Made by a program: the position numbers and the translations under genes
Part shown: positions 1 to 63,982 of the stretch, piece after piece
How positions within the stretch are numbered: the first letter of the stretch is position 1
How the letters are laid out: each line of letters opens with the position of its first letter
The notes under the pieces: model-generated
Database searches by the model: none
Told to the model about the DNA's origin: nothing
What the model saw: the letters and a program-made list of their open reading frames with translations, nothing else
Origin: a virus
Lineage: Duplodnaviria; Caudoviricetes
IMG/VR virus record: IMGVR_UViG_3300033182_000145
Location: 1-63,982 of that record
Direction: 5' to 3' (one strand)
Length of the DNA stretch: 63,982 nucleotides

Positions 1-141
1 GCCTTAGATGGTGGCAGGATAAAAAGGGACATTATAATGGTATAATTGATGCGGATGCTCGTATACTTCAGAGCAGCAATATTTATATTATGCATAACGT
101 TTTTGAAGCCTATGGATCTGGACGAGTGAAGCAGCAAGAGC
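1..141. repeat. 141-bp exact terminal overlap with 63842-63982 (circular assembly junction)
   Basis: gccttagatggtggcagg...gcagcaagagc occurs at both ends, and a reading frame runs through the junction. Confidence 0.97.
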
Positions 142-1058
142 AGGAGGGCGATCAATTTGTTGATTTACATGACCGAACACCGGGAACAACTGCTTCTGAA
201 ATGGTTCATGATCTTCGTAGTAAGTTTATTGTTTGGGGTAGACACTTAGGTGGAGAGCAGTATGTTCGGGGTAATACTCAAATTACAAATACCGCTGGCG
301 AAACTATTTTAAGAAACGGCGCTTTGGGTTCGGCTGCTGGAAGCCCTACTGATTGGTATAGATCTAATACCGAACACTTGCATATTGTAGAGAACACATT
401 CTATGAGGATAAATTAGATGAAAGACCGGGTGTTATTTTACAGCAATATGCCGCTCACATGATAGGATGGGATTACTCGAGTACTAGTAACTGGGTAAAT
501 AACTCACAAGGATGGCCTAAGGCTATTGCAGGTACTGAATCTAGTTTGGGGGAAATTAATAGATGGAGTGGTAACTGGACTGCGTTTGGTAGTTCTCTTT
601 ATGGCTCTAATCGCGTTACTTGTAAACAGTTTACTAGTGAGTTTAATGTGAGTGGAGTAGATAATGATTCTTATTCATATCGTAAAAACACAGGTCCATT
701 ATCCCATGCTTCTACTTATGGTATTTGGAATAACAAAATTAAACAACTGGGAGATATTATGCCCGTTCATAACTACGGGAATAGTGGTGTTGGCTGGAGT
801 CAAATAGGTAGAGGATTCTTGTTAGCGTGTAGGTTGGGCTGGGGCTTTGCTGGCTTCTGGACGAATCAATCCTTTGGAGCTCCTTATTATATCCTATACC
901 CTCACATGACTACAGGAAATAGAATATTACAAGATGAGCCCTTCTATGGATATTATGGAATGCCGGGACAGACTGGAGATAATCATGGACCTACGATTAC
1001 TGAGATACCGTTCTATCATTTAGAACAGGTCCATCCCAGTGGAAACGGAGCAGATTAA
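3..1058 (+). CDS. C-terminal part of the tail fibre/tailspike that starts at 60361 (wraps across the junction)
   Basis: The frame opened at 60361 reads ...CLRWWQDKKGHYNGIIDADARILQSSNIYIMHNVFEAYGSG..., running directly into the listed ORF 90..1058. Confidence 0.9.
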   Translation, partial: LRWWQDKKGHYNGIIDADARILQSSNIYIMHNVFEAYGSGRVKQQEQEGDQFVDLHDRTPGTTASEMVHDLRSKFIVWGRHLGGEQYVRGNTQITNTAGETILRNGALGSAAGSPTDWYRSNTEHLHIVENTFYEDKLDERPGVILQQYAAHMIGWDYSSTSNWVNNSQGWPKAIAGTESSLGEINRWSGNWTAFGSSLYGSNRVTCKQFTSEFNVSGVDNDSYSYRKNTGPLSHASTYGIWNNKIKQLGDIMPVHNYGNSGVGWSQIGRGFLLACRLGWGFAGFWTNQSFGAPYYILYPHMTTGNRILQDEPFYGYYGMPGQTGDNHGPTITEIPFYHLEQVHPSGNGAD

Positions 1059-1276
1059 TGAATAAAAAGAAACTAGAATTACTAAACGAGTGTCTTTTAG
1101 ATTCTCTTTTGTTAGATTTAAATGATCCTCAGAAGTGTACACCGGGTTTATATCAGGTTATCAGAGGGTATCTTAATGATAATAATGAAGTACTAGACGG
1201 TATTCCAAAGGAAAGTTTAGATATTCTGGAAAACCGATTAACTGATGCAATCCCATTTAAGAAGGAGGCAAGCTAA
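1058..1276 (+). CDS. Terminase small subunit (T7 gp18-like)
   Basis: 72 aa; LLLDLNDPQKCTPGLYQVIRGYLNDN resembles the gp18 core; lies upstream of TerL. Confidence 0.7.
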   Translation: MNKKKLELLNECLLDSLLLDLNDPQKCTPGLYQVIRGYLNDNNEVLDGIPKESLDILENRLTDAIPFKKEAS

Positions 1277-1446
1277 TGCCGTTTGGAGAAGGAACATACG
1301 GAAGCAAGAAAGGTCGTCCTAAGAAGTATAGCACTATGCAGAGAGGTGGAGCTGCGGCTAAGATGGATCCTAAGAGTAAGAGGAGCCAAGCTAAGAGAAA
1401 GAAAGTTGGTCCTACTAAACGTGCTAAGAAGTCTGGGGGATATTAA
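1276..1446 (+). CDS. Small Lys/Arg-rich protein, 56 aa (MPFGEGTYGSKKGRPKK...)
   Basis: Translated by hand (not in ORF track); AAGGAGG RBS; start overlaps the previous stop (TAATG). Confidence 0.8.
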   Translation: MPFGEGTYGSKKGRPKKYSTMQRGGAAAKMDPKSKRSQAKRKKVGPTKRAKKSGGY

Positions 1447-1448
1447 TT

Positions 1449-1739
1449 GTGGCTAAGAAAAAGGGAACTATGAAAGGCCACACAATTAAGGGGGGTCATA
1501 AGCGTCCTACGAAGAAAGGTGCTGGCATGACTAGAAAAGGGATTGCTAAGTACCGTAGGGATAATCCCGGTAGTAAGTTAAAGGGCGCAGTAACGGGGAA
1601 GGTTAAGAAGGGCAGCAAGGCAGCTAAAAGACGTAAGTCTTTTTGCGCCCGTAGTGCTGGTCAGATGAAGAAGTTCCCTAAGGCTGCTAAGGATCCTAAC
1701 TCACGACTGCGGCAGGCTCGAAAAAGATGGAAGTGCTAA
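1449..1739 (+). CDS. Small highly basic phage protein (RRKSFCAR...WKC family, DUF6321-like)
   Basis: 96 aa, very K/R-rich; motifs YRRDNPGSKLK, RRKSFCARS and a C-terminal RWKC. Confidence 0.75.
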   Translation: MAKKKGTMKGHTIKGGHKRPTKKGAGMTRKGIAKYRRDNPGSKLKGAVTGKVKKGSKAAKRRKSFCARSAGQMKKFPKAAKDPNSRLRQARKRWKC

Positions 1740-1741
1740 TC

Positions 1742-1900
1742 ATGGCTAAGAAAAAGAAGAAGGCTAAAAGAGATGCATGTTACCACAAGGTAAAGAATAG
1801 ATATACCAAGTGGCCCTCGGCTTATGCTTCAGGTGCATTAGTTAAGTGCCGTAAAGCTGGTGCTAAAAACTGGGGCAATAAATCAAGGAAGAAAAAGTAA
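1742..1900 (+). CDS. Small basic protein, 52 aa, with WPSAYASG motif (DUF5872-like)
   Basis: Translated by hand: MAKKKKKAKRDACYHKVKNRYTKWPSAYASGALVKCRKAGAKNWGNKSRKKK. Confidence 0.75.
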   Translation: MAKKKKKAKRDACYHKVKNRYTKWPSAYASGALVKCRKAGAKNWGNKSRKKK

Positions 1901-2127
1901 TGGCTAAGAAGAAAGAAGGATTGAAAAAGTGGTTTAGTCGCAATAAGGGTAAGGGCTGGATTGATTGTAAGACTGGCAAACCTTGCGGCAGAAAGTCTGC
2001 TAAGGGTGGGAGTAAAAGACCATACCCAGCATGTAGACCAACCAAAGCTCAGTGTACTTCAGCTTCTAAAAGAAAAACAGGCCCTTCAAGAATTAGTTGG
2101 AAAAAGAAAACGAAAGGGAAAAAGTAA
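1900..2127 (+). CDS. Small basic Cys-containing protein (GLKKWF...CGR...YPACRP)
   Basis: 75 aa; TAATG coupling with both neighbours. Confidence 0.75.
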   Translation: MAKKKEGLKKWFSRNKGKGWIDCKTGKPCGRKSAKGGSKRPYPACRPTKAQCTSASKRKTGPSRISWKKKTKGKK

Positions 2128-2264
2128 TGGCACATTCAAAGTTTAAATGCGCATGTGGTACTACTACCAGACGAACAGAAGGTGATGCCATGAAGTTTGT
2201 TGCTAAGAAGAAAAAGAAGCAGACCACGCCTAACTACAGACCCACAGGAAAGAAGAGCAGATGA
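2127..2264 (+). CDS. Small basic protein, 45 aa (MAHSKFKCACG...)
   Basis: Translated by hand; TAATG coupling upstream and ATGA overlap with TerL. Confidence 0.65.
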   Translation: MAHSKFKCACGTTTRRTEGDAMKFVAKKKKKQTTPNYRPTGKKSR

Positions 2265-3946
2265 ATATTCCCCAAGAAATGGTAGATGATTTTCGTAATC
2301 ATTTATGGGCTTGCTTTAAGTATTTAGGGTTAGGGGAACCTACAGCAGCCCAGTATGCAATGGCTGATGCTCTACAAAACGGACCTACAGATATGCAGCT
2401 ACAGGCTGGGCGTGGGTTTGGTAAGTCTGTTATTACAGCCTGTTTAGCATCGTGGTTCTTGTTGCGAGATCCTAATACTACAATTATGGTTGTTTCTGCA
2501 ACAGGTAATAAAGCCACTGAGTTTATTTCTATGACCAGAAAGATCCTTGATCTTGTTCCGTACTGCGAGCACTTAAGACCGGGAGATCACACTACAGATA
2601 ATGCCTTTGCGTTTAATGTAGAGGCTCGGACTAAGATTGGTCAGGATAAATCTTGCTTTGCTCGTGGTATAACTTCTCAGATTACGGGGTCACACGCTGA
2701 TTTTGTAATCGGTGATGACATTGAGATCGAAGGTAATTGCGAAACTGCTGCTGCAAGAGATAAACTTATGAATAAAGTTGCAGAGTTTGAGCAGATTCGT
2801 AATGTCGGTGGTCGTGTTATCTTTTTAGGTACACCACAAATTAAAGATTCGATTTACAATCAGCTAAAGTCGGGCTATAAAGTAACAAAGTTCCCGGCTG
2901 TTGTTCCTGATAAAGATTCACCAACAGAAATAGAAGATGTAAATGAGTGGGTGTTACAACTTAACGCAGAACCGGGGGATCCTACACAACCTGAAAGATT
3001 TCCAATGGAAGTTTTGATGGAGCGTATGGCTAAGATCGGTCCCAAGTTATTTGCACTGCACTATAAACTTGATACGTCTCTTGCAGACTTTGAGAAGTTC
3101 CCTTTACGTCTTGCAGATTTGATTGTGTTGGATGTTCACCCAGATATGTGTCCCGAAAAGATTGTTTGGTCCAACTCTACACCAATGAAAGGTGTTCCAC
3201 TGTTTGGTTTATCAGGAGATCTCATCTACGAGCCAATGTGGGTGTCGGATAACTACACTAACTATAACCAGACCGTGATGCACATCGATCCCTCGGGTAG
3301 AGGTGAGGACGAAACGGCTGTGTGTATCGCTTCGTTTGCTAATGGGTATGTATTTATCCACGAGCTGATAGGATATCCGGGTGGGTACGAAAAGGGAGTC
3401 CTTAAGAAAATTGCCAAGTTAGCTTATGAGTACAACGTCTCTTTAATCAGAGTCGAGAGTAACTTTGGTGATGCCATGTTCTGCCAATTATTATCTCCTA
3501 TTGTGTTTGATATTTGTGGTAGAGTGGGGATTGAGGATTATCGGGTTAGTGGACGCAAGGAGGCACGGATTATCGCTGCCTTGGAACCCACAATGTCTCA
3601 GCATAGGCTAGTGTTCAATAAAAAGACCATTTGCCAAGAGGAAACCCAGAAACAAATAACCCGAATCTTCGATAAAAGAGGAGCCCTTCCGAGGGATGAC
3701 AGGGTAGATGTCCTGTCGGCTGCCGTATCCTACTGGGAAGACATGCTTTCCAAGGATGTGGACCTGATTATCGCTAAGAATCAGGAGAGAGATAGGAATG
3801 ATTTAGTTAAAACTTGGATGGATGACAAGCGTAGAATGGGCTTATTCAGTAATAAGCTCTCCGGGGCTATAATCAACAGATCCCTGAAGCCTGTCGATCG
3901 GAACAAAACCAAGTGGAATAACCCCAGAGGCGGGAGCTGGTCCTGA
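2261..3946 (+). CDS. terL: Terminase large subunit (T7 gp19-like)
   Basis: Walker A QAGRGFGKS, Walker B VIGDDIE, LGTPQ, nuclease motifs IDPSGRGEDET, ESNFGD and DDRVDVL. Confidence 0.96.
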   Translation: MNIPQEMVDDFRNHLWACFKYLGLGEPTAAQYAMADALQNGPTDMQLQAGRGFGKSVITACLASWFLLRDPNTTIMVVSATGNKATEFISMTRKILDLVPYCEHLRPGDHTTDNAFAFNVEARTKIGQDKSCFARGITSQITGSHADFVIGDDIEIEGNCETAAARDKLMNKVAEFEQIRNVGGRVIFLGTPQIKDSIYNQLKSGYKVTKFPAVVPDKDSPTEIEDVNEWVLQLNAEPGDPTQPERFPMEVLMERMAKIGPKLFALHYKLDTSLADFEKFPLRLADLIVLDVHPDMCPEKIVWSNSTPMKGVPLFGLSGDLIYEPMWVSDNYTNYNQTVMHIDPSGRGEDETAVCIASFANGYVFIHELIGYPGGYEKGVLKKIAKLAYEYNVSLIRVESNFGDAMFCQLLSPIVFDICGRVGIEDYRVSGRKEARIIAALEPTMSQHRLVFNKKTICQEETQKQITRIFDKRGALPRDDRVDVLSAAVSYWEDMLSKDVDLIIAKNQERDRNDLVKTWMDDKRRMGLFSNKLSGAIINRSLKPVDRNKTKWNNPRGGSWS

Positions 3947-4044
3947 GAGGGCCTAGAATCCCCTCTGACAGCGTTTTAGCTAGGGGTATACAGAGGTACT
4001 TATGTTACTTAAAAGTGGCTCAGAAGAGCTAGAGGAGGCTTAGA

Positions 4045-4830
4045 ATGCCAGCAGCATGGATTGGACTAGGAATGGGTGCGCTGAACATGTTTACGGGCAT
4101 GGGTCAGGCTGGAGCATCGTCGCAGCAGGCCGCCTTACAGGCATGGCAGGCTCAGCAGGCTCAGCAGAACCGCCGTTTGCAGTTCGCTCACCAAGAGTTC
4201 CTGAACAGAATGCAGATCCAGCAGAAGAATCGAGAGATTGCTAGAGCAAATGCTACTCGGTGGATCAATAATAAGAATATTGCCCTTGCTGCAAACCAGA
4301 CCAGAGCCGAAGAGGAGTTTTGGTTGGGGTGGAATTTTGATAATGACCTCAATATGATGTCTAAGAAGCATAAGCAGGTCAATGACCAGCTCTTGACTAA
4401 CCTTACCCAGAGAAATATTAATTGGAGAAGTGGTACTGCCCGTCAGTTATTGAGAGCATCCTTAGAAAAGTCCAAGGAAGCCTTTGCTGACCGGAGAATG
4501 TCTCATACCAATGCAATGCGGGGTGCTGAGCGTAAGCAGTTAATGTCTTTATCTAAAAGAGACTTCGGATACAATGCTGCTACTACGTATATTCCGGGCT
4601 TCTTTGCTGATGTGCCTACCGTTGATCCTCAGTCAGCTGGTAGCATGGCCTATCAGACAGGAATGGTAAGTGCTTTAATGGGTGGTATTAGTGCCGGGTT
4701 ACAGGGTGCTGCTCTTGGAGCACAGCTTGGTGATATAAGTAGTGAAATGGGTGGAGTACAGCAAGAAACGTTTCCTTATTCTCCTAGTTACGGATTAAAC
4801 CCCTCATTTGAAGGACCGACCCAACCATGA
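4045..4830 (+). CDS. Internal virion (ejection) protein, gp14-like
   Basis: Gly/Ala-rich hydrophobic termini flanking a Q-rich coiled coil; GAGGAGG RBS; first gene of the internal-protein block. Confidence 0.6.
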   Translation: MPAAWIGLGMGALNMFTGMGQAGASSQQAALQAWQAQQAQQNRRLQFAHQEFLNRMQIQQKNREIARANATRWINNKNIALAANQTRAEEEFWLGWNFDNDLNMMSKKHKQVNDQLLTNLTQRNINWRSGTARQLLRASLEKSKEAFADRRMSHTNAMRGAERKQLMSLSKRDFGYNAATTYIPGFFADVPTVDPQSAGSMAYQTGMVSALMGGISAGLQGAALGAQLGDISSEMGGVQQETFPYSPSYGLNPSFEGPTQP

Positions 4831-5864
4831 CTGACCAATTAAACAAACTTAGAGAAATAATGAGTGGAAATGCCCCTAAGGCTGCCGAGCGTTTAGACCC
4901 TAGAGATGCCGTGGGCTTAGGAGAGATAGAGAAGTCTGAAAGATGGCTTGCGGATAATAAGCATTTACCTAAGTCTGCCCTGTGGTCTGGATGGAAAACA
5001 GAGATCGGAGCTTTTAAAACTATAACTCCTAATAATAAAGATTATTTTTGGGAGACTGAGTTTAAGTTACACCCTAAGGGACCAAAGGCAGCTTTAGCAG
5101 ACTATGAGCGAATGGTTGAAAATAAGCTAGCTACTTTAACAGATGACCGTAAGGAATACTTCTTACGGGATATCGCTAGAGAAGCTCCTCCTAATGTTAC
5201 TAATAATCTGTTAATTAAATTAGGAGTGGTCTCCCAGAAAATCAAAGGCAAGACTGAGGAACGGGCTCGTATTGATAACATCTTAGAGTTTCAGAATATG
5301 GCTCAGGATTTAACTAATCAAATCTTAAGTGGGGAGTTATCCTCTCTTAATCCCGAGGTCTCAATTCATAGCCATGCAGACGATTTATTAAAGATGTACA
5401 TGAGTCATCAATCTCAGTATTTAGTCGACAACGAGGGACGGATTGCAGTTGGTACAGACGAAGGAGTACTGCCTGTTTGGTCTCTACAGTCTCCCGATCT
5501 TCCTTGGGAAGAACAGGCGATTATGTATAATGATTTAACTAATGTTGCTAAGAAGGCTATTGAACCTTTGATTGCTAAGAGTAGACTTGAAGCTGCTGAG
5601 TCTGACTATAAAACAACAAGAGAATTATTTAACAAGGTAAGTACTCTGCCTAGAGAATTCAGATCTAGTATCATTATTGATGGGGCAGTCTCTGATAGAG
5701 ATCCCATGACTTCTACTAGAATGGCTATTGATTCTATTCTCAGTTCAGAAATTGAGAAGAATATTTATCCAAGTCAGCAGTCAATTACCAGAGCGTTTTT
5801 CGCTGAGTGGAAGAACTTGTTTAATACTTTAGAAAAACGTGCATCAGACGGTACTGTAGAATAA
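4827..5864 (+). CDS. Hypothetical protein, probably internal virion
   Basis: 345-aa ORF with ATGA overlap, inside the internal-protein block. Confidence 0.55.
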   Translation: MTDQLNKLREIMSGNAPKAAERLDPRDAVGLGEIEKSERWLADNKHLPKSALWSGWKTEIGAFKTITPNNKDYFWETEFKLHPKGPKAALADYERMVENKLATLTDDRKEYFLRDIAREAPPNVTNNLLIKLGVVSQKIKGKTEERARIDNILEFQNMAQDLTNQILSGELSSLNPEVSIHSHADDLLKMYMSHQSQYLVDNEGRIAVGTDEGVLPVWSLQSPDLPWEEQAIMYNDLTNVAKKAIEPLIAKSRLEAAESDYKTTRELFNKVSTLPREFRSSIIIDGAVSDRDPMTSTRMAIDSILSSEIEKNIYPSQQSITRAFFAEWKNLFNTLEKRASDGTVE

Positions 5865-5874
5865 GGAGTTTAAA

Positions 5875-6339
5875 ATGGCTAAGCAAACAGGAGTAAATCC
5901 TCCGGGTTATATGCCTATAATGCCAGTTGGTACTACTCGAGAGGGAGGATTTCAAGCTGGTAGTTTTGTTATAGATAATATGAACACGGCTCCCTTGATG
6001 CAGTACTACAACAACATTGAGAATATGTGGGCAAACGTAAATACTTTTGGTCAAGATTTATTAGGCACAATCTATAAGTGGAAAGATTATGAATATAAGA
6101 AGTGGAAGGCCAAGCGTAAAGAACGTTTAATTGCTAGTCTTTCTCAAGCAGGAAACATAAAGCGACAAGTAGAGCAAGACCGAATAGATACTGCTTTACA
6201 GGCCGTTGAAGATATTCTACAAACAAGAAGAGAAATAGAATATAAAGCTCCTGTTGCTGAAGATCTTGATTTCGATTTCTTTGATATGATGAGAAAGTTT
6301 GAAGAAGAAGAAGGAGATATTGATGTTAATCCCGCATGA
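5875..6339 (+). CDS. Hypothetical protein, probably internal virion
   Basis: 154 aa; TAAGGAG RBS. Confidence 0.55.
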   Translation: MAKQTGVNPPGYMPIMPVGTTREGGFQAGSFVIDNMNTAPLMQYYNNIENMWANVNTFGQDLLGTIYKWKDYEYKKWKAKRKERLIASLSQAGNIKRQVEQDRIDTALQAVEDILQTRREIEYKAPVAEDLDFDFFDMMRKFEEEEGDIDVNPA

Positions 6340-9300
6340 TGATTCTGTAAATTACTGGTCTAACGTCCTTAGATCAGGCAATCTCCATGCTTACTCAGAT
6401 GAGTTTGGTAATAGTGGTGATTTTCGTTATGTGCCCTTACCTTACGCAAACGAAGGAGAAGACTTTAAACAGCTTCTAGAAATTAGACGACAGAATTCTT
6501 TTGATTACAGTAAACCCTTTAATGAAAAGGGAGAGCTAAATCCAGTAATCCGAGAAGACTTATTATTGTCTTTTCCAGAAACAGCTGTTACTAACTACAT
6601 CAATCAGCGGGGTCATGAATATCCTGAAACTATTTGGCTTCCGAGTTCCAGCCACGGAAGAGAGGCTGAGATTAAAAAACAATTCGGTACTGAGGCTAAT
6701 TATAAAAACTGGCAGAAAGCTAGGTGGCAAAATAGAGGAGAAAAGGGAATACCGGGTACAGGTTTTGTTGAGTCTAATAAGGATGTTGTTTTAATTAATC
6801 AGTGGATTCAAGAACAAAGAAACGGTATTGCTACAAAGGCAAGTGCTAATACTGAGTACGCCGAAGCATTAAACTTTACGGGGTTTATTGCAAGAGCGGA
6901 AGAGTATAGCCGAGGAGAGCTCTTACTTAATAGCTGGCAAACTAGGGATTTTGTGGGTCAGATTTATTTTGACGATGGAGCGTCTACCGCACAAGATATT
7001 CCATTTAAGAATCTCCAGTATGGAGCATTGGGTATGTTTGGACGTAACAGATATATGGAAGAGTTTCAGACAGATGTTCGTCCCAGCCGAAGTGAAATAG
7101 ATGAGAAAGCAGTAAGACAGACGGTTGATGAACTTCTAAAGTATACCGTATCGTTTACAGATCCCAGTGCTATGGAAGCTTTGTTCGGGATAACTGAAGA
7201 GGAAATGATTGCAACTACCATCTTATATGATAAAAATAAAACTTCTGTGTTAGAGATTGAAGAATATCAGGATAGGATCGAAGCATTTAAGGAAACACTG
7301 ATTAACAGAGTTGTGGAAAATAGTCTGCCTACTACTGATTCTATCTTAGATACCTTAAAAACTGAATGGGAAAAACTAGTAGAAACTAACGTAGGAACCC
7401 CTCTTACTTTAAGCGAGGTTAACTCTCCTTGGTGGGACGGAAACCCTTACTATAAGCCCGAGCAAATTATAGGGGAAAATAGTTTCATTGATCAGCCCGA
7501 AGGATATATGGGATCCTTAAACGTTCGTATGCAACGGGAGGTAGAAGATAGAGTAGCCCGTGGTATTGGGTATCCTATGGGAGCAGCGAAAGAAATTTGG
7601 GCTGGACTACAGTCTGGATTCTTCACAACGCTTGGAGGAGCTACTCAGTTACTGACTAAAACAGGAAGTGCTATAGCAGCCGCTATGGCTAAGGCGGGAC
7701 AGTTTGATCCTTCTCAAGAAGAACTTAAGCAGTTAGATACGTTTGTTGAAGAGATTGTAAAGCTTCGGCAAAGGTCTGAAACCCCATTAGACATTATTAA
7801 TAACAGCATTACTGAAGAAGAGTTGTTGGTCTTACAAGCAGAGGCTTATCGAAATGCCCTGATTAAGGGGGAAAAGGATCGAGCCTATGGGCGGTTTGCT
7901 TCCGTGATGAACGCGGTGGGTGGATTAGGGCTGCCTACTGATCGAGAAAGCTATTTGAACGATGAAACTAAAGAAGGTATTATTGCTCAGTTAGATGAGT
8001 TTCTTATGGAACGCACGCAGAAAGTAGCAGGCCTAAGTCAGATATATAGAGATGCTACAACTCCCGTCAATATATATGAGAAGCTTATGATCGATGCTAT
8101 GAACGAATACTCGAATACGAACTTCACCTCGATGAAACAGGTGAATGGTCTTATTAATGATGTATTAAAGAATCCAGATAAATATAACTACGGGGCTCAG
8201 ATGAATATTCTAGGAACTTATAACCTAGCTAATAGAACCTACTCAGAGCTTCTTGTAGAACAGGATAGAAATACAGCTGAAGCTGCTAGACATATGCAAG
8301 CCATAAAAAATAGACAGACTGGAAATGTAGATGAGACTGGCAATACTATTTTTAGATATTTTGATCCCTCTCAAACACAGTCAGTAGGCTTAGTAGAAGG
8401 TGATCCAGATGTAATTAAAAACTTGCAGGAATATGGAAACATCCATAATCAGGAGTTCCAGACTGCGTATAGAGAAGTTTATATTGGAGCTACAGGAGCA
8501 GAGCCAGAATCCATTCCCTCCCTTCAACAGTTTATAGATCCCTTAAATAACCGGGATGTCGATTGGGGTGAGATTGATCCATTTAGTGGTGTTGCTCTTG
8601 CTCAGATGTTAATGCAAACGTCGGCTGGAAAAACAAATGAAACTATTCCTCAGTTACGATCTCTTTCAACGTTTATAGATAGAGGCTTACAAGATCTTCA
8701 AGATCCTGAGGTATTAGCAAACCCCCAAAAATTAGCTATGGCTATTAGGGCGGCAAACTACAGTAATACTTTAGTAGGAAGTATTAGAGGAAATAGAAAT
8801 GCTAATATGATTAAATCCATGAGGAAAATGTTTGGATGGGAAGATGATAGGAAATGGGGTATGTTAAAGATGTTTAATGCCCTTTCTAGAACTAAATTTG
8901 GCCCAAGCTTTTTATCTCAATTAAGTTTAGCAGAATTAGAAAGTCAAAATCCAGAAGAGCGTTTACAAGCTATGGATAGTATACGTACAAATCTAACTGA
9001 CATTAATAAAACATTTGTAAATATTCTCGGTAGTGTGCTATCTGGAGAAAACGTAGGGTCTCTTCCTACAACAGATAATATGACTAGTTTAATAAACCCT
9101 ATGCGAAGTAGGTTACCTGTTAACGTTGTAGATATCAAATCATTTTCGGACAACTATGGTTTTGAAGGTTGGAAAACAAACTTAAGAACTCTAGGTATTT
9201 TAGATTTACCTGAAGACTACGAAGATAACTATGACGAAATACTACTGCAAAGATTTAATGAAATAAATGACGGTAAAGTTTATTTAACTAAAGAGCAACA

Positions 9301-10285
9301 GGAATGGTACAGGGAAAACGATCCTGAAGCAGGAATAATCCATGCTTTAAGCGAAGCTACTCAAAACCAAGAAATTAGAAGACTCTTTAATACATACGCA
9401 GCAGCATTAAGTTATGAAGGAGTCACTGTAACACCTAGAGAAATGATAGATATGTTAGATGCATATGCTAGTTACTCTGGAATTGAGTATGTTGGACAAG
9501 GTATTACAACTGGAGAAGCCTTTACAAATGCTGAATGGGTAGTTGGGGATTTAAATGTAATTGTAGACAAATATAAACCTATAGGTAGATCTGTTTTATC
9601 CCCAGAGTTTGAAAGTATGTCTACTAAAGATCAAGCTTTAGAGTTATTTTCTAACTACAGAGGAGGACTTACAGATACATTTAACTGGAAAAATGTAGAG
9701 AGTTTACTTTCGTGGATAGATACTGAAGAAACCAGAAATATTTTAGATGTTAATTTTGACATAAATAATTCTTGGTGGAAACGTATCGCTAGTAGTAATC
9801 AAATAACTGAAGAAACATTAGGTAATTCTATTTCTTCAGTAATAACCGAAGTGATTCGAGATTACTCAGGGATAAAAATGACTGAATATTTAGAGGGAGT
9901 TGAGGATGTACATAGGGTTGTAGAATATTCTCCCACCTTATTAGATATTCATTTAGAAATTATAAGAAGACTCGTTGACAAAAACGGACCGTTTAAGTAT
10001 AATATTGAAGGGTTATCTGGAGTAACCCTAGCAAGTGAAGCTTTTGCACAAGAAGAAGGGTTTAATTATTACAAATACCCAGATTCTTCTTTAGAGTATT
10101 CTGTTTTTGAAACTGGAAAGGTTTCAGGAGAATCTCTTAGTTATTCACAAGTGCCTTTAACATTACGAAATACACAAACCTCAATTAATTTACCGTGGAA
10201 ATTAGATTCTTCATTGTGGAATCCAACCAAAGAAATAACTGAGATGAGATCGTATAGTCGAGGATATGGAAACCTTTATGAATAA
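6323..10285 (+). CDS. Large internal virion protein (gp15 position), ~1320 aa
   Basis: Long ORF; start moved to ATG 6323 behind AAGGAG; precedes the giant protein. Assignment is positional. Confidence 0.6.
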   Translation: MLIPHDDSVNYWSNVLRSGNLHAYSDEFGNSGDFRYVPLPYANEGEDFKQLLEIRRQNSFDYSKPFNEKGELNPVIREDLLLSFPETAVTNYINQRGHEYPETIWLPSSSHGREAEIKKQFGTEANYKNWQKARWQNRGEKGIPGTGFVESNKDVVLINQWIQEQRNGIATKASANTEYAEALNFTGFIARAEEYSRGELLLNSWQTRDFVGQIYFDDGASTAQDIPFKNLQYGALGMFGRNRYMEEFQTDVRPSRSEIDEKAVRQTVDELLKYTVSFTDPSAMEALFGITEEEMIATTILYDKNKTSVLEIEEYQDRIEAFKETLINRVVENSLPTTDSILDTLKTEWEKLVETNVGTPLTLSEVNSPWWDGNPYYKPEQIIGENSFIDQPEGYMGSLNVRMQREVEDRVARGIGYPMGAAKEIWAGLQSGFFTTLGGATQLLTKTGSAIAAAMAKAGQFDPSQEELKQLDTFVEEIVKLRQRSETPLDIINNSITEEELLVLQAEAYRNALIKGEKDRAYGRFASVMNAVGGLGLPTDRESYLNDETKEGIIAQLDEFLMERTQKVAGLSQIYRDATTPVNIYEKLMIDAMNEYSNTNFTSMKQVNGLINDVLKNPDKYNYGAQMNILGTYNLANRTYSELLVEQDRNTAEAARHMQAIKNRQTGNVDETGNTIFRYFDPSQTQSVGLVEGDPDVIKNLQEYGNIHNQEFQTAYREVYIGATGAEPESIPSLQQFIDPLNNRDVDWGEIDPFSGVALAQMLMQTSAGKTNETIPQLRSLSTFIDRGLQDLQDPEVLANPQKLAMAIRAANYSNTLVGSIRGNRNANMIKSMRKMFGWEDDRKWGMLKMFNALSRTKFGPSFLSQLSLAELESQNPEERLQAMDSIRTNLTDINKTFVNILGSVLSGENVGSLPTTDNMTSLINPMRSRLPVNVVDIKSFSDNYGFEGWKTNLRTLGILDLPEDYEDNYDEILLQRFNEINDGKVYLTKEQQEWYRENDPEAGIIHALSEATQNQEIRRLFNTYAAALSYEGVTVTPREMIDMLDAYASYSGIEYVGQGITTGEAFTNAEWVVGDLNVIVDKYKPIGRSVLSPEFESMSTKDQALELFSNYRGGLTDTFNWKNVESLLSWIDTEETRNILDVNFDINNSWWKRIASSNQITEETLGNSISSVITEVIRDYSGIKMTEYLEGVEDVHRVVEYSPTLLDIHLEIIRRLVDKNGPFKYNIEGLSGVTLASEAFAQEEGFNYYKYPDSSLEYSVFETGKVSGESLSYSQVPLTLRNTQTSINLPWKLDSSLWNPTKEITEMRSYSRGYGNLYE

Positions 10286-10371
10286 ATCCTGAAATAGAAA
10301 GAAGACAGAATCCAGATACTTAAGCAATGTTTGAGCAAATGCTCGAGCAATAAACTAGGAGGAAAACCTTA

Positions 10372-13300
10372 ATGACTGATTTTAGTTGGGCTTATAATCC
10401 CCTTGATATCAAACCGACCTCTACGATGGTCAGACAAATTCAGAAAGAAGAACTGAAAAAATACCAAGAAGGTTTTCAGTCTGTTCCTAGAACTAGTGAG
10501 GGGGCACAATACGAAAGCACATTAGCTAATCCAACTATCTTTATCGACAAAGCTGGTAAAAGAGTTAGAGGCCACATGACAGCACTCCAAGCTGGGGCTG
10601 AAGCCATGGCTGCTAGATACTCTCGAGGATACACCAGCAAAAATAGAGCCTTCTCCCAGTATGTTGCACGTATGGCATTGGGTGGTAGAGATCTATCCAC
10701 TTGGGATCCTGACGGTAAGGCTCCTCTTCTTTCTTTAAACGATAATCAAGAGCAGTTATTAACCAAGTTCTTGGGTGAGAATACATGGAATAATAATATA
10801 TTTGCTTATAATGAGCTGGGGGATTTACCCGTTCTTAATAATTTTTACCAAACTCCAGAAGAATTGTTTGAAGATCCCGCTCCAGCTAATTGGAATACAG
10901 CGGCAGCTTTAGAGCAATTAGAGTTAGCCGATCCAAATTTATACTACTCACTTGAATATTCTCTTGGGGGGAAAGAACGTTTGGAGGCTGTTGTTGAGAA
11001 GGCTAGAAATCCTGTTGAGTTTTTCTTTAAGCTAAACGATGCTCAGCAGATGCAGGCAATAGCCCAGTCTTTTGAGGAGTTTAGCAAAGAAGCAAACTGG
11101 ATCGAAGAGAGTGGAGTATTTATTTTTAATTTTATTAGAGACGGTATCCTTAATGATCCTGATATGGCAGCTAGTATGGCAATTACTGGTTTACTATCGC
11201 TTACTACAGCAGGTATTGGCGGCGCTGCTTATGCTGCTATTAAGCTTGCTAAGAATGCTAATAAGATTGCTACTGTACTAAAGAATGTTAAGAGATTTAA
11301 TAAAGTTCAAATGGGAACAAGATGGGTTTCTATGCATCTCCCAGAAAACATCGGACCTTACTTGATGCAGAGTAAGTTTTTTAAAGACAGCTACCAGCAT
11401 ATGAGTAAGTTGCAGCAGGTAGGAGTCAATGCTTTAGCAAACGCTACTGAAGGACTTATTACTGGCTCGTTAGCAGAGACAGCTAATCAATTTAAGTTAG
11501 TGGATGCCGGGATACAGGAAAAGGTAAGTGGGGCTGCTATTGCTCGTGAGGGGCTTTTAGAAATGGCTATCTCTCCTCTTATTAACCCCGCAATTGGTAG
11601 GCTTTATACCGGAATCAGTACCCTATCTATTGGTGCAGGTCGATTAACTTACAATGCTGGGGCTTACTTTGGAAAGCAGTTAAACCTTGTTACGCCTGAT
11701 TTAGGTAAGACTTTAAGCAAGATTGGAAAAGAGGCTTCTCAAAACTTTAGCCCTGAGGGATTACAAAGAACAATCCACGTATACGAAGCTAAGGATAGAC
11801 TTAAAACCAACCTGTCTGCCCTCTTAGGGGAGGAACAAAATATTGGTGATTGGATTGATGGCGATGAAATGATGCCCAATCTTTTAAATATTATTCGAAG
11901 AGTAACTAATTTAGATGATACGGTTTTACTGGATTCCCTTAATACTTCCTTAGAGGCTTTTATTGCTGACCCAGAAAACAAAAATATTACTATGGATCCT
12001 ATGGGACTGGCTGTTGGATTGATTGGATCCTTAGCATTAGATCCTGAAATAAACGCAAAGATGCAGCAGCAGGGTTCTGATGTCTTTACTGGAGCATTGC
12101 AGCAGTTTTTAGCAACAAGAGAAATTGTATCAGAGTCTAAGAACAGTATGGAGTATACTGGAGAAGAGATGACTCCTACTCAGTTTGCTGAGTGGATTGT
12201 CGAGAACAACGCTGAATATTTAACGATGCCTCCAGAAACAAAGGCAGAAGCTAAGAAAGAAGCGGGTGATAAGTGGGATGATATGAGCCATTCGGAAAGA
12301 ACTAAGAAAACCGAAGATGTTCATAATAGAATGGTTGAAGATCAGAATGCAGAGTTAAACGATATTGCACAGGAACAAGTTGGAACTACACAGAAATTAG
12401 AAACCGAAACCAAAACAGGAGCATCCGTAACCGGAACACCACTTAATCCACCTTCTCCCGGTGTTAATCCCGTTGTCCATGCACAGAAGGAGGCTAATAG
12501 GGTTGCAGAGCAGTTAGAAAAAGAACTTAATAAGATTACTAAAGAACTAAAAGAGGCAAGAAAAAGAAATATGCCTCTTTCAGATATTAAAGCTAGGCGA
12601 CGAAAAGTAGTTAATCAGCTTAAGAAAATTAGAACGGCTGCTAAAAGATTAACAAGGCTTCAAGATCAATTTTTAAATGCCATGGGAGCTACTAAAAAGG
12701 ATATTGAGTTAGGTAAGAAAATAATGGAACTAACCAATAACTTTGAGGCTGTTAAAGAACAGGTTCTCCCTCAGTTAGAAATTGAAGGAAAGCTTTTAGA
12801 ACTAACTAACAGATCCCTCCTTCTTACTAGACTCTTCTTAGATGAAGAAGCTGAAGGTACATTGTTTGAAAGAACAATTCGATCTTACGCTGATAGAAGT
12901 AAAATTACCGAAGAAGATATTACACTTTTAGAAGAGATCAAGCTATTTATTGAGGAAGATTTAAAACCATACCATGACCAAGGTGCTAAGCTGTTAACTC
13001 CTGAGGGTAAGTTATATAAGTATATTATACATATCTTAGATAACAAAGGTAAAATAAACTATAATGACTATCACAAAAACTTTATTAAAGGATTAACTGA
13101 GCTTCCTAGAACTTTAAGTAAGGCTATGCAGTCTGTTCACGGTGAAACATTTGCTAGGTATAAGAGTTTAGAAGACGAGATTCTTAACTTAGAAAGAGAA
13201 CAGAGATTAGAAAGAAAGAAGGCTGTTATAGCTGAAGGTAGAAAGCAGGTATTAGAGTTGGCGGGTATTGCTACCATGCCCTCTGTACTTCAGGAAAGAA

Positions 13301-16300
13301 AAGCTGTACGTTTAGAGAACGAGTCAAGGAAAGAGATTTTACTTCGTCTTGTGGATGAGTTTGTGGATGAGAAGAGCACTACAATAACTCAGGTTGATTC
13401 ACAAATAGATTCTAGTCGACTGGTTACTGAAAAAACTAAAGCAGCAGCCAAGAGACAGGGAGCTACTGACGAACAGATAGCAGAAGATATAGCAAAGGCA
13501 GAAGCTGATGCTGATAAGTTTGCAGGTAAGTCTGTTATGGAAGAGGGAGCGGACATGCCGAGCGCGGTCGCAAAAACAGCAGATACGCAAAAAGCTTTGG
13601 GCAAACTAACAGATGAGCAATTAGATAGAGTAGATAAGTTAATAGATAGTCATGATTATGATGCGGATGATCTAGCTATCCATATTCCAGTTGTGTGGGT
13701 GAGCAACGGAAGAATTGAGGTTGCATCGAAATCGGAAGTACTAAACCTTGGATCTAAGGAAGAAGCTAAGGCTGCTGTTTCTGAAGCTAAGGCATCGAGA
13801 GTAGAAGTAAAAAAGAAAACTATAACGAAAATGAATCCTGCTGATCCTGAGTTTGCTGCTGTTATAGATGACAAAAACTTAAAGAAGAAGCTGGGTAAGA
13901 AGCCTTTAAAGATTGAAGAAGTAAAGAAACGTATCTCAGAATTCTATGAAAAGAAAATTGCAACTCTAACAAAGGGTCTCAGGCCTTCTATTAGAACTAA
14001 TAGAGCACCTCGATATTATCCCAAGGTTAGAGATGAAACTCATAAGTACCTTCATAACTTTACGGATGATGAAATTCTCAGTGTAGACTACGATTATATT
14101 GAACGTATTGAATCTAATAGAATGGACTTATCCGAGGTTGTTAGAAGCCCTGAGGAAGAATTAAAAGAGCTTACCCAGTGGAAGGTTAACTTAATTAACT
14201 TATTTAGATACTTCTCTAATACTAATCACAAGGACTTGGAGAACGGAGTTCATGTCTTTAGAATCATTGCGTCGATGCCGAGCTACTTTAGAAAGATTTC
14301 TTTAGACGGTAGTATTCATATATTCTTACAAGAAGCTTTAATGGATCAAGAGAATTTTGGGGTAGACGATGATATTTCCACCCAACGATTTGATTTAAAT
14401 AAGGTTATTGAATTAGTAAGCGAACAAGAGAATAAGGCTTTTAGAGCTACTGATGGAATTAAGAAACGAATGGCTCAGGAGTATGGTGCTAAGATTGAAG
14501 AGCAGCTCCGTAGAGAGGGAGACCCCTCGAACGTTAATGATCTTGAAACTGCTTTAGAGTTTATTACAAAGGTACGACAGGCTTTGGATTTCTATTACCA
14601 GAGCAACGCTAGACCGAATGGACCAGACGGCCCAGTGAGGTATGTACTTGAGGTAGATGAGTTTGGACGAGCTACAGAAACTACCGATAGTACTACGGTT
14701 TATGTAGCAGCAGTTAGAACTGGTATTACAGCTAGAATACATCAGTTAACCAGAGCAAAGTTTAAAAACAAGTTTACCGCGCTCCTTGAAAAAGCAAAGA
14801 AAGAAGGAGCTAAGGGATCTACTGATCAGGAAGTAATAACAGACTATATTGTAAATAATCTCAACTTAATGAACTCCTCGGAATTAGATACCGCAGGGTA
14901 CGTTGAGTTTACTCTTGAAGGTTTTGGAGATGGTACTCTTGCTTGGGGGAATGACCCCGGAACAGTGGGCGGAGCTATTGTTGATACATTCTTGGGAAGA
15001 GCTATCCCTGAGTTATATAACTTACAGGCTGTTGATAGTATTGAAGCAAGTAATATTAACGAAAGAAGTATAGATCAGGGAGAATCTCTTATAGTGACTC
15101 CAGCAGGAATTGGAGATTTAAACCTTGCTGCTCCTGTTGGCTTATGGAAGATAGCTCGTGTTGTTGAGAATGCACGGTGGCGTAGTAGAATTACCGCTAT
15201 TTTAGAGGCAGCCCGAGAAGGTAAATTAACCGCTAAGCAGAAGAAGATATTAGAAAAGTGGAAAGAAGATCAGGTTATTCCAGAGGATATTTCCCCAACA
15301 GACGATCAATTAGGAGCTTTCTTACTTCCCCAAATCTTTGGTCATAACATGCAGGAAAAGGCTATGACCAGAGATCAGCAGATCGAGGCTATTACTTACT
15401 TCTTAAGTGATATCCCTCAGATTAGTGCTTCTATTATTCAGGATTCAATTACTCTGAGCAGAGGAAGCGTTGTTCGGTTTAGGGATACGGCAGAAGCTCC
15501 CCAGCCCTTGAGCTTAGGAAACATGGAGTCTATGCCCAAAATGGGAACAATGAATGCTATACCGATTAGTAGAATTGGAGAGCTGTTAGCATTAGAAAGT
15601 ATGATTCCTAATCTTACAAACTATACTACAAACATGGTTAAGTTTGCGGATAGATATGCTAGAGAGTATAGAGAAAAGTGGGAAGCAGCCAATCCGGGTA
15701 AAGAGTTTGATCAGTCAATTATATTTGATCCTGCGGCATATGATGATATGGGTGCAAGTATTGATAGTATTATCCATACTTTAAGTTTAGCTGCTACAAG
15801 GGCTCCCCAAGTTTCTGATGCATTAGCTAACTTAGAAGCCATGTTTATTATGCCGAACGGTACAGAAACAGATTTTGAACTTCTTAAACTAGACGAGAAG
15901 GGAAACATTGTAGTATCTGACGAAGCAAGGAAAAGAGGATTTACGAGTAGAGCCGAAGAAGATTATTATATTAATACGGGAATTACCCTTGTAAGTAAGA
16001 TGAATGAGATGTTTGGGGAAAACCACCCACTAAGAAAACAAGCAGGCGAGTTTATTGGTGTTCTTAATTGGTTAACCGATAACAACATAACAACTGCTAT
16101 TGAATACCAGAATAAGATAAAAGAGTTAGAAGAAAGTGGAAATCAAAAGGAATTAGCTAAGGCCGATGCCCTTAGAGAATTCTTAAAAATTCCCATTATG
16201 CGTAAGCTATATGGTGGTGGTCTTCCTTCCTTCCGTTCTGAGTTTATTGGAAGAACTGCTAATAGTAAGAAGGTTATTGCTGATTTAAATAAGGCATTTG

Positions 16301-19300
16301 GTATAAAACTTTCTGAAGATAATATAATGGGAATGGGTAAAATCCTATTAAACCGAGCTCAGAACCAAGCTATTGTTCTGTTAAATTCGGCGTTAGGATT
16401 GCAGCCTAAGAAATTAAAGGCAGTTAGAAACTTCTTAAGTTTAAAGCCGGATCAAGATCTTACGGCAAGAGGACAGAATCTTAAGGCTAGCTGGGAAGAA
16501 ATTGTTAGATCTTTGAATACTCCGCACGGACAGCAGACTACGTTGACGGATAGTAATCCTCTAACTACCTTAGATATAGCTATAACTAACCTTACAGCTC
16601 AGCTTAACGATATTGCTGAGATTGAGGGTATTCGTTTTGCGGAGGCAAAAAGAAAGTACGCGCACGCTGAGAAGGGCTTAAACTATTTAAAGAAACTTAA
16701 AAAAGACCATACAGAGTTAGAAGTTGGTAGCGAAGAGTGGGCTACATTCCAAGAAATTGTTCATGGTAAGAAGCAAACATGGAGAACGATCGGTCTCTTT
16801 AAGGCTTTGAATATTCTTAACTCGTCTGCCTACAAAGCAAACATTGAAAGAATAACAGCTGTAGCTGAAGACTTTGGGCTTACTGGCTTTGATGCTAAGG
16901 ACTGGCTGGGATTAGAAAACTTAGTTCTATATCACTTGAATCTTCCTACAGCTTCGTCTAAAAGATCTTATGCACACGGAGCCGATACGAACGGAATCTT
17001 TAACGAAAGAGCTGTCGTTAGTCCTGAGCTTTATGAAAACTTCAGAGCTAAAATGAAACAGCTGGAAGCTAAGCAGGGTGCTCCTATTTCACGTCAACAG
17101 TTCTTAGCTGAGTTTAACGAGTTCTTATCCGCAGAAAATATTGATAGTATGGGAATGTGGGATCTCAAAGATAACGTTATGCGGAGAAAGGAAGATGGAG
17201 AACTAAAGAGCAGAGAAGAAATACAGGAAGAGATTGGAGAATTGCTGGATATCGGGGCTCTTCTTTATTGGGCTCAGAATGATAAACTTCCTCCGGGTAT
17301 GTTTGAGAATCAGTTAGATGATCTGGGAGACGTTGAGGTTTATAAGCATGTCTTAGAGGACATGGCTCGTAAAACTGAAGAAAGAGCTGAAGGTATTATT
17401 ACTGAGCAGCAAGAAGAAGAGATGGCCTATAGAGAGGGATATCATGAATTCTTAAGACTGAAGGCAAAAATTGCTGGCGGCTTAGTCCATCCTCGGGTGG
17501 CTAATGATTTAGATTTGCCTGTTGTTGATTTCTACACTAGAGAAAGAAGCATATCGGAAATGGTCCCCACCTCAGCGGGACAACTTCATATCTCTACGGT
17601 TAATCCCAAGGGTGTCTTATCAATGATGCCTCAGACCAAGAGAATGTCTTTCCATAATATCGGTATTCCTGTTCTTCAAGAGATAGCTATTAGAAGACAG
17701 ATTAATAATATTCTTAGTCCGGTTCAAAGATTAACTAATGATCAAACGTTAACTAAGGAAGAAGGATTAATCTCAGAAGAGTTCTTAGGATATCGTGGAC
17801 CTTGGAAAGAAGAAAGTCTTCCTAAGCCGTTGCCTATTACTATTGATGAGATTGCTGACCTCAGAGCTAGAGATACCGATGGGTCTCACCTTAAGGCAAT
17901 ACGTATTATTACAGATCTTAGAGTGTGGGCAGACGAAAGAGGAATGGATCCCACTAAGATTCAGGGAGAAGCAATCCCCTTCTGGTTTGTCGTAAAGGAA
18001 ATGGAACAAGCAAGACATAATTTATTCCTTCGTAGTGAAGAACAAGCTTTCTCGGAGGAGGGGGGACTAGCCGGAGTAGATTTTGTACGTCAGCAAAACA
18101 GATTAAACTGGTTATCGGATTTACATAATATTACTTATTATTCACGAGATCTTAAAAACAGAGAATTATCTGGATTAACTATTGAAGAACAGTCTCGTAA
18201 ATTAGCGCTAATGACAAAAGCTAGTGAGGAAACTTGGATTAACTTACTACGTAATAGGGTGTCTGAAGACAACCCATACGGTAAGGCTTTGTCTTCCCCC
18301 ACAAAGGTTGCGGCTGCTTTAGAAATGATTCTGCCTAGAGAAGCATTCTTAAGAATTAAGAGAAGTATTGATTCAAATGCAGAAATAGTCTGGAGTGAGT
18401 TAGCTGAGCTTGCCTCTATCTGGCAGCAGACTGACTTTAACTACTACCTTGTCTCTCAGTTCTATAACAACAGTGTCTTCCCTGATGCACTAAAGGAATT
18501 TTCTATTGAAGAGAACGGCAAGACAATTCATCCTTATAGGGATATGCTTGTTCCTGAATTAGACGAGAACGGTGTTGTTAAGAAAGACTCAAAGGGTAAG
18601 GACTTAATGATCGAGGTTTGGAAGGATCCTAATTCTTGGATTAACCATATCAAACCAGAGCATAAGGAAGAGTTAATTCAAATCGCTCAGAGATTAGTTG
18701 ACGATCCTGAAAAGGGAGTTGGGAATGTTGTCTTTGATACACTGATGATTGAAAAGTTAGAAACAGATCCAAGGGGCCGAAGCAAGGCCGCTAGAGATAT
18801 GTACTATGCTTTATTCCCGAAGGAAGATGTTAACGCTGTTAGCGAGTCTACATCATTGAAGTCTCCCTTCCCAGCTCTACAGGCACAGGGGCAGTCTTCT
18901 AGTAAGGTTCGAGGAACGGGAGGAGATTTAGTTCTTACGCCAGCTAGAGCCTTAGAGATGTTAACCTTCTTAGAAAACTTTAATTTCTACCAGAGAGTTC
19001 AAACTCAGGAATTACTGGATGGTAAGGCTATTGGTGCTGTTATGGATAGCTCTCGAGAAGAAGCTATAAACAGAGAAACCTTAAGCCGTAGACTTAGAAA
19101 TGGCTTAGGACATAGCCAAACAGAAATGACTAAGGCTAGCCAGCAAACCAGTGAGGCTATTCTTCGGTTAGCTCGTGGAAGACAGACTAGAACAATTACA
19201 AACGATAAGCAAACATTATATGGTGCTCATCCAAAGGTGGTTGATTTAGATCATTACACAAACTTTGACAGCTCTTACACAGATAACTTTGCTCCTGCGT

Positions 19301-22300
19301 GGGTTGAATCCTTTATTGGAAACTTGTCTAAGATTGAACACTTATGGAAAACCACAGGAATAGATAACTTCGTTCGTCTTGATAGGGGAGAAAGAAATGT
19401 TCTTGCTTACTTAGAAGAACTTAAGAAAACTGTAAGAACAGAACAAAAAGGACAAGCCTTAGCAGAAACTATAGCTTTAAGTATCTTGATAGATAATGTA
19501 GGCAAAGATTTAGTAATAAGCCCTGAAGAAATTCACACCTTCTTTAATAGAGATCTAATGACAGAAGAAGATATTTCAAAAGGTATTGATGTGGCTACTG
19601 GGATGATGCGTCAGATAAACAGGGGGTATAGCTTATATAAAAATAATCCTAACACTGATGTAAGAATGTATCCTGCTTTAGTAAGCTTAGCAAGAGAGGT
19701 GTTTTCTTCGTATGATCTGTCTCAAAAAGACTTAGTTGCAGAGTTTAAAGAACTGTATGTAGAAAAAGTAAACCCAAGTGCTGATGAACAGTTTGGATTT
19801 AGTAGAAAGGACGATACAGTTGAGTTTGAAAATGGAGACTCTGCTTTACATTATGTTCTTACTCACGCATTAGGAGAGGAGTTAGAAACTTTAAACACCC
19901 GTCGAGATATGCCGGATGTTGATTCTTTAACTCCTAAACAGTTCCAGATTATCGGGCAAGATCTTGTCACAGCAGTTCAAACTTCTGAATCATTTGAAAA
20001 AGCTATTAGATCTATAGATCCTACTGGCAATATTAATTCAGATTTGCTTAGACTGGGACAGCAGTTAAGAGATATGGAGAATCAGGGACTGGTTCATAAA
20101 AATAATCTTAAACTGCTCAGAGCTATGATTCTTAGATTACATGATATTTCTCCAGATTGGTTCTCTGATTTTAACTTTGAATATATAGATGCAGCAGAAC
20201 GAACGGCTGCACTTAGAGATGAAGAAGGAAATGTTGTTGTTCGATTAGGACGAGACCTTACTAGACCCTACTCTTCACCCGATGTTGCTCTTACCTTTGC
20301 CCATGAGTTATTCCATGTTGGTAAGTTTAAGTTTGTTGAAAGTAATCCGGGTGTTTGGAATCAGTGGAAGGCTTTATGGGATTCTACTGCGGGCAGATCG
20401 TTAATGCGTAAGCATGTTACAGCTTGGAATAACGGTAAGTTTAATGCCGCAGAATATGACGCATACATGAAAAACCCAGACGAGTATCTTGCTGCCTTAG
20501 GTTCTTTCTTTATGATGAATGATATCTTGCCTGTGGTAGATACCTTAACTGTAGAAGAACGAAACATCAATAATAAAACGATGTCTGTTTTAGGTAAGGT
20601 TTTAGACTTTGTTCGCAACATGTTTAATAGAGTATCTAATGTGTGGGCTAATTTCTATTCAGCAAATCCTGAATTATCTAACCACGTTGAGACCCTGATA
20701 CAACGTACTATGGGTTGGGACCACAAGGCAGGAAAGGGATTAAAGGCTGATAAAATTGCTGGAGCTCCCACAGAAATGTTTATGAGAATGAAGTATCCTC
20801 AAGCTGAAGAAACCTTCAATTCAACCGATTTTGAAAAGAAGGTAAGACAGTTCGTAGCTTTAAGAGAAAAACACGATAATAATACTATTGGTCGAGAAGA
20901 GTTAGTGGAGTATGATGGCCTTCGTGAATACTTCTCTACGTCTAACGAAGCTCAGGTACATACTAACTTAGGTCAAACTAGGCAGGAGTTTTATGAAACT
21001 AAGCTCTTTATTGAGGAACATTATATGACTCAAACAGGGAGTATTGATATCACGAAGATATTGAACGATACTCCTCAGAGTGTCCGAGGTATTATTCCTC
21101 GAGAACAGGCTAGAGATAGTATTATTCTTACCGCGACTCAGATGATGATGGACCAGATTAAAAGTAGATTTGGGCCTACGATTCAAAGAAACGCAGGAGA
21201 GATAGCAGCTACCTTAGGAGCTGGTGTTAGTAAGTTATTCGGCAAAGAATCTAGATTTATGGAGCAGCAGTTAGCAGAGTGGACTACTGGTAAGGCGGGG
21301 ACCAACTTTACCTTTAACGGTCCTCATCAGTTTGTTGCTCACCTTACTCAACTTATCGATGATAATATTGGAACCAGCTTAGGCCAGTATACAAACGTAC
21401 ATGGTCTTTACTCGTTAAACAATATCATGAATCAGTTAGATTTATTCTCTGAAAACATTCTTCCGGCAATTACCGGGATTCAAAAGATAACTAGAAACTT
21501 TGTGCAAAGAGTTGTTGATACTCCTAATCTTGATCCTAAGGCTAGAGATATGGAGACCAAGATAAACTCTGAGATGGCAAAGCTTTTTGAAAACCCCAAT
21601 CATGAGATTAATTTCGATAATGATGAAAACCTCTTAAAATTAAACACCGAAAAAATTGGAGAGCTTCAAGATCATATGAAAACAGTGGCCTCCACCATGA
21701 GAAAACTTTTACAGTCGTATGAAGGTGTTCTTAGGGAATTAGGAGAATCTAGAGAAGGAGCACAGATTCGTACTCCTCTTAGACTGTCTACTAATATACG
21801 GGATACTACGGGAAGCGAAAACTTTAGAGTGGAGTTACGTAAGATCTTTAGGGAAGGTTTGGAGAATAATGATTTAAGTATTGATGCATTAACCATGATC
21901 GAGGGTGGTCTTCTTCCTAGAACTGATAGACGAGCTTCATTGGTAGAAGATTTAGATCGATTGGAGAGAGAGTATCCGGGCTACAGGCAATTCATTGCTT
22001 ATGAGCTGGGCTCTACTTTGCAGACAAGAAGCGAAACACAGCTTACTGAGGATCAGCTTACGGAACGAGGTGAGGCTATTCTTAAGGGATTAAAGAGTGA
22101 TACAACAGAAATTTCTAACCACTCCTTAGGTCTTACTAGGAAAGCTGTTATTGAGATAATGAAGAAGATGCAGAGAGGGGATCTAACGTGGACTAAGATT
22201 GCACGAATGGATAACACTGCTAGACTTCGTGATACTTATATGGCTACAATTAGAGAAGGCTCTACAAAGATTGGAACTGAAAGACTACAGTCTCTTAGTG

Positions 22301-24558
22301 CAATCAAGGAAGAGTTACCCAACTATCTTCACTTCAGTAAGGGGCGAACTGGCTCTGTCCAGAACTACGCCTATAACTATAAAACAGCAATTGATGTTCA
22401 TATTGATAATCTCTTAAACAGAGCATCTGTGGGGATGTATTATCCAAACGATAACTGGATTATTCCTAGTATTGATGTATTGGTAGACAATCCTGCTATC
22501 CGTACTCAGCTGTCTCTGGAGCCTATGCAGATTGTTGAAGACATGAAGCGAGGTACTATCGGAAATCTGTTTGAACGAGCAATGCTTAATAAGTACTATA
22601 ACGTTGAAGGAACCATTGGAGATGTTATTACTCTCTTTGAGGAAAGTATGGAAAGAGCAGTTGATATTAGGAATGATGATGGTTCTGTTTTAAGCGATAC
22701 CGATACTCAGGATATGTTTAATTCTGCTAAGGTTCTTAGAGGAAAGTATCTTACCACGAAGGGAATACATCTTGCTTCTAACAGTCCGTCTAGGGTTGAA
22801 AGATTATTAGGGGATCTTGGTCCGGGCATAACCCGAACAATCTTCGGAGGAAACCTTGCCCTCGCTTCCTTTACGGTGGAAACTATGGCTAGCACTTTCC
22901 AAGAATTGTTTGGCCGAGGTAATATCATGGGAGCAGTTAGAACTATTCTTGGCCCGGTAACTGGCTTAACGCCGGGTGGTGTTACCCTTAACTCTGAACA
23001 GAAAGCTAAGCTTCAGCGAGACTTAATGCATACTATTGAAGCATTGACTAAGGGATATCTCCCTGATTATGAGAAGCCCTCTACGGCTGTCCAAGAAAAG
23101 GCTCTGACTCGATTCTTTAACTGGACAGGTAAGCACTCCATGCGTCCCGCAGAACATATGTTACGGGTTACGGCTATCTCCAGAGCGGTCTCCTTTAGAA
23201 CATTTGTTACTGAAGGGTTTAGGCAACGGAACAGCAGTGGTAAGATTAAGTTTGTTGCTCTTGCTGAGTCTATTCGTGATAAACCTTTAGATCCGAACAA
23301 CGATGCGGATATTAAAAGCAGATTGAGAGAAGCTGGGTTTAATAACTGGATGGACAAAGATCTGACTATTATCACTTATCTGCTTTCAAATGGTTTATTA
23401 GATATGCAGGTTCAGACTCAATCAGGAGTGGTTGGTCAGAATACTGATGGATTATTCCACGCTTTCCTTGCGGAAATGGAGAAAACCTTGGAAAGTGGGG
23501 ATCCCTATTATAGCACCGGAGATATGTTTAACGAAATCGTAAGAACGATGGACGGTGGTAGTGCAGCTTTCCAGACCAGACAGGCTGTTATTGTGGGATT
23601 GAAAAAGGCAGAGAAGGCCTTTATTGAAGAAATTATTCTTAAACCAAACGCCTTTGATGTGTTTACCCCCGGCGTAACTAAGGGAGGGGAAGTCCAGAGT
23701 GTCGGTGCTTTAGATCCTCTCTTTGAAATCTATCGTCGATACCCCATGATCTTTGTGGGACAGCATATGATGAGGAAGTCTAATAGGTTGCATATAGGAC
23801 GCTACGCCTTTGGTCTGATGAATCTACTTATGCTGGATGTCTTATACATGATGCTACTGAGGTTGGCTATGGGATCTCGTTTAGAAGATATCGAGAAAGA
23901 GTTTGAGGAAAAGCCCACAGAGTTTATGATGAAATACTTAACTAGATTACCTATCCTTGGGCGATACATGGGCTTAGTTGGAGAGGCTGTCTCTACGATG
24001 TACAGTGGATATGGTAGAGAGCCCGGAGGATTTATTCCTGTGGGTGCTCTGTACGCGGGCTATAAAGGCATTCACAGGGCTGTCAAGAGCCAGATGAATG
24101 ATGCTCCCTCGAAGTGGTCTGATACCGTAAACTCGCTCAGAGTGGTTCCTATCGTCGGAGACAGGCTCCTATCGCTTGCCTTCTATACGGCTATGGGAGA
24201 CAACATTACTAGAAGAAATATTAACAGCAGTGGAACTACTAGGGATTTGGCTTCTAGAGTCAGAGGAAGCTACGGCGTTCCTCTGGAGGCTGTAAACTAT
24301 ATGTGGCCTGCTTTGACTTCAGAAATGGTACGGGAGTTTATGGTAGGCCAAAACATTAGCTGGCCTGCCTACGAGATGGCCAATGAGCCCTCTCCTTATC
24401 AGATGGCTCCGATGCCGACTACGCCTCCCCCGGCTGTTGAAGAACCCACTGCTCCAACACCTACACCGACCCTACCTACTACGCCTGTCGTAGATAGATT
24501 GGGAGAACAGAAAGGAACGTCAAGCGAGCTTGTCGAAAGACTAACAGGGGGAAGCTGA
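10372..24558 (+). CDS. Giant internal virion protein (4728 aa, gp16 position) with an RNAP motif-B-like segment and a zincin HExxH motif
   Basis: AGGAGG RBS; LREFLKIPIMRKLYGGG (Rx3Kx7YG) at aa ~1935-1948; FAHELFH at aa ~3311 with downstream DEYLA; hydrophobic segments near both termini. Confidence 0.7.
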   Translation: MTDFSWAYNPLDIKPTSTMVRQIQKEELKKYQEGFQSVPRTSEGAQYESTLANPTIFIDKAGKRVRGHMTALQAGAEAMAARYSRGYTSKNRAFSQYVARMALGGRDLSTWDPDGKAPLLSLNDNQEQLLTKFLGENTWNNNIFAYNELGDLPVLNNFYQTPEELFEDPAPANWNTAAALEQLELADPNLYYSLEYSLGGKERLEAVVEKARNPVEFFFKLNDAQQMQAIAQSFEEFSKEANWIEESGVFIFNFIRDGILNDPDMAASMAITGLLSLTTAGIGGAAYAAIKLAKNANKIATVLKNVKRFNKVQMGTRWVSMHLPENIGPYLMQSKFFKDSYQHMSKLQQVGVNALANATEGLITGSLAETANQFKLVDAGIQEKVSGAAIAREGLLEMAISPLINPAIGRLYTGISTLSIGAGRLTYNAGAYFGKQLNLVTPDLGKTLSKIGKEASQNFSPEGLQRTIHVYEAKDRLKTNLSALLGEEQNIGDWIDGDEMMPNLLNIIRRVTNLDDTVLLDSLNTSLEAFIADPENKNITMDPMGLAVGLIGSLALDPEINAKMQQQGSDVFTGALQQFLATREIVSESKNSMEYTGEEMTPTQFAEWIVENNAEYLTMPPETKAEAKKEAGDKWDDMSHSERTKKTEDVHNRMVEDQNAELNDIAQEQVGTTQKLETETKTGASVTGTPLNPPSPGVNPVVHAQKEANRVAEQLEKELNKITKELKEARKRNMPLSDIKARRRKVVNQLKKIRTAAKRLTRLQDQFLNAMGATKKDIELGKKIMELTNNFEAVKEQVLPQLEIEGKLLELTNRSLLLTRLFLDEEAEGTLFERTIRSYADRSKITEEDITLLEEIKLFIEEDLKPYHDQGAKLLTPEGKLYKYIIHILDNKGKINYNDYHKNFIKGLTELPRTLSKAMQSVHGETFARYKSLEDEILNLEREQRLERKKAVIAEGRKQVLELAGIATMPSVLQERKAVRLENESRKEILLRLVDEFVDEKSTTITQVDSQIDSSRLVTEKTKAAAKRQGATDEQIAEDIAKAEADADKFAGKSVMEEGADMPSAVAKTADTQKALGKLTDEQLDRVDKLIDSHDYDADDLAIHIPVVWVSNGRIEVASKSEVLNLGSKEEAKAAVSEAKASRVEVKKKTITKMNPADPEFAAVIDDKNLKKKLGKKPLKIEEVKKRISEFYEKKIATLTKGLRPSIRTNRAPRYYPKVRDETHKYLHNFTDDEILSVDYDYIERIESNRMDLSEVVRSPEEELKELTQWKVNLINLFRYFSNTNHKDLENGVHVFRIIASMPSYFRKISLDGSIHIFLQEALMDQENFGVDDDISTQRFDLNKVIELVSEQENKAFRATDGIKKRMAQEYGAKIEEQLRREGDPSNVNDLETALEFITKVRQALDFYYQSNARPNGPDGPVRYVLEVDEFGRATETTDSTTVYVAAVRTGITARIHQLTRAKFKNKFTALLEKAKKEGAKGSTDQEVITDYIVNNLNLMNSSELDTAGYVEFTLEGFGDGTLAWGNDPGTVGGAIVDTFLGRAIPELYNLQAVDSIEASNINERSIDQGESLIVTPAGIGDLNLAAPVGLWKIARVVENARWRSRITAILEAAREGKLTAKQKKILEKWKEDQVIPEDISPTDDQLGAFLLPQIFGHNMQEKAMTRDQQIEAITYFLSDIPQISASIIQDSITLSRGSVVRFRDTAEAPQPLSLGNMESMPKMGTMNAIPISRIGELLALESMIPNLTNYTTNMVKFADRYAREYREKWEAANPGKEFDQSIIFDPAAYDDMGASIDSIIHTLSLAATRAPQVSDALANLEAMFIMPNGTETDFELLKLDEKGNIVVSDEARKRGFTSRAEEDYYINTGITLVSKMNEMFGENHPLRKQAGEFIGVLNWLTDNNITTAIEYQNKIKELEESGNQKELAKADALREFLKIPIMRKLYGGGLPSFRSEFIGRTANSKKVIADLNKAFGIKLSEDNIMGMGKILLNRAQNQAIVLLNSALGLQPKKLKAVRNFLSLKPDQDLTARGQNLKASWEEIVRSLNTPHGQQTTLTDSNPLTTLDIAITNLTAQLNDIAEIEGIRFAEAKRKYAHAEKGLNYLKKLKKDHTELEVGSEEWATFQEIVHGKKQTWRTIGLFKALNILNSSAYKANIERITAVAEDFGLTGFDAKDWLGLENLVLYHLNLPTASSKRSYAHGADTNGIFNERAVVSPELYENFRAKMKQLEAKQGAPISRQQFLAEFNEFLSAENIDSMGMWDLKDNVMRRKEDGELKSREEIQEEIGELLDIGALLYWAQNDKLPPGMFENQLDDLGDVEVYKHVLEDMARKTEERAEGIITEQQEEEMAYREGYHEFLRLKAKIAGGLVHPRVANDLDLPVVDFYTRERSISEMVPTSAGQLHISTVNPKGVLSMMPQTKRMSFHNIGIPVLQEIAIRRQINNILSPVQRLTNDQTLTKEEGLISEEFLGYRGPWKEESLPKPLPITIDEIADLRARDTDGSHLKAIRIITDLRVWADERGMDPTKIQGEAIPFWFVVKEMEQARHNLFLRSEEQAFSEEGGLAGVDFVRQQNRLNWLSDLHNITYYSRDLKNRELSGLTIEEQSRKLALMTKASEETWINLLRNRVSEDNPYGKALSSPTKVAAALEMILPREAFLRIKRSIDSNAEIVWSELAELASIWQQTDFNYYLVSQFYNNSVFPDALKEFSIEENGKTIHPYRDMLVPELDENGVVKKDSKGKDLMIEVWKDPNSWINHIKPEHKEELIQIAQRLVDDPEKGVGNVVFDTLMIEKLETDPRGRSKAARDMYYALFPKEDVNAVSESTSLKSPFPALQAQGQSSSKVRGTGGDLVLTPARALEMLTFLENFNFYQRVQTQELLDGKAIGAVMDSSREEAINRETLSRRLRNGLGHSQTEMTKASQQTSEAILRLARGRQTRTITNDKQTLYGAHPKVVDLDHYTNFDSSYTDNFAPAWVESFIGNLSKIEHLWKTTGIDNFVRLDRGERNVLAYLEELKKTVRTEQKGQALAETIALSILIDNVGKDLVISPEEIHTFFNRDLMTEEDISKGIDVATGMMRQINRGYSLYKNNPNTDVRMYPALVSLAREVFSSYDLSQKDLVAEFKELYVEKVNPSADEQFGFSRKDDTVEFENGDSALHYVLTHALGEELETLNTRRDMPDVDSLTPKQFQIIGQDLVTAVQTSESFEKAIRSIDPTGNINSDLLRLGQQLRDMENQGLVHKNNLKLLRAMILRLHDISPDWFSDFNFEYIDAAERTAALRDEEGNVVVRLGRDLTRPYSSPDVALTFAHELFHVGKFKFVESNPGVWNQWKALWDSTAGRSLMRKHVTAWNNGKFNAAEYDAYMKNPDEYLAALGSFFMMNDILPVVDTLTVEERNINNKTMSVLGKVLDFVRNMFNRVSNVWANFYSANPELSNHVETLIQRTMGWDHKAGKGLKADKIAGAPTEMFMRMKYPQAEETFNSTDFEKKVRQFVALREKHDNNTIGREELVEYDGLREYFSTSNEAQVHTNLGQTRQEFYETKLFIEEHYMTQTGSIDITKILNDTPQSVRGIIPREQARDSIILTATQMMMDQIKSRFGPTIQRNAGEIAATLGAGVSKLFGKESRFMEQQLAEWTTGKAGTNFTFNGPHQFVAHLTQLIDDNIGTSLGQYTNVHGLYSLNNIMNQLDLFSENILPAITGIQKITRNFVQRVVDTPNLDPKARDMETKINSEMAKLFENPNHEINFDNDENLLKLNTEKIGELQDHMKTVASTMRKLLQSYEGVLRELGESREGAQIRTPLRLSTNIRDTTGSENFRVELRKIFREGLENNDLSIDALTMIEGGLLPRTDRRASLVEDLDRLEREYPGYRQFIAYELGSTLQTRSETQLTEDQLTERGEAILKGLKSDTTEISNHSLGLTRKAVIEIMKKMQRGDLTWTKIARMDNTARLRDTYMATIREGSTKIGTERLQSLSAIKEELPNYLHFSKGRTGSVQNYAYNYKTAIDVHIDNLLNRASVGMYYPNDNWIIPSIDVLVDNPAIRTQLSLEPMQIVEDMKRGTIGNLFERAMLNKYYNVEGTIGDVITLFEESMERAVDIRNDDGSVLSDTDTQDMFNSAKVLRGKYLTTKGIHLASNSPSRVERLLGDLGPGITRTIFGGNLALASFTVETMASTFQELFGRGNIMGAVRTILGPVTGLTPGGVTLNSEQKAKLQRDLMHTIEALTKGYLPDYEKPSTAVQEKALTRFFNWTGKHSMRPAEHMLRVTAISRAVSFRTFVTEGFRQRNSSGKIKFVALAESIRDKPLDPNNDADIKSRLREAGFNNWMDKDLTIITYLLSNGLLDMQVQTQSGVVGQNTDGLFHAFLAEMEKTLESGDPYYSTGDMFNEIVRTMDGGSAAFQTRQAVIVGLKKAEKAFIEEIILKPNAFDVFTPGVTKGGEVQSVGALDPLFEIYRRYPMIFVGQHMMRKSNRLHIGRYAFGLMNLLMLDVLYMMLLRLAMGSRLEDIEKEFEEKPTEFMMKYLTRLPILGRYMGLVGEAVSTMYSGYGREPGGFIPVGALYAGYKGIHRAVKSQMNDAPSKWSDTVNSLRVVPIVGDRLLSLAFYTAMGDNITRRNINSSGTTRDLASRVRGSYGVPLEAVNYMWPALTSEMVREFMVGQNISWPAYEMANEPSPYQMAPMPTTPPPAVEEPTAPTPTPTLPTTPVVDRLGEQKGTSSELVERLTGGS

Positions 24559-24875
24559 TGACTGAATGCGAAAATTGTAAAGAACGAGAAGTTAAACAAC
24601 TGAGAGAAGACCTACAGAAATGTAAGAAAAATAACCAAACCAAAGATAAAAAACTAAAAGAACAGAATAAGAAGGTTTTTATCCTAACGATCATTGGGGT
24701 AGCTATTGCAGCTATCTTTGGCAAGGAAGTATTAGATATGATTACCGAGTGGATGGGATCAGTCGATGGATTCAGATCTACCGTTTTACAGGGGTTGATT
24801 CTACCGGCCCCTAGTACCTTAAGCTTGTATTGTCTCGCTTTTGTGTGTGGAGGTCGACGAAAGAGAATCGACTAG
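24558..24875 (+). CDS. Small membrane protein with coiled coil, TM helix and PEP-CTERM-like C-terminus
   Basis: CxxC, coiled coil, TM VFILTIIGVAIAAIFG; ends LPAPSTLSLYCLAFVCGGRRKRID. Confidence 0.7.
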   Translation: MTECENCKEREVKQLREDLQKCKKNNQTKDKKLKEQNKKVFILTIIGVAIAAIFGKEVLDMITEWMGSVDGFRSTVLQGLILPAPSTLSLYCLAFVCGGRRKRID

Positions 24876-25001
24876 GGGGGTCACGAATTTGCGTGGGACA
24901 TAGGAGGGGGTTGGCTCCGTGCCTTCCCCCCCGTACCCCCTATGCAACTGCTGCCTGCATAGTGGGGTCTGTCTCACTGGCGGCACAGGAGGTTAGTCAC
25001 A

Positions 25002-25256
25002 ATGACTAGCAAATCGGTTTACCATGCTCTGAGTCGTATCCTCTACGGCTACGGACTGGCGTTGTTCTTCCTCGGTATGTGGTTCATCTACTACCAGACG
25101 ACTAACAGTTTCGAACTGGAGGTCTCTGGTATGGGACCAGCCACTGCGAGTTTGGTGTCATGGTTCCTCCTCGGGCCTTGCATCTCATTCGTTGGGGTGG
25201 CGACATACTTCGTGGGAATCTACTGCGAACTCCGTCGGGACGAAGAGAAGTCATGA
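25002..25256 (+). CDS. Early small membrane protein (two TM helices)
   Basis: 84 aa; AGGAGG RBS; two hydrophobic stretches. Confidence 0.7.
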   Translation: MTSKSVYHALSRILYGYGLALFFLGMWFIYYQTTNSFELEVSGMGPATASLVSWFLLGPCISFVGVATYFVGIYCELRRDEEKS

Positions 25257-25471
25257 GTCATTCCTTCAAGAAGGGAGACTTCGTGACTACTCCGCCCCGA
25301 AACGGTGCCCAGCACCGTGGACGGGCGAAAGTAGTAGTCGTTGGTCGGAAGAAGGTAACGGTTAGGTTTATGCCTGATCACCCTAAATCCGACACAGCCA
25401 AGTTCAAGCCTGAGCAGCTGAGGTACTGGCTCAAGGGCAACGTGCATCGCAACAAGCGAACGCACGGCTGA
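25253..25471 (+). CDS. Early basic protein, 72 aa, possible SH3/KOW-like beta-barrel
   Basis: MSHSFKKGDFV...GRAKVVVVGRKKVTVRF; ATGA overlap with the upstream gene. Confidence 0.6.
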   Translation: MSHSFKKGDFVTTPPRNGAQHRGRAKVVVVGRKKVTVRFMPDHPKSDTAKFKPEQLRYWLKGNVHRNKRTHG

Positions 25472-25473
25472 CA

Positions 25474-25667
25474 CCGTGGTGCTCCTTAACGGGAGCACTA
25501 CGGCTTCGGGTTCTTCGGAACCCTAGAGAGAGATGTACATCCTCTCTGGATCCCAAGGAAGGGAAGAGAGAAGGATGTATGCTAGACGGCTAACGTCTAG
25601 TCAAGCCTTGCAAGCGACAACCCTAACGGGAATCGCTTGCATTGTGCCTCGAGCCGTTCGAGGCATG
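25474..25667 (+). ncRNA. Array of six consecutive hairpins (structured leader, ncRNA or hairpin promoters)
   Basis: Inverted repeats at 25474-25503, 25508-25523 (C-TTCG-G), 25525-25547, 25581-25601, 25609-25641 and 25643-25667; TAACG at the tip of three of them. Confidence 0.55.
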
Positions 25668-25698
25668 CGTATGTTCAAACCTTTTGGAGTTAAATCCT

Positions 25699-27438
25699 AT
25701 GGGTAAGAATAAGGCGAAAGAGCAGAGCAAGTTTCTGCTCAGTGTGGTGAAACCCGCTGTGAAGCGATACCTCACCCCTCGGATGACGTTCTTCATCTCA
25801 CGCGGACTTGATGTTCGTGGTGTGATGGATCAGGCTACCCTGCCTGTGTTGCGTGATCCCGAGTTGGTGGCGGTTGTTGCGGAACACGGCTCTGGTGCTG
25901 TTGGAACAGCTGTCCGCAAGGTGGCTGGGAAGGAGTATCAGGACTACGTTCCTGAAAGCGAGATCTCCGTTCGACCCTTGGTCAACGTGAATCCCGTTAT
26001 CCTGTCGGGGAACAACCGCGTTCTGCGTTCTCGGTATGATGACCTCGGTACTCCTCAGAGTTCCGAGCAGTCCTGCCAGTACCAGACCTCGGTTCCCAAG
26101 TTCCTCGACGAGGCTCAGGTTGCTTCGATTGAGAAGTACCGCAGCACGCTTCCTTCTCACTTCGACCCCTCACAGAACGAGCAGGACAAGTTCCTGTCCG
26201 ATCGTGCGGTGTCGTGGATGGGGATGGTCGGTTCCGATGTGTTCTTCGAGCGCTACGACACTGTTTGTGGCGCTCTCCGTGAGTACGCCTCAGGGGAACA
26301 CAACGGAATGCAGAGCAAGGTCATCAGGCATTCGACTCTCATCGAGGAGCCTTACGCTCCTGATGAGGCGAGCCTGAAGGCGGTGGCTCGGCATCTCGGC
26401 TCTCACTTCGGGATGACCCACTCGGAACGTACAAAGTTCCTGTCGGATCAGGGCACTCGTAATGCCTTCTACGCCCGTCACGGGAAGAAGGCATGTGAGG
26501 CTGATAACTTGATCCGCTTGCTGGACGATGTTGACCGTACTGGTCAGACTCGTCGGCTGGTGGAGATCGATCAGGCTCACTCTGGACCGACTATCATCCA
26601 CTCCCTTCTCCGTCTCGACGGTGCAAAGGTGACTGGTAACCTGAATCACGCTGCTTACGAGCACGTCCTTCGGGTCAAGATGGTCAACCAGCTCCTTGCG
26701 ATGTTCCCTCGCCTCCGTTCTGTGGACCGTGCTACTCTCGAGAGCAAGGCCAAGAAGGGGGCAGCTGGTGGTACTTACGGAGCCGGACCCTCTAGGGTGG
26801 GTAAGGCTCTGCTGGGCATCGTTCCTCGTGATGAGGACGACGGCCCGGATGAGTACGAGGCTGATCCGAGGCTGTTGGAGTGGCTCGGCATTCCTGCCGA
26901 CACTCCTTCCAAGGAACTGCCCAAGAAGGTTGGGCAGCCCTTCCACCGGGCTCTGCACCTCGCGGCTCCCTATCTGGCACGCTACCACGTGCTGGTGAAG
27001 GAGATCTACAGGGAGAGCAATGGTCGGGCCTCGTTCTCCATTGGTGATGCCAAGTTGGAGCTCTTCTCCACTCGGTACAACAAGGAGGACACCGAACGTG
27101 TCAGCTTCCGGACTTCTCTCGGAGTCATGCACAGGCATCTGTTCTGTGTGGAAGAGGACAAGTACGGTCTGGGTTGGGCAGCAAGGATTGCCCACATGCT
27201 TGATGCCTTCATCAAGCGGATGGTGGTCCTTGATCTGGCGGAGCGTGGAATTCCTTGTCGGTCTTTCCACGATGCTCTCCAGATTCCACTGTGGGCTATT
27301 GCGTTTGCAAAGCGTCGGTGGAACTACTGGCACAACTACGCCATGCAGAACAACCCTCTGGTGCAGCTCGGCTGCGCTGAGGTTGCGAAGCGTGACGTGG
27401 TGCTCATGCCGGATGACGCGGTTCAGCTCTGCTTCTGA
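25699..27438 (+). CDS. Divergent, N-terminally reduced T7-family single-subunit RNA polymerase homologue (579 aa)
   Basis: Motifs in RNAP order: TPQSSE, motif A VEIDQAHSGPTII, motif B KAKKGAAGGTYGAG (Kx7YG), IAHMLDA, motif C SFHDAL; start placed at ATG 25699 after GGAG. Confidence 0.8.
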   Translation: MGKNKAKEQSKFLLSVVKPAVKRYLTPRMTFFISRGLDVRGVMDQATLPVLRDPELVAVVAEHGSGAVGTAVRKVAGKEYQDYVPESEISVRPLVNVNPVILSGNNRVLRSRYDDLGTPQSSEQSCQYQTSVPKFLDEAQVASIEKYRSTLPSHFDPSQNEQDKFLSDRAVSWMGMVGSDVFFERYDTVCGALREYASGEHNGMQSKVIRHSTLIEEPYAPDEASLKAVARHLGSHFGMTHSERTKFLSDQGTRNAFYARHGKKACEADNLIRLLDDVDRTGQTRRLVEIDQAHSGPTIIHSLLRLDGAKVTGNLNHAAYEHVLRVKMVNQLLAMFPRLRSVDRATLESKAKKGAAGGTYGAGPSRVGKALLGIVPRDEDDGPDEYEADPRLLEWLGIPADTPSKELPKKVGQPFHRALHLAAPYLARYHVLVKEIYRESNGRASFSIGDAKLELFSTRYNKEDTERVSFRTSLGVMHRHLFCVEEDKYGLGWAARIAHMLDAFIKRMVVLDLAERGIPCRSFHDALQIPLWAIAFAKRRWNYWHNYAMQNNPLVQLGCAEVAKRDVVLMPDDAVQLCF

Positions 27439-27460
27439 GCTGACACCACACAAACGGACC

Positions 27461-27494
27461 GGCGAGGGGGCCCGAAAGGGCCTCCTCGTCTTTT
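27461..27494 (+). terminator. Rho-independent terminator after the divergent RNAP
   Basis: ggcgagggggccc-gaaa-gggcctcctcgtc followed by tttt. Confidence 0.75.
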
Positions 27495-27559
27495 CGAGTT
27501 CTGTCCCTACCATCTGTTTGGTAGAGGGCAGCGCTCTAGGCTCCTATTAGGAGAAAGTC

Positions 27560-28078
27560 ATGACTGAAATCGTGACACAGGAGAAGTTCACCTACAAGGG
27601 CTTCTCGGCTGATGCCCCGGACATCGAGATCCGGTTCGTCGTCTGGAACAAGATGGACTGGCCCAGCAGGATCGTTCACACCGATCGCTGGACAGTCTTC
27701 GTGATCCCGGCGGACCTCAAGGGACTCACCTCTCTCGGCACGAAGTATCTCAGGGATGCTTCGCAGGAAGAGGTCTCTGAGTTCATGGATCAGACGATCA
27801 CGGACAAGCAGCAGCTGGATTTCCTGCCTACGAAGAACCTCACGGAACTTCGTGAACTCAAGGGACAGCCCACGCTTGAGACTCTCAAGAGTGGTGTCCG
27901 GTTGAGGGCTCGTGTGACTCTGGCTGATATCCCCGAATCTTTCGAGATCATCGGAGAAATCTCCCCAGATCACAACAGTGCCTCATGGTCACTGGAGAAG
28001 GCAATCAAGACACACTTCCCCGGATGCTTCCTCAAGCACCGGAACAAGTGCTCGTCTAATCCGAGTCCCTTCGGGTGA
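27560..28078 (+). CDS. Early hypothetical protein, 172 aa
   Basis: AGGAG RBS; same GC-rich codon style as its neighbours. Confidence 0.75.
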   Translation: MTEIVTQEKFTYKGFSADAPDIEIRFVVWNKMDWPSRIVHTDRWTVFVIPADLKGLTSLGTKYLRDASQEEVSEFMDQTITDKQQLDFLPTKNLTELRELKGQPTLETLKSGVRLRARVTLADIPESFEIIGEISPDHNSASWSLEKAIKTHFPGCFLKHRNKCSSNPSPFG

Positions 28079-28315
28079 GCTGACGACTATCGTCACCGGC
28101 CCCCGCCTCGTGCGGGGGTCGGAAACGATAGCCCTCTGGCTATCCTGTAGAGAGCCTGTCAAACTGGCAGGTTTTCACACAGTTCCTCTGAGGACTGAAG
28201 GGTGGCAAGGATCTGCAACCCAACTCAACATAAGGCAACGCAATATGATGTGGAGTCCATCACCAACACATACAACATATAGTATGACGTAAAGTTGGGT
28301 TATATGATAGGACAT

Positions 28316-28404
28316 ACCTAAGGTATACCTAAGGAGAAGGTTAGGGTAGTAAAAGTGTGTGGGTATTATAAGTTAGGGGAAGGCAACGTATAACCTAAGG
28401 TATA
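28316..28404. repeat. Short direct repeats ACCTAAGG(TATA)
   Basis: ACCTAAGG at 28316, 28327 and 28393; ACCTAAGGTATA is exact at 28316 and 28393. Confidence 0.6.
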
Positions 28405-28501
28405 AACCAACGTTAACATAACGGCAGAACCTTCGGAGGACCTCGGTTCCGCTGGGCAGCCCTAACCTCAGCGTAGGTTGGGCGTAGAAAGGAGACTTCT
28501 C

Positions 28502-28714
28502 ATGAAGTTCACGGTCAAGAAGACCACCGGGGATACCCCTCAGGGTGTCCAGAACGTTCTCCGTTCCGCTCATGGTGTCGAAGGCACCCCTCGTGAGTGG
28601 CCGGATAGCACCATCCGTCACTGGCTGGGCCGGGCGAAGGTCGTTAACCTCGACCTGACCGGCGATGACGTGCCCTCTCGTTGGAAGGCACTGGCCAAGG
28701 AGACCCACGCATAG
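28502..28714 (+). CDS. Early hypothetical protein, 70 aa
   Basis: AAAGGAG RBS then ATG 28502. Confidence 0.7.
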   Translation: MKFTVKKTTGDTPQGVQNVLRSAHGVEGTPREWPDSTIRHWLGRAKVVNLDLTGDDVPSRWKALAKETHA

Positions 28715-29261
28715 TCGAGGGTCTGCTGTTTTCCGGATAGTGGGTATACGTACCCCTATCCCTCAGGTACACTCCTCGGACTGTGCCTGAGGGATATCTA
28801 TGCTACCCCTCGTCCAGAGGAACCCGCACAAGCCAGCCCAGAGCAGGCGGGGGGTAGGCGTTATGTCTTAAACATAACTAGGGCGCTCGTCAGAGACTTG
28901 TGTAGACGCTCGCTGCAAGCAAGCGCATGGGAAAGACCACCCCCAATCCGACTGAACTGGATGAAATGGTCCGCAGAATGGGATGCAACTGCGACAACAA
29001 CATCCCCAGCATTTATATAGAAACTGAAGCCAGATCGTATGCTGGAACAGTATAAAGATAGCGCCTCTAGTCTCGGGCGGGAACCATCGTAAGGTGGAGA
29101 GACTCAGCCGCGAACCCTTAGACGCGGCGCTGCCTGAGCAAGCAGAACAAAAAGGCTCCAATACACGAGAAGGGACTAGTGCCATGCGCAGTCCTTAAGG
29201 ATACCTTAACCATACCGCAAGTGGATCAGTAATTTTCCACGAATTGCTGAAAGGAGTTAGA

Positions 29262-29453
29262 ATGAAGAAGTGGAACCCAGATCCAGTAGAACAACTTGAA
29301 AACGGATCGTGGATCTTTTGGGATGAGATATGGACATATAGTCACGGTCCATTTGAAACCGAAGAGATTGCACGCGAGCGACTCGAAGCGTACGCAAAGA
29401 GTTTGGACACTCCAAATAAGAGTGATGACGAAGGGGAACAGACTGATGAATGA
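29262..29453 (+). CDS. Small phage protein (W.FWDE.W...GPFET motif)
   Basis: AAAGGAG RBS; 63 aa. Confidence 0.7.
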   Translation: MKKWNPDPVEQLENGSWIFWDEIWTYSHGPFETEEIARERLEAYAKSLDTPNKSDDEGEQTDE

Positions 29454-29604
29454 TTTGAACTCAGTGTTTATTGTCGATCGCCTACAGAGGATCATTGATA
29501 CGGCAGATGAACGCAAACTAGACGAAACCGAGGTTCGTGCCATGCGTGATGCAATTGATGAGATTCAACGACTACGAAATGTTATCCTCGATGATGAACT
29601 ATAA
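29446..29604 (+). CDS. Hypothetical protein, 52 aa
   Basis: AAGGGG RBS; overlaps its neighbours in operon fashion. Confidence 0.55.
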   Translation: MNDLNSVFIVDRLQRIIDTADERKLDETEVRAMRDAIDEIQRLRNVILDDEL

Positions 29605-29764
29605 GTTTAACAACCGTAATGAATATACCGAGTGGTGTGAGAGAATGGTTCAAGAGATTAGACTCGCTGCTATCATGGTTGACAACAAAAAGATTCAGGA
29701 TATCGTCGCAGATATTCAGTCAACCCTTCACTGTGCAGAGGGATGGGAACTCTGGAAGGAGTAA
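29591..29764 (+). CDS. Hypothetical protein, 57 aa
   Basis: In-frame ATG; tiles the operon. Confidence 0.55.
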   Translation: MMNYKFNNRNEYTEWCERMVQEIRLAAIMVDNKKIQDIVADIQSTLHCAEGWELWKE

Positions 29765-29807
29765 TTGTTACGAAACGTTGACTATAAAAGTCGGGGTTTT
29801 GTAACAA
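29765..29807 (+). promoter_or_regulatory. Long intergenic hairpin, possible RNase III processing site
   Basis: ttgttacgaaac...gttttgtaacaa encloses ttgact-ataaa-agtcgg; no U-tract. Confidence 0.45.
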
Positions 29808-29865
29808 AGAGTATGACGATCATGCCTAACTGGTGTAACAATTTGGAATTTATGGAGGACAAGTA

Positions 29866-30210
29866 ATGTACCCACGTATTTCTGTGATGGCCCGCGTCAA
29901 CGGTTTCTCCGTCGAGATCCACCCCGAAGAGGATGTCGGCGCTTGGGAGACTTGGTACAACGGCAACGACCCCAAAGAGGGGCTGCTCTGGATCAACGCT
30001 GCACTCAGGCAGTACCCGGACTTCCCTCTCTACGTTGATGGATACGGCGAGGTTCCACTCAAGGGCTACCTGTTCACGGTACGCACCGACGCTGGGATCG
30101 AGAAGTTCTTCAAGGCACACGAGGACATCCGCAACCCGTTCTACAACCGCAAGGTGTACCAGAACGCAACGCCCGGATCCACTGTGTCCTTCATGCCCAT
30201 CAACATGTGA
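29866..30210 (+). CDS. Hypothetical protein, 114 aa
   Basis: GGAGG RBS; GC-rich codons. Confidence 0.75.
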   Translation: MYPRISVMARVNGFSVEIHPEEDVGAWETWYNGNDPKEGLLWINAALRQYPDFPLYVDGYGEVPLKGYLFTVRTDAGIEKFFKAHEDIRNPFYNRKVYQNATPGSTVSFMPINM

Positions 30211-30311
30211 ACCATGTGGACATGCCTAGTAATGTTGGACGGCTGTAGGGGCTAGGTTGAGGCAAACGGGATAGCCAAGAGTAGAAATATCCTCACTTTA
30301 TGGAGAAATAA

Positions 30312-30581
30312 ATGCTCAAAGAATTCTATGAAAACAACCCCAACCCTAACTTGTTGGGGAAAGTTGTTGATCCTCCCTTGACAGAACTGCAAAGATCTGT
30401 TAATGTATACGAACCTATCGAGGCGTATACTGAGGAGTGGACTCACGTTACTGACAAGAAGACTGGTGAATATGTGGGCGCTGTCCCTAAGCCTGAGACC
30501 CGCAGACGAAATGATCTTCCACCTCTTTACATCCAATGGAAAGAAGACTGGAAGAATCGACATGCTACTCGGGTCAAATAA
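30312..30581 (+). CDS. Hypothetical protein, 89 aa
   Basis: GGAG RBS. Confidence 0.65.
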   Translation: MLKEFYENNPNPNLLGKVVDPPLTELQRSVNVYEPIEAYTEEWTHVTDKKTGEYVGAVPKPETRRRNDLPPLYIQWKEDWKNRHATRVK

Positions 30582-30729
30582 ACTAGTCAAGGCATTAGCA
30601 GATCTTCACGAGATCGCTAACAAACACAACCTAACAGAATCAGAACGTAGATTCTACATGAAGAACTACTTTACAAATCCTGATCTGTTTATTATCAATA
30701 TTAGAAACTTGAAAAGGAAACTACAATGA
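30562..30729 (+). CDS. Hypothetical protein, 55 aa
   Basis: In-frame ATG; fills the gap between neighbours. Confidence 0.5.
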   Translation: MLLGSNKLVKALADLHEIANKHNLTESERRFYMKNYFTNPDLFIINIRNLKRKLQ

Positions 30730-31025
30730 CTCTTATTGGATACTACCCAGCTCGTGCAGAGTTTACTCTTGCTATTGAAGATGGGGATGTTATTATTGAT
30801 GTGTCCGGTATTGCCCACGGCTCTGGCTATCGTGAGATGCCGACATGGGATGGCCCCGGATGTGACGACATTGACCTTGAAATCGAAAGCCTTCAGATCC
30901 ATTGCCTCCACTCCAAGGAGAAGGGCTGTACGGAGTCTTCTCTGTATGGTCAGGAAGCGTATGACTTCCTTACCCTCCATGGGTGGGACGAGTGGGATCT
31001 TGAATGGGAAGATGACAATGACTAA
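30726..31025 (+). CDS. Small acidic hypothetical protein, 99 aa
   Basis: AAGGA RBS; ATGA overlap; D/E-rich C-terminus. Confidence 0.65.
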   Translation: MTLIGYYPARAEFTLAIEDGDVIIDVSGIAHGSGYREMPTWDGPGCDDIDLEIESLQIHCLHSKEKGCTESSLYGQEAYDFLTLHGWDEWDLEWEDDND

Positions 31026-31365
31026 AGCAACACTGGTTAAGACTATGGTAGAAACAAAGGAAGATACCAAGAGGTTGTATAGATTGGTGGGTACTGAGAT
31101 TGCTGTTAATCCCTTCGGCTTTGGTGATACCGATCCTGAAGAAACAACTGAATATTTTATTGCATCTCGAGTACATGCTCAAGATCACGGTGATTGGGAA
31201 ACTCTCCTGTTCCCCGCTGATGCAGAAGGTAACATTACGAGTTATCTCGAAATCTGGGGAGTACGTGGGTGGGAACCTATTGAAGATACGGTTAATATGT
31301 TTATTGATAAAAGGAATTCTTTACATGAAGCACGACTACATTCTGATGAGGATCTCTTGGATTGA
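31012..31365 (+). CDS. Hypothetical protein, ~117 aa
   Basis: Downstream ATG of listed ORF 30736..31365; tiles the operon. Confidence 0.6.
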   Translation: MTMTKATLVKTMVETKEDTKRLYRLVGTEIAVNPFGFGDTDPEETTEYFIASRVHAQDHGDWETLLFPADAEGNITSYLEIWGVRGWEPIEDTVNMFIDKRNSLHEARLHSDEDLLD

Positions 31366-31576
31366 TGCCGAAACCTACGGGGACTCCTCTTGGATCTCTC
31401 TCGAGGACGGCATCGAAAAGGCTGAGACCCCTCCTCCCACCATGCACAGCGTAGGCTGGGTACTGTACAAGAACAACGATTACGTGGCTCTCACTTCGGA
31501 CATCGGTGACGAAGAGTGTGGGCACATTACTAAGATTCCTATTTCTATGATTACAGATACGGAGACGTTTGAATGA
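31325..31576 (+). CDS. Small phage protein (WxDA...SVGW...KIP pattern), 83 aa
   Basis: AAGGA RBS; ISWIDA, HSVGWVL and TKIPISMI resemble a common phage hypothetical family. Confidence 0.7.
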   Translation: MKHDYILMRISWIDAETYGDSSWISLEDGIEKAETPPPTMHSVGWVLYKNNDYVALTSDIGDEECGHITKIPISMITDTETFE

Positions 31577-31851
31577 GTATGATGTATGAACTTGAGTACA
31601 TTGTGTGTCGATATATGCCCCGCACTCGCATGTGGAGCGACATTCAGCACGAACTAGAAGCAACTAACGATGAGATGCAGGAGGCTTTCGATGAGATGTC
31701 TGAGAACATTGCCTCTGACATTGAATGTGATGTGGAAGTAATGGCCGAAGATTGGCTGGATCGCCACAGCTGTGCTTACGAAAGCGAACTTAGAGATTCT
31801 GTTCGAAGGATTGTTAATAATAGGATTGAGACTGATGACTACGACGATTGA
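31573..31851 (+). CDS. Small acidic hypothetical protein, 92 aa
   Basis: GGAG RBS; ATGA overlap; strongly D/E-rich. Confidence 0.65.
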   Translation: MSMMYELEYIVCRYMPRTRMWSDIQHELEATNDEMQEAFDEMSENIASDIECDVEVMAEDWLDRHSCAYESELRDSVRRIVNNRIETDDYDD

Positions 31852-31963
31852 CTGGGCAGACCTGCCCGACATGTGGGGTACAGACCCCGGCAATCCCATG
31901 TGGAGTGTTTCCCCTTCGGATGACCCGTTCTTTAAGGAAAAAACCTATGGACAACTCGACTGA
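31835..31963 (+). CDS. Hypothetical peptide, 42 aa
   Basis: In-frame ATG; fills an operon gap. Confidence 0.4.
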   Translation: MTTTIDWADLPDMWGTDPGNPMWSVSPSDDPFFKEKTYGQLD

Positions 31964-32096
31964 AATTAATTGGAAAGACGTGGCTGAAAACTTTTGGTAT
32001 GCTTGCTTCCATGGAGATCTCGATCTCATGGATCACATGGTAGATAAATATACTGATTGGTTTGATGAGGAGGAAAACGATGAAGAAAATGTTTGA
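31947..32096 (+). CDS. Small acidic hypothetical protein, 49 aa
   Basis: TAAGGA RBS. Confidence 0.55.
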   Translation: MDNSTEINWKDVAENFWYACFHGDLDLMDHMVDKYTDWFDEEENDEENV

Positions 32097-32322
32097 AATA
32101 AAGATTGGCGCAACAAGCCAAACATGGGAAACCTGCTGCGCTTACGTCGAGGCAGAGACTGCTGAAGAAGCTAGAGAGTTGTTTGAATATAACCCCTATG
32201 ATTATGACTGGGATGATTGGGAAACTCATGACTCTGAAATTAAGCACTGGGACATCCTTAGCGTAGAGTATGATGAGTTCATGACTGACCGAATGAAGGA
32301 GAAGAATGGTGAAGAAGTTTGA
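32080..32322 (+). CDS. Small acidic protein, 80 aa (VEAETAEEA motif)
   Basis: GAGGAGG RBS; looks paralogous to the next gene. Confidence 0.7.
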   Translation: MKKMFEIKIGATSQTWETCCAYVEAETAEEARELFEYNPYDYDWDDWETHDSEIKHWDILSVEYDEFMTDRMKEKNGEEV

Positions 32323-32590
32323 CGTATACATTAGCGTAGAAGATGTGTACTCTTTCCGGGTGGAAGCTGAAAGTGAGGATGCAGTCAACGACTTGCTGGA
32401 CGAGATGTTCAATGAGTACGGTACTGATTTCTACGGATTCCTAGAAGACCGTCGAGTTGAAAAGTCTAGAATTGATCCAATGAGTGACTATCAAATTGAC
32501 ATCATTGAGATTATTTCACAAGAAAAGGTAGATGAAATTCTGCAAAGAAACATGACTGATCGAATGCGATCGGAGGATTTGGATGATTGA
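32306..32590 (+). CDS. Small acidic protein, 94 aa (VEAESEDAV motif)
   Basis: AAGGAG RBS; looks paralogous to the previous gene. Confidence 0.7.
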   Translation: MVKKFDVYISVEDVYSFRVEAESEDAVNDLLDEMFNEYGTDFYGFLEDRRVEKSRIDPMSDYQIDIIEIISQEKVDEILQRNMTDRMRSEDLDD

Positions 32591-32768
32591 AGCAATTGAT
32601 ACAACTAGTTTGCATTCTATTATGAGCACTGTCCGGATTGTTTTTCCTGATGTTTATATTTCTGAGGATGCCGCTGGTCAGATTATTATTCACACTGGTC
32701 TTTATCAGGTAGGTGATCCCGAAACACCTCTCGTGTCTTATGAAGAAGCCTACCCCGGAGAATCGTAA
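32583..32768 (+). CDS. Hypothetical protein, 61 aa
   Basis: GGAGG RBS. Confidence 0.6.
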   Translation: MIEAIDTTSLHSIMSTVRIVFPDVYISEDAAGQIIIHTGLYQVGDPETPLVSYEEAYPGES

Positions 32769-32971
32769 TGACTGACCTATGGAGTATATGGGTTGATGAC
32801 TTAGAAAAGTGGATGGTTGAAGGCTATACCAAGCTGCCAGACGGTACTTGGAAGGAACGCCATACCCTTTACGCATCTAAGAGACGTGCCCAATCTGATG
32901 CTAAATTGTTTAATAAAGATAGTTCTTATACTTATGTAGCAAAGGAATATAAAAATGACGCTGACGTTTGA
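32768..32971 (+). CDS. Hypothetical protein, 67 aa
   Basis: GGAG RBS; TAATG coupling. Confidence 0.6.
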   Translation: MTDLWSIWVDDLEKWMVEGYTKLPDGTWKERHTLYASKRRAQSDAKLFNKDSSYTYVAKEYKNDADV

Positions 32972-33287
32972 TTTTTTTTTTATTGATGAAGCCGCTGTTG
33001 AAGAGATGATCAACGAGCAGTTGGATTATTGTATAGAAGATCAAGGTATTGGTCAGTACGAATTCTGGGGTACAAATTATTATGATGAAAATAAAATTCC
33101 AGTCTTGACAACGGATACTGTTGTGGTACAATACCCCGTGACAAGAGATCAAGGCATTTGGGTTTCGATTCAAGGATGCACGGAGATTGAAGGGCATTAT
33201 GTTTATTGGGGAGCTGAACTAAATAAAGTTGAGTGGAACAAAGAAAAAATTTGCTATGATGCAGAATATTCTATTACTGAGAAGTAA
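32955..33287 (+). CDS. Acidic hypothetical protein, 110 aa (GIGxYEFWG motif)
   Basis: AAGGA RBS. Confidence 0.65.
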   Translation: MTLTFDFFFIDEAAVEEMINEQLDYCIEDQGIGQYEFWGTNYYDENKIPVLTTDTVVVQYPVTRDQGIWVSIQGCTEIEGHYVYWGAELNKVEWNKEKICYDAEYSITEK

Positions 33288-33403
33288 TTATGTCCGTTGA
33301 CACAACTCTGATATCCGTCAATATCAATAAGAACTGTTTCGAATACATGCTTAAATAAGGACAGCAAGTATAATTATTCTGTAAAAAAGTATGAAGAAAA
33401 CCC

Positions 33404-33431
33404 TTGACACTTGTCGATAATAGTATATAAT
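33404..33431 (+). promoter_or_regulatory. Sigma70-type promoter
   Basis: TTGACA-16 nt-TATAAT in an intergenic, A-rich context. Confidence 0.7.
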
Positions 33432-33446
33432 ATACAGGAGATGCTG

Positions 33447-33641
33447 ATGGATGTGATCCACATCACAATTAGTAAACGAGCGCTAGATGAACTACTCAAA
33501 CAAAATCAAATCCAAGACTACACAGATGATGGTTTCGTCTTTAAGAGTCAAGCTGGTTGGATTCCGGCTGGGGATGTCTTGGAAGATCTAATCTATTCGG
33601 AGGTTTTGTATGAGGAGGAAGAACAGGGAGGACAAGTCTAA
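33447..33641 (+). CDS. Hypothetical protein, ~64 aa
   Basis: CAGGAG RBS directly after the promoter. Confidence 0.6.
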   Translation: MDVIHITISKRALDELLKQNQIQDYTDDGFVFKSQAGWIPAGDVLEDLIYSEVLYEEEEQGGQV

Positions 33642-33769
33642 GTCAGACTATATCCGTCCTAAGAAGAAAAGAAAATATCCCACCCGTAAAAATGTAAAGG
33701 ATTCCCTACGTGATTGGGAGTCTGCGGATTGGGAAGAATTTGGTAGTGATACAATCGAAGGAAATAACA

Positions 33770-34741
33770 ATGCACGAAATGACGACTAATGATTCTGCCG
33801 TCTACTTCAAGAACCCCGCATGGCATGGCCTTGGCAATGTCATTGAAGATCCTATTGATATCTGGGATGCAATGTTTCAGGCTGGTCTCAACTGGACTGT
33901 TACCAAGCATAAAGGTATTTCGGTAGGAAATGATATTTACTCACCCAACTACCACGCTATTGTGCGTAACGATACCATGGACATCCTTGGTATTGTGAGT
34001 GAGCATTACAAGATTCTTCAGAACGAAGACATCTTCCGTCTTGCTCAATGCTTTGGCTCTGATGCCAAGGTTGAGAGTGCTGGTTCTATTCAGGACGGAC
34101 GCAAGCTTTACCTGCTGCTTCGAGGTACACCATTTGATGTTATGCAAGGTGATATCGTCGAGCGTTACATGGCTCTCCTGTGGGGCCATGATGGTACGCT
34201 GTCAGCCCACATGTTCCCCACATCCGTTCGTGTTGTGTGCAAGAACACCATGGACATGGCGCTGGGCCAAGCAGACCGGAAGGTAATCATCAAGCACTCC
34301 GGTGACATGGAGAGCAAGCTTGACTTTGCACGAGAAGCTATCTATCACTTCAAGGAAACTGGTAGTTTGTTTGCGGATGCCACCACTTACTTGGCTAAGC
34401 AATCTGCTGACACTGCTACTATTAATCGTTTCTTCTGGAACATCTACGAGTCCATGCACGGAGAAATCCCGGTGGATCCTCAGACCCAGAAGGAAGAGAC
34501 TCAGAAGGTTAAGGCTGTAACTACGATGTCCAAATGGGTAGAAACCCTTGAGGATGAAGCCAAAGACTTTGGCGTAAACCTTTGGATTGCAGCAAACGCC
34601 GTGACGAATGACATCCAGCACAGCACAGGAACCAGAGGACGCAAGAAGACCCCCGCTTCTGCTGCCTACGGTAACCTGACCGGCAATGGTGCCAAGGAAT
34701 CGTCCAAGGTGCTTGCCGCAGCTATTCAAATGGCAAAGTAA
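33770..34741 (+). CDS. DUF932 / phage-plasmid LGT family protein
   Basis: PAWHGLG, AGLNWTV, YKILQN, ESAGS..GRK, HDGT and RVVCKNT motifs. Confidence 0.85.
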   Translation: MHEMTTNDSAVYFKNPAWHGLGNVIEDPIDIWDAMFQAGLNWTVTKHKGISVGNDIYSPNYHAIVRNDTMDILGIVSEHYKILQNEDIFRLAQCFGSDAKVESAGSIQDGRKLYLLLRGTPFDVMQGDIVERYMALLWGHDGTLSAHMFPTSVRVVCKNTMDMALGQADRKVIIKHSGDMESKLDFAREAIYHFKETGSLFADATTYLAKQSADTATINRFFWNIYESMHGEIPVDPQTQKEETQKVKAVTTMSKWVETLEDEAKDFGVNLWIAANAVTNDIQHSTGTRGRKKTPASAAYGNLTGNGAKESSKVLAAAIQMAK

Positions 34742-34755
34742 ACAGCTAATCGAAC

Positions 34756-34787
34756 GGGGGGTGGGGCGACGAAATGTCCCACCCCCT
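34756..34787 (+). terminator. GC-rich intergenic hairpin (terminator or processing site)
   Basis: ggggggtggggc...gtcccaccccct; no U-tract. Confidence 0.4.
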
Positions 34788-34810
34788 CAGTAGATATACA
34801 GGAGGACAAC

Positions 34811-35110
34811 ATGGGACTATCAATTGATGGACACGACCAAGGATATGGTGGTAGTTTCAATGCGCACAAGCATTGGAAGAAGTTAAGAGAAAAGCACAGA
34901 AAGAATGATGCCCACAAGGCCAGAGGTGGTAATAGAATATGGAAGCCAGAAGTTTATTCCTCCACTGGTGCTGGCAAAGGCGACAAAGAAAGAAAATCAG
35001 ATGTTCCTAAGGAAGTTTATGACTTGAATTATGATCTTGCTTTTGGTAAAATAACAAGAGAAGAACACACTCAAAAACTAAAGGAACTTGGATTTGAAGA
35101 TATGGGATAA
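34811..35110 (+). CDS. Hypothetical basic protein, 99 aa (GAGKGDKER motif)
   Basis: AGGAGG RBS. Confidence 0.65.
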   Translation: MGLSIDGHDQGYGGSFNAHKHWKKLREKHRKNDAHKARGGNRIWKPEVYSSTGAGKGDKERKSDVPKEVYDLNYDLAFGKITREEHTQKLKELGFEDMG

Positions 35111-37535
35111 ATTAAGCAGACAGGACCAGGACAAACGTATCTCTGCTCAATACGACTACGAACAGACCATGCTAACCTATGGTCGGGATAGATACTGGCG
35201 TGACTACGACCGTGCTCCCGACGAAGGTATCCCTGAACAAGAGATGATTGACTCTTCTATCCTCGAGTTGGAAGAGGTATATCAGGAGTGGATAGATACT
35301 GTGTGTCAGTCCACCAAATCTCCGCAGTGGCTGTACCCCCTTCTTGAGCTGGGTGCTAGGAAGATGGCTGATATTACTATACGTGCTGTAGTTAGGTACT
35401 GGTTTACTAGTAGTTTCTGGAATAGTTGGAACGATGAGTTACACACTCCGCCACTGGCTCAGACAATTGCTACTGCTATCTCCCAAGATGCGTGTGATAT
35501 CATTTCATTCCAAAGAGCAAAAAATAATTACAAGAGTGACTGGCAGGCTCAGTCTAAGTTTATCAAAAACTGGACAACCAAGAGATGCCGTGCTTTCTCC
35601 AAGAAGGTAGAGGAGAACATCAAGCTCTCTATTAAACAGAAGCACGACTTTGGTCATCACATGCTCCGCATTGCTGCGTGTTCTAATATTATTATTCTCA
35701 AACCGCAGACAATCAAGAAGGGCAGATCCTTTAGGAAGTATACGTTCGTTGAGATCCATCCGGAAGTTCTCAAGGAATTACATAACCGACACCAACTATT
35801 AGAAACATCCTGCCTTATCTACAGACCTATGCTTGCACCGCCCGTGCCACACAGTCTGATAGAATCAGGCGGATACCAAACAATCCCTCTCCGAAAGCCT
35901 GTTGTTCAAGGCTACCGATCTAATTTTTTCGGAGAGAAACCAAAGAAGCAGAAGTTCTCTACGCCATCCCAGCAGGTTATTGATGGGTTGAATATTCTCA
36001 TGGAGACCGAGTGGGCTATCAACAAGCCTGTCCTTGAGGTGATGGAGAATATGTTCAAGAATAATACCGGGCTGGCTAACCTCCCCTATTATTCCTTCGA
36101 TGAGTTCATGTTCAATGAGCCCTTCCCTAAAGTTGGGTCAAAAGAAGAGCAAGCCATCTGGTGCTGTAAGAGGGAAGAAGCATGGGGTGACTGGTACAAG
36201 CAGGAGCAGGGGAGAGGGAGAATGTTGGTCCGCCTGAAGCTGGCAGAACAACTGTCAGACTGGCAGTTCTTCTACCATTCCTATACACTGGACTTTAGAG
36301 GACGGGCCTATACTATATGTGAGTTATTATCACCACAGTCTTCGGACTTTGATCGTGGTTTAATTATGTTTGGTACACCTATTAAGCTTACCGAGCGAGG
36401 CAAGTACTGGCAGAAGGTAAACCTTGCCAACCTTTTCGATCAAGACAAGGTAACATTCGATGATCGTGTTAAGTGGGTGGATGATAACTGGGACATGATT
36501 GAACGCATCAACCTCGACCCTTATAGTAATAAGGAGTGGATTGATGATGCGAAGAAGAAGAATAAATCGTGGCAGCGTCTTGCGGCTATTTTTGACATAT
36601 GTCGTGGTGATGGATATTGCTCGATCCCTACTAACCTAGACGGGAAGTGCAACGGTAACCAACACCTGAGTGCAATCATGGGAGATCCTGTTATTGCTAA
36701 GCTCACTGGTGTAAGTCCATCTAACCAACCAGAAGATCTGTATCAGTTTGTTGCTGACAACACAACCGAGTATTGTCAAGAGCACGTAGACGATAACGTA
36801 TGGTACGAGCAGTTCCTTGATCACTGGGATGGTAAGATACAACGACAAGTCACCAAACGTCCTACGATGTGCGATGCTTATGGCCTCACGTTCTATGGTA
36901 TTCAAAAGTACCTGAAGATAGAGGGCCATATGGACTGGGTGGCAAAAGAAAAATCAGGTGCTGCTATTGTAGAGATGGCCCGAGCAATAAAGGGAAGCCT
37001 CGACCGAGCTCTTGTTGAGCCTAACAAAGCCAAAGGCTACCTAAAAGATGTGGCCGATAAGAGCAGCCGACTCAATCAGCATTTGGTTTGGACTACCCCG
37101 AGTGGGTTCAAGGTGGTGCATTACTATAATCAGGTAAGCACCCGGAGATCTTTAGCCAAGCTGTTCAACAACAAAGAACTCACCTTCTTTGTACGAACAC
37201 AAGACGTAGATTCCAGAGGAGCTCGTCAGGCTATCTCACCAAACTTTGTTCACTCATTGGACGCCGCTCATATGATCTTAAGTATTTTAAAGATGCGCAA
37301 GGCTGGCATTGAATACTTCTGTATGATACATGATTCATACGGATGCCACCCAAACTATGTAGATATCATGTCTCAAATTATTAGAGAGACATTCTTAGAG
37401 ATTCATCAAGAAAACCAACTTGAGAATTTTAAATCCGAAGTAGAGTCTAATCTTGGTATTGTACTCCCTGACGTTCCAGAAAGGGGGGACCTCAATATCA
37501 ACTGTGTATTAGACTCTGAATATTTCTTTGCATAA
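35088..37535 (+). CDS. T7-like DNA-dependent RNA polymerase (gp1)
   Basis: LDFRGRAY, motif A LDGKCNGNQH, motif B RQVTKRPTMCDAYG, PNFVHSLDA, motif C IHDSYG, C-terminal YFFA. Confidence 0.97.
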   Translation: MDLKIWDKLSRQDQDKRISAQYDYEQTMLTYGRDRYWRDYDRAPDEGIPEQEMIDSSILELEEVYQEWIDTVCQSTKSPQWLYPLLELGARKMADITIRAVVRYWFTSSFWNSWNDELHTPPLAQTIATAISQDACDIISFQRAKNNYKSDWQAQSKFIKNWTTKRCRAFSKKVEENIKLSIKQKHDFGHHMLRIAACSNIIILKPQTIKKGRSFRKYTFVEIHPEVLKELHNRHQLLETSCLIYRPMLAPPVPHSLIESGGYQTIPLRKPVVQGYRSNFFGEKPKKQKFSTPSQQVIDGLNILMETEWAINKPVLEVMENMFKNNTGLANLPYYSFDEFMFNEPFPKVGSKEEQAIWCCKREEAWGDWYKQEQGRGRMLVRLKLAEQLSDWQFFYHSYTLDFRGRAYTICELLSPQSSDFDRGLIMFGTPIKLTERGKYWQKVNLANLFDQDKVTFDDRVKWVDDNWDMIERINLDPYSNKEWIDDAKKKNKSWQRLAAIFDICRGDGYCSIPTNLDGKCNGNQHLSAIMGDPVIAKLTGVSPSNQPEDLYQFVADNTTEYCQEHVDDNVWYEQFLDHWDGKIQRQVTKRPTMCDAYGLTFYGIQKYLKIEGHMDWVAKEKSGAAIVEMARAIKGSLDRALVEPNKAKGYLKDVADKSSRLNQHLVWTTPSGFKVVHYYNQVSTRRSLAKLFNNKELTFFVRTQDVDSRGARQAISPNFVHSLDAAHMILSILKMRKAGIEYFCMIHDSYGCHPNYVDIMSQIIRETFLEIHQENQLENFKSEVESNLGIVLPDVPERGDLNINCVLDSEYFFA

Positions 37536-37545
37536 GGAAAGTGTT

Positions 37546-37800
37546 ATGACTCACTTGATTGTTGGGAATGAAGGCGACCTTGAACACGGCATTAAGTACG
37601 CTACGAAGGTTGCTTTAAACGCGGGGCACGAGACAGAGATTGAGTTTACTTTTACAAGCAAGAAGTTAATGCAGATCTTTGCTGTGAACCTCTTCGATAC
37701 ATGGGTAACCGAGCAAGTCCCTCAGGATGTTAATCTCGATTTGACTTTTAATGTACCCGGTTTGGAAGAGGATGATGACGATGACACAATTCTACAGTGA
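37546..37800 (+). CDS. Hypothetical protein, paralogue A (NEGDLEHGIK)
   Basis: TAAGGA RBS; aligns with the next gene. Confidence 0.7.
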   Translation: MTHLIVGNEGDLEHGIKYATKVALNAGHETEIEFTFTSKKLMQIFAVNLFDTWVTEQVPQDVNLDLTFNVPGLEEDDDDDTILQ

Positions 37801-37871
37801 AGACCATGGTTATATTCTGATTGAAGTAGATGATTCAGATTACATCTTAGTAGATATTGAGGAAGACTTTT

Positions 37872-38090
37872 ATGATGACGATGATGATTGCTAACGAAGG
37901 GGACATGGAGCAGGGCATTAAACAATTCCTGCGACTGTCTGTTTTGGACGGCAAGAAAACCGTTGTTATGTTTTTCCCAAGCGAGACTATGGCAAATATA
38001 TTTTTTACAAACCTGTTAGATACGTTTGAATTAGTGGGCATCGAGGGGCCTGTTAATATTGATACTGTTTTGGTTATGCCAGAGGATTAA
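37872..38090 (+). CDS. Hypothetical protein, paralogue B (NEGDMEQGIK)
   Basis: GAGGA RBS; aligns with the previous gene. Confidence 0.7.
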   Translation: MMTMMIANEGDMEQGIKQFLRLSVLDGKKTVVMFFPSETMANIFFTNLLDTFELVGIEGPVNIDTVLVMPED

Positions 38091-38093
38091 ATT

Positions 38094-38756
38094 ATGTCAA
38101 GAGTATTAGTTATTGGTGACCTACACCTACCGGCAGAACGCTCGGATTACCTAGCCTTCTGCAAGAAACTTAAAACTAAATACAAAACTACAGAGACTGT
38201 GTTTATTGGTGATGTGTTAGATCATCATGCTATCTCGTTCCACCAGAAGAATCCCGAAGCTGATTCGGCTATCGCTGAATATCACAGATCCATGGAGAAG
38301 ATGAAGGATTGGAAGAAGGCCTTCCCCAACTCCAAGGTTTGCATTGGTAATCACGATGAGAGAGTTCACAGGCTGTCGGCTAACGCCGGTATCCCTGCAA
38401 TGTATCTCAAGGATTACTCAGAGGTATTCGATACTCCTACGTGGGAGTGGGATTATGAGTGGGTGATTGACAATGTTTCCTACACACACGGAACTGGTAC
38501 ATCATCTGGGAATACTCCCGCATTCAACGCCGCCAAGGCTAGATCTCAGAGCACTGTGAGCGGTCACGTTCACTCTGTTGCTTCGATCAACTGGATGGCT
38601 GGGCCGAGAGGCTCAAAGATTTTTGGTTTTAATGTTCCCTGTGGGGTTGACATGAACCACAGATTGATGTATTATAGTAAGAACTTCTTAAAGAAGCCAG
38701 TCAACGGGGCTGGCGTAGTAATTGATGGTAAACCTTATATGGAGGTTATGGACTAA
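38094..38756 (+). CDS. Calcineurin-like metallophosphoesterase
   Basis: GDLH, GDVLD, GNHD, THG and GHVH motifs. Confidence 0.9.
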   Translation: MSRVLVIGDLHLPAERSDYLAFCKKLKTKYKTTETVFIGDVLDHHAISFHQKNPEADSAIAEYHRSMEKMKDWKKAFPNSKVCIGNHDERVHRLSANAGIPAMYLKDYSEVFDTPTWEWDYEWVIDNVSYTHGTGTSSGNTPAFNAAKARSQSTVSGHVHSVASINWMAGPRGSKIFGFNVPCGVDMNHRLMYYSKNFLKKPVNGAGVVIDGKPYMEVMD

Positions 38757-38941
38757 TGGAAGAAGTCAAAGAAGTGGTGTCCAATGACGACACCGTTTGG
38801 ATTCCTTTCGAGGAAGTTGAAAAGTTTGTCATGTCTTTGAGGGACATGATGCAAGTAATGATTACGAATATGGACAGCACGTTGGACGCTGTTCGCAAAG
38901 CTATTGAAACAAATGAAGGAGATAATAATGATGGGAACTAA
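38756..38941 (+). CDS. Hypothetical protein, 61 aa
   Basis: GGAGG RBS; TAATG coupling. Confidence 0.6.
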   Translation: MEEVKEVVSNDDTVWIPFEEVEKFVMSLRDMMQVMITNMDSTLDAVRKAIETNEGDNNDGN

Positions 38942-39455
38942 GATTGCACCTTTTACCACGCACACCATTGACGTTCAGTGGTCGCACCTGCACGCACCGG
39001 ATGACAAGTTTGGTGCCGATTCGGCTAATCACAACATCACTGTTGTTGTTGATGATGAGCTTCAGACGAAGCTTGATCAGCTGTTGAAGGAGAGTGGTGC
39101 CACGAAGATCAACGGTATGCGTACCGATGACAACGGCACGACGCTTCTCAAGGCCAAGTCAAAGACTATGGTCAAGAAGAACGTTAACACTTTCCCTTGT
39201 CGGGATGCTGCTGCTGAGCGGACGGAAGCCGTTCCGTTTGGTGGTGACAAGGTTCGCCTTCGACTTGCACCGGCCCTGCTGTCTAGGGATAACTCCCTGA
39301 GCCTGTACCTCAATGGTTGTCAGATCATTGAGAAGAACATGCAGGACAGCTCCGGTGGATTCGAGGCTACTGAAGGATTTGATGGATCTTCTTTCGTGGC
39401 TCCCAAGTCTGAGGACACCACGGAAGCTGAAGATTTTGATGATCTCCCGCTGTGA
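38928..39455 (+). CDS. Single-stranded DNA-binding protein (T7 gp2.5-like)
   Basis: PDDKFG, GGDKVRL, SLYLNGCQIIE; acidic tail ending EDFDDLPL; expected position. Confidence 0.85.
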   Translation: MMGTKIAPFTTHTIDVQWSHLHAPDDKFGADSANHNITVVVDDELQTKLDQLLKESGATKINGMRTDDNGTTLLKAKSKTMVKKNVNTFPCRDAAAERTEAVPFGGDKVRLRLAPALLSRDNSLSLYLNGCQIIEKNMQDSSGGFEATEGFDGSSFVAPKSEDTTEAEDFDDLPL

Positions 39456-39838
39456 TGCCTGAGTGGCTCTTTCCTATTAGTCCTGTAGCGGCAAGTAGGC
39501 CCCGTGTTTCACGGCACGGGGCTTACTTCGCCGGTCCTTACAAACACTTCAGGGCTGAGTGTTCTGAGGTTGTCCCCCTTATACTTGGGGATGAGTTCGT
39601 ACCCTACGACCGACCATTAAAGGTTGATGTAGAGATATACGTAAAGCAACCTAAGAAAACAAAACTATCCGCACCGAAGGCAGACATTGATAATTTTTTA
39701 AAGGCTATCTTTGATGTCTTAAACGGTAAACTGTGGGTAGATGACAACCTGATACACGAAGTCTATGCTGTCAAAAGCTGGGCTAGGGAAGGGAGCGATG
39801 GTTATTTTACTGTCGGTGTAGATGTCTTAGGCCAGTAG
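39455..39838 (+). CDS. rusA: RusA-family Holliday junction resolvase
   Basis: ASRPRV and PKADIDNFLKAIFDVLNG..WVDDNLI signature. Confidence 0.85.
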   Translation: MPEWLFPISPVAASRPRVSRHGAYFAGPYKHFRAECSEVVPLILGDEFVPYDRPLKVDVEIYVKQPKKTKLSAPKADIDNFLKAIFDVLNGKLWVDDNLIHEVYAVKSWAREGSDGYFTVGVDVLGQ

Positions 39839-39901
39839 CTCAGCGGTCAGAGCAGGCGGCTCATAATCGCTTAGTCCCCGGTTCGAATCCGGGCTGGCCT
39901 A
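39829..39901 (+). tRNA. tRNA with CAT anticodon, probably Ile2 (lysidine-modified, reads AUA); Met not excluded
   Basis: AGGCCAG/CTGGCCT acceptor stem; GGCGG-CTCATAA-TCGCT arm resembles Ile2 tRNAs; TTCGAAT loop; no encoded CCA. Confidence 0.85.
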
Positions 39902-39904
39902 CTT

Positions 39905-39977
39905 GCTCCGGTAGCTCAGGGGACAGAGCAACGGCCTTCTAAGCCGTGGGTCGTAGGTTCGAATCCTACCCGGAGTG
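39905..39977 (+). tRNA. tRNA-Arg(TCT)
   Basis: GCTCCGG/CCGGAGT; ACGGC-CTTCTAA-GCCGT; GTAGG-TTCGAAT-CCTAC. Confidence 0.93.
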
Positions 39978-39981
39978 CTTT

Positions 39982-40065
39982 GCCCTTGTGGCGGAACTGG
40001 CAGACGCGACAGACTTAAAATCTGTTTCCCGTTAGGGAGTATGGGTTCGAGTCCCATCGAGGGTA
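39982..40065 (+). tRNA. tRNA-Leu(TAA)
   Basis: GCCCTTG/CGAGGGT; ACAGA-CTTAAAA-TCTGT; long variable arm; ATGGG-TTCGAGT-CCCAT. Confidence 0.93.
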
Positions 40066-40070
40066 TTAGT

Positions 40071-40157
40071 ATGAATGAAATTGTTGTTGCTTTTTTAGTT
40101 ATGATAGGTATTTTTGTAATGGTCTGTAAGATCTGGTTTGCAGAAGAAAGTGAGTAG
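40071..40157 (+). CDS. Possible 28-aa single-TM peptide
   Basis: MNEIVVAFLVMIGIFVMVCKIWFAEESE; very short. Confidence 0.35.
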   Translation: MNEIVVAFLVMIGIFVMVCKIWFAEESE

Positions 40158-40160
40158 TTT

Positions 40161-40547
40161 ATGAGAACACTATTGACAACCCTATTATCGTGTGTTATAC
40201 TGTGTGGATGTGCAACGAAAAACTTAATGACAACATCTCGTGGAACACTCGAGGCGGTTACGGCAAGCCCGGTCGGAAGCTGCTCACCAATGCTAAGTTG
40301 GTTAGGTGGTATATGCATCCTCGGGGGGATGGCCCTTCTGGTTATATCCCGAGGAACAATGGGCTGGAGGCCGCTTATTGGAGGAGTATTATTCGTCCTG
40401 ATTAACTACGCTATTTCTATGTATGCTAGTTGGTTCTTTCTTCCAGTTGCAATTTCAACGGGGGCACTGAGCCTCGCTTGGACTGGTAAGATTGTATGGA
40501 AAATCGTCAACGATGACAACATTAAACTTAAGGAGTTGAAGTTATGA
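40161..40547 (+). CDS. Putative lipoprotein with several TM helices
   Basis: Signal peptide with lipobox-like LCGC, followed by about three hydrophobic helices. Confidence 0.65.
   Translation: MRTLLTTLLSCVILCGCATKNLMTTSRGTLEAVTASPVGSCSPMLSWLGGICILGGMALLVISRGTMGWRPLIGGVLFVLINYAISMYASWFFLPVAISTGALSLAWTGKIVWKIVNDDNIKLKELKL
40173..40201 (+). promoter_or_regulatory. Sigma70-type promoter inside a coding region
   Basis: TTGACA-17 nt-TATACT with extended TG, upstream of the primase-helicase gene. Confidence 0.6.
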
Positions 40548-40681
40548 ATTGGATTGATTCTGTTTTAGGTACTATCTTTTATTCTGTCCTTGTCTTCATG
40601 CTTGGCGGCATGATGGGTAGCCCGCTCTGGTGCTGGCTCAAGGGTAAGTGTCCCTTTATGACCAAGTGCCAGAAGTGCTGA
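40544..40681 (+). CDS. Small membrane protein, 45 aa, Cys-rich tail
   Basis: Translated by hand: MNWIDSVLGTIFYSVLVFMLGGMMGSPLWCWLKGKCPFMTKCQKC; TAAGGAG RBS. Confidence 0.65.
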   Translation: MNWIDSVLGTIFYSVLVFMLGGMMGSPLWCWLKGKCPFMTKCQKC

Positions 40682-40690
40682 GGAGTTTAA

Positions 40691-42415
40691 ATGTCTAATG
40701 TAATTGACCGAGAGCAGTGTCCTGTCTGCGCTAGTCGTGGGCAGGACACCTCTCGTGACAACCTAGCTGTATATGATGATGGACACAAGTATTGTTATTC
40801 CTGTAGATATTATGAAAGAGGAGACATGAGTAAAACTGTGCATGATGAACAACCACAAACAACATCCAATGGCTTGAAGTTCTTGGACGGAAACATTACT
40901 GCTCTAAATGAGCGTAAGATTTCTGAGAAGACTGCTCGCCTGTACAACTACCAAACCCTCACGGTTGGTGAGAAGAAGGTAGAGATTGCCTCGTTCTATC
41001 GAGACAATAAGATTGTAGCACAAAAGCTACGAGGCCCCAACAAGGTATTCCAATGGCGTGGAGAAACTTCTAACTCTACGCTGTGGGGACAGCATCTCTG
41101 GAAGAGTTCCAAGGGTAAGCGTCTTGTTATTACTGAGGGTGAGATTGACTGCATGACTGTCAACCAACTGCTTGGTGGTACGTGGCCTGTAGTTAGCCTG
41201 CCTAATGGTGCGGCTGGTGCTGAGCGTGCTATTCGAGATAACCTTGAGTTTGTGAATAGCTACGAAGAAGTTATCCTTATGTTTGATCAGGACGAGGCTG
41301 GTCAGGATGCCGTCCAGAAGGTGGCAGATCTGATCCCTCCGGGTCGCTGTAAGGTTGCTACGCTTCCGTACAAGGACGCCAACGAATGCCTGCTTAAGAA
41401 TGCTGGTAAGGCTGTCGTCCAAGCCATGTGGGAAGCTCAGCTCTACAGCCCTGATGAGATCCTACATATCTCACAGGTATCTGAATGCGAGGCCATGGAG
41501 ACTACAAGAGTTTATCCCTTCCCGTTTGATGGGCTGTCTGAGTTTCTTCTCGGCCAGCGTAGTGGAGAGATTACTCTGTGGGCTTCCGGTACTGGTTCTG
41601 GTAAGTCTACTATTCTTCGAGAAGTAATCCACCACCACCTTGAAGAAGGTCGTAGTGTCGGTGCTATCATGCTCGAAGAATCCCCGCAGGAAACTGTTGA
41701 TGATATTGTTTCGCTGATTATCAACAAGCCTGTCAGGGCTATTCGTGCCAAGAAGATTATGAACGAGCTTAGAACAAAGCTTGGTAAGGAGCCGATTGAC
41801 ATTGATGTTATTGATGATCTCACTGATGAGGAGTATGCTGAAGCACGGCGTACTCTTGAGCGATCCTCGCTCTACATCTACGATCACCTTGGCAACAACG
41901 GATTGCAGAACCTGTGTGCTCGTATCGAGTTCATGGCTGTATCTCTTGGTGTAGATGTTATCGTTCTAGATCACATCACGGCTGCGGCTGCTGGTCTTTT
42001 GACCACATCCTCAGACTATGATGGAGGATCTTCCGAACGACTGCTGATTGACAACATCATGAAGGAACTCCGTGGTCTGGTATCCAGAACTGGTGTTCAT
42101 ATTGATGTCATCTCTCAGTTGAAGAAGACCAGCAAATCTTATGAAGAGGGTGATCGTATTACTCTTCAGGATCTACGTGGCTCTGGTTCTCTTGCTTCTG
42201 TTCCTAATACTGTTATTGCTCTCGAAAGAGACAGGCAGAATCCTGATAGCCGAGTTGCTAATACCACAATTGTCCGTGTGTTGAAGAATCGACTGACTGG
42301 CAAAGCTGGTATTGCTTCGTGCTTGTTCTATGATCACGGCACTGGCCGTCTCAAAGAACTGGACTTCGGTATTGACGACGAAGGAAATGTTGTTAACGAT
42401 TGGGATAGCGCATGA
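40691..42415 (+). CDS. DNA primase-helicase (T7 gp4-like)
   Basis: Zn finger CPVC...CYSC, TOPRIM ITEGEIDC and FDQDEAG, Walker A SGTGSGKS, VLDHI, LRGSG, KNRLTG. Confidence 0.96.
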   Translation: MSNVIDREQCPVCASRGQDTSRDNLAVYDDGHKYCYSCRYYERGDMSKTVHDEQPQTTSNGLKFLDGNITALNERKISEKTARLYNYQTLTVGEKKVEIASFYRDNKIVAQKLRGPNKVFQWRGETSNSTLWGQHLWKSSKGKRLVITEGEIDCMTVNQLLGGTWPVVSLPNGAAGAERAIRDNLEFVNSYEEVILMFDQDEAGQDAVQKVADLIPPGRCKVATLPYKDANECLLKNAGKAVVQAMWEAQLYSPDEILHISQVSECEAMETTRVYPFPFDGLSEFLLGQRSGEITLWASGTGSGKSTILREVIHHHLEEGRSVGAIMLEESPQETVDDIVSLIINKPVRAIRAKKIMNELRTKLGKEPIDIDVIDDLTDEEYAEARRTLERSSLYIYDHLGNNGLQNLCARIEFMAVSLGVDVIVLDHITAAAAGLLTTSSDYDGGSSERLLIDNIMKELRGLVSRTGVHIDVISQLKKTSKSYEEGDRITLQDLRGSGSLASVPNTVIALERDRQNPDSRVANTTIVRVLKNRLTGKAGIASCLFYDHGTGRLKELDFGIDDEGNVVNDWDSA

Positions 42416-43059
42416 TTGTAGTAACTGGAGCAGGTAGATGTGGATCTAGTCTTATGATGCAAACCCTGTACCACTTAGGTGTGCCCATGCTTGGCACTCC
42501 TGAAACAGATACGGGCTGCAACACTATGCTGAAGGAAGACCCAACAGGTATTCTTGCACAGCAGATAATCGACATGAACCCTAAGGGTTACTGGGAACTC
42601 CCCATTAAGGAGATCTATAAGATGATCGACTTCGGGTTTCCTGAGCATGCTGGTCGTGCTGTAAAGATTATGGGTGCGGCGTTCTCTGATCTGAACACTA
42701 ATGATATTGAGAATGTTATCTTCTGTAAACGTAGAGATCGAGATACCCAAGCAGAAGGGCTGCACAAGATGGCCCAGCTGGATCTTGAGATTAAGAAAAG
42801 AAATAACACCACCAACACCTATATTGACTGGTTTGAAAACAAAACCGTAGACGATGTGTTCATGAGGCAGCAGCTAACGCTCAACCATATTGAGCATATC
42901 CTGAAGGAAGAGAATGTCAACTATATTGAGGTTGTGTTTGAAGATATTGTTTCGAATCCCCAACCGGAGATCGAGAGAGTAGTCCAGTTTCTAAACTTAG
43001 ATGTGGATATTTCAAAGGCTGTAGATAATGTGGATGTAAGGAATGAAATTAGCATTTGA
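42412..43059 (+). CDS. Sulfotransferase-family (P-loop) protein
   Basis: VVTGAGRCGSSLMMQTL, NPKGYWE, and V.FEDIVSNP.....RVVQFL. Confidence 0.7.
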   Translation: MIVVTGAGRCGSSLMMQTLYHLGVPMLGTPETDTGCNTMLKEDPTGILAQQIIDMNPKGYWELPIKEIYKMIDFGFPEHAGRAVKIMGAAFSDLNTNDIENVIFCKRRDRDTQAEGLHKMAQLDLEIKKRNNTTNTYIDWFENKTVDDVFMRQQLTLNHIEHILKEENVNYIEVVFEDIVSNPQPEIERVVQFLNLDVDISKAVDNVDVRNEISI

Positions 43060-44740
43060 TATTGAGTCAGATGGATTGAATGAAGTTGTGATTAACAAGA
43101 AGGGTGAGCCAGTCCCAGAGGGGTCTATTGTCTGGTGTATGGCTGTTATCGATATTGATAGCGGACAGACTTGGGCATTCAAGTCGGATGAGATTGAAGA
43201 AGGTGTCAACCTCCTCCGCACTGCTGATCTTATTGTTGGTCATAATATTACTATGTTTGATATCCCCTTTCTCCAGAGACTGTACGGGCCTATCACTACC
43301 CCAGTTATGGATACTTTGATTGTTTCTCGTATGATGTATCCTGACAGACAGAACCACCCTCTCGGTGGTAACTCTCTCGAGTGCTGGGGTGAGCATCTTG
43401 GTTTGGCAAAGATTCACTACGATGCAGGCTGGGATGTCTTTACTGATGATATGATGACATATTGTATTCGTGATGTTGAGGTTGTTGTTAAGATTTATCG
43501 TGCTCAAAAAGAGTTCGCAAACACATACCCAAAGTCTGTAAAGTTGGAGCATATGGTATCTCGTATCATTGCTAGCCAAATCGAGAATGGTATTGGGTTT
43601 GATCTGGATGCAGCCGATAAACTCGAACAAGATCTCTTTATGGAAAAGGTACTGATTGAAGATGAGATGTCACAAACGTTCCCTCCCATTGTGGAGGAGA
43701 GGTGGTCTGAAAAGACTGGAAAGAAACTTAAGGATAAAATCATACATTTCAACCCAGCGTCTCGTAAACAGATTGCCTCCCGGCTTAAGGAAAAATATGG
43801 CTGGATTCCGCCCAAGACAGAAAAGGGGAATCCTAAAGTTGATGCGGCAGTGCTTAAGGATCTCCCATATCCGGAGGCTTTATCTTTGGTCCGGTACTTT
43901 GATATACAAAAACTTCTGGGTATGGTTTCTGATTGGATTACTCGGGCTCGCAATTCTCGCGACGGGAGAATACATGGTTCGGTGAATCCCCAAGGAACTG
44001 TTACTGGTCGTATGACTGCATCACAACCCAACCTCCAGCAGGTTAGTGGAGACTCCAGATCACGAGCTTTGTTTGTCCCTCGATCGGGATGGATACAGGT
44101 TGGTATCGATGCGTCTGGGCTTGAGGCTAGGCTTCTTGCTAACCGCATGGCAAAGTGGGATGACGGTGAATACGGCAAGGTGGTTGTTCACGGAGACATT
44201 CACCAAACCAACATGGAGGCTACTGGTATTGAAGATAGGGACAAGGTGAAGACATTCTTCTACGGCTTTATCTATGGTGCTGGTGACGCCAAGGTTGGTA
44301 AGATTATTGATAGAGATGCAAGTGCTGGTCGCCGGTTAAAGGAGCAGTTCCTAACTAGTATGCCTGCTCTTAAGAAGCTTATCGAGAATGTTAAGTTTCA
44401 GGTGGCTAAGAAGAATACCATCACTCTCCTAGATAACAGGGAAGTTCCTTGTCGCTCGGATCACAAGGCACTCAATGTGCAGATCCAAGGAGATGGTGCT
44501 ATTCTTATGAAGCTTGCTCAATGCATCCTCTTCCGTAATCTTAAGAAGATGTATAACAACAGGTTTGCCTTTATGGCAACTGTGCATGATGAATGGCAAA
44601 TCGAGTGTGAGCCCGGTATTGCTGAAAATGTTGGACAAATGGGAATCGATGCTATTATTGAATCAGGCGAACGACTTGGTTGCTTGGTTCCCATGGACGG
44701 GGAATATAAGATAGGAAGGAATTGGTCAGAATGTCACTAG
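43043..44740 (+). CDS. Family A DNA polymerase (T7 gp5-like)
   Basis: Exonuclease FDIESDG and GHNITMFD; motif A IDASGLEAR; motif B RDKVKTFFYGFIYGAG; motif C VHDEWQ. Confidence 0.97.
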   Translation: MKLAFDIESDGLNEVVINKKGEPVPEGSIVWCMAVIDIDSGQTWAFKSDEIEEGVNLLRTADLIVGHNITMFDIPFLQRLYGPITTPVMDTLIVSRMMYPDRQNHPLGGNSLECWGEHLGLAKIHYDAGWDVFTDDMMTYCIRDVEVVVKIYRAQKEFANTYPKSVKLEHMVSRIIASQIENGIGFDLDAADKLEQDLFMEKVLIEDEMSQTFPPIVEERWSEKTGKKLKDKIIHFNPASRKQIASRLKEKYGWIPPKTEKGNPKVDAAVLKDLPYPEALSLVRYFDIQKLLGMVSDWITRARNSRDGRIHGSVNPQGTVTGRMTASQPNLQQVSGDSRSRALFVPRSGWIQVGIDASGLEARLLANRMAKWDDGEYGKVVVHGDIHQTNMEATGIEDRDKVKTFFYGFIYGAGDAKVGKIIDRDASAGRRLKEQFLTSMPALKKLIENVKFQVAKKNTITLLDNREVPCRSDHKALNVQIQGDGAILMKLAQCILFRNLKKMYNNRFAFMATVHDEWQIECEPGIAENVGQMGIDAIIESGERLGCLVPMDGEYKIGRNWSECH

Positions 44741-45060
44741 ATAAACTTAAGATTTATATTGCTGGACCCATGCGTGGGTATCCTAACAACAACCATGCTG
44801 AGTTTGATAGAGCTGAGGAGCACCTCTTAAGGAAGGAAATCTATATCCCTATCAACCCCGCTCGTATTGATCGAGAAGCAGGTGTTAATCCTGCGGACGA
44901 TATGACTAAGCTCGAACTTCGTGATGCATTGAAGAGAGATTTTGATCTTATCTTTGATTGTCACGCTATGTACATGCTTAGTGGCTGGGCTCGAAGCGAT
45001 GGTGCTCGTGCTGAGCATGCCCTTGCTATTGCTATGGGTATGGGAATCTATTACGAGTAA
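44731..45060 (+). CDS. DUF4406 / nucleoside deoxyribosyltransferase-like protein
   Basis: IYIAGPMRG, INPA, YMLSGWARSDGARAEH. Confidence 0.8.
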   Translation: MSLDKLKIYIAGPMRGYPNNNHAEFDRAEEHLLRKEIYIPINPARIDREAGVNPADDMTKLELRDALKRDFDLIFDCHAMYMLSGWARSDGARAEHALAIAMGMGIYYE

Positions 45061-45584
45061 TGTGGAAACCGATAAACAACTCTAAGAACTATATCTTACA
45101 AGATACAGAAGTGTCTGTTGTGTTTTATGACAGGTCTTGTGATTACAGGGGGAAGATTATTACCCTTTTTAACTTGACAAGGCTACATCATTGTGGTATA
45201 ATATTCCGTATGGGAGACGAGTCAATCTTATTAATGTCTGACAAATCCCATAGAGCTAAGTTTATTGATGCTGATAGATTCCACGAAAGATTCTTTAAAC
45301 CAACACACACAATAAAACTAGGAACCACGAGGATTTCAGTACAACAGATTACTGATTACTTCTCAAGCCCCTACATAGGGGATGCTCGTAGTATTATTGC
45401 GTGGTTTTTTATAACTCGTTGGTGTTTTAAATCACTACAGCCCAAGACCTGTGCCTTGTTAGTGTCACAGATTCTGAGACTATGTGGATTTAGGGTCAAG
45501 GATTGTGTTACCCCTAAATCTTTATATAAGGAGCTAAGTAAGTATGCAACTGATAGTAATTGCGGGACAAGCCGGAGTAGGTAA
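45060..45584 (+). CDS. Possible permuted papain-like (NlpC/P60) enzyme
   Basis: HHCGIIF near the N-terminus; TCALLVSQIL and TPKSLY near the C-terminus. Confidence 0.5.
   Translation: MWKPINNSKNYILQDTEVSVVFYDRSCDYRGKIITLFNLTRLHHCGIIFRMGDESILLMSDKSHRAKFIDADRFHERFFKPTHTIKLGTTRISVQQITDYFSSPYIGDARSIIAWFFITRWCFKSLQPKTCALLVSQILRLCGFRVKDCVTPKSLYKELSKYATDSNCGTSRSR
45174..45202 (+). promoter_or_regulatory. Perfect-consensus sigma70 promoter inside a coding region
   Basis: TTGACA-17 nt-TATAAT with extended TGn. Confidence 0.65.
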
Positions 45585-46260
45585 AACTACCCTTGCCCAC
45601 TATATTGCATGTAATGCTTTTAATCTGGGAATGATTCCTAAGATTATGTCCTTTGCTGGTCCCCTTAAGAAAGAGGCAGCCGAGAAAGGATACGGCAAAG
45701 AGGAAAACCCGAAGGCTTATAGGGAGTATTGCCAAACTATGGGCTTGATGAAACGTGAGGTTGATCCTGATTATTGGGTTAATAAATTTGAAGAGGAACT
45801 TGAGGAACTCTCTGTTGAGGAGACTCAAGATCTTAAGGACGGTAAGAAGTTTTGGGAGCGATGTGTTGTTATTGACGACTGTCGTTTTATGAACGAGCTT
45901 CTTCTCGGTAAGAAGTGGAATGGCCGTCTTATCTTCTTGTCTTACGGAGATAGAGATATCCCTGATGCTGATGCCGAATGGCGAGAGCATGAGTCTGAGG
46001 ACTTGGCAAATAGTGTGGCTGCTGGCGATGAAGATACACGAGAACTATTCACCCACATCCTTATCAACGAGGGCACAATGAGTGACCTTGCTGAGAAGGC
46101 AAGGATGATGACTCCTATCTGGGTCGGTGCAGCAACAGAGGAAGTACCGGAGGGAGATAAGACACCTCTTAGTAAATACATTGAGGAACTTATTGATCTG
46201 TTATTAATTGAACAACTTGAATATGATCGGCCTGAAGATGAAGAAGAAGATTCCGACTAA
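45544..46260 (+). CDS. Deoxynucleoside monophosphate kinase
   Basis: AGQAGVGKT, SFAGPLK, DPDYWV, VIDDCRFMNE, HESE. Confidence 0.85.
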   Translation: MQLIVIAGQAGVGKTTLAHYIACNAFNLGMIPKIMSFAGPLKKEAAEKGYGKEENPKAYREYCQTMGLMKREVDPDYWVNKFEEELEELSVEETQDLKDGKKFWERCVVIDDCRFMNELLLGKKWNGRLIFLSYGDRDIPDADAEWREHESEDLANSVAAGDEDTRELFTHILINEGTMSDLAEKARMMTPIWVGAATEEVPEGDKTPLSKYIEELIDLLLIEQLEYDRPEDEEEDSD

Positions 46261-46990
46261 GGCTATTCTTGATGGAGATATTATTATCTACCGTGCCGCC
46301 TTCTGGGCAGATGCAGAAGATCCTGATCTGATCCCAGACAAGGTGGCCGGGGATATACAGGAATGGCTTCCGCCTTTTGTGAAGGACTACAAAATTGCTC
46401 TATCCTGTAGCCGCTCTGATAATTTTAGGCGAGACTTCTGGCCCAACTATAAGGCAAATAGAGACGACCTCTATCGGCCTGAGTTTTTAGATGATGTACG
46501 TGACCACATATTAGAAACCTACCCTTGTCTTCAAATGCCGAGGATTGAGGCTGATGATATCCTTGGTATCTATGCCTCGGCTAACAAGGCCATTTCGGTG
46601 ACTATTGACAAGGATCTTAAAGGGGTTCGGGGGTGGCACTATAACCCTACAAAGGACGAGGATGTGCGTTATATTTCTGAGGAAGAAGCTGAACAGTTCT
46701 TTCTGTGTCAGTGGATGATGGGAGACGCGACGGATGGTATACCGGGACTTTGGAGGATCGGGCCGAAGAAGGCGGAGAAATTTCTGGCGGAATGGAAAGA
46801 AGAAAACCTCGACCCCTATGAGGAGATCTTTGCGTTGTATGAGGCAGAGAAATATAAACCGAAGGACACCTGTGAGATGTCGGATTACGACATGGCTATA
46901 GCTATGGCTAGGTGTGTCAAGATCTTATGTAAAGAAAACTTTAATTTAAAGACCAAGAAAATAACCCATTGGAGCCCTAAAGTTGGGTGA
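46238..46990 (+). CDS. 5'-3' exonuclease (T7 gp6-like)
   Basis: LDGDIIIY, YKANR, EADDILG, IDKDL, GDATDGIPGL..IGPKKA. Confidence 0.93.
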   Translation: MKKKIPTKAILDGDIIIYRAAFWADAEDPDLIPDKVAGDIQEWLPPFVKDYKIALSCSRSDNFRRDFWPNYKANRDDLYRPEFLDDVRDHILETYPCLQMPRIEADDILGIYASANKAISVTIDKDLKGVRGWHYNPTKDEDVRYISEEEAEQFFLCQWMMGDATDGIPGLWRIGPKKAEKFLAEWKEENLDPYEEIFALYEAEKYKPKDTCEMSDYDMAIAMARCVKILCKENFNLKTKKITHWSPKVG

Positions 46991-47009
46991 TATAGAAAGG
47001 ACAGGATGC

Positions 47010-48932
47010 ATGGATAATTTTGAGCAGTTTATTGTGACCAGCCGCTATTGTAAGTGGCTGCCGGAAAAAGGCAGAAGAGAGACTTGGGAGGAAACTGTTA
47101 GCCGATATATGAACTATGTTATGGCCCATATATCCCCAATGCTGAAGCGCCCCCCGAGAAAGGATGATATCCATACTCTTTGGAAGATGATCGAGGATAG
47201 GGAAGTTTTCCCTTCCATGCGAGCCCTGATGACGGCTGGCCCTGCGGCTGACGTTGACAATGTTTGTATGTACAACTGCTCCTATGTTGCCGTTGAGGAT
47301 ATCCGGTCCTTCAGCGATATCATGTATATCCTGTGCTGTGGTACGGGTGTTGGGTTTTCCTGTGAATCCTACCACGTAAATAAACTACCTGAGATTCCTG
47401 AAGAAATTGAGCGTAAGGAATCTACTATTATTCAGGTTCCTGATTCAAGGGTAGGCTGGGCTGACAGCTTCAAGGAGCTCCTTTGCTACCTGTATGAGGG
47501 CGTCCACCCCACATGGGACGTAAGTCTTATTCGTCCCGCTGGTGCCCGGCTTAAGACCTTTGGAGGCAGAGCCAGTGGACCGGAGCCCCTTGAGCGTTTG
47601 TTCCGATATGTGGTCAATGTCTTTATGAATGCCCGTGGTCGGAAGCTCACCTCGTTGGAGGTGCATGATATTGTCTGCCTGACAGGAGAGATTGTCATAG
47701 CCGGAGCTGTCCGGAGATCTGCATTGATCTCCCTCAGTGACCTTCACGACAGAGACATGGCCCTTGCTAAGTCTGGTCCTTGGTGGGAAACCAGTGGACA
47801 CCGAAGCTTGTCTAATAACTCGGCTGTGTACGAGCAGAAGCCCTCGCTTGGAGAGTTCCTCCACGAGTGGTCTACTATGTATGAGTCACGCAGCGGAGAG
47901 CGTGGGATCTGTAACCGAGAGTCTCTTAACTTCTTGGCTGAAAGAGCTGGCCGTGAGGTTGAGGGTATTAAGTTCGGTACTAATCCTTGCAGCGAAATCA
48001 TTCTCAGACCTAATCAGTTCTGTAATTTAACAGAGGTGGTTATTAGGCCAGACGATACTTTGGAAACTTTATCCCAGAAGGTAGAGTGTGCAACAATCTT
48101 AGGAACTATTCAATCATCATTTACTAAATTCATGTACTTAGACGAAACTTGGGAGGCTAACTGTGAGGAAGAAAGATTGTTGGGAGTTTCTTTTACTGGT
48201 GTTTTCGACAACAAGCTTATGTCTGGGCAGATGGGTTATCCCAAACTCCGACATACCCTTCGTAAGCTGAAGGAAGTTGCTCAGGAAACTAACTTAAAGT
48301 GGGCAGATGCATTGGGAATTAATCCCAGTAAGTCTATTACTTGCTGTAAGCCGAGTGGAACGACTAGCTGTGTGGCTGGTACATCCTCCGGTATGCATCC
48401 CCGTTACAGTGAATACTATGTTCGTAGGGTTCGTGTAGACATCAAGGATCCTATGTGTCAGTTTATGGTTGACAAGGGTATTCCTCATGAGAATTGTAAG
48501 TCACGGCCAGATACTACCATGGTGTTTAGTTTCCCCATGAAGTCACCGAATGGGGCAATTAGCCAGAAGGATCTGGATCCGATTGATCATTTAAACCTGT
48601 GGTTAGAGTACCAAAAGCATTGGTGCGATCACAAGCCAAGCATAACTGTATCCTATACTGACGATAGTTTCCTGTCAGTTGGGCAGTGGGTTTGGGAAAA
48701 TTGGAAGTACGTAAGCGGCATTTCTTTCTTGCCTTATAGCGATCACATCTATGAACAGGCTCCCTTTGAGCCACTCTCTCCAAGAGATTATAACCTGATG
48801 TGTGGACAGATGCCCGAGGCTATTGATTGGTCAGAGCTTCAGGCGTATGAGGAAGAAGATAATGTTGCGGATACCAAAACTCTTGCATGTTCCGGGGGAT
48901 CGTGTGAGGTTGTAGATTTAACGGAGAATTAA
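47010..48932 (+). CDS. nrdJ: Class II (adenosylcobalamin-dependent) ribonucleotide reductase
   Basis: PSMRALM, YNCSY, GTNPCSEI, CNLTE, KPSGTTS, C-terminal ACSGGSCE; no beta-subunit gene. Confidence 0.92.
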   Translation: MDNFEQFIVTSRYCKWLPEKGRRETWEETVSRYMNYVMAHISPMLKRPPRKDDIHTLWKMIEDREVFPSMRALMTAGPAADVDNVCMYNCSYVAVEDIRSFSDIMYILCCGTGVGFSCESYHVNKLPEIPEEIERKESTIIQVPDSRVGWADSFKELLCYLYEGVHPTWDVSLIRPAGARLKTFGGRASGPEPLERLFRYVVNVFMNARGRKLTSLEVHDIVCLTGEIVIAGAVRRSALISLSDLHDRDMALAKSGPWWETSGHRSLSNNSAVYEQKPSLGEFLHEWSTMYESRSGERGICNRESLNFLAERAGREVEGIKFGTNPCSEIILRPNQFCNLTEVVIRPDDTLETLSQKVECATILGTIQSSFTKFMYLDETWEANCEEERLLGVSFTGVFDNKLMSGQMGYPKLRHTLRKLKEVAQETNLKWADALGINPSKSITCCKPSGTTSCVAGTSSGMHPRYSEYYVRRVRVDIKDPMCQFMVDKGIPHENCKSRPDTTMVFSFPMKSPNGAISQKDLDPIDHLNLWLEYQKHWCDHKPSITVSYTDDSFLSVGQWVWENWKYVSGISFLPYSDHIYEQAPFEPLSPRDYNLMCGQMPEAIDWSELQAYEEEDNVADTKTLACSGGSCEVVDLTEN

Positions 48933-49157
48933 ATGCTTCACAGTACAGATACAATTTATAGAAAACTTAGAATGAATGCAACCGTTTCTCCCCCGGAAAT
49001 GTTACTTGTTTTGCGGGATTTTGATGAACGTCTTGCAAAGATTGAGGAGAAGATAGATGAAGGAAAATCTAAAGAGTCTAACTCACGTAGACGAAAGTCT
49101 GCTGAAGTTTCTTCGGAAGAAGTACCCACCCCTGATTTACCAGAAGGGTCAGACTGA
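48933..49157 (+). CDS. Hypothetical protein, 74 aa
   Basis: GGAG RBS; overlaps the next gene by 101 nt. Confidence 0.55.
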   Translation: MLHSTDTIYRKLRMNATVSPPEMLLVLRDFDERLAKIEEKIDEGKSKESNSRRRKSAEVSSEEVPTPDLPEGSD

Positions 49158-49251
49158 GCAAGAGTTTCTTTCTGAATCTATTTTTAGAGCGGGACAAATC
49201 GATGTCGTTGATAAAATTGAAAAGATAATTCAATTACAACAGAAGGGATAG
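49057..49251 (+). CDS. Small T7-like phage protein (FRAGQ..VV motif)
   Basis: GAGGAG RBS; motif typical of small genes preceding the portal region. Confidence 0.65.
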   Translation: MKENLKSLTHVDESLLKFLRKKYPPLIYQKGQTEQEFLSESIFRAGQIDVVDKIEKIIQLQQKG

Positions 49252-49255
49252 ATCC

Positions 49256-50185
49256 ATGGCAACTAGAGCACAAGAACTTGCCAATGTATTTTACGATGTA
49301 ATGGCTATGATGGGCGGCGGTGGAAAACCGATTCGTCGATCTAGACAAAAGGGCGATATTACTGCCTATGGATCGGAAGCAGAATTACCAGCAGGACTGG
49401 GAGTCTCTATAACAGACGAGGCTCTTCAGGAAAGACTAACTGGTATGGGTATTAGTAGCTATGATGATTATTTTGCTGAGCTTTATAAAGAGCGAGGTAA
49501 TTTAGATACTTCTTTTTTGGGAAATCAGGCAATCTTAGGTCAGTTACAGACTATGGGTGAGCCGGGTACTGGTAGGTTCTTTTACAATACTACGAGAAAT
49601 TATCACAGGGCAAAAGGGTTTGCATCAGGAGAGATACCCACTCCCGGTGTTTCTCGAGCAAGACTAAGAGAACTTAAGAGTAGGTATGGGGCAAGGCTTG
49701 TTGAGGAAAACTTGGGAGTGGAGCCAATAGGTGGTGTTTATGGCGGCATGCCTTCCTCAACCTATTCCCAAAGTTTTGTTAATTTGTTAGATATCTATGA
49801 TGAAATGAGAACCAACTACATCTCGCTTTTAGACGTGTATTCTCAATCTAGTAGTCAGTCACAAGCCGCTCTCACTAGCTCTGGTCGTATTGCTACTGAA
49901 ATGTCAAGACTTGCTGAAGAATCTAGGAAGAAGAATAGAGAGTTAGTTGCTGCCATGGAAAGCAGAGAGAAGGAAATCCAGACCTCAGCTTTACGTAGTA
50001 AAAAACTTGTTGCAGAACAGCAGGCTGCTTTAGTTAGAGAAGAAGCAGGTGTGGGAGCAGAGGCCGCTGTTCCTGAGGAAGGCTTAGCAGAAATGCCTGA
50101 GAAGAGAGCATTACCTAAGCGTAAATTTGCTAAGAGACGTGTGCCAAAGAAGGGCACTGGATTAAGCGGTCCTAGACCAGCATAA
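49256..50185 (+). CDS. Hypothetical protein with C-terminal coiled coil and basic tail
   Basis: 309-aa ORF before the portal gene. Confidence 0.65.
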   Translation: MATRAQELANVFYDVMAMMGGGGKPIRRSRQKGDITAYGSEAELPAGLGVSITDEALQERLTGMGISSYDDYFAELYKERGNLDTSFLGNQAILGQLQTMGEPGTGRFFYNTTRNYHRAKGFASGEIPTPGVSRARLRELKSRYGARLVEENLGVEPIGGVYGGMPSSTYSQSFVNLLDIYDEMRTNYISLLDVYSQSSSQSQAALTSSGRIATEMSRLAEESRKKNRELVAAMESREKEIQTSALRSKKLVAEQQAALVREEAGVGAEAAVPEEGLAEMPEKRALPKRKFAKRRVPKKGTGLSGPRPA

Positions 50186-50196
50186 GGAGATAGACA

Positions 50197-50580
50197 ATGG
50201 GCGGGTTATTTGGTAGTCCTAGTTTCGATATGCCTCAGATGCCTCAGCAGCAGCCGGGGATGACTTTTGAGCAGCATCGGCTTTTATTAGAAAGAGAAGC
50301 TGAACTGGCTAGAATGAGAGACGAGCAGCAGGCAGACTTCTTAGCAGAGCAAGAGGCTCTTAGACTTCAGCAGGAAGAGGTTGACCGAGAACGGATCGCT
50401 AGAGAAGAGGCTGAGCTTGCTAGACAAATTGCAGAGCAAGAACAGGAAGCAGCTGAGGGTGTTGTGGCTGATGATCTTGAACAGGTCCAGTCAGATACTG
50501 ATGAGGCTGTTGCTAATATGTACGAGGCTCTGTTAGGTGGGGTTGGTGAAGAGGAAGACTCTGAACCTACTCCTGAATAA
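50197..50580 (+). CDS. Small virion protein (gp6.7/7.3 position)
   Basis: MGGLFGSP start, E/Q coiled coil, TAAGGAG RBS; immediately before the portal gene. Confidence 0.6.
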   Translation: MGGLFGSPSFDMPQMPQQQPGMTFEQHRLLLEREAELARMRDEQQADFLAEQEALRLQQEEVDRERIAREEAELARQIAEQEQEAAEGVVADDLEQVQSDTDEAVANMYEALLGGVGEEEDSEPTPE

Positions 50581-50591
50581 GGAACTAATCC

Positions 50592-52175
50592 ATGGATAAT
50601 TTTGTAGATAGATTCAGAGTATTAGACAGTCTGCGAACAAGCAAGCTTGAGCGGGCTCGATACTGCTCATCTTTGACAGTACCCTCGATTCTTCCGCCCC
50701 TTCACTGGAGCGAACAGGATCAGCTACCGCAGCCGTACAGCTCTGTCCCCGCTCGTGGTGTTACTGCAATGGCTAGTAGAATGCTGTCTGCATTATTACC
50801 CTTAAATGATATGCCCTTCTTTAAGTTTGATTTGTCTTCGGGTGTTGAGCCGGATCCTGAGATTCAGGCCTACTTAGAAAACTTAAGCTATCAGGTTTAC
50901 AATAAGATTTCTAGTGGAAACCTGAGAGAAACTATTTACCAAGCTCTTCAGCATTTAATTGTCGTTGGTGATGTTATGTTAATCATGGACGACGACATGT
51001 CTTTCCGTATTATTCGTCTTGATCGTTATGTGTGCCGTCGAGATGTGTATGGAGAAATTGAAGAGCTTATTTTTATTGAGTACGAAACGGCTGAGGACGA
51101 TAGTTCCGAGGGTATTTTAACTACATCCACTCTTACTATGGAAAACAAGCAGGGATATAGAGCAATCTATACTCAGATTACCAAGGATGGGGATGGGTGG
51201 AAGGTTATCAAACAGAATGAGGATGGTGGAGTTGTTGAATCAGGTGAGTACACTGTCCTCCCCTACATTATCCTTAGGTGGTCTGGTATTCCGGGTGAGA
51301 ACTATGGTCGATCCCACTGTGAAGATATCATTGGAGATATTAAGGCTCTTGAGGGATTCACTGAAGGTCTTATTCATGGGATCTCCGCAGCTTCTATCTT
51401 CTGGATGGGTGTTGATCCTACAGGCATGGCTGAGATTGATGACATTGCGGACTCACCTACGGGTAACTTTGTATCGGCAAGGCCCAACGAAGTCCATGTA
51501 ATCTCCCCGGCTACTACTATGAACCCCCAGATTGCTTCGGTGCAGACTGGTGTTGAGATTCTTAGAAGAGAGATTGGTCGTGCGTTCTTACTTGACTCCG
51601 CTAGTATGCCAACTGGTGAAAGAGTTACGGCAACTGCTGTGAGAATGGTTGGGCAGGAGCTTGAGCATGTTCTTGGTGGGGCATTCTCAGCAATCGCTAG
51701 AGATCTTATGCGACCTATCGTTAGGCGCACCGTGTTTATCATGTCTTCTAATGGAGACATCGATGAGAGACTTAGGGATCTCTTTATGACCCAAGAGGGT
51801 TTATTAAATGTTGAAATTGTCACCGGACTTCAGGCATTGAGTAGAGATAGCGATCTTCAGAAACTCATGCAGATGGGTGAGATGGTTAGAAACCTCCCGC
51901 CTCAGGCCGCTGCTTCTTTTAAGTGGGACATGTACGGCCGTGCTCTTATCACTTCCCTTGGCTTTGATGCGGGTAACTGGATTAAAAGTGAAGAAGATGT
52001 TAAGAGGGAGCAGCTTGAACAGGCAGAACAGATGGCTCAGGTTCAGGCACAGACTCAGGCTCAGCTTGCTGGACAAGAAATGGCAACTCGGGTTATGGGT
52101 CAGGCTGCTATGCAAGACTTGGAACAAACTGGTGGTCAAGGTATCCAGCAGGCATTACAGGGAATGGGGGTCTAA
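50592..52175 (+). CDS. Portal / head-to-tail connector (T7 gp8-like)
   Basis: PYSSVPARGV..ASR..SALLP, GENYGRSHCE, ERVTAT.VR...ELE..LGG.FS, IVTGLQALSR. Confidence 0.95.
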   Translation: MDNFVDRFRVLDSLRTSKLERARYCSSLTVPSILPPLHWSEQDQLPQPYSSVPARGVTAMASRMLSALLPLNDMPFFKFDLSSGVEPDPEIQAYLENLSYQVYNKISSGNLRETIYQALQHLIVVGDVMLIMDDDMSFRIIRLDRYVCRRDVYGEIEELIFIEYETAEDDSSEGILTTSTLTMENKQGYRAIYTQITKDGDGWKVIKQNEDGGVVESGEYTVLPYIILRWSGIPGENYGRSHCEDIIGDIKALEGFTEGLIHGISAASIFWMGVDPTGMAEIDDIADSPTGNFVSARPNEVHVISPATTMNPQIASVQTGVEILRREIGRAFLLDSASMPTGERVTATAVRMVGQELEHVLGGAFSAIARDLMRPIVRRTVFIMSSNGDIDERLRDLFMTQEGLLNVEIVTGLQALSRDSDLQKLMQMGEMVRNLPPQAAASFKWDMYGRALITSLGFDAGNWIKSEEDVKREQLEQAEQMAQVQAQTQAQLAGQEMATRVMGQAAMQDLEQTGGQGIQQALQGMGV

Positions 52176-52598
52176 ATGGCTATTGAACAGCAACCACGCG
52201 AATGGCGTGATATTACCGTTAATGGAATAGTTGTCGGCAGAACAGATCAGTCTTATACTCTATCTGGAGCTAGTAATAGTATCGCTAGTAATACCATTAA
52301 AGATGATATTAATGGAAAGAAAGTCCATATTGGTTTAACTATTCACACCGCATGGAGTGCAGCCTCAGCCCCTCTTACTTTTGAGGTATCTTTAGATGGC
52401 ACCAATTGGAGAATGGTAGATAAGTTAGCTACACTTACAGATACAAATGTTGTAGGAACTAGAATCTATACGTTTGATGGAACTGATTATAATGGTGTTC
52501 CTTATGGTCGTGTACATTTCAATGGTGGTATGGGTGAAACTCCGGGTAGTATTGGTACATCTGGTGTTGTTTCTTTTCAGTATTATATAACAAGTTAG
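52176..52598 (+). CDS. Putative capsid decoration protein A (EVSLDGTNW)
   Basis: Ser/Thr-rich beta-type protein; paralogous to the next gene. Confidence 0.6.
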   Translation: MAIEQQPREWRDITVNGIVVGRTDQSYTLSGASNSIASNTIKDDINGKKVHIGLTIHTAWSAASAPLTFEVSLDGTNWRMVDKLATLTDTNVVGTRIYTFDGTDYNGVPYGRVHFNGGMGETPGSIGTSGVVSFQYYITS

Positions 52599-52607
52599 GA
52601 GTTTTAA

Positions 52608-53018
52608 ATGGCAATCCAGCAGATCTCAGACACAACTTGGACATCAAGCACCGTCAATAATCAAACGGTATATACTTCAGCAGAAAGTCAAACTATTGGA
52701 AGTAGTGATAGTTTGGTTAGCGGAGATATCACTCAGAATGTTTCGGCTAAAAAGTTTATCGTTGACTTCGAAATAACCGCGGCTTATAATGATGTTGCGG
52801 CAAAGCTTGAAGTTGAGGGATCTTTAGATGGAACTAACTGGGGTGTTGTGGATACCCTCGATTCTGATACTGACCCCCATAATACAGGAAGAACTGTATA
52901 TGTCGCAGATTTAACTAGCTACACCTCTATCCCTCTTTTACGAATTCACTTTAATAGTGGAGCATTGGGTGTAGGTAATTCAGGTAAATGCAAGTTTAGA
53001 TACGCATTCACTTCTTAA
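52608..53018 (+). CDS. Putative capsid decoration protein B (EGSLDGTNW)
   Basis: Shares SLDGTNW..VD and R.HFN.G with the previous gene. Confidence 0.6.
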   Translation: MAIQQISDTTWTSSTVNNQTVYTSAESQTIGSSDSLVSGDITQNVSAKKFIVDFEITAAYNDVAAKLEVEGSLDGTNWGVVDTLDSDTDPHNTGRTVYVADLTSYTSIPLLRIHFNSGALGVGNSGKCKFRYAFTS

Positions 53019-53028
53019 GGAGTAAATA

Positions 53029-53292
53029 ATGTTTGATAAATATACAAAGGCCGCTGCTGTTACTCCTCACGATAGTGACGAGATTTCAGGATTCACTGGT
53101 AGTGGATGGGATGCAGTTTACGTGGGAGTCAGTGGCGATGTTACTATGACTCTTGAAGGAGATAGCTCAGCTGTCCTTTTTAAGAATATGGTTCAGGGTA
53201 CTGTGTATCCTTTAGCTGCTAAAGTTATTAAGTCTACGGGAACAGCAGCAACCAATGTTGTTGTTCTTGAGTCTGGTGGAACCTATTCGTGA
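53029..53292 (+). CDS. Head spike base protein (RcGTA Rcc01079-like)
   Basis: AAAVTPHDS...VYVGVSGDV...FKNM..G.VYP.....IKSTGTAA pattern. Confidence 0.7.
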   Translation: MFDKYTKAAAVTPHDSDEISGFTGSGWDAVYVGVSGDVTMTLEGDSSAVLFKNMVQGTVYPLAAKVIKSTGTAATNVVVLESGGTYS

Positions 53293-54251
53293 TGCCAAAT
53301 AAGTATACCAAAGCTGTAGCTGTTACTCCTAACGATAGTAATGACTTAACTACAGTTACAGATGGTATCTATGTAGGAGCTGGATGTTATACCAATGGTA
53401 TAGACAACCTCCATTCTTCTATTACAACAGATGCTGGAGAACCTGTTGGATGGTGGAGGGCTGATGATAACACAGGAAACTCCTTAAACAACAGAGGAAG
53501 CGATTCTACTCCCGCTGTAGCCTCTACCTCTGGCAGCACTGTCCCTCCTAATACAGCAACGTTAAATGAAAAGAATGAATTAGATTTTAACGGTACTGAT
53601 CAATACATTTCTGTTGCTGATTCTTCTGTCTACAGATTGGGAACAGGTGAGTTTAGTTTGGTTATTGTTTTTAGTTTAGATAATGTTACTACTGAGCAGT
53701 TTATTTGGTGCAAGGACAATATTAATAGTGACTGGGGTTTGTATATTGATAGGTATGGTTATCTCCAGTTTAAAACTAATGACTCTCCTGATTTAGCTAG
53801 CACTAGTACCCTTTCAACAGGAACTACTTATATTGTAGAAATCAGTAAGGACTCAAATGATGATGGTCATATGTACATTAATGGTACTTTGGTAGACTCT
53901 GAGACGGATGCCTTTGATACTTTCGATGCTACACTAACAGATACTATGTACCTTGCTGCTAGACAAGGCCTCATTGATTTATCTAGACATATGAACGGGC
54001 GGATTGCAGAGTTTATTATGTGGGCAGGAGGAAATACTTTGTCTTCAGGAGACAGAACGAGACTTATGGATTACCTGAATGCTCGTTATATTAATACTCC
54101 TCAGTTTGTAGATGTGTCTACTATTGTTGCGGACAATACTAGCAATGTAGATACCAAGAGATTAGAGAGGGGTGTTGTCCATCCTCTTAAGATTTCAAGA
54201 GTGCGTAGTACGGGGACTAACGGAACAAGTATTGTAGCACTTTACGAATAG
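53292..54251 (+). CDS. Spike-base-like protein with an inserted LamG/concanavalin A-like domain
   Basis: N- and C-termini align with the preceding 87-aa protein; the middle has WWRAD, LDFNGTDQY, MYINGTLV and NGRIAEFIMW. Confidence 0.7.
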   Translation: MPNKYTKAVAVTPNDSNDLTTVTDGIYVGAGCYTNGIDNLHSSITTDAGEPVGWWRADDNTGNSLNNRGSDSTPAVASTSGSTVPPNTATLNEKNELDFNGTDQYISVADSSVYRLGTGEFSLVIVFSLDNVTTEQFIWCKDNINSDWGLYIDRYGYLQFKTNDSPDLASTSTLSTGTTYIVEISKDSNDDGHMYINGTLVDSETDAFDTFDATLTDTMYLAARQGLIDLSRHMNGRIAEFIMWAGGNTLSSGDRTRLMDYLNARYINTPQFVDVSTIVADNTSNVDTKRLERGVVHPLKISRVRSTGTNGTSIVALYE

Positions 54252-54261
54252 GAGCCATGTC

Positions 54262-54468
54262 ATGGAGACAAATGGGTGGGATCAGTATAAAAGACTAGTA
54301 ATCCATGAGCTTGAAAGAAACAATAATCGATTAGAAAAACTTGACAAGAGGTTAGCCAGTATTGAACATCGGCTCGCTGTACTACATACGAAGATGTATG
54401 TGGCTGCCTTCGTGGCAAGTTGTGTTTTAACTGCGGGATTGAATTTCATTTTCGCGGCAATTAGATAA
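54262..54468 (+). CDS. Coiled coil plus C-terminal TM protein (possible holin-like)
   Basis: 68 aa; AGGAG RBS; hydrophobic C-terminus. Confidence 0.55.
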   Translation: METNGWDQYKRLVIHELERNNNRLEKLDKRLASIEHRLAVLHTKMYVAAFVASCVLTAGLNFIFAAIR

Positions 54469-54508
54469 TCAGACTCTCAACGGGGGAATAATCTGATAGG
54501 AGATTTAA

Positions 54509-55459
54509 ATGACAGACCAGAACAACGAATATGTGACTCCTCATTCCGAGGATACTCCTGATGTTTTACAGGAACAGATTACGGAACAGGAACAATCACT
54601 AACGAGTGATCCTAATGAGATTGCTTTACTAAAGGAAAGACAGGCTTTTGAAACCTACGTTCAAAACAGTGGAGACAGTATCCCTGCAAACTTCAAGGAT
54701 GCTGGAGCTTGGTTTGATAGTTTAAAGGAAGCCCAGAAGCAGTATACTCAGTCTAGACAGGAGATTGCAGATCTCAAGGCCCAGTATGCTGAGAATGGTG
54801 CGCAGAATCCTAACTATACTGAGCAGCCCACCGAAAGCCCTGCACCCGCTCCAGAGCCCATGTTAACTGATGAGTTAAGAATTCCTGAGGTTACTCAGGA
54901 GGAGCCTGAAATAGAGCAGATTAAAGGTATTCCTGAAGATGAGTATAAGAAGTGGGGCGCTGAACTGGCAACGACTGGTAAGTTATCTCCAGAAACTAGA
55001 GAAACGATTAAGAACATGACTGGGTTTACTGAGTCCATGATCAATGATTATGAAATGGCTCAGCATGCTCGGTTAAAGAATAGATTTGATGAAGCAGCTC
55101 AGGTTGTGGGCGGTAGAGAACAGTTAGACAAGATATTTAAGTGGGCTACTACTTCTCTCAACGCTGAAGAAAGGGCTGCTATTAATATTGGATTGTCTTC
55201 ACCTCAGTACGATATCACTCTCCGGGGGCTGGCAGCAAAGTACAATGAAAGTGTGACGGCTACTAAGGCCAAGGAGCCGTCTATCACTAGAGGAAATGCT
55301 ACCTCAGTATCCGCTACAGATACGGGTTTTATAGGTTATAAGACCCATAGAGAGTTTAAGGCTGACAGAAACAATCCTAAGTATCAGCTGGATCCTAAGT
55401 TTAGACAGGCGGTAGAGCAGAGAATGGCTCGCACCAACTGGAATAACTTACCAGCTTAA
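54509..55459 (+). CDS. Capsid scaffolding protein (T7 gp9-like)
   Basis: Acidic; VVGGREQLDKIFKWA; C-terminal NPKYQLDPKFRQAVEQRM; directly before the capsid gene. Confidence 0.9.
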   Translation: MTDQNNEYVTPHSEDTPDVLQEQITEQEQSLTSDPNEIALLKERQAFETYVQNSGDSIPANFKDAGAWFDSLKEAQKQYTQSRQEIADLKAQYAENGAQNPNYTEQPTESPAPAPEPMLTDELRIPEVTQEEPEIEQIKGIPEDEYKKWGAELATTGKLSPETRETIKNMTGFTESMINDYEMAQHARLKNRFDEAAQVVGGREQLDKIFKWATTSLNAEERAAINIGLSSPQYDITLRGLAAKYNESVTATKAKEPSITRGNATSVSATDTGFIGYKTHREFKADRNNPKYQLDPKFRQAVEQRMARTNWNNLPA

Positions 55460-55646
55460 GGGTAAAGCGGACCCTAATTTGGAACTGTGTTAACAGGATG
55501 AAATCCCTCCTTGCGAAATGCGGGACAATGGATGCACCAAACCTATACAGGTCCGCCTCAGAAAAGGACTCCTTTGGAATAATCCTAACTGTTGAACTAT
55601 AATCCGTGATAATAGTTTTATTTTATTTCAATAAAGGAGCACAAAT

Positions 55647-56909
55647 ATGAGTGCTGCAAGTAGTTTAACTCAAGGGCATTTAGCCTATAGAGAGAATGTC
55701 GGAGCCGCAACTTCCGGTTCCGCTTATAGTTCCGGCGTGACCGCCGGTAAGCTTTGGCTGCCGATTTGGTCAGGCGAAGTTATTAATGCGTATGATGAGT
55801 ACAACATGTTTGAGAAGCTGGTCACCGCTCGCACCATTGCTAGCGGAACCACGATGGAATTCCCCATCACCGGTACTGTTAACCTGAATCCTTCTTGGGA
55901 TGCGGGTGAAGAGTTGGTCGGTGGTTCGGATGCACACACCTCGACGTTCGCAGTTTCCTTGGACAAGCGTCCGATGGCTGCTCACTTCGAGCTTGACAAC
56001 GTTGACCTTATGCTGACTCAGTGGGAGTACCGCAACGAACTGGCAAGACAGGCTGCTCTGACTCTGGCTAACACCAGAGACAAGCAGATTTACTCTTACC
56101 TCGTTCGTGCTGCTGTTTCTAGTCAGATTGCAAATGATCCTCGTCCTTCGCTGAACTTAGATGAGGCATTATATGGGGATGATAGTACTGGTTCAAAGAA
56201 GCTTTCTTCGTGGGGTACTTCTGGTGCAGCTGCGGCTGATCGGGCAACTGGTGCTCTGTCGGCTCTTGAACAGGTTGAGAAGTACATTGTTTACCTTCAG
56301 GAAAACAATGTTCCTTATGATAGGCTGTATATGGCTGTTAGCCCGCAGTGTTTCATGGACATCCGTTCGCTGGGTGTTGCTCGGGCTTCGTCCGATCTCA
56401 ACTCTGGTGGTCGTCAGATGTACTTCGCTGGTAACACCGATGGTGGTTTCGGTACTGGTCTTGGTGGACCTCTGACCGATGCTTATGGTCAGATGCATGA
56501 CTCGCTTGAGTACATGGGTTGCACCATCATCAAGACGAACCACGGTTCGGATCAGCTTAGAGATACCTCTGGCGGTAATACCCTTGGTGAGGACAAGTAC
56601 AACCTTGACTTCTTGATGGGTATGACGGATTCGGCCACCGAAACTACTGGTGTTCGTGCTGTTATGTTCACGCCTGATGCAGTTGCCTCCCTTAGACTTA
56701 TGGGGCTGAAGGTTGACACTGTTGACGATGTGCGTCGAAACACGACCTTCACGGTCGCTTCGATGATGCAGGGTACTGGCGTTCTGCGTCCTGAGTGTGC
56801 TGCAATTATCCATGCTGGTGACGCAGGTCACGCTGACAACGATACGAGAGCAGAGCTTCGAGGAGCTACAAAGCTTGATGTCGATGCTGATGGCTACGCT
56901 CAGCAGTGA
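55647..56909 (+). CDS. Major capsid protein (T7 gp10-like)
   Basis: WSGEV..AY, RTIASGTTMEFPITG, LANTRD, GTGVLRPECA; AAAGGAG RBS; downstream terminator. Confidence 0.95.
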   Translation: MSAASSLTQGHLAYRENVGAATSGSAYSSGVTAGKLWLPIWSGEVINAYDEYNMFEKLVTARTIASGTTMEFPITGTVNLNPSWDAGEELVGGSDAHTSTFAVSLDKRPMAAHFELDNVDLMLTQWEYRNELARQAALTLANTRDKQIYSYLVRAAVSSQIANDPRPSLNLDEALYGDDSTGSKKLSSWGTSGAAAADRATGALSALEQVEKYIVYLQENNVPYDRLYMAVSPQCFMDIRSLGVARASSDLNSGGRQMYFAGNTDGGFGTGLGGPLTDAYGQMHDSLEYMGCTIIKTNHGSDQLRDTSGGNTLGEDKYNLDFLMGMTDSATETTGVRAVMFTPDAVASLRLMGLKVDTVDDVRRNTTFTVASMMQGTGVLRPECAAIIHAGDAGHADNDTRAELRGATKLDVDADGYAQQ

Positions 56910-56950
56910 TTAAATTAGCGTAACAGTTTAGTTACGCTATTCATGCACAA

Positions 56951-56989
56951 ACCCCCGCTGCCCCACGTTGGGTGGCGGGGGTCTTTTTT
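56951..56989 (+). terminator. Rho-independent terminator after the capsid gene (T-phi position)
   Basis: acccccgctgccc-cacgtt-gggtggcgggggt followed by ctttttt; a second 9-bp hairpin lies at 56916-56939. Confidence 0.88.
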
Positions 56990-57003
56990 AAAAGGAGATT
57001 CTT

Positions 57004-57660
57004 ATGGGTGTTATTTCTAGACTAGATGCTGTTAACCATATGCTTTTGTTAGCAGGAGAATCTCTTGTTTCTGATTTAGAAAACAACAGCGGTCTAGATA
57101 CTGAGGTTGCTGAATTTATTTTAGATAGGTTTATTGAGGATTTCCAACTCAGAGGTCTTGCTAATAATACTTTCGTTAGGAAAGAAAACCTTCCCTCAGA
57201 AGGTAAGATTCGGCTGCCAGCAGATACTATCTCAGCAGAGTTAACCTCTCGTCATAATAACGACGATGGTTGGCGTATTGTTGGGTTAGTCAAGGGACAC
57301 CCTGTTAAGTATCTGTTTAATATGACAGATCAAAAGTATGAGTGGAAGCCTGATATTGATTACTATATTGAAATTATCCATACTATTTCTTGGGATGATA
57401 TGGATACTCCTGTTCAGCGTGGTATCTTAGCTGCTGCTGCTAGGCAGTATCAAATGGTTACTCAGGGAGATGGGGATACTGATGTGTATCTGTCTGACCT
57501 TGAGGCTTTACATGTAACCAACTCAAAGGCTTCGATCTTAGATAACAAGAATAAAAATGTATTTAGTTCAGGTAGTAGAAAACTTAGAAATATTTTCAAT
57601 AGTCGAACAGGGTCTAATGATCCCGGTCGATTTAGGTTCTGGCGAACGACGGGAGGCTGA
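57004..57660 (+). CDS. Tail tubular protein A (T7 gp11-like)
   Basis: SRLDAVNHMLL.AGE..V..LE start; I...AARQYQ...GD. Confidence 0.9.
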   Translation: MGVISRLDAVNHMLLLAGESLVSDLENNSGLDTEVAEFILDRFIEDFQLRGLANNTFVRKENLPSEGKIRLPADTISAELTSRHNNDDGWRIVGLVKGHPVKYLFNMTDQKYEWKPDIDYYIEIIHTISWDDMDTPVQRGILAAAARQYQMVTQGDGDTDVYLSDLEALHVTNSKASILDNKNKNVFSSGSRKLRNIFNSRTGSNDPGRFRFWRTTGG

Positions 57661-57662
57661 CC

Positions 57663-60347
57663 ATGGCAATGGGATCTAATCCAGCTAGAAAGAGACAGTC
57701 GTATTTTCCAGTCAAGATACCGTTGAATACGCTAAGCTCTGGTGTAGGTAGGCAGGCTCCTTCTAAGAGGCTCCCTACTGAAGCAGAAGAACTAGAGAAT
57801 ATGTTCTGCACGAATGAAAGATCTATAGATAAAAGATCTGGGTTCAGTCCTGTTGGGGGAACCTACGAACACGGAGAGTTAGGTATTACAGTAGATGAAG
57901 AAAATAATGGTTTGTGGTATTATTGGTTTGAAATAAGTGAGGATGTTAACTATTTATTTGTGATTGACTACAACGCTACACAGAATACTGACCAATTATT
58001 CTACGTCTATCAGATTAGGGAAGATAGTATTGTTCCTCAAGCTGTCCAAACCGGGAATAATATTGATCCAGAGGTTAGAGCCTACATTACGTTTGGTAAT
58101 GGGAACCCTAAGGATGTTCTTCGTGCTGTTAGTATTGGTTCTTCTATTGTTATTCTGAATACATTGGTAAAGGCTGGGTTTACTTCCGATGGAAAGCTCA
58201 GGCAACAAGGGGATGAAGGGAATGTATATAATCTTTACAACCTTGATGGTACTTTAAGTCAAGAGATTGATAAGAAGGGGCAGCCTGTAACCTATACTAC
58301 TACTGTAAAGGTAGATCCCAAGGGTGTTGCTGAACAGTACAACCCGGCAAGGGCATATATCTGGGGTGACCAGTTTATCGCAGACTCTTCATTAGGTACT
58401 GATTTTGATGATGGGTATATTTATGAAAAAACAGGAGGGTCTAGCCCAGAGAATCCAGCTCCTACTCATTTAGATGCTAGTGGATGGACTAAGAAGCATC
58501 AGTCTGAGTTTATTCCTGTTGAAGAATATATCTATCCAGACGCTACCAAGCCATACTTTGGTCAGTCTGTTACTAAGTTTAGTGACTTAAGGTTTCCTCC
58601 GAATGGGGATAACGTGGCAACTACCGGAGATAGCTTCTTAGCTAATGGTGCTAATGATATGCTCAAAGAATTGTATCCTGATGATGGCCCTACTGCTGAA
58701 GCATATAAAGGAATGGGTAAGATTTACTATCTAAGCCAGACCTATCTCTCAAGTACTCCGGGCTGGTATAGGGTGGTGGATGAGGTTAATAAACCCTACC
58801 TTAAAAAGGTCCGTACTCCTGATAAGATGTCGGTTTTAGATAGTCGACGAATGCCTATGCAAATCTTTATCTCCACAGAAGAAAGTGAAGATCTGCCTAA
58901 TGGTGGATGGAGAATGAGAAAGATTGATTGGGATCCTAGAACCGCAGGAACTGCTGTTAGTAACCCCGGACCTTCGGTGTTTACCGACTCTGATGGCAAT
59001 GCAGTTCAGAAAGAACTTAAGGCTATCGCTTACTATAGAGATAGGCTCTTCTTTGCTACAGACGACACGCTGTTTTCCTCTGTTCTGGGAGACTTTGATA
59101 ACTTTTTTGTTACTGATCCCGCTGAGATTGAGTTTAGAGATCCTATTGATCTAAATGTCTCGTCTAATAAGTACACCCCAATTACTTGGCTGGTGCCTTA
59201 TCGAGACTTCTTATTCCTAGCAACATCGGGTGAGACGCAGTATGAGCTGTTGGGATCTGAGAACCAGATCTCTCCACTCTCTTCAGAGATTGCTCCTACG
59301 TCTTTCTTCCCCATGGCAGATGAGATCTCTCCAATCCTTTTGAATAACAACCTGTTCTTCTATGCAAAGAATAGACTCTACATTTACTTCGGAAGCACGG
59401 TTGAGAGTACTCAGCAAGCCTTTGAGGTATCTCGATCATGTCCGGGCTACTTACCCAATGAGTTTTGGGATACCACGGTATCAGCTTCACATAATACTTT
59501 GTTTGTGGTTGGTGGGTCAGGCCCTAGTAAAGATATCTTCTGTTTTAGAAATGTTATTTCCCAAGAAAAGATTGTCCAAAACGCTTTCTTTAAACATACT
59601 GTATCTACAGGAGATATCCAATCTATAAACACCATTGGAGATTATCTTTATACTGTAACTGTTGAAAGCTTTAAAGGTAACCCGCGCTCATTAGTAATAA
59701 ATAAGATGTATATGTATCCAGATGAGAAGACTGTATATCGTTTAGATAATCAAGTAACTCCCTCCTTTGATGTAGAATTAATTAACAACAATACTATACT
59801 ATTTTTTACTGAAATGTATAACAGCTGGGATACATGTGTTATTACAAACGGAGATAGAAAAGGAGATGTGTTTAGAATCTCTAGGCGACAAGACTTAGAT
59901 ACAGACACTCAAGTTGCTTATGAGATGGACACCATCGGGCAGGGGATTGGTGAGATCTACTCTCTTGTTGTTGGAAACAAGTACACTGCTAAGGCTGAAC
60001 TATCCTCTATTTATTTAAGAGACGAGGGTAATAACGTTATCCCCGGAACTTTAAACCTACGGTATGGGGTATTCAGGCATCATGAAACAGGTATGTATGA
60101 TGTAGAAGTATCTAGAAAAAATAGAGACCCGGTTACTTTAAGCTACAATCCTCTTTATATTGGAGAGGTAGACGCTTATTATAATAGAGATATATTCACC
60201 GAGAACGGTGTGTTTAAATTTAATATCTTAGGATTTTCAGAGGATGTAAAGATTACTATCCTTAGTGATTACATTTATCCCATGAATATTACAAACATGG
60301 AATTTACTGGTAAGTTTAAGAGGATTCCGCACTTCTTAACCGCATAG
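57663..60347 (+). CDS. Tail tubular protein B (T7 gp12-like)
   Basis: L.SGVGRQ, W.PR.AG....NP.PS, YYRDRL.F, DPID, Q.AF.K; position and size. Confidence 0.9.
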   Translation: MAMGSNPARKRQSYFPVKIPLNTLSSGVGRQAPSKRLPTEAEELENMFCTNERSIDKRSGFSPVGGTYEHGELGITVDEENNGLWYYWFEISEDVNYLFVIDYNATQNTDQLFYVYQIREDSIVPQAVQTGNNIDPEVRAYITFGNGNPKDVLRAVSIGSSIVILNTLVKAGFTSDGKLRQQGDEGNVYNLYNLDGTLSQEIDKKGQPVTYTTTVKVDPKGVAEQYNPARAYIWGDQFIADSSLGTDFDDGYIYEKTGGSSPENPAPTHLDASGWTKKHQSEFIPVEEYIYPDATKPYFGQSVTKFSDLRFPPNGDNVATTGDSFLANGANDMLKELYPDDGPTAEAYKGMGKIYYLSQTYLSSTPGWYRVVDEVNKPYLKKVRTPDKMSVLDSRRMPMQIFISTEESEDLPNGGWRMRKIDWDPRTAGTAVSNPGPSVFTDSDGNAVQKELKAIAYYRDRLFFATDDTLFSSVLGDFDNFFVTDPAEIEFRDPIDLNVSSNKYTPITWLVPYRDFLFLATSGETQYELLGSENQISPLSSEIAPTSFFPMADEISPILLNNNLFFYAKNRLYIYFGSTVESTQQAFEVSRSCPGYLPNEFWDTTVSASHNTLFVVGGSGPSKDIFCFRNVISQEKIVQNAFFKHTVSTGDIQSINTIGDYLYTVTVESFKGNPRSLVINKMYMYPDEKTVYRLDNQVTPSFDVELINNNTILFFTEMYNSWDTCVITNGDRKGDVFRISRRQDLDTDTQVAYEMDTIGQGIGEIYSLVVGNKYTAKAELSSIYLRDEGNNVIPGTLNLRYGVFRHHETGMYDVEVSRKNRDPVTLSYNPLYIGEVDAYYNRDIFTENGVFKFNILGFSEDVKITILSDYIYPMNITNMEFTGKFKRIPHFLTA

Positions 60348-60360
60348 AGGAGAAACACTC

Positions 60361-63300
60361 GTGGCATATGATAACATATCAACCCGTACATCTTTCATTA
60401 AGTTTACGGGCCAAGACGTAATCGATAGTAACTACACTATTTTTTACGATAGTATTATTAATCCGGCTGATCAGATTAGCATGTCTCTGGATGATCAGGA
60501 TGAAATAGTTGTTGTAAGAAAGTTTGATACGTCTACTATTTCTGACTCGGATTATACCCACAGTACTAATCCTGTTACGGCTAGCGAGGCTTGGTCTTGC
60601 TGGACTCTCCCAAATAGCTCAGACAGCGGTAGCTCTATGTACAGTATTAATACGGTTAATAGGTCTATTACATTCAATACAACAACTGCTGATGGTGAGT
60701 GGACATGGACTACTGAACAGAGTGGACGGAGTGCGGATATTGACTTGCCGTCTATTGCTGCTGCGGATACTATTTATATTCTTAGAAAGACGTACAGTTT
60801 AGATAAGTTTGTGGAGTTTACGAGTGGCTCTAGAATTAACGCTAACAACCTGAACTATATCGTCGACCAGTTAATGTTCTTGGCTCAGGAAGTTACTGAT
60901 GGTTTCTATAATATCCAAGAGTTTAACCCGGCATTCGGTATGCCTAATGGTGTGCCGTTATTAGATTCCACTGGTAAGTTAGATAATACACTGATGAGTG
61001 TGGCTACTGAGGATGGTGTTCAGGGAACAGGTTCCTCAACGGATAAGATTCGTCTTAATCTTGCTGATGATTCGTTAGCTATTTCTGGTGAGCAGGTTAA
61101 GGTTAACACCAACGATACATTAACCTCGACTTCCACCACTCAGCCCCTGTCTGCAAATCAGGGGAAAGAACTTAAAGCAACTATTGATGCTCTTTCTGCC
61201 GGTGTCACTTATAAGGGGGTGATTGACATTGACAACGGTGCTAGTCAGGCGGCTCCTTCGGCCGTTGCTGGAGATACTTATGATATTATTGAAACAGACG
61301 GTGGTGGATCGACTATTACTCTAACTAACTTTAACTCTTTATCTGTCAGTGCTGGTGATATCATTAGATATTCCGGTAGTGCTTGGGTTGAAGTTGATAG
61401 ATCAGCTGCTTATGTAAGACAGGATGGATCCACGCCTCTTACAGGCAACTGGAATGCAGGAACCTTTAGTATTACAGGTAAGACAGAGGCTGTTACCGAT
61501 AGTAGTACAAAGCTTGCTAGTACCGCTTTTGTTAAGAGCCTTGATTTAGCAGACTTTGCTGATGTCACAGACTACGGTGGAGGTACTAATGGTCATGTCT
61601 TAAAGAGAGTGTCTGGTGCGTGGGTAAGCGTTAGTCCTTCTGATGGAACAAATGGTGTTTCTCTTAATGATTTAAAAGATGTAACGGCTCCCAGTCCTGC
61701 TACAGGTCACTTCTTAAAGTGGACGGGGAGTACATGGGAATCAGCTGCCAGCGGAAGCGTTGTAGCAATTGCTAATACTTCTGGAGGAACAGCTGATGGA
61801 ACTACCGATGACCAGTCTTCTTTAGATACTGCATTAAATAGTGTGGGTATTGCTGGTGGATCTGCGTCAACGAATGCTTTATTGGGATCTCTTGATTTGC
61901 AAGGAAGACACTTTGGTGTTGGTTCCGCAGTCGAGACTTTTGAAAAGTTTGATTTCCAGTGGAGGCATGGTAAGTTAAACTGGATTGATACTGATGATGA
62001 TGGGACTACTTCTATGTTAAAATGTCCTACTGAAACCAACTCGGGAGTAACTTATCTTACTACGGCTTCTTCCTCAGGAACTACAAAGATTGAGGTTAAT
62101 AGTGCTAGTAATTTAGCTGCTGGTGATTTAATTCAGTTATATAGTACGGATACCTCTAGTTCAAACTTAGATGTTACTTCTATTGGTGGTGGTGATGTGT
62201 TGGCTAAGGAGCTACACTATATCCACAAGATAGAGGGTACTACTCTGTGGTTAAGAGATCCTTTACAGCATAACTGGAATGCAGGTACTGCAAACTCTAG
62301 GGTTATTAAAAAGGGAAGTGCTTCGAATGCTCAGCAGCAGCCTCACGATATCATTATCGAAGACATGACATTTGAAGATACAGTCCACCATTGGGTAACT
62401 GTTACTGATACTGATGTAGACTTTGATGAAAGTAGTATTGGTGCGCAAATAATCCAAGTAGACAACACTACACATGGAGTAGCTACTGGGGCAAAAGCAA
62501 CTGTAGTAGATGTAATGATTGATCATGATAACTCTGCTTCAAAGTGGACAAGTACACCCTCTTGGGGATGGATCAATGGTAAAGACTTGCCTGTTACAGT
62601 AGTAGATAGTGATACGTGTAAGTTAAATTTTGCTTCTGGAGCTGGAGGCAGCTTTGATACAGGTCAAAGTGGAAACGCGGCTGGCGATGATATCTTAGCT
62701 ATGTTCGGTAAAAGTACTGCTATTCATATTGAAAACGGGTATCGTATTTTATTTAGACGTTGTAGATTTAAGGGCTTTGCAGGTGGTCAGGTTAAACTTA
62801 CTGGCTGCCGAGAAGTTACGTTTGAAGACTGTACCTTTGAAGACATGAAGTGGACTGGAACCTCAGGCAACGCTATTGTCCTGAAGGAGTGTAAAGACAT
62901 TTCCTTTACCAAATGTACCTTTAGAAACGTCAGCCATGGTATTGCTTACGATGGTACGGACTCCTATACGGCTGTCATGGGATTAAAGATTCATGATTGT
63001 GTGTTTGATTCGGTTACGACCGGAGTTCGTAGTATTAATAACGGAATTATGTGGGATGTTTCTGTTAAGAATGTAACTGTTAACTGTACTGCGTTCAATC
63101 CTTATAGAAACTATCCTATTGCTGATGATAACATCTATGCCACTCCTGTTGGTATGGAGCTTATTGGTTTAAAGTTTGATATTGATAACTATAAGTGTGA
63201 CGGTATGACTACTTGGGATGCTGAAGATATGGATGAAACTCATATTGCCTCAGGCCATACAGCAAACTACGGTACAGGAAAGGGATGGTCCACTCGTTGG

Positions 63301-63982
63301 GTTGTTAACAATCATAATGATGGAACTGGCTCATTTAAAATTACCGCCCTTAGACAACCCAGTGCTGCTTTTGGTCTTAAGGTAAAGACCATGGGTACGT
63401 TTGACTGGATGAAGCCTAACAACTTTGGTGATGACGATATTCTTGGTACTGTTCGGGCTATGAATTCTTGTGATGCTTTAGTTCTTAAGAATTCTCATAT
63501 TGATTCGTGGTTATCTGGTGTTTGTATCAGTGCTGAGTTAGGCTTGTCCGCCACAGAATACACTACTAAGGGTATCACTATTGAAGATAACTTTATTAGT
63601 GGTGGATGTAACGGTATAACTGTCTATGCAGGGCACTCTACCAGCTCTGGAATTAAGGATGCTAATATCAAGAACAATAAAATTAGCTGTGCCTTACATG
63701 GAAACATTAAGAGATTCTCCGGTATTTATAATTACTTAGGGTTAGTGGGTAGCTGGACAAGCAAGAATGGAACTACCTTAACTGGTGTTTCTTCTTCTGA
63801 TGATTTTGGTAACGGCCCCGCTCAACCCCACATTCCTCACTGCCTTAGATGGTGGCAGGATAAAAAGGGACATTATAATGGTATAATTGATGCGGATGCT
63901 CGTATACTTCAGAGCAGCAATATTTATATTATGCATAACGTTTTTGAAGCCTATGGATCTGGACGAGTGAAGCAGCAAGAGC
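60361..63982 (+). CDS. Tail fibre/tailspike, N-terminal part (GTG start; ~1512 aa in total, ends at 1058)
   Basis: Missing from the ORF track because no stop occurs before the window end; GAGGAG RBS; gp17-like ILRKT...VEFTSGSRINANNLN...QLMFLAQE; fibre repeat TSTSTTQPLSANQGKEL; beta-helix-like repeats (FRRCRFKG, FEDCTFED, FTKCTFRN). Frame spot-checked, not every codon read. Confidence 0.88.
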   Translation, partial: MAYDNISTRTSFIKFTGQDVIDSNYTIFYDSIINPADQISMSLDDQDEIVVVRKFDTSTISDSDYTHSTNPVTASEAWSCWTLPNSSDSGSSMYSINTVNRSITFNTTTADGEWTWTTEQSGRSADIDLPSIAAADTIYILRKTYSLDKFVEFTSGSRINANNLNYIVDQLMFLAQEVTDGFYNIQEFNPAFGMPNGVPLLDSTGKLDNTLMSVATEDGVQGTGSSTDKIRLNLADDSLAISGEQVKVNTNDTLTSTSTTQPLSANQGKELKATIDALSAGVTYKGVIDIDNGASQAAPSAVAGDTYDIIETDGGGSTITLTNFNSLSVSAGDIIRYSGSAWVEVDRSAAYVRQDGSTPLTGNWNAGTFSITGKTEAVTDSSTKLASTAFVKSLDLADFADVTDYGGGTNGHVLKRVSGAWVSVSPSDGTNGVSLNDLKDVTAPSPATGHFLKWTGSTWESAASGSVVAIANTSGGTADGTTDDQSSLDTALNSVGIAGGSASTNALLGSLDLQGRHFGVGSAVETFEKFDFQWRHGKLNWIDTDDDGTTSMLKCPTETNSGVTYLTTASSSGTTKIEVNSASNLAAGDLIQLYSTDTSSSNLDVTSIGGGDVLAKELHYIHKIEGTTLWLRDPLQHNWNAGTANSRVIKKGSASNAQQQPHDIIIEDMTFEDTVHHWVTVTDTDVDFDESSIGAQIIQVDNTTHGVATGAKATVVDVMIDHDNSASKWTSTPSWGWINGKDLPVTVVDSDTCKLNFASGAGGSFDTGQSGNAAGDDILAMFGKSTAIHIENGYRILFRRCRFKGFAGGQVKLTGCREVTFEDCTFEDMKWTGTSGNAIVLKECKDISFTKCTFRNVSHGIAYDGTDSYTAVMGLKIHDCVFDSVTTGVRSINNGIMWDVSVKNVTVNCTAFNPYRNYPIADDNIYATPVGMELIGLKFDIDNYKCDGMTTWDAEDMDETHIASGHTANYGTGKGWSTRWVVNNHNDGTGSFKITALRQPSAAFGLKVKTMGTFDWMKPNNFGDDDILGTVRAMNSCDALVLKNSHIDSWLSGVCISAELGLSATEYTTKGITIEDNFISGGCNGITVYAGHSTSSGIKDANIKNNKISCALHGNIKRFSGIYNYLGLVGSWTSKNGTTLTGVSSSDDFGNGPAQPHIPHCLRWWQDKKGHYNGIIDADARILQSSNIYIMHNVFEAYGSGRVKQQE
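63842..63982. repeat. Second copy of the 141-bp terminal overlap
   Basis: Identical to 1-141. Confidence 0.97.

Follow-up and report, generated by a model that had tools for sequence, protein, structure and literature searches.

A polymerase-like module in a giant protein of marine T7-like podophages, possibly a remote relative of single-subunit RNA polymerases

The closest described counterpart of the protein reported here is the virion RNA polymerase (vRNAP) of the podophage N4, gp50, a giant single polypeptide of 3,500 aa with the mini-vRNAP at aa 998-2103. N4 combines this virion enzyme with a second RNA polymerase (RNAP) of T7 type in one phage, as stated in the part of PMC4496689 on which we draw, which also defines a (T/D)xxGR motif upstream of motif A in single-subunit RNAPs. 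According to the sections of Iyer et al. (2017; PMC5512222) used here, the polymerase module of N4 vRNAP is fused to a downstream HExxH metallopeptidase domain; the same sections describe the polyvalent proteins, very large multidomain phage proteins with a zincin-like HExxH domain. Two further systems serve for comparison, the T7-type RNAPs (PF00940) and the gp15/gp16 ejectosome of T7. In the literature we found neither the giant protein family nor a vRNAP-like protein in T7-like phages described.

The window, the whole stretch of 63,982 nucleotides of viral DNA that was analysed, contains one ORF that houses all three of the polymerase-like elements discussed below. This ORF and the genes and promoters that define its setting are:

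6299-10285, plus strand: upstream ORF of 1,328 aa, with no Pfam or PHROG family
10372-24558, plus strand: giant ORF P0001, 4,728 aa by translation
33105-33431, plus strand: a pair of sigma-70-type promoters upstream of the RNAP gene, agreeing with the consensus at 11/12 and 12/12
35088-37535, plus strand: the phage's canonical T7-type RNAP (phrog_414, E 2e-162; PF00940, 264 bits)

The giant protein has no Pfam or PHROG family either, and a tblastn search of 50,697 phage records with aa 1500-2500 and the upstream ORF returned no match. Related loci were found with an alignment of the whole protein (A1) rather than of the segment (A2). The protein is conserved across a lineage of marine T7-like podophages on contigs of ~54-82 kb, and all nine full-length IMG/VR relatives have a large ORF (1,318-1,797 aa) ahead of the giant gene. 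Homologues span 3,397-5,694 aa and share only ~20-30% identity; some additionally carry a DEDD exonuclease module. A module at aa 1500-2480 is matched by 87 representative proteins (E<=1e-3), every one of them a giant protein or a fragment of one. More than 50 unannotated sequences, each 4-5.7 thousand residues long, make up this newly defined family, which has an apparent active site and is a tractable target for structure determination. The module and its elements are:

14869-17811, plus strand: conserved module, aa 1500-2480, mainly helical, which carries every polymerase-like element (alignments A2-A7)
15430-15444, plus strand: SIIQD, family consensus F-I-H-D, with invariant D1691; motif-C-like, yet upstream of motif A (conservation, profile probe)
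15739-15759, plus strand: motif-A-like YDDMGAS with invariant D1792; YDDMGASIDSIIHTLSL starts at aa 1790 (conservation, profile alignment)
15955-15969, plus strand: D-x-Y element EEDYY, aa 1862-1866, with D1864 and Y1866 at a helix start (conservation, profile alignment)
16171-16221, plus strand: motif-B-like LREFLKIPIMRKLYGGG, aa 1934-1950, a long helix with R1935, K1939, M1943 and Y1947 (conservation, profile alignment)
16810-16812, plus strand: invariant N2147 in F-K-A-L-N-x-x-N-S, kept in 49/49 (alignment A4)
16906-16971, plus strand: LGLENLVLYHLNLPTASSKRSY, with near-invariant R2198 after a predicted beta strand; motif-C-like by eye, with no acidic residue (alignment, profile probes)

A sequence-only reading had proposed a virion RNAP-like segment here from LREFLKIPIMRKLYGGG, which fits Rx3Kx7YG, together with a motif-A-like element and EEDYY. 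All three are present at the positions and in the order that it gave, the R1935 codon beginning at nt 16174 in a pattern search. The pattern Rx3Kx7YG occurs once in the giant protein. Shuffling its residues 20,000 times gave 0.032 matches on average, with one match or more in a fraction of 0.031 of the shuffles; the looser Rx3Kx7Y is not rare in this protein, with two matches against 0.49 expected. Over the 27,197 residues of all open frames of 100 aa or more in the window, Rx3Kx7YG has three matches; besides the one in the giant protein, these are the motif B sites of the phage's own family-A DNA polymerase (nt 44237) and T7-type RNAP (nt 36843).

Conservation was counted in alignment A4 (68 rows), where the denominators are the rows that have a residue at the position. 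The R, K and Y of the proposed motif B proved near-invariant in the family of more than 50 giant proteins (R1935 in 51/51, K1939 in 48/49 and Y1947 in 49/50), as did D1792 (43/43), D1864 (43/45) and Y1866 (40/44). The G of 'YG', G1948, did not share this conservation, being present in just 5 of 11 distinct full-length homologues. The motif-A-like element has the family consensus D-R-x-F-[S/N]-G, and the window's copy, DDMGASI, is without its G. Twenty-nine positions of the 981-aa segment are at least 85% conserved; six of these (D1792, D1864, Y1866, R1935, K1939 and Y1947) are identical to hallmark residues of single-subunit RNAPs, and five of the six are conserved at 95% or more. Predicted secondary structure fits these roles, since the D-x-Y element opens a helix and R, K and Y lie in a long helix that terminates at Y.

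We take T7 D537, R627, K631, Y639 and D812, and N4 D559, R666, K670, Y678 and D951, to be the motif residues of the two enzymes; the numbering agrees with their sequences. In profile-profile comparison with hhalign, the family matched T7-like RNAPs best (score 36-38, P 0.003-0.006); a family profile of 43 rows against 29 rows of T7-like RNAPs scored 37.95 (P 0.003) over 135 columns. This alignment pairs D1792 with T7 D537, D1864 and Y1866 with D569 and Y571, and R1935, K1939, M1943 and Y1947 with R627, K631, M635 and Y639, the residues being identical at each of these positions. Against N4-like vRNAPs, a family profile of 31 rows scored 32.5 (P 0.019) on the same three anchors, with D1792 on N4 D559, EEDYY on the N4 'DLY', and R1935, K1939 and Y1947 on R666, K670 and Y678. 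A separate tool run also placed motif B on motif B (P 0.022). At the profile level, the motif-A-like, D-x-Y and motif-B-like elements are in register with motif A, the D-x-Y element and motif B of both T7-like and N4-like enzymes.

The hhalign signal climbs with profile depth, from 25.4 to 36-38. Some 80 controls, comprising reversed profiles, other segments of the giant protein, T7 gp15/gp16 and other N4 regions, scored 11-24 apart from two exceptions at 27.4 and 29.7, both against the N4 N-terminal domain; the positive control, N4-like against T7-like RNAPs, gave P 2.5e-5 to 5e-5. When the flanks preceding motif A and following motif B were tested on their own, the tests had no power, as even the C-terminal parts of N4 and T7 enzymes reach only P 0.16 against each other. 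The region at aa 1297-1425 matched the DxxGR-bearing region of RNAPs at P 0.051, but with the motif itself left unpaired in the alignment.

The remaining hallmarks of these enzymes are absent from their expected places. There is no collinear motif C aspartate (T7 H811-D812) and no invariant acidic residue downstream of motif B, where E2391 is the only acidic position conserved at 85% or more in A4; nor is there a conserved (T/D)xxGR element upstream of motif A. The caution of the sequence-only reading, that no convincing motif C or DxxGR was to be found and that the domain might be dead or very divergent, was well placed. Unlike T7-type RNAPs, the giant protein lacks a collinear N-terminal domain, thumb and specificity loop, does not conserve the equivalent of G640, and embeds its module in 4.7-5.7 thousand aa.

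Several substitutes for these hallmarks were considered and rejected. GMxDLxDNP (aa 2261-2269) was raised as motif C by a low-stringency realignment with N4, and neither of its acidic positions is conserved in ~50 sequences. LGLENLVLYH resembles T7 GIESFALIHD by eye; as a collinear motif C it scored 9.6 (P 0.2), and this LYH strand has an acidic residue at the T7 D812 equivalent in 0/11 homologues. RWRSR (aa 1602-1606) was considered as DxxGR, and its RxR at 1604-1606 scored 7.9 (P 0.38).

Structure models gave no match to a polymerase fold, as far as two models of moderate confidence permit. The AF2 model of the window's module (pLDDT 72.3, pTM 0.63) was compared by Foldseek with the PDB and BFVD, and that of homologue L006 (pTM 0.72) with the PDB, with no match at E<=1e-3; the lowest E-values reached were 0.09 (PDB) and 0.02 (BFVD) with the former and 0.66 with the latter. 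N4 mini-vRNAP (2po4; E 2.7, TMq 0.12) and Taq polymerase surface solely at E 2-2.7, which is noise. The motif-B-like helix is modelled at segment residues 426-447 with pLDDT ~93, and the D1792 region has pLDDT below 50 in the window's model. D1792 is modelled following a long helix with no hydrophobic strand before it, unlike the aspartate of polymerase palms.

We propose, at a probability of roughly 40%, that the module and the motif A-to-B part of single-subunit RNAPs are very remotely related, the module being rearranged or degenerate and probably non-canonical; it is set within a giant protein that is probably injected. The related part would comprise the NTP- and template-binding fingers and the motif A aspartate. 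The giant protein would stand in for the large internal virion protein of T7-like phages and be packaged and ejected along with the DNA, and its invariant D/D/D-R-K-Y site may then bind nucleotide or nucleic acid on the cytoplasmic side, the protein presumably not acting as a canonical two-metal RNA polymerase. Should the relationship hold, a common uncultured lineage of marine T7-like phages has a giant protein of the N4 vRNAP kind with a rearranged or disabled polymerase core. This would bear on the origin of virion polymerases, on the link between T7-like and N4-like infection strategies and on the role of very large injected proteins in genome entry.

Nearly as likely is that the module has no relation to polymerases and represents a novel helical domain, enzymatic or ligand-binding, in which D...D...DxY...Rx3Kx7Y arose by convergence or chance. 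Consistent with this, the database searches found nothing to place it: Pfam gave zero matches at E<=1 for the whole giant protein and nine family members, PF00940 included; PHROGs gave none; PDB sequences, searched with the giant protein (phmmer) and with two profiles, yielded nothing relevant; the named clusters of the ESM Atlas held no usable match to the module; and Foldseek was likewise negative. HH-suite gives the family-RNAP match a probability of only 2-10%, a shallow N4 profile lowers the match to P 0.16, and the control at 29.7, from the family against the N4 N-terminal domain, indicates that scores near 30 can be meaningless. The unconserved G of 'YG' and the missing strand before D1792 point the same way. 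Against chance or convergence, two independently built profiles, T7-like and N4-like, agree on the register at three separate anchors, the T7-like score of 36-38 exceeds all of the ~80 controls, and 6 of the 29 highly conserved positions coincide with identical hallmark residues; the downstream HExxH is a further parallel with N4 vRNAP. Were the resemblance convergent after all, the module would still represent a new fold, conserved and with a clearly delimited site.

It is unlikely, in our estimate, that the module is an active if highly divergent nucleotide polymerase, a virion RNAP or primase-like enzyme delivered with the DNA, which would draw its second catalytic aspartate from D1691 of the upstream F-I-H-D. 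The residues that such an enzyme would need are near-invariant, D1691 itself being kept in 47/47 rows of A4. Of the 24 family windows, the one with F-I-H-D scores highest against the T7-like motif C region (18.6, P 0.0022; 84 null windows reach at most 14.6), above the genuine N4 motif C, which scores 9.4 against T7. In the DxxGR probe, the arginine is matched best in the window by R2198 (score 19.5, where 84 null values reach at most 16.1), which lies in S-x-R-x-Y downstream of motif B and is kept in 55/57 rows. N4, with its virion RNAP beside a second T7-type RNAP, offers a precedent in the cited part of PMC4496689. These short-window scans were, however, post hoc (24 windows with two probes), and the resulting order of C-like, A, B and GR-like elements cannot be derived from GR-A-B-C by simple circular permutation. 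In the models F-I-H-D forms a helix (pLDDT ~80-90 in the second model), its H is replaced by Q in the window's protein, and neither the fold search nor the transcription signals described below favour an active enzyme. A doubtful but far-reaching form of the same idea is an active single-subunit polymerase of new architecture, with motifs A and B in canonical order, D1691 upstream of A and R2198 downstream of B, delivered by a widespread marine T7-like lineage. If true, virion polymerases would have a further independent lineage beside the N4-like vRNAPs, one that might link T7-like and N4-like transcription strategies in evolution.

Returning to the proposed remote RNAP relative, the region downstream of the module strengthens the comparison with N4. 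It contains the following element:

20302-20316, plus strand: HELFH at aa 3311, a zincin-type HExxH motif; the conserved Glu lies at aa 3371, nt 20482-20484 (alignment)

The HExxH and the downstream Glu are kept in 10 of 11 distinct giant proteins, and the motif aligns with the HExxH of N4 vRNAP (H2228) at P 0.011 in hhalign. In its architecture the giant protein therefore appears to parallel N4 vRNAP, with a putative polymerase-like module followed by a metallopeptidase-like HExxH region. The two also have in common D-x3-[S/N]-G, 'D-L/x-Y' and R-x3-K-x-P-x5-Y-x-x-G in the same order and at similar spacing, and both phages encode a separate T7-type RNAP. They differ in that HExxH lies ~1,360 aa after motif B in the giant protein, as compared with ~550 aa in N4, and in that the giant protein lacks the N4 vRNAP Pfam domains PF21769, PF21894, PF21624 and PF21867 (E<=1), a TxxGR or motif C Asp at collinear positions, and a fold match to 2po4. 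The genome of the phage itself is not N4-like, its structural module being of T7 kind and its early promoters of sigma-70 type. To the polyvalent proteins, as the cited sections of PMC5512222 present them, the giant protein is similar in its very large size, its zincin-like HExxH, the DEDD exonuclease module of some relatives and a presumed delivery with DNA; it has no match to Pfam domains, those of large polyvalent proteins included, and would belong to them by architecture alone.

The transcription signals of the phage argue against a need for a virion polymerase. A canonical RNAP is encoded in 5/5 relatives checked as well, and a six-frame search of the genome with PF00940 matches this known RNAP alone (36384-37532). 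No phage-promoter-like repeats were seen among the 20 largest families of direct repeats. Since the phage has sigma-70 promoters and a canonical RNAP of its own, as do the relatives checked in the case of the RNAP, a virion polymerase is not required for early transcription, which would proceed by host RNAP from the sigma-70 promoters and later by the phage's own enzyme. Of the virion RNAP-like segment first proposed, the motifs stand, with their conservation and their register, while the fold, membership of the Pfam RNA_pol or N4 vRNAP families and the need for an early virion RNAP find no support.

Gene order and protein size suggest that the giant protein is probably packaged and injected. 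The stretch from tail tubular B to the tail fibre holds no genes for internal virion proteins, which leaves the block 4045-24558 as the sole candidate for these. Like T7 gp15/gp16, this block stands among the late genes of a T7-like phage and encodes the largest proteins of its genome, which are helical; unlike them, the giant gene follows the terminase gene instead of standing between tail tubular B and the fibre, and its product has no detectable sequence or profile similarity to gp15/gp16. Seven segments of the giant protein and the upstream ORF family were compared with T7-like gp15/gp16 by hhalign (16 comparisons, scores 11-24, P>=0.15), with profiles built from three phages that are shallow and of low power. 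The giant protein is 3.6 times longer than gp16 and has no lytic transglycosylase domain. That the segment is simply part of a structural, helical ejection-channel protein, an expanded analogue of gp15/gp16 whose conserved residues serve folding or assembly, is improbable: gene position and size, the mainly helical models, a hydrophobic helix close to the C-terminus and T7 core proteins (9jyy_I) in the Foldseek list, though only at E 2.1, speak for it, but the gp15/gp16 comparisons do not, and isolated near-invariant Asp, Arg, Lys, Tyr and Asn on a background of 20-30% identity are typical of an active or binding site.

The hydrophobic helix is located as follows:

23803-23871, plus strand: C-terminus-proximal hydrophobic helix, aa 4478-4500 (Kyte-Doolittle scan)

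A second hydrophobic stretch, at ~aa 270-300, reaches the threshold in two of the four proteins scanned, the window's protein not among them. Relatives of the phage's own RNAP occur on many contigs of 62-71 kb, and some of these proteins are also in the Tara source.

Translation of the giant open reading frame recovers all three polymerase-like peptides at the positions reported by the sequence-only reading.

10372-24558, giant ORF (4,728 aa), which holds all three polymerase-like peptides
15739, motif-A-like YDDMGAS
15955, D-x-Y element EEDYY
16171-16221, motif-B-like element fitting Rx3Kx7YG

The Rx3Kx7YG pattern occurs once in the giant protein, against an expectation of 0.032 from 20,000 shuffles, 3.1% of which contained at least one match. 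Counted over every open frame of 100 aa or longer in the window (27,197 residues), there are three matches; one of the remaining two is the genuine motif B of the phage's DNA polymerase, the other that of its RNA polymerase. The pattern is thus rare and specific within this genome, and the observation is real and not due to chance.

Relatives of the giant protein share around 20-30% identity with it. A word-indexed search returned three homologues (5,084-5,359 aa), IMG/VR yielded 12 loci, nine of them with a full-length giant ORF of 4,731-5,694 aa that is in each case preceded by an ORF of 1,318-1,797 aa, and JGI metagenomes added 11 further loci. A profile search with aa 1500-2480 across 1.84 billion cluster representatives (E<=1e-3) matched 87 proteins, all of them giant proteins (2,395-5,694 aa) or fragments thereof, with no known polymerase among them. 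The 68-row alignment of this module spans a 981-aa segment, in which 29 positions reach 85% conservation or more.

Conserved residues of the module, with counts from the 68-row alignment (all except Y1866 at or above 95%)
G1519, 38/39
G1521, 37/39
R1606, 41/43
D1691, 47/47
G1725, 47/47
D1792, motif-A-like Asp, 43/43
D1864, D-x-Y element, 43/45
Y1866, D-x-Y element, 40/44
R1935, motif-B-like, 51/51
K1939, motif-B-like, 48/49
Y1947, motif-B-like, 49/50
N2147, 49/49
R2198, 55/57
P2420, 46/48

These counts place the Arg, Lys and Tyr of the motif-B-like element, the motif-A-like Asp and the D-x-Y element among the most conserved residues of the family. Of R/K/YG, the first three residues are conserved but the Gly is not, being present in just 5 of 11 distinct full-length sequences. 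The family consensus around the motif-A-like Asp is D-R-x-F-[S/N]-G, to which the D-G-S-C-S-G of T7 and the D-G-V-T-N-G of N4 are nearer than to the window's own copy, DDMGASI.

In sequence searches at E<=1 the giant protein matched nothing in Pfam, neither PF00940 nor any of the four N4 vRNAP families listed for N4 relatives; PHROGs and PDB chains gave no match either. Profile-profile comparison was carried out against an N4-like profile of vRNAP polymerase domains (7, then 27 sequences) and a T7-like RNAP profile (5, then 29), which as a positive control match each other with scores of 52.6-55.9 (P 5e-5 to 2.5e-5). The family (31 rows) matched the N4-like profile with a score of 32.5 (P 0.019, 119 columns), placing D1792 on D559, D1864/Y1866 on 'DLY' and R1935..Y1947 on R666..Y678. 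Against the shallow T7-like profile it scored 25.4, over motif B only, and against the deeper one 36.0 (P 0.0058), rising with 43 rows to 37.95 (P 0.003, HH probability 10.5%, 135 columns); here D1792 falls on D537, D1864/Y1866 on D569/Y571 and R1935/K1939/M1943/Y1947 on R627/K631/M635/Y639. Separately built alignments gave a single match, motif B on motif B (score 28.2, P 0.022), and with a shallow profile built from close relatives of N4 the polymerase match weakened to P 0.065-0.16. Controls drew on reversed profiles, on six further segments from elsewhere in the giant protein, on the family of the upstream ORF, on T7 gp15/gp16 and on other parts of N4 vRNAP; across about 80 comparisons they scored 11-24, with three exceptions. 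The N4 N-terminal domain gave 27.4 and 29.7 with the family segment in its two versions, and the HExxH region scored 30.1 with its N4 counterpart, the last arguably reflecting a real relationship. At the level of profiles, we read the polymerase signal as weak but specific and reproducible, and limited to a region that begins at the motif A aspartate and ends just past the O-helix-like helix.

According to passages of PMC4496689, the defining features of the polymerase family are its motifs A, B and C together with (T/D)x2GR. The caution that neither a convincing motif C nor DxxGR could be found was well placed: 3' of motif B, the 68-row alignment contains no conserved acidic residue but E2391. 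A GMxDLxDNP candidate for motif C is not conserved, and the LGLENLVLYH strand, by eye like T7 GIESFALIHD, has no acidic residue in 11/11 homologues and gave P 0.2 in a profile test. In post hoc short-window scans, the T7 motif C probe matched best at an upstream F-I-H-D (D1691; score 18.6, highest of 24 family windows, null maximum 14.6 in 84 windows), and the DxxGR probe beyond motif B, where R2198 lies in an S-x-R-x-Y (19.5; null maximum 16.1 of 84). Along the protein this would give C-like, A, B, GR-like, which is no simple circular permutation, and we treat both matches as leads only.

Two AlphaFold2 models, each from a 45-row alignment, were obtained for the window's segment (pLDDT 72.3, pTM 0.63) and the homologous segment of L006, a relative's locus (pLDDT 76.2, pTM 0.72). 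Both are predominantly helical. The motif-B-like element is modelled in a long confident helix with the Tyr at its end, and the D-x-Y element at a helix start; the motif-A-like region, poorly modelled in the window's protein, is preceded by a long helix and no strand. Three Foldseek searches with the two models against PDB and BFVD gave no match at E<=1e-3, the best values being 0.09 (PDB) and 0.02 (BFVD) for the window's model and 0.66 (PDB) for that of L006, whose noise-level PDB matches include Taq polymerase (E 2.0), T7 core proteins (E 2.1) and N4 mini-vRNAP (E 2.7, TMq 0.12). Within the limits of two models of moderate confidence, these negatives count against the polymerase fold that had been proposed.

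Taken together, the motifs, the R/K/Y/D conservation and the profile-level register speak for a polymerase relationship, while HMM match, motif C, DxxGR and fold are lacking; the proposed interpretation is supported in part. We tentatively favor, at a probability of about 0.4, a distant relative, rearranged or degenerate, of the part of single-subunit RNAPs that runs from motif A to motif B. It would sit within an N4-vRNAP-like, probably injected polyvalent protein, and would bind nucleotide or nucleic acid without being a canonical polymerase. An unrelated fold with convergent motifs, agreeing with the Foldseek result and at odds with the shared register, is a serious though slightly less probable contender. 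An active non-canonical polymerase, to which the conserved R, K, Y and D would be suited, is unlikely. A purely structural role, for which the mostly helical models speak, sits poorly with the near-invariant residues and is the least probable. Because HMM match, motif C, DxxGR and fold were sought and not found, the giant protein should not be filed under PF00940 or the N4 vRNAP families.

Further along the giant protein lies a second conserved region.

20302-20316, HExxH (aa 3311-3315), with conserved Glu E3371 at 20482-20484

The Glu lies about 56 aa past the second His, and both elements are kept in 10/11 distinct giant proteins, which suggests a zincin-like metallopeptidase region; the HExxH of N4 vRNAP itself aligns with it (hhalign P 0.011). 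Passages of Iyer et al. (PMC5512222) describe such a pairing, with an HExxH metallopeptidase domain following the polymerase module, for N4-like virion RNAPs. In four of the 11 giant homologues (P0002, P0003, P0004/L009 and L007), a DEDD-type 3'-5' exonuclease (D-I-E-T ... N-G-x-x-F-D) is inserted about 400 aa ahead of HExxH, with a precomputed PF13482 match for P0003; the window's protein has no such insert. The module is set apart from the conserved N-terminal region by a long, poorly conserved, charge-rich stretch at aa ~560-1250 (12040-14120; 35% D+E+K+R versus 27% overall), which is probably a linker of extended or coiled form.

The phage is a T7-like podophage. Bases 1-141 are identical to 63842-63982, and IMG/VR flags direct terminal repeats and a CheckV completeness of 100%, which makes the window, a record of 63,982 bases, a complete genome of about 63.8 kb.

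2261-3946, terminase large subunit
33105-33132, plus strand, sigma-70 consensus promoter (11/12 with extended TG)
33404-33431, plus strand, sigma-70 consensus promoter (12/12)
35088-37535, the phage's own T7-type RNA polymerase (phrog_414, E 2e-162; PF00940, 264 bits)
60361..1058, tail fibre across the record ends (T7 tail-fibre N domain plus beta-helix), the frame of 60361-63981 carrying on into 141-1058

Primase/helicase, family-A DNA polymerase and ribonucleotide reductase are also encoded in the window, as are the virion proteins portal, major capsid and tail tubular A and B and the scaffold. The interval from tail tubular B to the fibre has no internal-virion-protein genes. From gene order, we infer that the post-terminase block (261, 345, 154, 1,328 and 4,728 aa), in which the 1,328-aa ORF precedes the giant ORF, is the sole candidate for the ejection proteins; in hhalign comparisons no resemblance to T7 gp15 or gp16 emerged.

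Both promoters lie about 1.7 kb 5' of the RNAP gene, in a region with 19 promoter-like sites versus 11.6 +/- 3.3 in shuffles. This is the arrangement of the T7 early promoters, and by that analogy suggests that host RNAP starts the transcription programme. A canonical PF00940 RNAP is likewise encoded elsewhere on 5/5 relatives' contigs checked. On one of them (G001, the contig of locus L001; 39651-40737, minus strand) the PF00940 match falls in two pieces on separate open frames (620 and 259 aa), recalling the two-subunit RNAPII of N4; alternatively, this could be a frameshift or assembly error.

A tRNA cluster at 39829-40066 comprises Met-CAT, Arg-TCT and Leu-TAA genes. Between the portal and scaffold genes sits a 320-aa ORF (53289-54251) whose N-terminus matches a tail-fibre PHROG and which weakly matches, below the Pfam cut-off, PF07953, a family of lectin-like receptor-binding domains (E 1.4e-4); its product is probably a carbohydrate-binding virion appendage.

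What the first reader, a model, noticed from the sequence alone, without database searches (positions are those of the whole stretch)
25474..25667. Six-hairpin array directly upstream of the divergent RNAP
Most of this ~195-nt spacer can pair: a 12-bp stem, a C(UUCG)G hairpin, and three hairpins with TAACG at the tip. G-U pairs suggest selection at RNA level. Bases 25536-25547 can pair either locally or with 25565-25579, a possible switch. Hypotheses: a cognate ncRNA or template for the truncated polymerase (a polymerase plus ncRNA unit), N4-style hairpin promoters, or a regulatory leader.
Basis: partly seen in the sequence, partly recalled or inferred. Interest (0 to 1): 0.8.

Follow-up and report, generated by a model that had tools for sequence, protein, structure and literature searches.

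The report
Conserved hairpin leader before phage mini-polymerase
The six hairpins are real and are kept, with compensating base changes, in front of the same small RNA-polymerase gene in related marine phages, where they most likely shape, cut and protect the first messenger RNA the phage makes and are probably not a separate RNA partner of the enzyme.

Summary
Observation confirmed. Window 25474-25667 folds into six consecutive hairpins (MFE -117 kcal/mol, z -9.4). The window is a complete 64-kb T7-like marine phage. The array lies in a GC-rich leading-end early region, between a small KOW-like ORF and a 579-aa gene. That gene belongs to a rare, compact family of T7-type single-subunit RNA polymerases (Foldseek E 4e-8).

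All 7 lineages examined carry a hairpin-packed spacer before this gene. Two window hairpins are conserved families. H1 ("type A") has a 12-14-bp free-varying stem and an invariant C-UUAAY-K-G tip, always on the + strand. H6 ("type Z") starts TTGT-N-CCY and ends 31-37 nt before the start codon. The middle hairpins are exchangeable.

In 3 of 7 lineages the same intercistronic slots hold Rfam-scoring hammerhead-II or pistol ribozymes. The window has none.

Best reading (0.55): a cis-acting, + strand RNA punctuation/leader block that processes and stabilises the early polycistronic RNA and gates translation of the mini-polymerase.

N4-style hairpin promoters are not supported but not excluded (0.12). 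A free ncRNA partner is unlikely (0.05).

Novelty: a new variant of a known kind.

The parts
24866..24891 (+). Context: single-copy element AATCGACTAGGGGG(G)TCACGAATTTG at the exact point where GC rises from about 40% to 53-61%. It marks the start of the leading-end early region.
   Evidence: Present in the window, G001 (L002), L005, L006, L017 and L019. Single copy in the window. GC profile.
25253..25471 (+). Small 72-aa ORF (KOW/SH3-like) whose stop codon lies 2 nt before H1.
   Evidence: Homologues in L006 (98-322) and L019 (9535-9747) are each followed by a type-A hairpin. Only sub-threshold Pfam hits: KOW2_Spt5 E 3e-4 and Phage_ProQ_C_like E 1e-3. Some strains replace this segment.
25474..25503 (+). 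H1 = 'type A' hairpin: 12-13 bp stem, tip C-UUAACG-G, 3' flank CUUC-GGG.
   Evidence: Seven-copy alignment A9: 96.4% of cells paired, 11 of 12 pairs changed on both sides, 0 of 500 shuffles as high. CM hits only on the + strand.
25508..25523 (+). H2: 6-bp stem with a C(UUCG)G tetraloop. Lineage-specific.
   Evidence: One strain variant diverges right after it, at 25523.
25534..25580 (+). H3: long imperfect hairpin that presents the purine motif CAAGGAAGGG at its tip (25551-25564). It competes with a weaker local hairpin at 25523-25549.
   Evidence: The regex A[AG]GGAAG matches in 6 of 7 spacers.
25581..25601 (+). H4: 8-bp hairpin, loop GCUAA. Lineage-specific.
25609..25641 (+). H5: 9 + 3 bp hairpin with an internal loop and the type-A-like tip CCC-UAAC-GGG.
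   Evidence: A strain variant carries a different hairpin ending in the same ...CTTAACGGGAAT (table 7).
25643..25667 (+). H6 = 'type Z' hairpin: TTGT-N-CCY... 5' arm, ...RGG 3' arm. It ends 31 nt before the start codon.
   Evidence: Same element at 31-37 nt from the start codon in 6 of 7 lineages, with different apical stems.
25671..25706 (+). Short upstream ORF (11 codons) whose stop overlaps the polymerase start codon. The GAGG in the 3' arm of H6 lies 7 nt upstream of its ATG.
   Evidence: A comparable 10-12-codon uORF ending +1 to +8 relative to the main start is found in 4 of 5 lineages checked. Its function is inferred.
25699..27438 (+). 579-aa compact T7-type single-subunit RNA polymerase ('mini-RNAP').
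   Evidence: No Pfam or PHROG hit. Seven representatives among 1.84e9 proteins. Profile against PDB hits mitochondrial RNAP at E 7e-5. AF2 pLDDT 75.5. Foldseek hits T7 RNAP/POLRMT at E 4e-8.
27461..27495 (+). 13-bp GAAA-loop hairpin followed by UUUUC: an intrinsic-terminator-like end of the mini-RNAP unit.

Best explanation
The array is a cis-acting, + strand RNA element. It is the intercistronic 'punctuation' and 5' leader of the phage's leading-end early operon. It is transcribed as part of a polycistronic early RNA that runs from the conserved element at 24866 through two small ORFs into the mini-RNAP gene.

- H1 (type A) sits 2 nt after the stop of the upstream cistron. It is read as that cistron's 3' cap, or as a recognition hairpin for a processing or binding factor.
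- H2-H5 are exchangeable, stable hairpins that insulate the units and block exonucleases.
- H6 (type Z) lies at a fixed 31-37 nt from the start codon. It forms the structured 5' edge of the mini-RNAP message. It pairs a CCU with an AGG that could serve as the ribosome site of a short uORF overlapping the polymerase start, and so gates translation.

In sister lineages the equivalent slots carry self-cleaving hammerhead or pistol ribozymes. The job of these spacers is therefore to cut the early RNA into units and fix their ends.

Shown here: the structures, their conservation and covariation, the strand bias, the ribozymes in relatives, and the absence of U-run terminators or sigma-70-like promoters inside the array.

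Inferred: that the array is transcribed, that cleavage or end-protection happens in this phage, and the uORF/SD-sequestering role of H6.
For: 1. Real and far beyond chance: z -9.4.
2. The feature is conserved. All 7 lineages with a mini-RNAP homologue have a 149-400-nt hairpin-packed spacer directly upstream. z is -5.8 for L002 and -6.8 for L005. The paired fraction is 0.60-0.65 in 5 of 5 spacers.
3. Covariation with a conserved tip. For type A, 96.4% of cells are paired, 11 of 12 pairs changed on both sides, and 0 of 500 shuffles reach this; slid controls give 37-49%. Type Z keeps TTGT-N-CCY and its 31-37-nt spacing in 6 of 7 lineages while the apical stem changes.
4. Strand. The + strand MFE is lower than the - strand in 5 of 5 spacers, by 2.4-13.8 kcal/mol. 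All 7 CM hits are on the + strand across 175 kb searched on both strands. A UUCG tetraloop and G.U pairs are present.
5. Hammerhead-II ribozymes (43-53 bits, cut-off 37) and a pistol ribozyme (55 bits, cut-off 34.5) lie on the + strand in the same early intercistronic slots of 3 of 7 lineages. The L002/L008 hammerhead starts on the upstream stop codon, and the L006 pistol is the first element of the array.
6. Inter-hairpin gaps are 0-12 nt, and no sigma-70-like site falls inside 25474-25698. The polymerase gene must therefore be transcribed through the array.
7. None of the six hairpins is followed by a U-run. The genuine terminators of this phage are: 27461-27495, and 56951-56982 + CUUUUUU, the latter conserved in G001 with a compensatory base change.
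8. Precedents. T7 has a single hairpin in the 70-nt spacer before its polymerase gene. Hammerheads flanking genes in prophages were read as processing of long phage transcripts (PMC3088659, passages read).
Against: - No transcript data. No RNA run holds the stretch, and only DNA contigs could be laid.
- The window itself has no recognisable ribozyme, so cleavage here would need a host or phage nuclease that was not identified.
- The - strand also folds very well (z -8.33), and the strand argument rests on 5 spacers.
- One natural variant, 25495 G>A in 2 of 4 runs laid, would turn a C-G pair in H1 into C.A with no listed compensation. Seventeen further differences were not shown.
- The type-A hairpins were picked by eye as hairpins with that tip, so their covariation statistics are partly circular.
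- The model recovered only its 7 training copies. It missed the two variant copies (L006 1305-1337, L008 842-872).
- Conserved tip plus free stem plus a short Y-U-U-Y-G flank would also fit a polymerase recognition hairpin.
Confidence: 0.55

Rival explanations
1. N4-style hairpin recognition sites at the DNA level. The type-A hairpin (H1, perhaps H5) is extruded from the first DNA to enter the cell. A phage single-subunit polymerase recognises it through its conserved tip. That polymerase is either the mini-RNAP or a polymerase-like module of the 4728-aa virion protein. It starts RNA synthesis, as a promoter or a replication primer, a few nucleotides downstream.
For: - Conserved tip with a freely varying stem. 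This is the logic described for N4 early promoters (PMC4496689, passages read).
- There are only 1-2 copies per genome. All lie in the first approx. 2 kb after the conserved leading-end element, and all are in one orientation.
- The 3' flank is Y-T-T-(T)-Y followed by G in 4 of 9 copies; in the window it is CTTC-GGG.
- The giant ORF carries motif-A-like and motif-B-like strings, R-x3-K-x3-M-x3-Y-G, as in the phage's own canonical RNAP. These are conserved in 3 relatives.
- The mini-RNAP resembles the small N4 RNAPII class in size. Its only link to N4 RNAP2 is a weak PDB hit at E 0.07.
Against: - The geometry differs from N4. Stems are 12-14 bp against 5-7, and the loop is 6 nt against 3.
- Only 1-2 of the six window hairpins are of this type.
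- In L006 and L017 the next ORF's ATG lies 2-6 nt after the hairpin, which leaves no leader.
- Copies sit 2-25 nt after stop codons, the same slot that hammerheads occupy in relatives.
- No polymerase domain could be shown in the giant ORF. Pfam, PHROG, PDB, HMM and ESM searches were all negative. hhalign gave probability 0.14%. The AF2 model had pLDDT 40 and was unusable.
- The mini-RNAP is encoded in the early region, so it is unlikely to be in the virion.
Confidence: 0.12
2. The array, or part of it, is an RNA that modifies the transcribing polymerase. It would be a processive antitermination or pause element in the manner of the put RNAs of phage HK022 (recalled, not checked). This would let early transcription read through the terminator-like hairpins at 27461-27495 and 28150-28180.
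For: - The position is early in the operon and upstream of U-run terminators.
- Multi-hairpin RNA is conserved on the + strand.
Against: - No Rfam match of any kind.
- The conserved hairpins (types A and Z) are far apart, with variable content between them. Known put elements are compact two-hairpin units (recalled).
- Type-A copies also occur at other gene boundaries.
Confidence: 0.08
3. A discrete non-coding RNA that is a partner or template of the mini-polymerase (a polymerase-plus-RNA unit).
For: - Constant adjacency to the polymerase gene in 7 of 7 lineages.
- Very high structure content.
Against: - There is no space for its own promoter and no terminator at its 3' end.
- The middle hairpins are not conserved. 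They differ in number, from 1 to about 6, and are swapped between strains.
- The last hairpin is tied by a fixed spacing to the RBS/uORF of the gene. That is typical of a leader, not of a free RNA.
Confidence: 0.05
4. A DNA-level structure of the genome's leading end. Examples are a cruciform array acting as a stop or pause signal for genome entry, a packaging or terminal-repeat-processing site, or a replication origin.
For: - It lies 600-830 nt after a single-copy element that is conserved at nucleotide level in 6 lineages, where GC content jumps.
- The - strand folds almost as well as the + strand.
- T7's real left end also carries G5/C5 palindromes.
Against: - The physical ends were not determined. 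The 141-bp 'DTR' lies inside an ORF and is an assembly overlap.
- G.U-containing stems and the strand bias favour RNA.
- The spacing from the element varies from 645 to 1500 nt between lineages.
Confidence: 0.07

Closest known systems
RNase III processing hairpins of the phage T7 early mRNA (the site just upstream of gene 1, the T7 RNA polymerase)
   Same: Both are T7-like phages. Both carry an intercistronic hairpin immediately upstream of a single-subunit polymerase gene in the early, first-entering region. The presumed role is cutting a polycistronic early RNA and leaving protective hairpins. In T7 the 70-nt spacer before gene 1 holds one hairpin.
   Different: Here there are six hairpins in 195 nt instead of one. 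Most are perfect 6-13-bp stems, without the internal-loop architecture of T7 sites (recalled). Two have sequence-conserved tips or flanks. The gene served is a second, compact polymerase and not the canonical one, which sits at 35088-37535. Cleavage was not tested.
Self-cleaving hammerhead ribozymes flanking genes in (pro)phage transcripts (Perreault et al. 2011, PMC3088659; passages read)
   Same: Sister lineages carry hammerhead-II and pistol ribozymes in the very same early intercistronic slots, on the coding strand, starting at the upstream stop codon. The published reading is processing of long phage RNAs into gene-length units.
   Different: The window's own array matches no ribozyme family, even at E <= 10 in a 281-nt search. 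Its hairpins are simple stems without a recognisable catalytic core.
Early hairpin promoters P1-P3 of coliphage N4, read by the injected virion RNA polymerase (PMC4496689; passages read)
   Same: Hairpins near the leading end of a podovirus genome. A conserved apical sequence with stem bases free to vary as long as they pair. Association with T7-family single-subunit polymerases.
   Different: N4 has a 5-7-bp stem, a 3-nt loop and a GC-rich heptamer, with three like copies. Here the stem is 12-14 bp and the loop 6 nt, with 1-2 like copies among six unlike hairpins. The position is directly after stop codons. No virion polymerase was demonstrated.
PeSL (promoter-early stem-loop) cassettes of T4-type phages (PMC2839356, PMC4122927; search listing and abstracts only)
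   Same: Stem-loops punctuate small early genes and coincide with the points where related phages swap gene cassettes. Here, strains replace 25231-25458 and diverge after 25523, next to H1 and H2.
   Different: No host-type promoter is part of the unit. The hairpins are not copies of one repeat within a genome.

Membership tests
N4-type hairpin promoter | Short hairpin (5-7 bp stem, 3-nt loop) with a conserved GC-rich centre, the same in all copies (PMC4496689) | tested here: not met
   Window stems are 6-13 bp and loops 4-6 nt. The six tips differ: UUAACG, UUCG, AAGGAA, GCUAA, UAAC, GCCGU. Only H1, and partly H5, share a tip.
N4-type hairpin promoter | A virion-packaged single-subunit RNA polymerase that reads them | tested here: inconclusive
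   The giant ORF has motif-A/B-like strings. Pfam, PHROG, PDB, HMM and ESM searches were all negative. hhalign gave probability 0.14%. The AF2 model had pLDDT 40.4.
N4-type hairpin promoter | Transcription starts at a fixed short distance downstream of the hairpin | not testable with these tools
   No RNA holder was found.
T7-type RNase III processing site | Hairpin between early cistrons, including directly upstream of the polymerase gene | tested here: met
   The array lies between the stop at 25471 and the start at 25699. T7 comparison.
T7-type RNase III processing site | Cleavage by host RNase III at an internal loop of a roughly 20-bp composite stem | not testable with these tools
   Only H3 and H5 have internal loops. 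The host is unknown.
Intrinsic (hairpin + U-run) terminator | G+C-rich stem followed by a run of U | tested here: not met
   The terminator scan found none on the + strand inside 25474-25698. The 12 nt after H1 and H6 are CUUCGGGUUCUU and CGUAUGUUCAAA. Contrast 27461-27495 and 56951-56982, which do have U-runs.
Any Rfam 15 family (incl. hammerhead, pistol, twister, hatchet) | Covariance-model score at or near the gathering threshold | tested here: not met
   No match in 25440-25720 at E <= 10. Only chance-level hits in 24500-26500. Only tRNAs in the whole window. Relatives do score: pistol 55 bits, hammerhead-II 43-53 bits.
PeSL-type promoter/stem-loop cassette | Host-type early promoter fused to the stem-loop and repeated between genes | tested here: not met
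   No sigma-70-like site in the array: 3 sites in the 6 kb scanned, all at 29.2-29.7 kb, with 3.6 expected. No repeated unit within the genome.
T7-family single-subunit RNA polymerase (the downstream gene, context) | Palm motifs A, B and C with the H-x2-D ... H-D signature, and the T7 RNAP fold | tested here: met
   Invariant D291, G363, H499, D502, H524, D525. Same H..D...HD spacing as the phage's canonical RNAP. Profile hit to mitochondrial RNAP at E 7e-5. Foldseek hits to T7 RNAP/POLRMT at E 4e-8, probability 1.0, TM 0.47-0.55.

The most novel reading that the evidence does not exclude
The type-A hairpin (H1 and its relatives) is a recognition hairpin for a phage single-subunit RNA polymerase. 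It would be a long-stem cousin of the N4 hairpin promoter, used on the first DNA to enter the cell. The enzyme would be either the new 579-aa minimal polymerase or a so far undetectable polymerase module inside the 4728-aa virion protein. If so, a T7-like phage lineage would combine a canonical T7 polymerase with an N4-like, structure-specific early transcription or priming system.
Probability: 0.12. Interest if true: 0.85.

Novelty: new variant of a known kind. Interest (0 to 1): 0.6.

Why it matters
Structured punctuation of phage early transcripts is known from T7 RNase III sites, T4 PeSLs and hammerhead-flanked genes. Three things are new here.

1. This block is conserved across a whole uncultured, widespread marine/estuarine lineage. 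The lineage was found in runs of 13 studies.
2. It is built from at least two hairpin families with sequence-specific tips. That implies a dedicated reader, either protein or polymerase.
3. It is interchangeable in evolution with self-cleaving ribozymes.

It also always precedes a previously undescribed, very compact family of T7-type polymerases. That family has 7 representatives among 1.84 billion proteins.

Together these give a tractable system for two questions. How do phages set mRNA ends without host RNases? And what does a second, minimal polymerase do in a phage that already has a canonical one?

Tried and rejected
**Searches that found nothing**
- DNA similarity to 50,697 phage records: no match.
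- Close-relative scans with P0001, P0004, P0006, P0007 and P0008 in viral contigs, and with P0002 in metagenomes: nothing.
- The alignment-based scan with A1 was not possible, because it has no conserved stretch.
- The search for homologous proteins on giant-ORF residues 1380-2420: no hit among 1400 candidates scored, in the length range 2600-8274 aa only.
- ESM Atlas: no usable hit.
- Earlier findings by place and by sequence: nothing.

**Motif and repeat tests**
- Search for a repeated phage-polymerase promoter consensus by k-mer counting: only purine-rich RBS-like words. No promoter map could be made.
- TAACG as a genome-wide motif: not enriched.
- CTTAACGG occurs once in G001.
- A TAAC-tipped hairpin with a stem of 8 or more pairs occurs once in the window.
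- Whether the H1/H5 tip (AACGG) kisses the H6 loop (CCGUU) was considered. It was dropped because the complementarity is not kept in L002, L006, L008 or L019 (read).
- A hammerhead-like CUGACGA at 28080 was checked and is not supported by Rfam.

**Expression and population data**
- No RNA holder listed.
- Natural variation from 4 of 24 listed runs gave too few substitutions in the array for a population-level covariation test: 25495 G>A, 25554 C>T, 25567 A>T, 25620 A>G.

**Giant ORF as polymerase**
- The AF2 model of giant-ORF residues 1380-2420 had pLDDT 40.4. It was not sent to a fold search because the result would be meaningless.

**T7 Tphi resemblance**
- The tip of T7 Tphi (CCU-CUAAAC-GGG) resembles the type-A tip.
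- It was not pursued as homology. The phage's own Tphi-equivalent hairpin after the capsid gene (56951-56982) has another tip and a U-run.

**Not seen**
- Supplementary files of papers were not consulted. Ribozyme lists in the supplements of PMC3088659 or later surveys may already include the relatives' hammerhead and pistol copies.

Full report
**What the window is**

The 63,982-bp window is a whole IMG/VR virus record.
- Its 141-bp terminal repeat lies inside an ORF, so it is an assembly overlap of a circular or concatemeric map.
- PHROG matches identify a T7-like podovirus:
  - canonical 815-aa RNA polymerase, 35088-37535, E 2e-162
  - primase/helicase, DNA polymerase, ribonucleotide reductase
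  - portal, capsid, tail protein, large terminase
- All long genes are on the + strand.
- A 4728-aa ORF (10372-24558) closes the late region. It has no Pfam, PHROG or PDB match.
- From about 24,850 to 29,100 the GC content jumps from about 40% to 53-61%. The relatives show the same rise.
- The hairpin array lies in this GC-rich block.
- By gene order, this block is the leading-end early region of a T7-type map.

Window 25465-25705 folds into six successive hairpins.
- + strand: -117 kcal/mol, z -9.40, 0 of 200 shuffles as good.
- - strand: -106.7 kcal/mol, z -8.33.
- Anatomy:
  - H1, 25474-25503: 12-13 bp, tip UUAACG
  - H2, 25508-25523: C(UUCG)G
  - H3, about 25534-25580: tip loop AAGGAA
  - H4, 25581-25601
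  - H5, 25609-25641: tip CCC-UAAC-GGG
  - H6, 25643-25667
- TAACG occurs in H1, H4 and H5, but is not enriched genome-wide.
- The proposed alternative pairing of 25536-25547 exists (-13.4 against -24.0 kcal/mol). It has negligible equilibrium weight.
- No Rfam family matches.

**The neighbouring gene**

The ORF at 25699-27438 (579 aa) has no Pfam or PHROG hit.
- It belongs to a very rare family. A scan of 1.84 billion representatives gave 7 hits, all 579-647 aa. It is therefore not truncated.
- The alignment keeps D291, G363, H499, D502 and H524-D525.
- Its H-x2-D ... H-D string has the same spacing as in the phage's canonical polymerase.
- The family profile hits mitochondrial RNA polymerase at E 7e-5.
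- An AF2 model (pLDDT 75.5) matches T7 RNAP and POLRMT at E 4e-8.
- A 13-bp GAAA hairpin plus UUUUC follows the gene.

**Relatives**

Six further lineages were found, through the polymerase, the conserved C-terminus of the giant ORF, and a conserved DNA word:
- G001 (L002/L004/L007/L018)
- L005/L020
- L006
- L008 (about the same as L009)
- L017
- L019

Each encodes a mini-RNAP homologue. In each, a 149-400-nt spacer packed with hairpins lies directly upstream.
- z is -5.8 for L002 and -6.8 for L005.
- 60-65% of bases are paired in 5 of 5 spacers measured.

**Two of the six hairpins are conserved families**

*Type A*, which includes the window's H1:
- 12-14-bp stem with an invariant tip, C-TTAA(C/T)-(G/T)-G.
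- Nine copies in 6 of 7 lineages; none in L005.
- In a gapless alignment of seven copies:
  - 96.4% of 84 cells pair
  - 11 of 12 pairs changed on both sides
  - 0 of 500 shuffles reach the observed values
  - slid controls give 37-49%
- These copies were chosen as hairpins with that tip, so the test is partly circular.
- A covariance model found its seven training copies and nothing else in 175 kb, on both strands. All hits are on the + strand. It missed the two variant copies, L006 1305-1337 and L008 842-872.
- Type-A copies sit 2-25 nt after a stop codon in five cases.
- In three lineages the stop belongs to a homologue of the 72-aa ORF that precedes H1 (window, L006, L019).

*Type Z*, which includes the window's H6:
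- Begins TTGT-N-CCY, ends ...RGG, and has a variable apical stem.
- Ends 31-37 nt before the start codon in 6 of 7 lineages.

*The rest*:
- The purine motif at the tip of H3 (A[AG]GGAAG) recurs in 6 of 7 spacers.
- The remaining hairpins differ in number and sequence.
- In natural strains, the array diverges after H2, and one variant carries another hairpin with the same ...CTTAACGGGAAT.
- In some strains the small ORF before H1 is replaced by 87 other letters (4 of 24 listed runs laid, contigs only).

**RNA or DNA?**

- The + strand is the more stable in 5 of 5 spacers.
- Type-A copies are all in one orientation.
- G.U pairs and a UUCG loop are present.
- Rfam finds hammerhead-II ribozymes in L002 (4421-4500, 43.1 bits), L008 (50.1 bits) and L009 (53.4 bits).
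- Rfam also finds a pistol ribozyme in L006 (1214-1286, 55 bits). All are on the + strand, in the same early intercistronic slots.
  - The hammerhead starts on the stop codon of the upstream ORF. Its long stem covaries between L002 and L008.
  - The pistol is the first element of the L006 array.
- The window, L005, L017 and L019 show no ribozyme.
- Perreault et al. read hammerheads flanking phage genes as processing of long transcripts (PMC3088659, passages).
- This is the strongest support for an RNA-level processing role of these spacers. It does not show what cuts the RNA in the window's phage.

**Promoters and terminators**

- Gaps between the six hairpins are 0-12 nt.
- The sigma-70-type scan finds nothing in the array.
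- No hairpin is followed by a U-run. The phage's true terminators are.
- The mini-RNAP gene must therefore be reached by transcription through the array, unless a hairpin itself is the promoter.

**A possible translational layer**

- In 4 of 5 lineages checked, a 10-12-codon uORF starts 25-32 nt upstream and stops +1 to +8 relative to the polymerase start.
- A one-base indel between L008 and L009 changes the frame, yet a stop still overlaps the start.
- The conserved AGG in the 3' arm of type Z lies 7-12 nt before that uORF's ATG.
- This part is inference.

**The N4 idea**

N4 early promoters are 5-7-bp, 3-nt-loop hairpins with conserved apical bases and free stem bases. An injected polymerase reads them (PMC4496689, passages).
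- Type A shares the logic but not the geometry.
- I looked for a polymerase in the giant ORF. It has a D-x-x-G-A-S...IIH string.
- It also has an R-x3-K-x3-M-x3-Y-G string, conserved in three relatives.
- hhalign against the mini-RNAP family is not significant, although it aligns the motif-B regions (probability 0.14%).
- Every database search was negative.
- The AF2 model was unusable (pLDDT 40.4).
- The reading stays open at low odds.

**Verdict**

- The array is real, conserved and structurally selected.
- It is best explained as the RNA punctuation and leader block of the early operon that delivers a new compact polymerase.
- It is a new variant of a known kind.
- The sharper open questions are what reads the type-A tip, and what the second polymerase is for.

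Noticed in passing
window 24866-24945: A 25-26-nt element (AATCGACTAGGGGG(G)TCACGAATTTG) is followed by a G-run/C-run hairpin with a covarying inner stem, then CCCCCC-K-TACCCC. It is conserved at nucleotide level in 6 lineages whose proteins are only 35-47% identical. It is single-copy, overlaps the last late stop codon, and sits exactly at the GC jump. It may be a genome end, a packaging site or the first promoter.
   Followed up: partly
window 25699-27438: New compact (579-647 aa) family of T7-type single-subunit RNA polymerases. It is encoded in addition to a canonical 815-aa polymerase, and has only 7 representatives among 1.84e9 proteins.
   Followed up: partly
L002 4421-4500; L008 459-535; L009 112-188; L006 1214-1286: Hammerhead type II and pistol self-cleaving ribozymes, scoring above Rfam gathering thresholds, lie in the early intercistronic spacers of sister phages. 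The window's phage has none.
   Followed up: partly
window 15739-16221 (giant ORF residues about 1790-1950): Motif-A-like and motif-B-like polymerase strings inside the 4728-aa ORF are conserved in G001, L019 and L020. They are not statistically supported, and the structure prediction failed.
   Followed up: partly
window 25671-25706: An 11-codon uORF overlaps the mini-RNAP start codon. Comparable uORFs occur in 4 of 5 lineages checked.
   Followed up: partly
window 25144-25458: Strain-level cassette replacement. 25231-25458 (most of the 72-aa ORF) is replaced by 87 other letters in contigs of 2 runs. 25144-25245 is replaced by 87 letters in one contig of another run.
   Followed up: no
window 24800-29100: The early region is 13-20 points richer in GC than the rest of the genome. 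The same holds in L002 and L005, so this is a lineage trait and not a recent insertion.
   Followed up: partly
window 56916-56982 and 39493-39528: Long hairpins are conserved with G001. The pair after the capsid gene ends in CUUUUUU (a Tphi-like terminator) and shows a compensatory change at the base of the stem. Another lies just upstream of the three tRNA genes (Met, Arg, Leu at 39829-40066).
   Followed up: no
L016 (266-kb viral contig), - strand at 7237-7252: Around the 16-nt search word, 21 of the 24 bases compared with the leading-end element are the same. The context is unrelated and looks protein-coding. This is unexplained.
   Followed up: no
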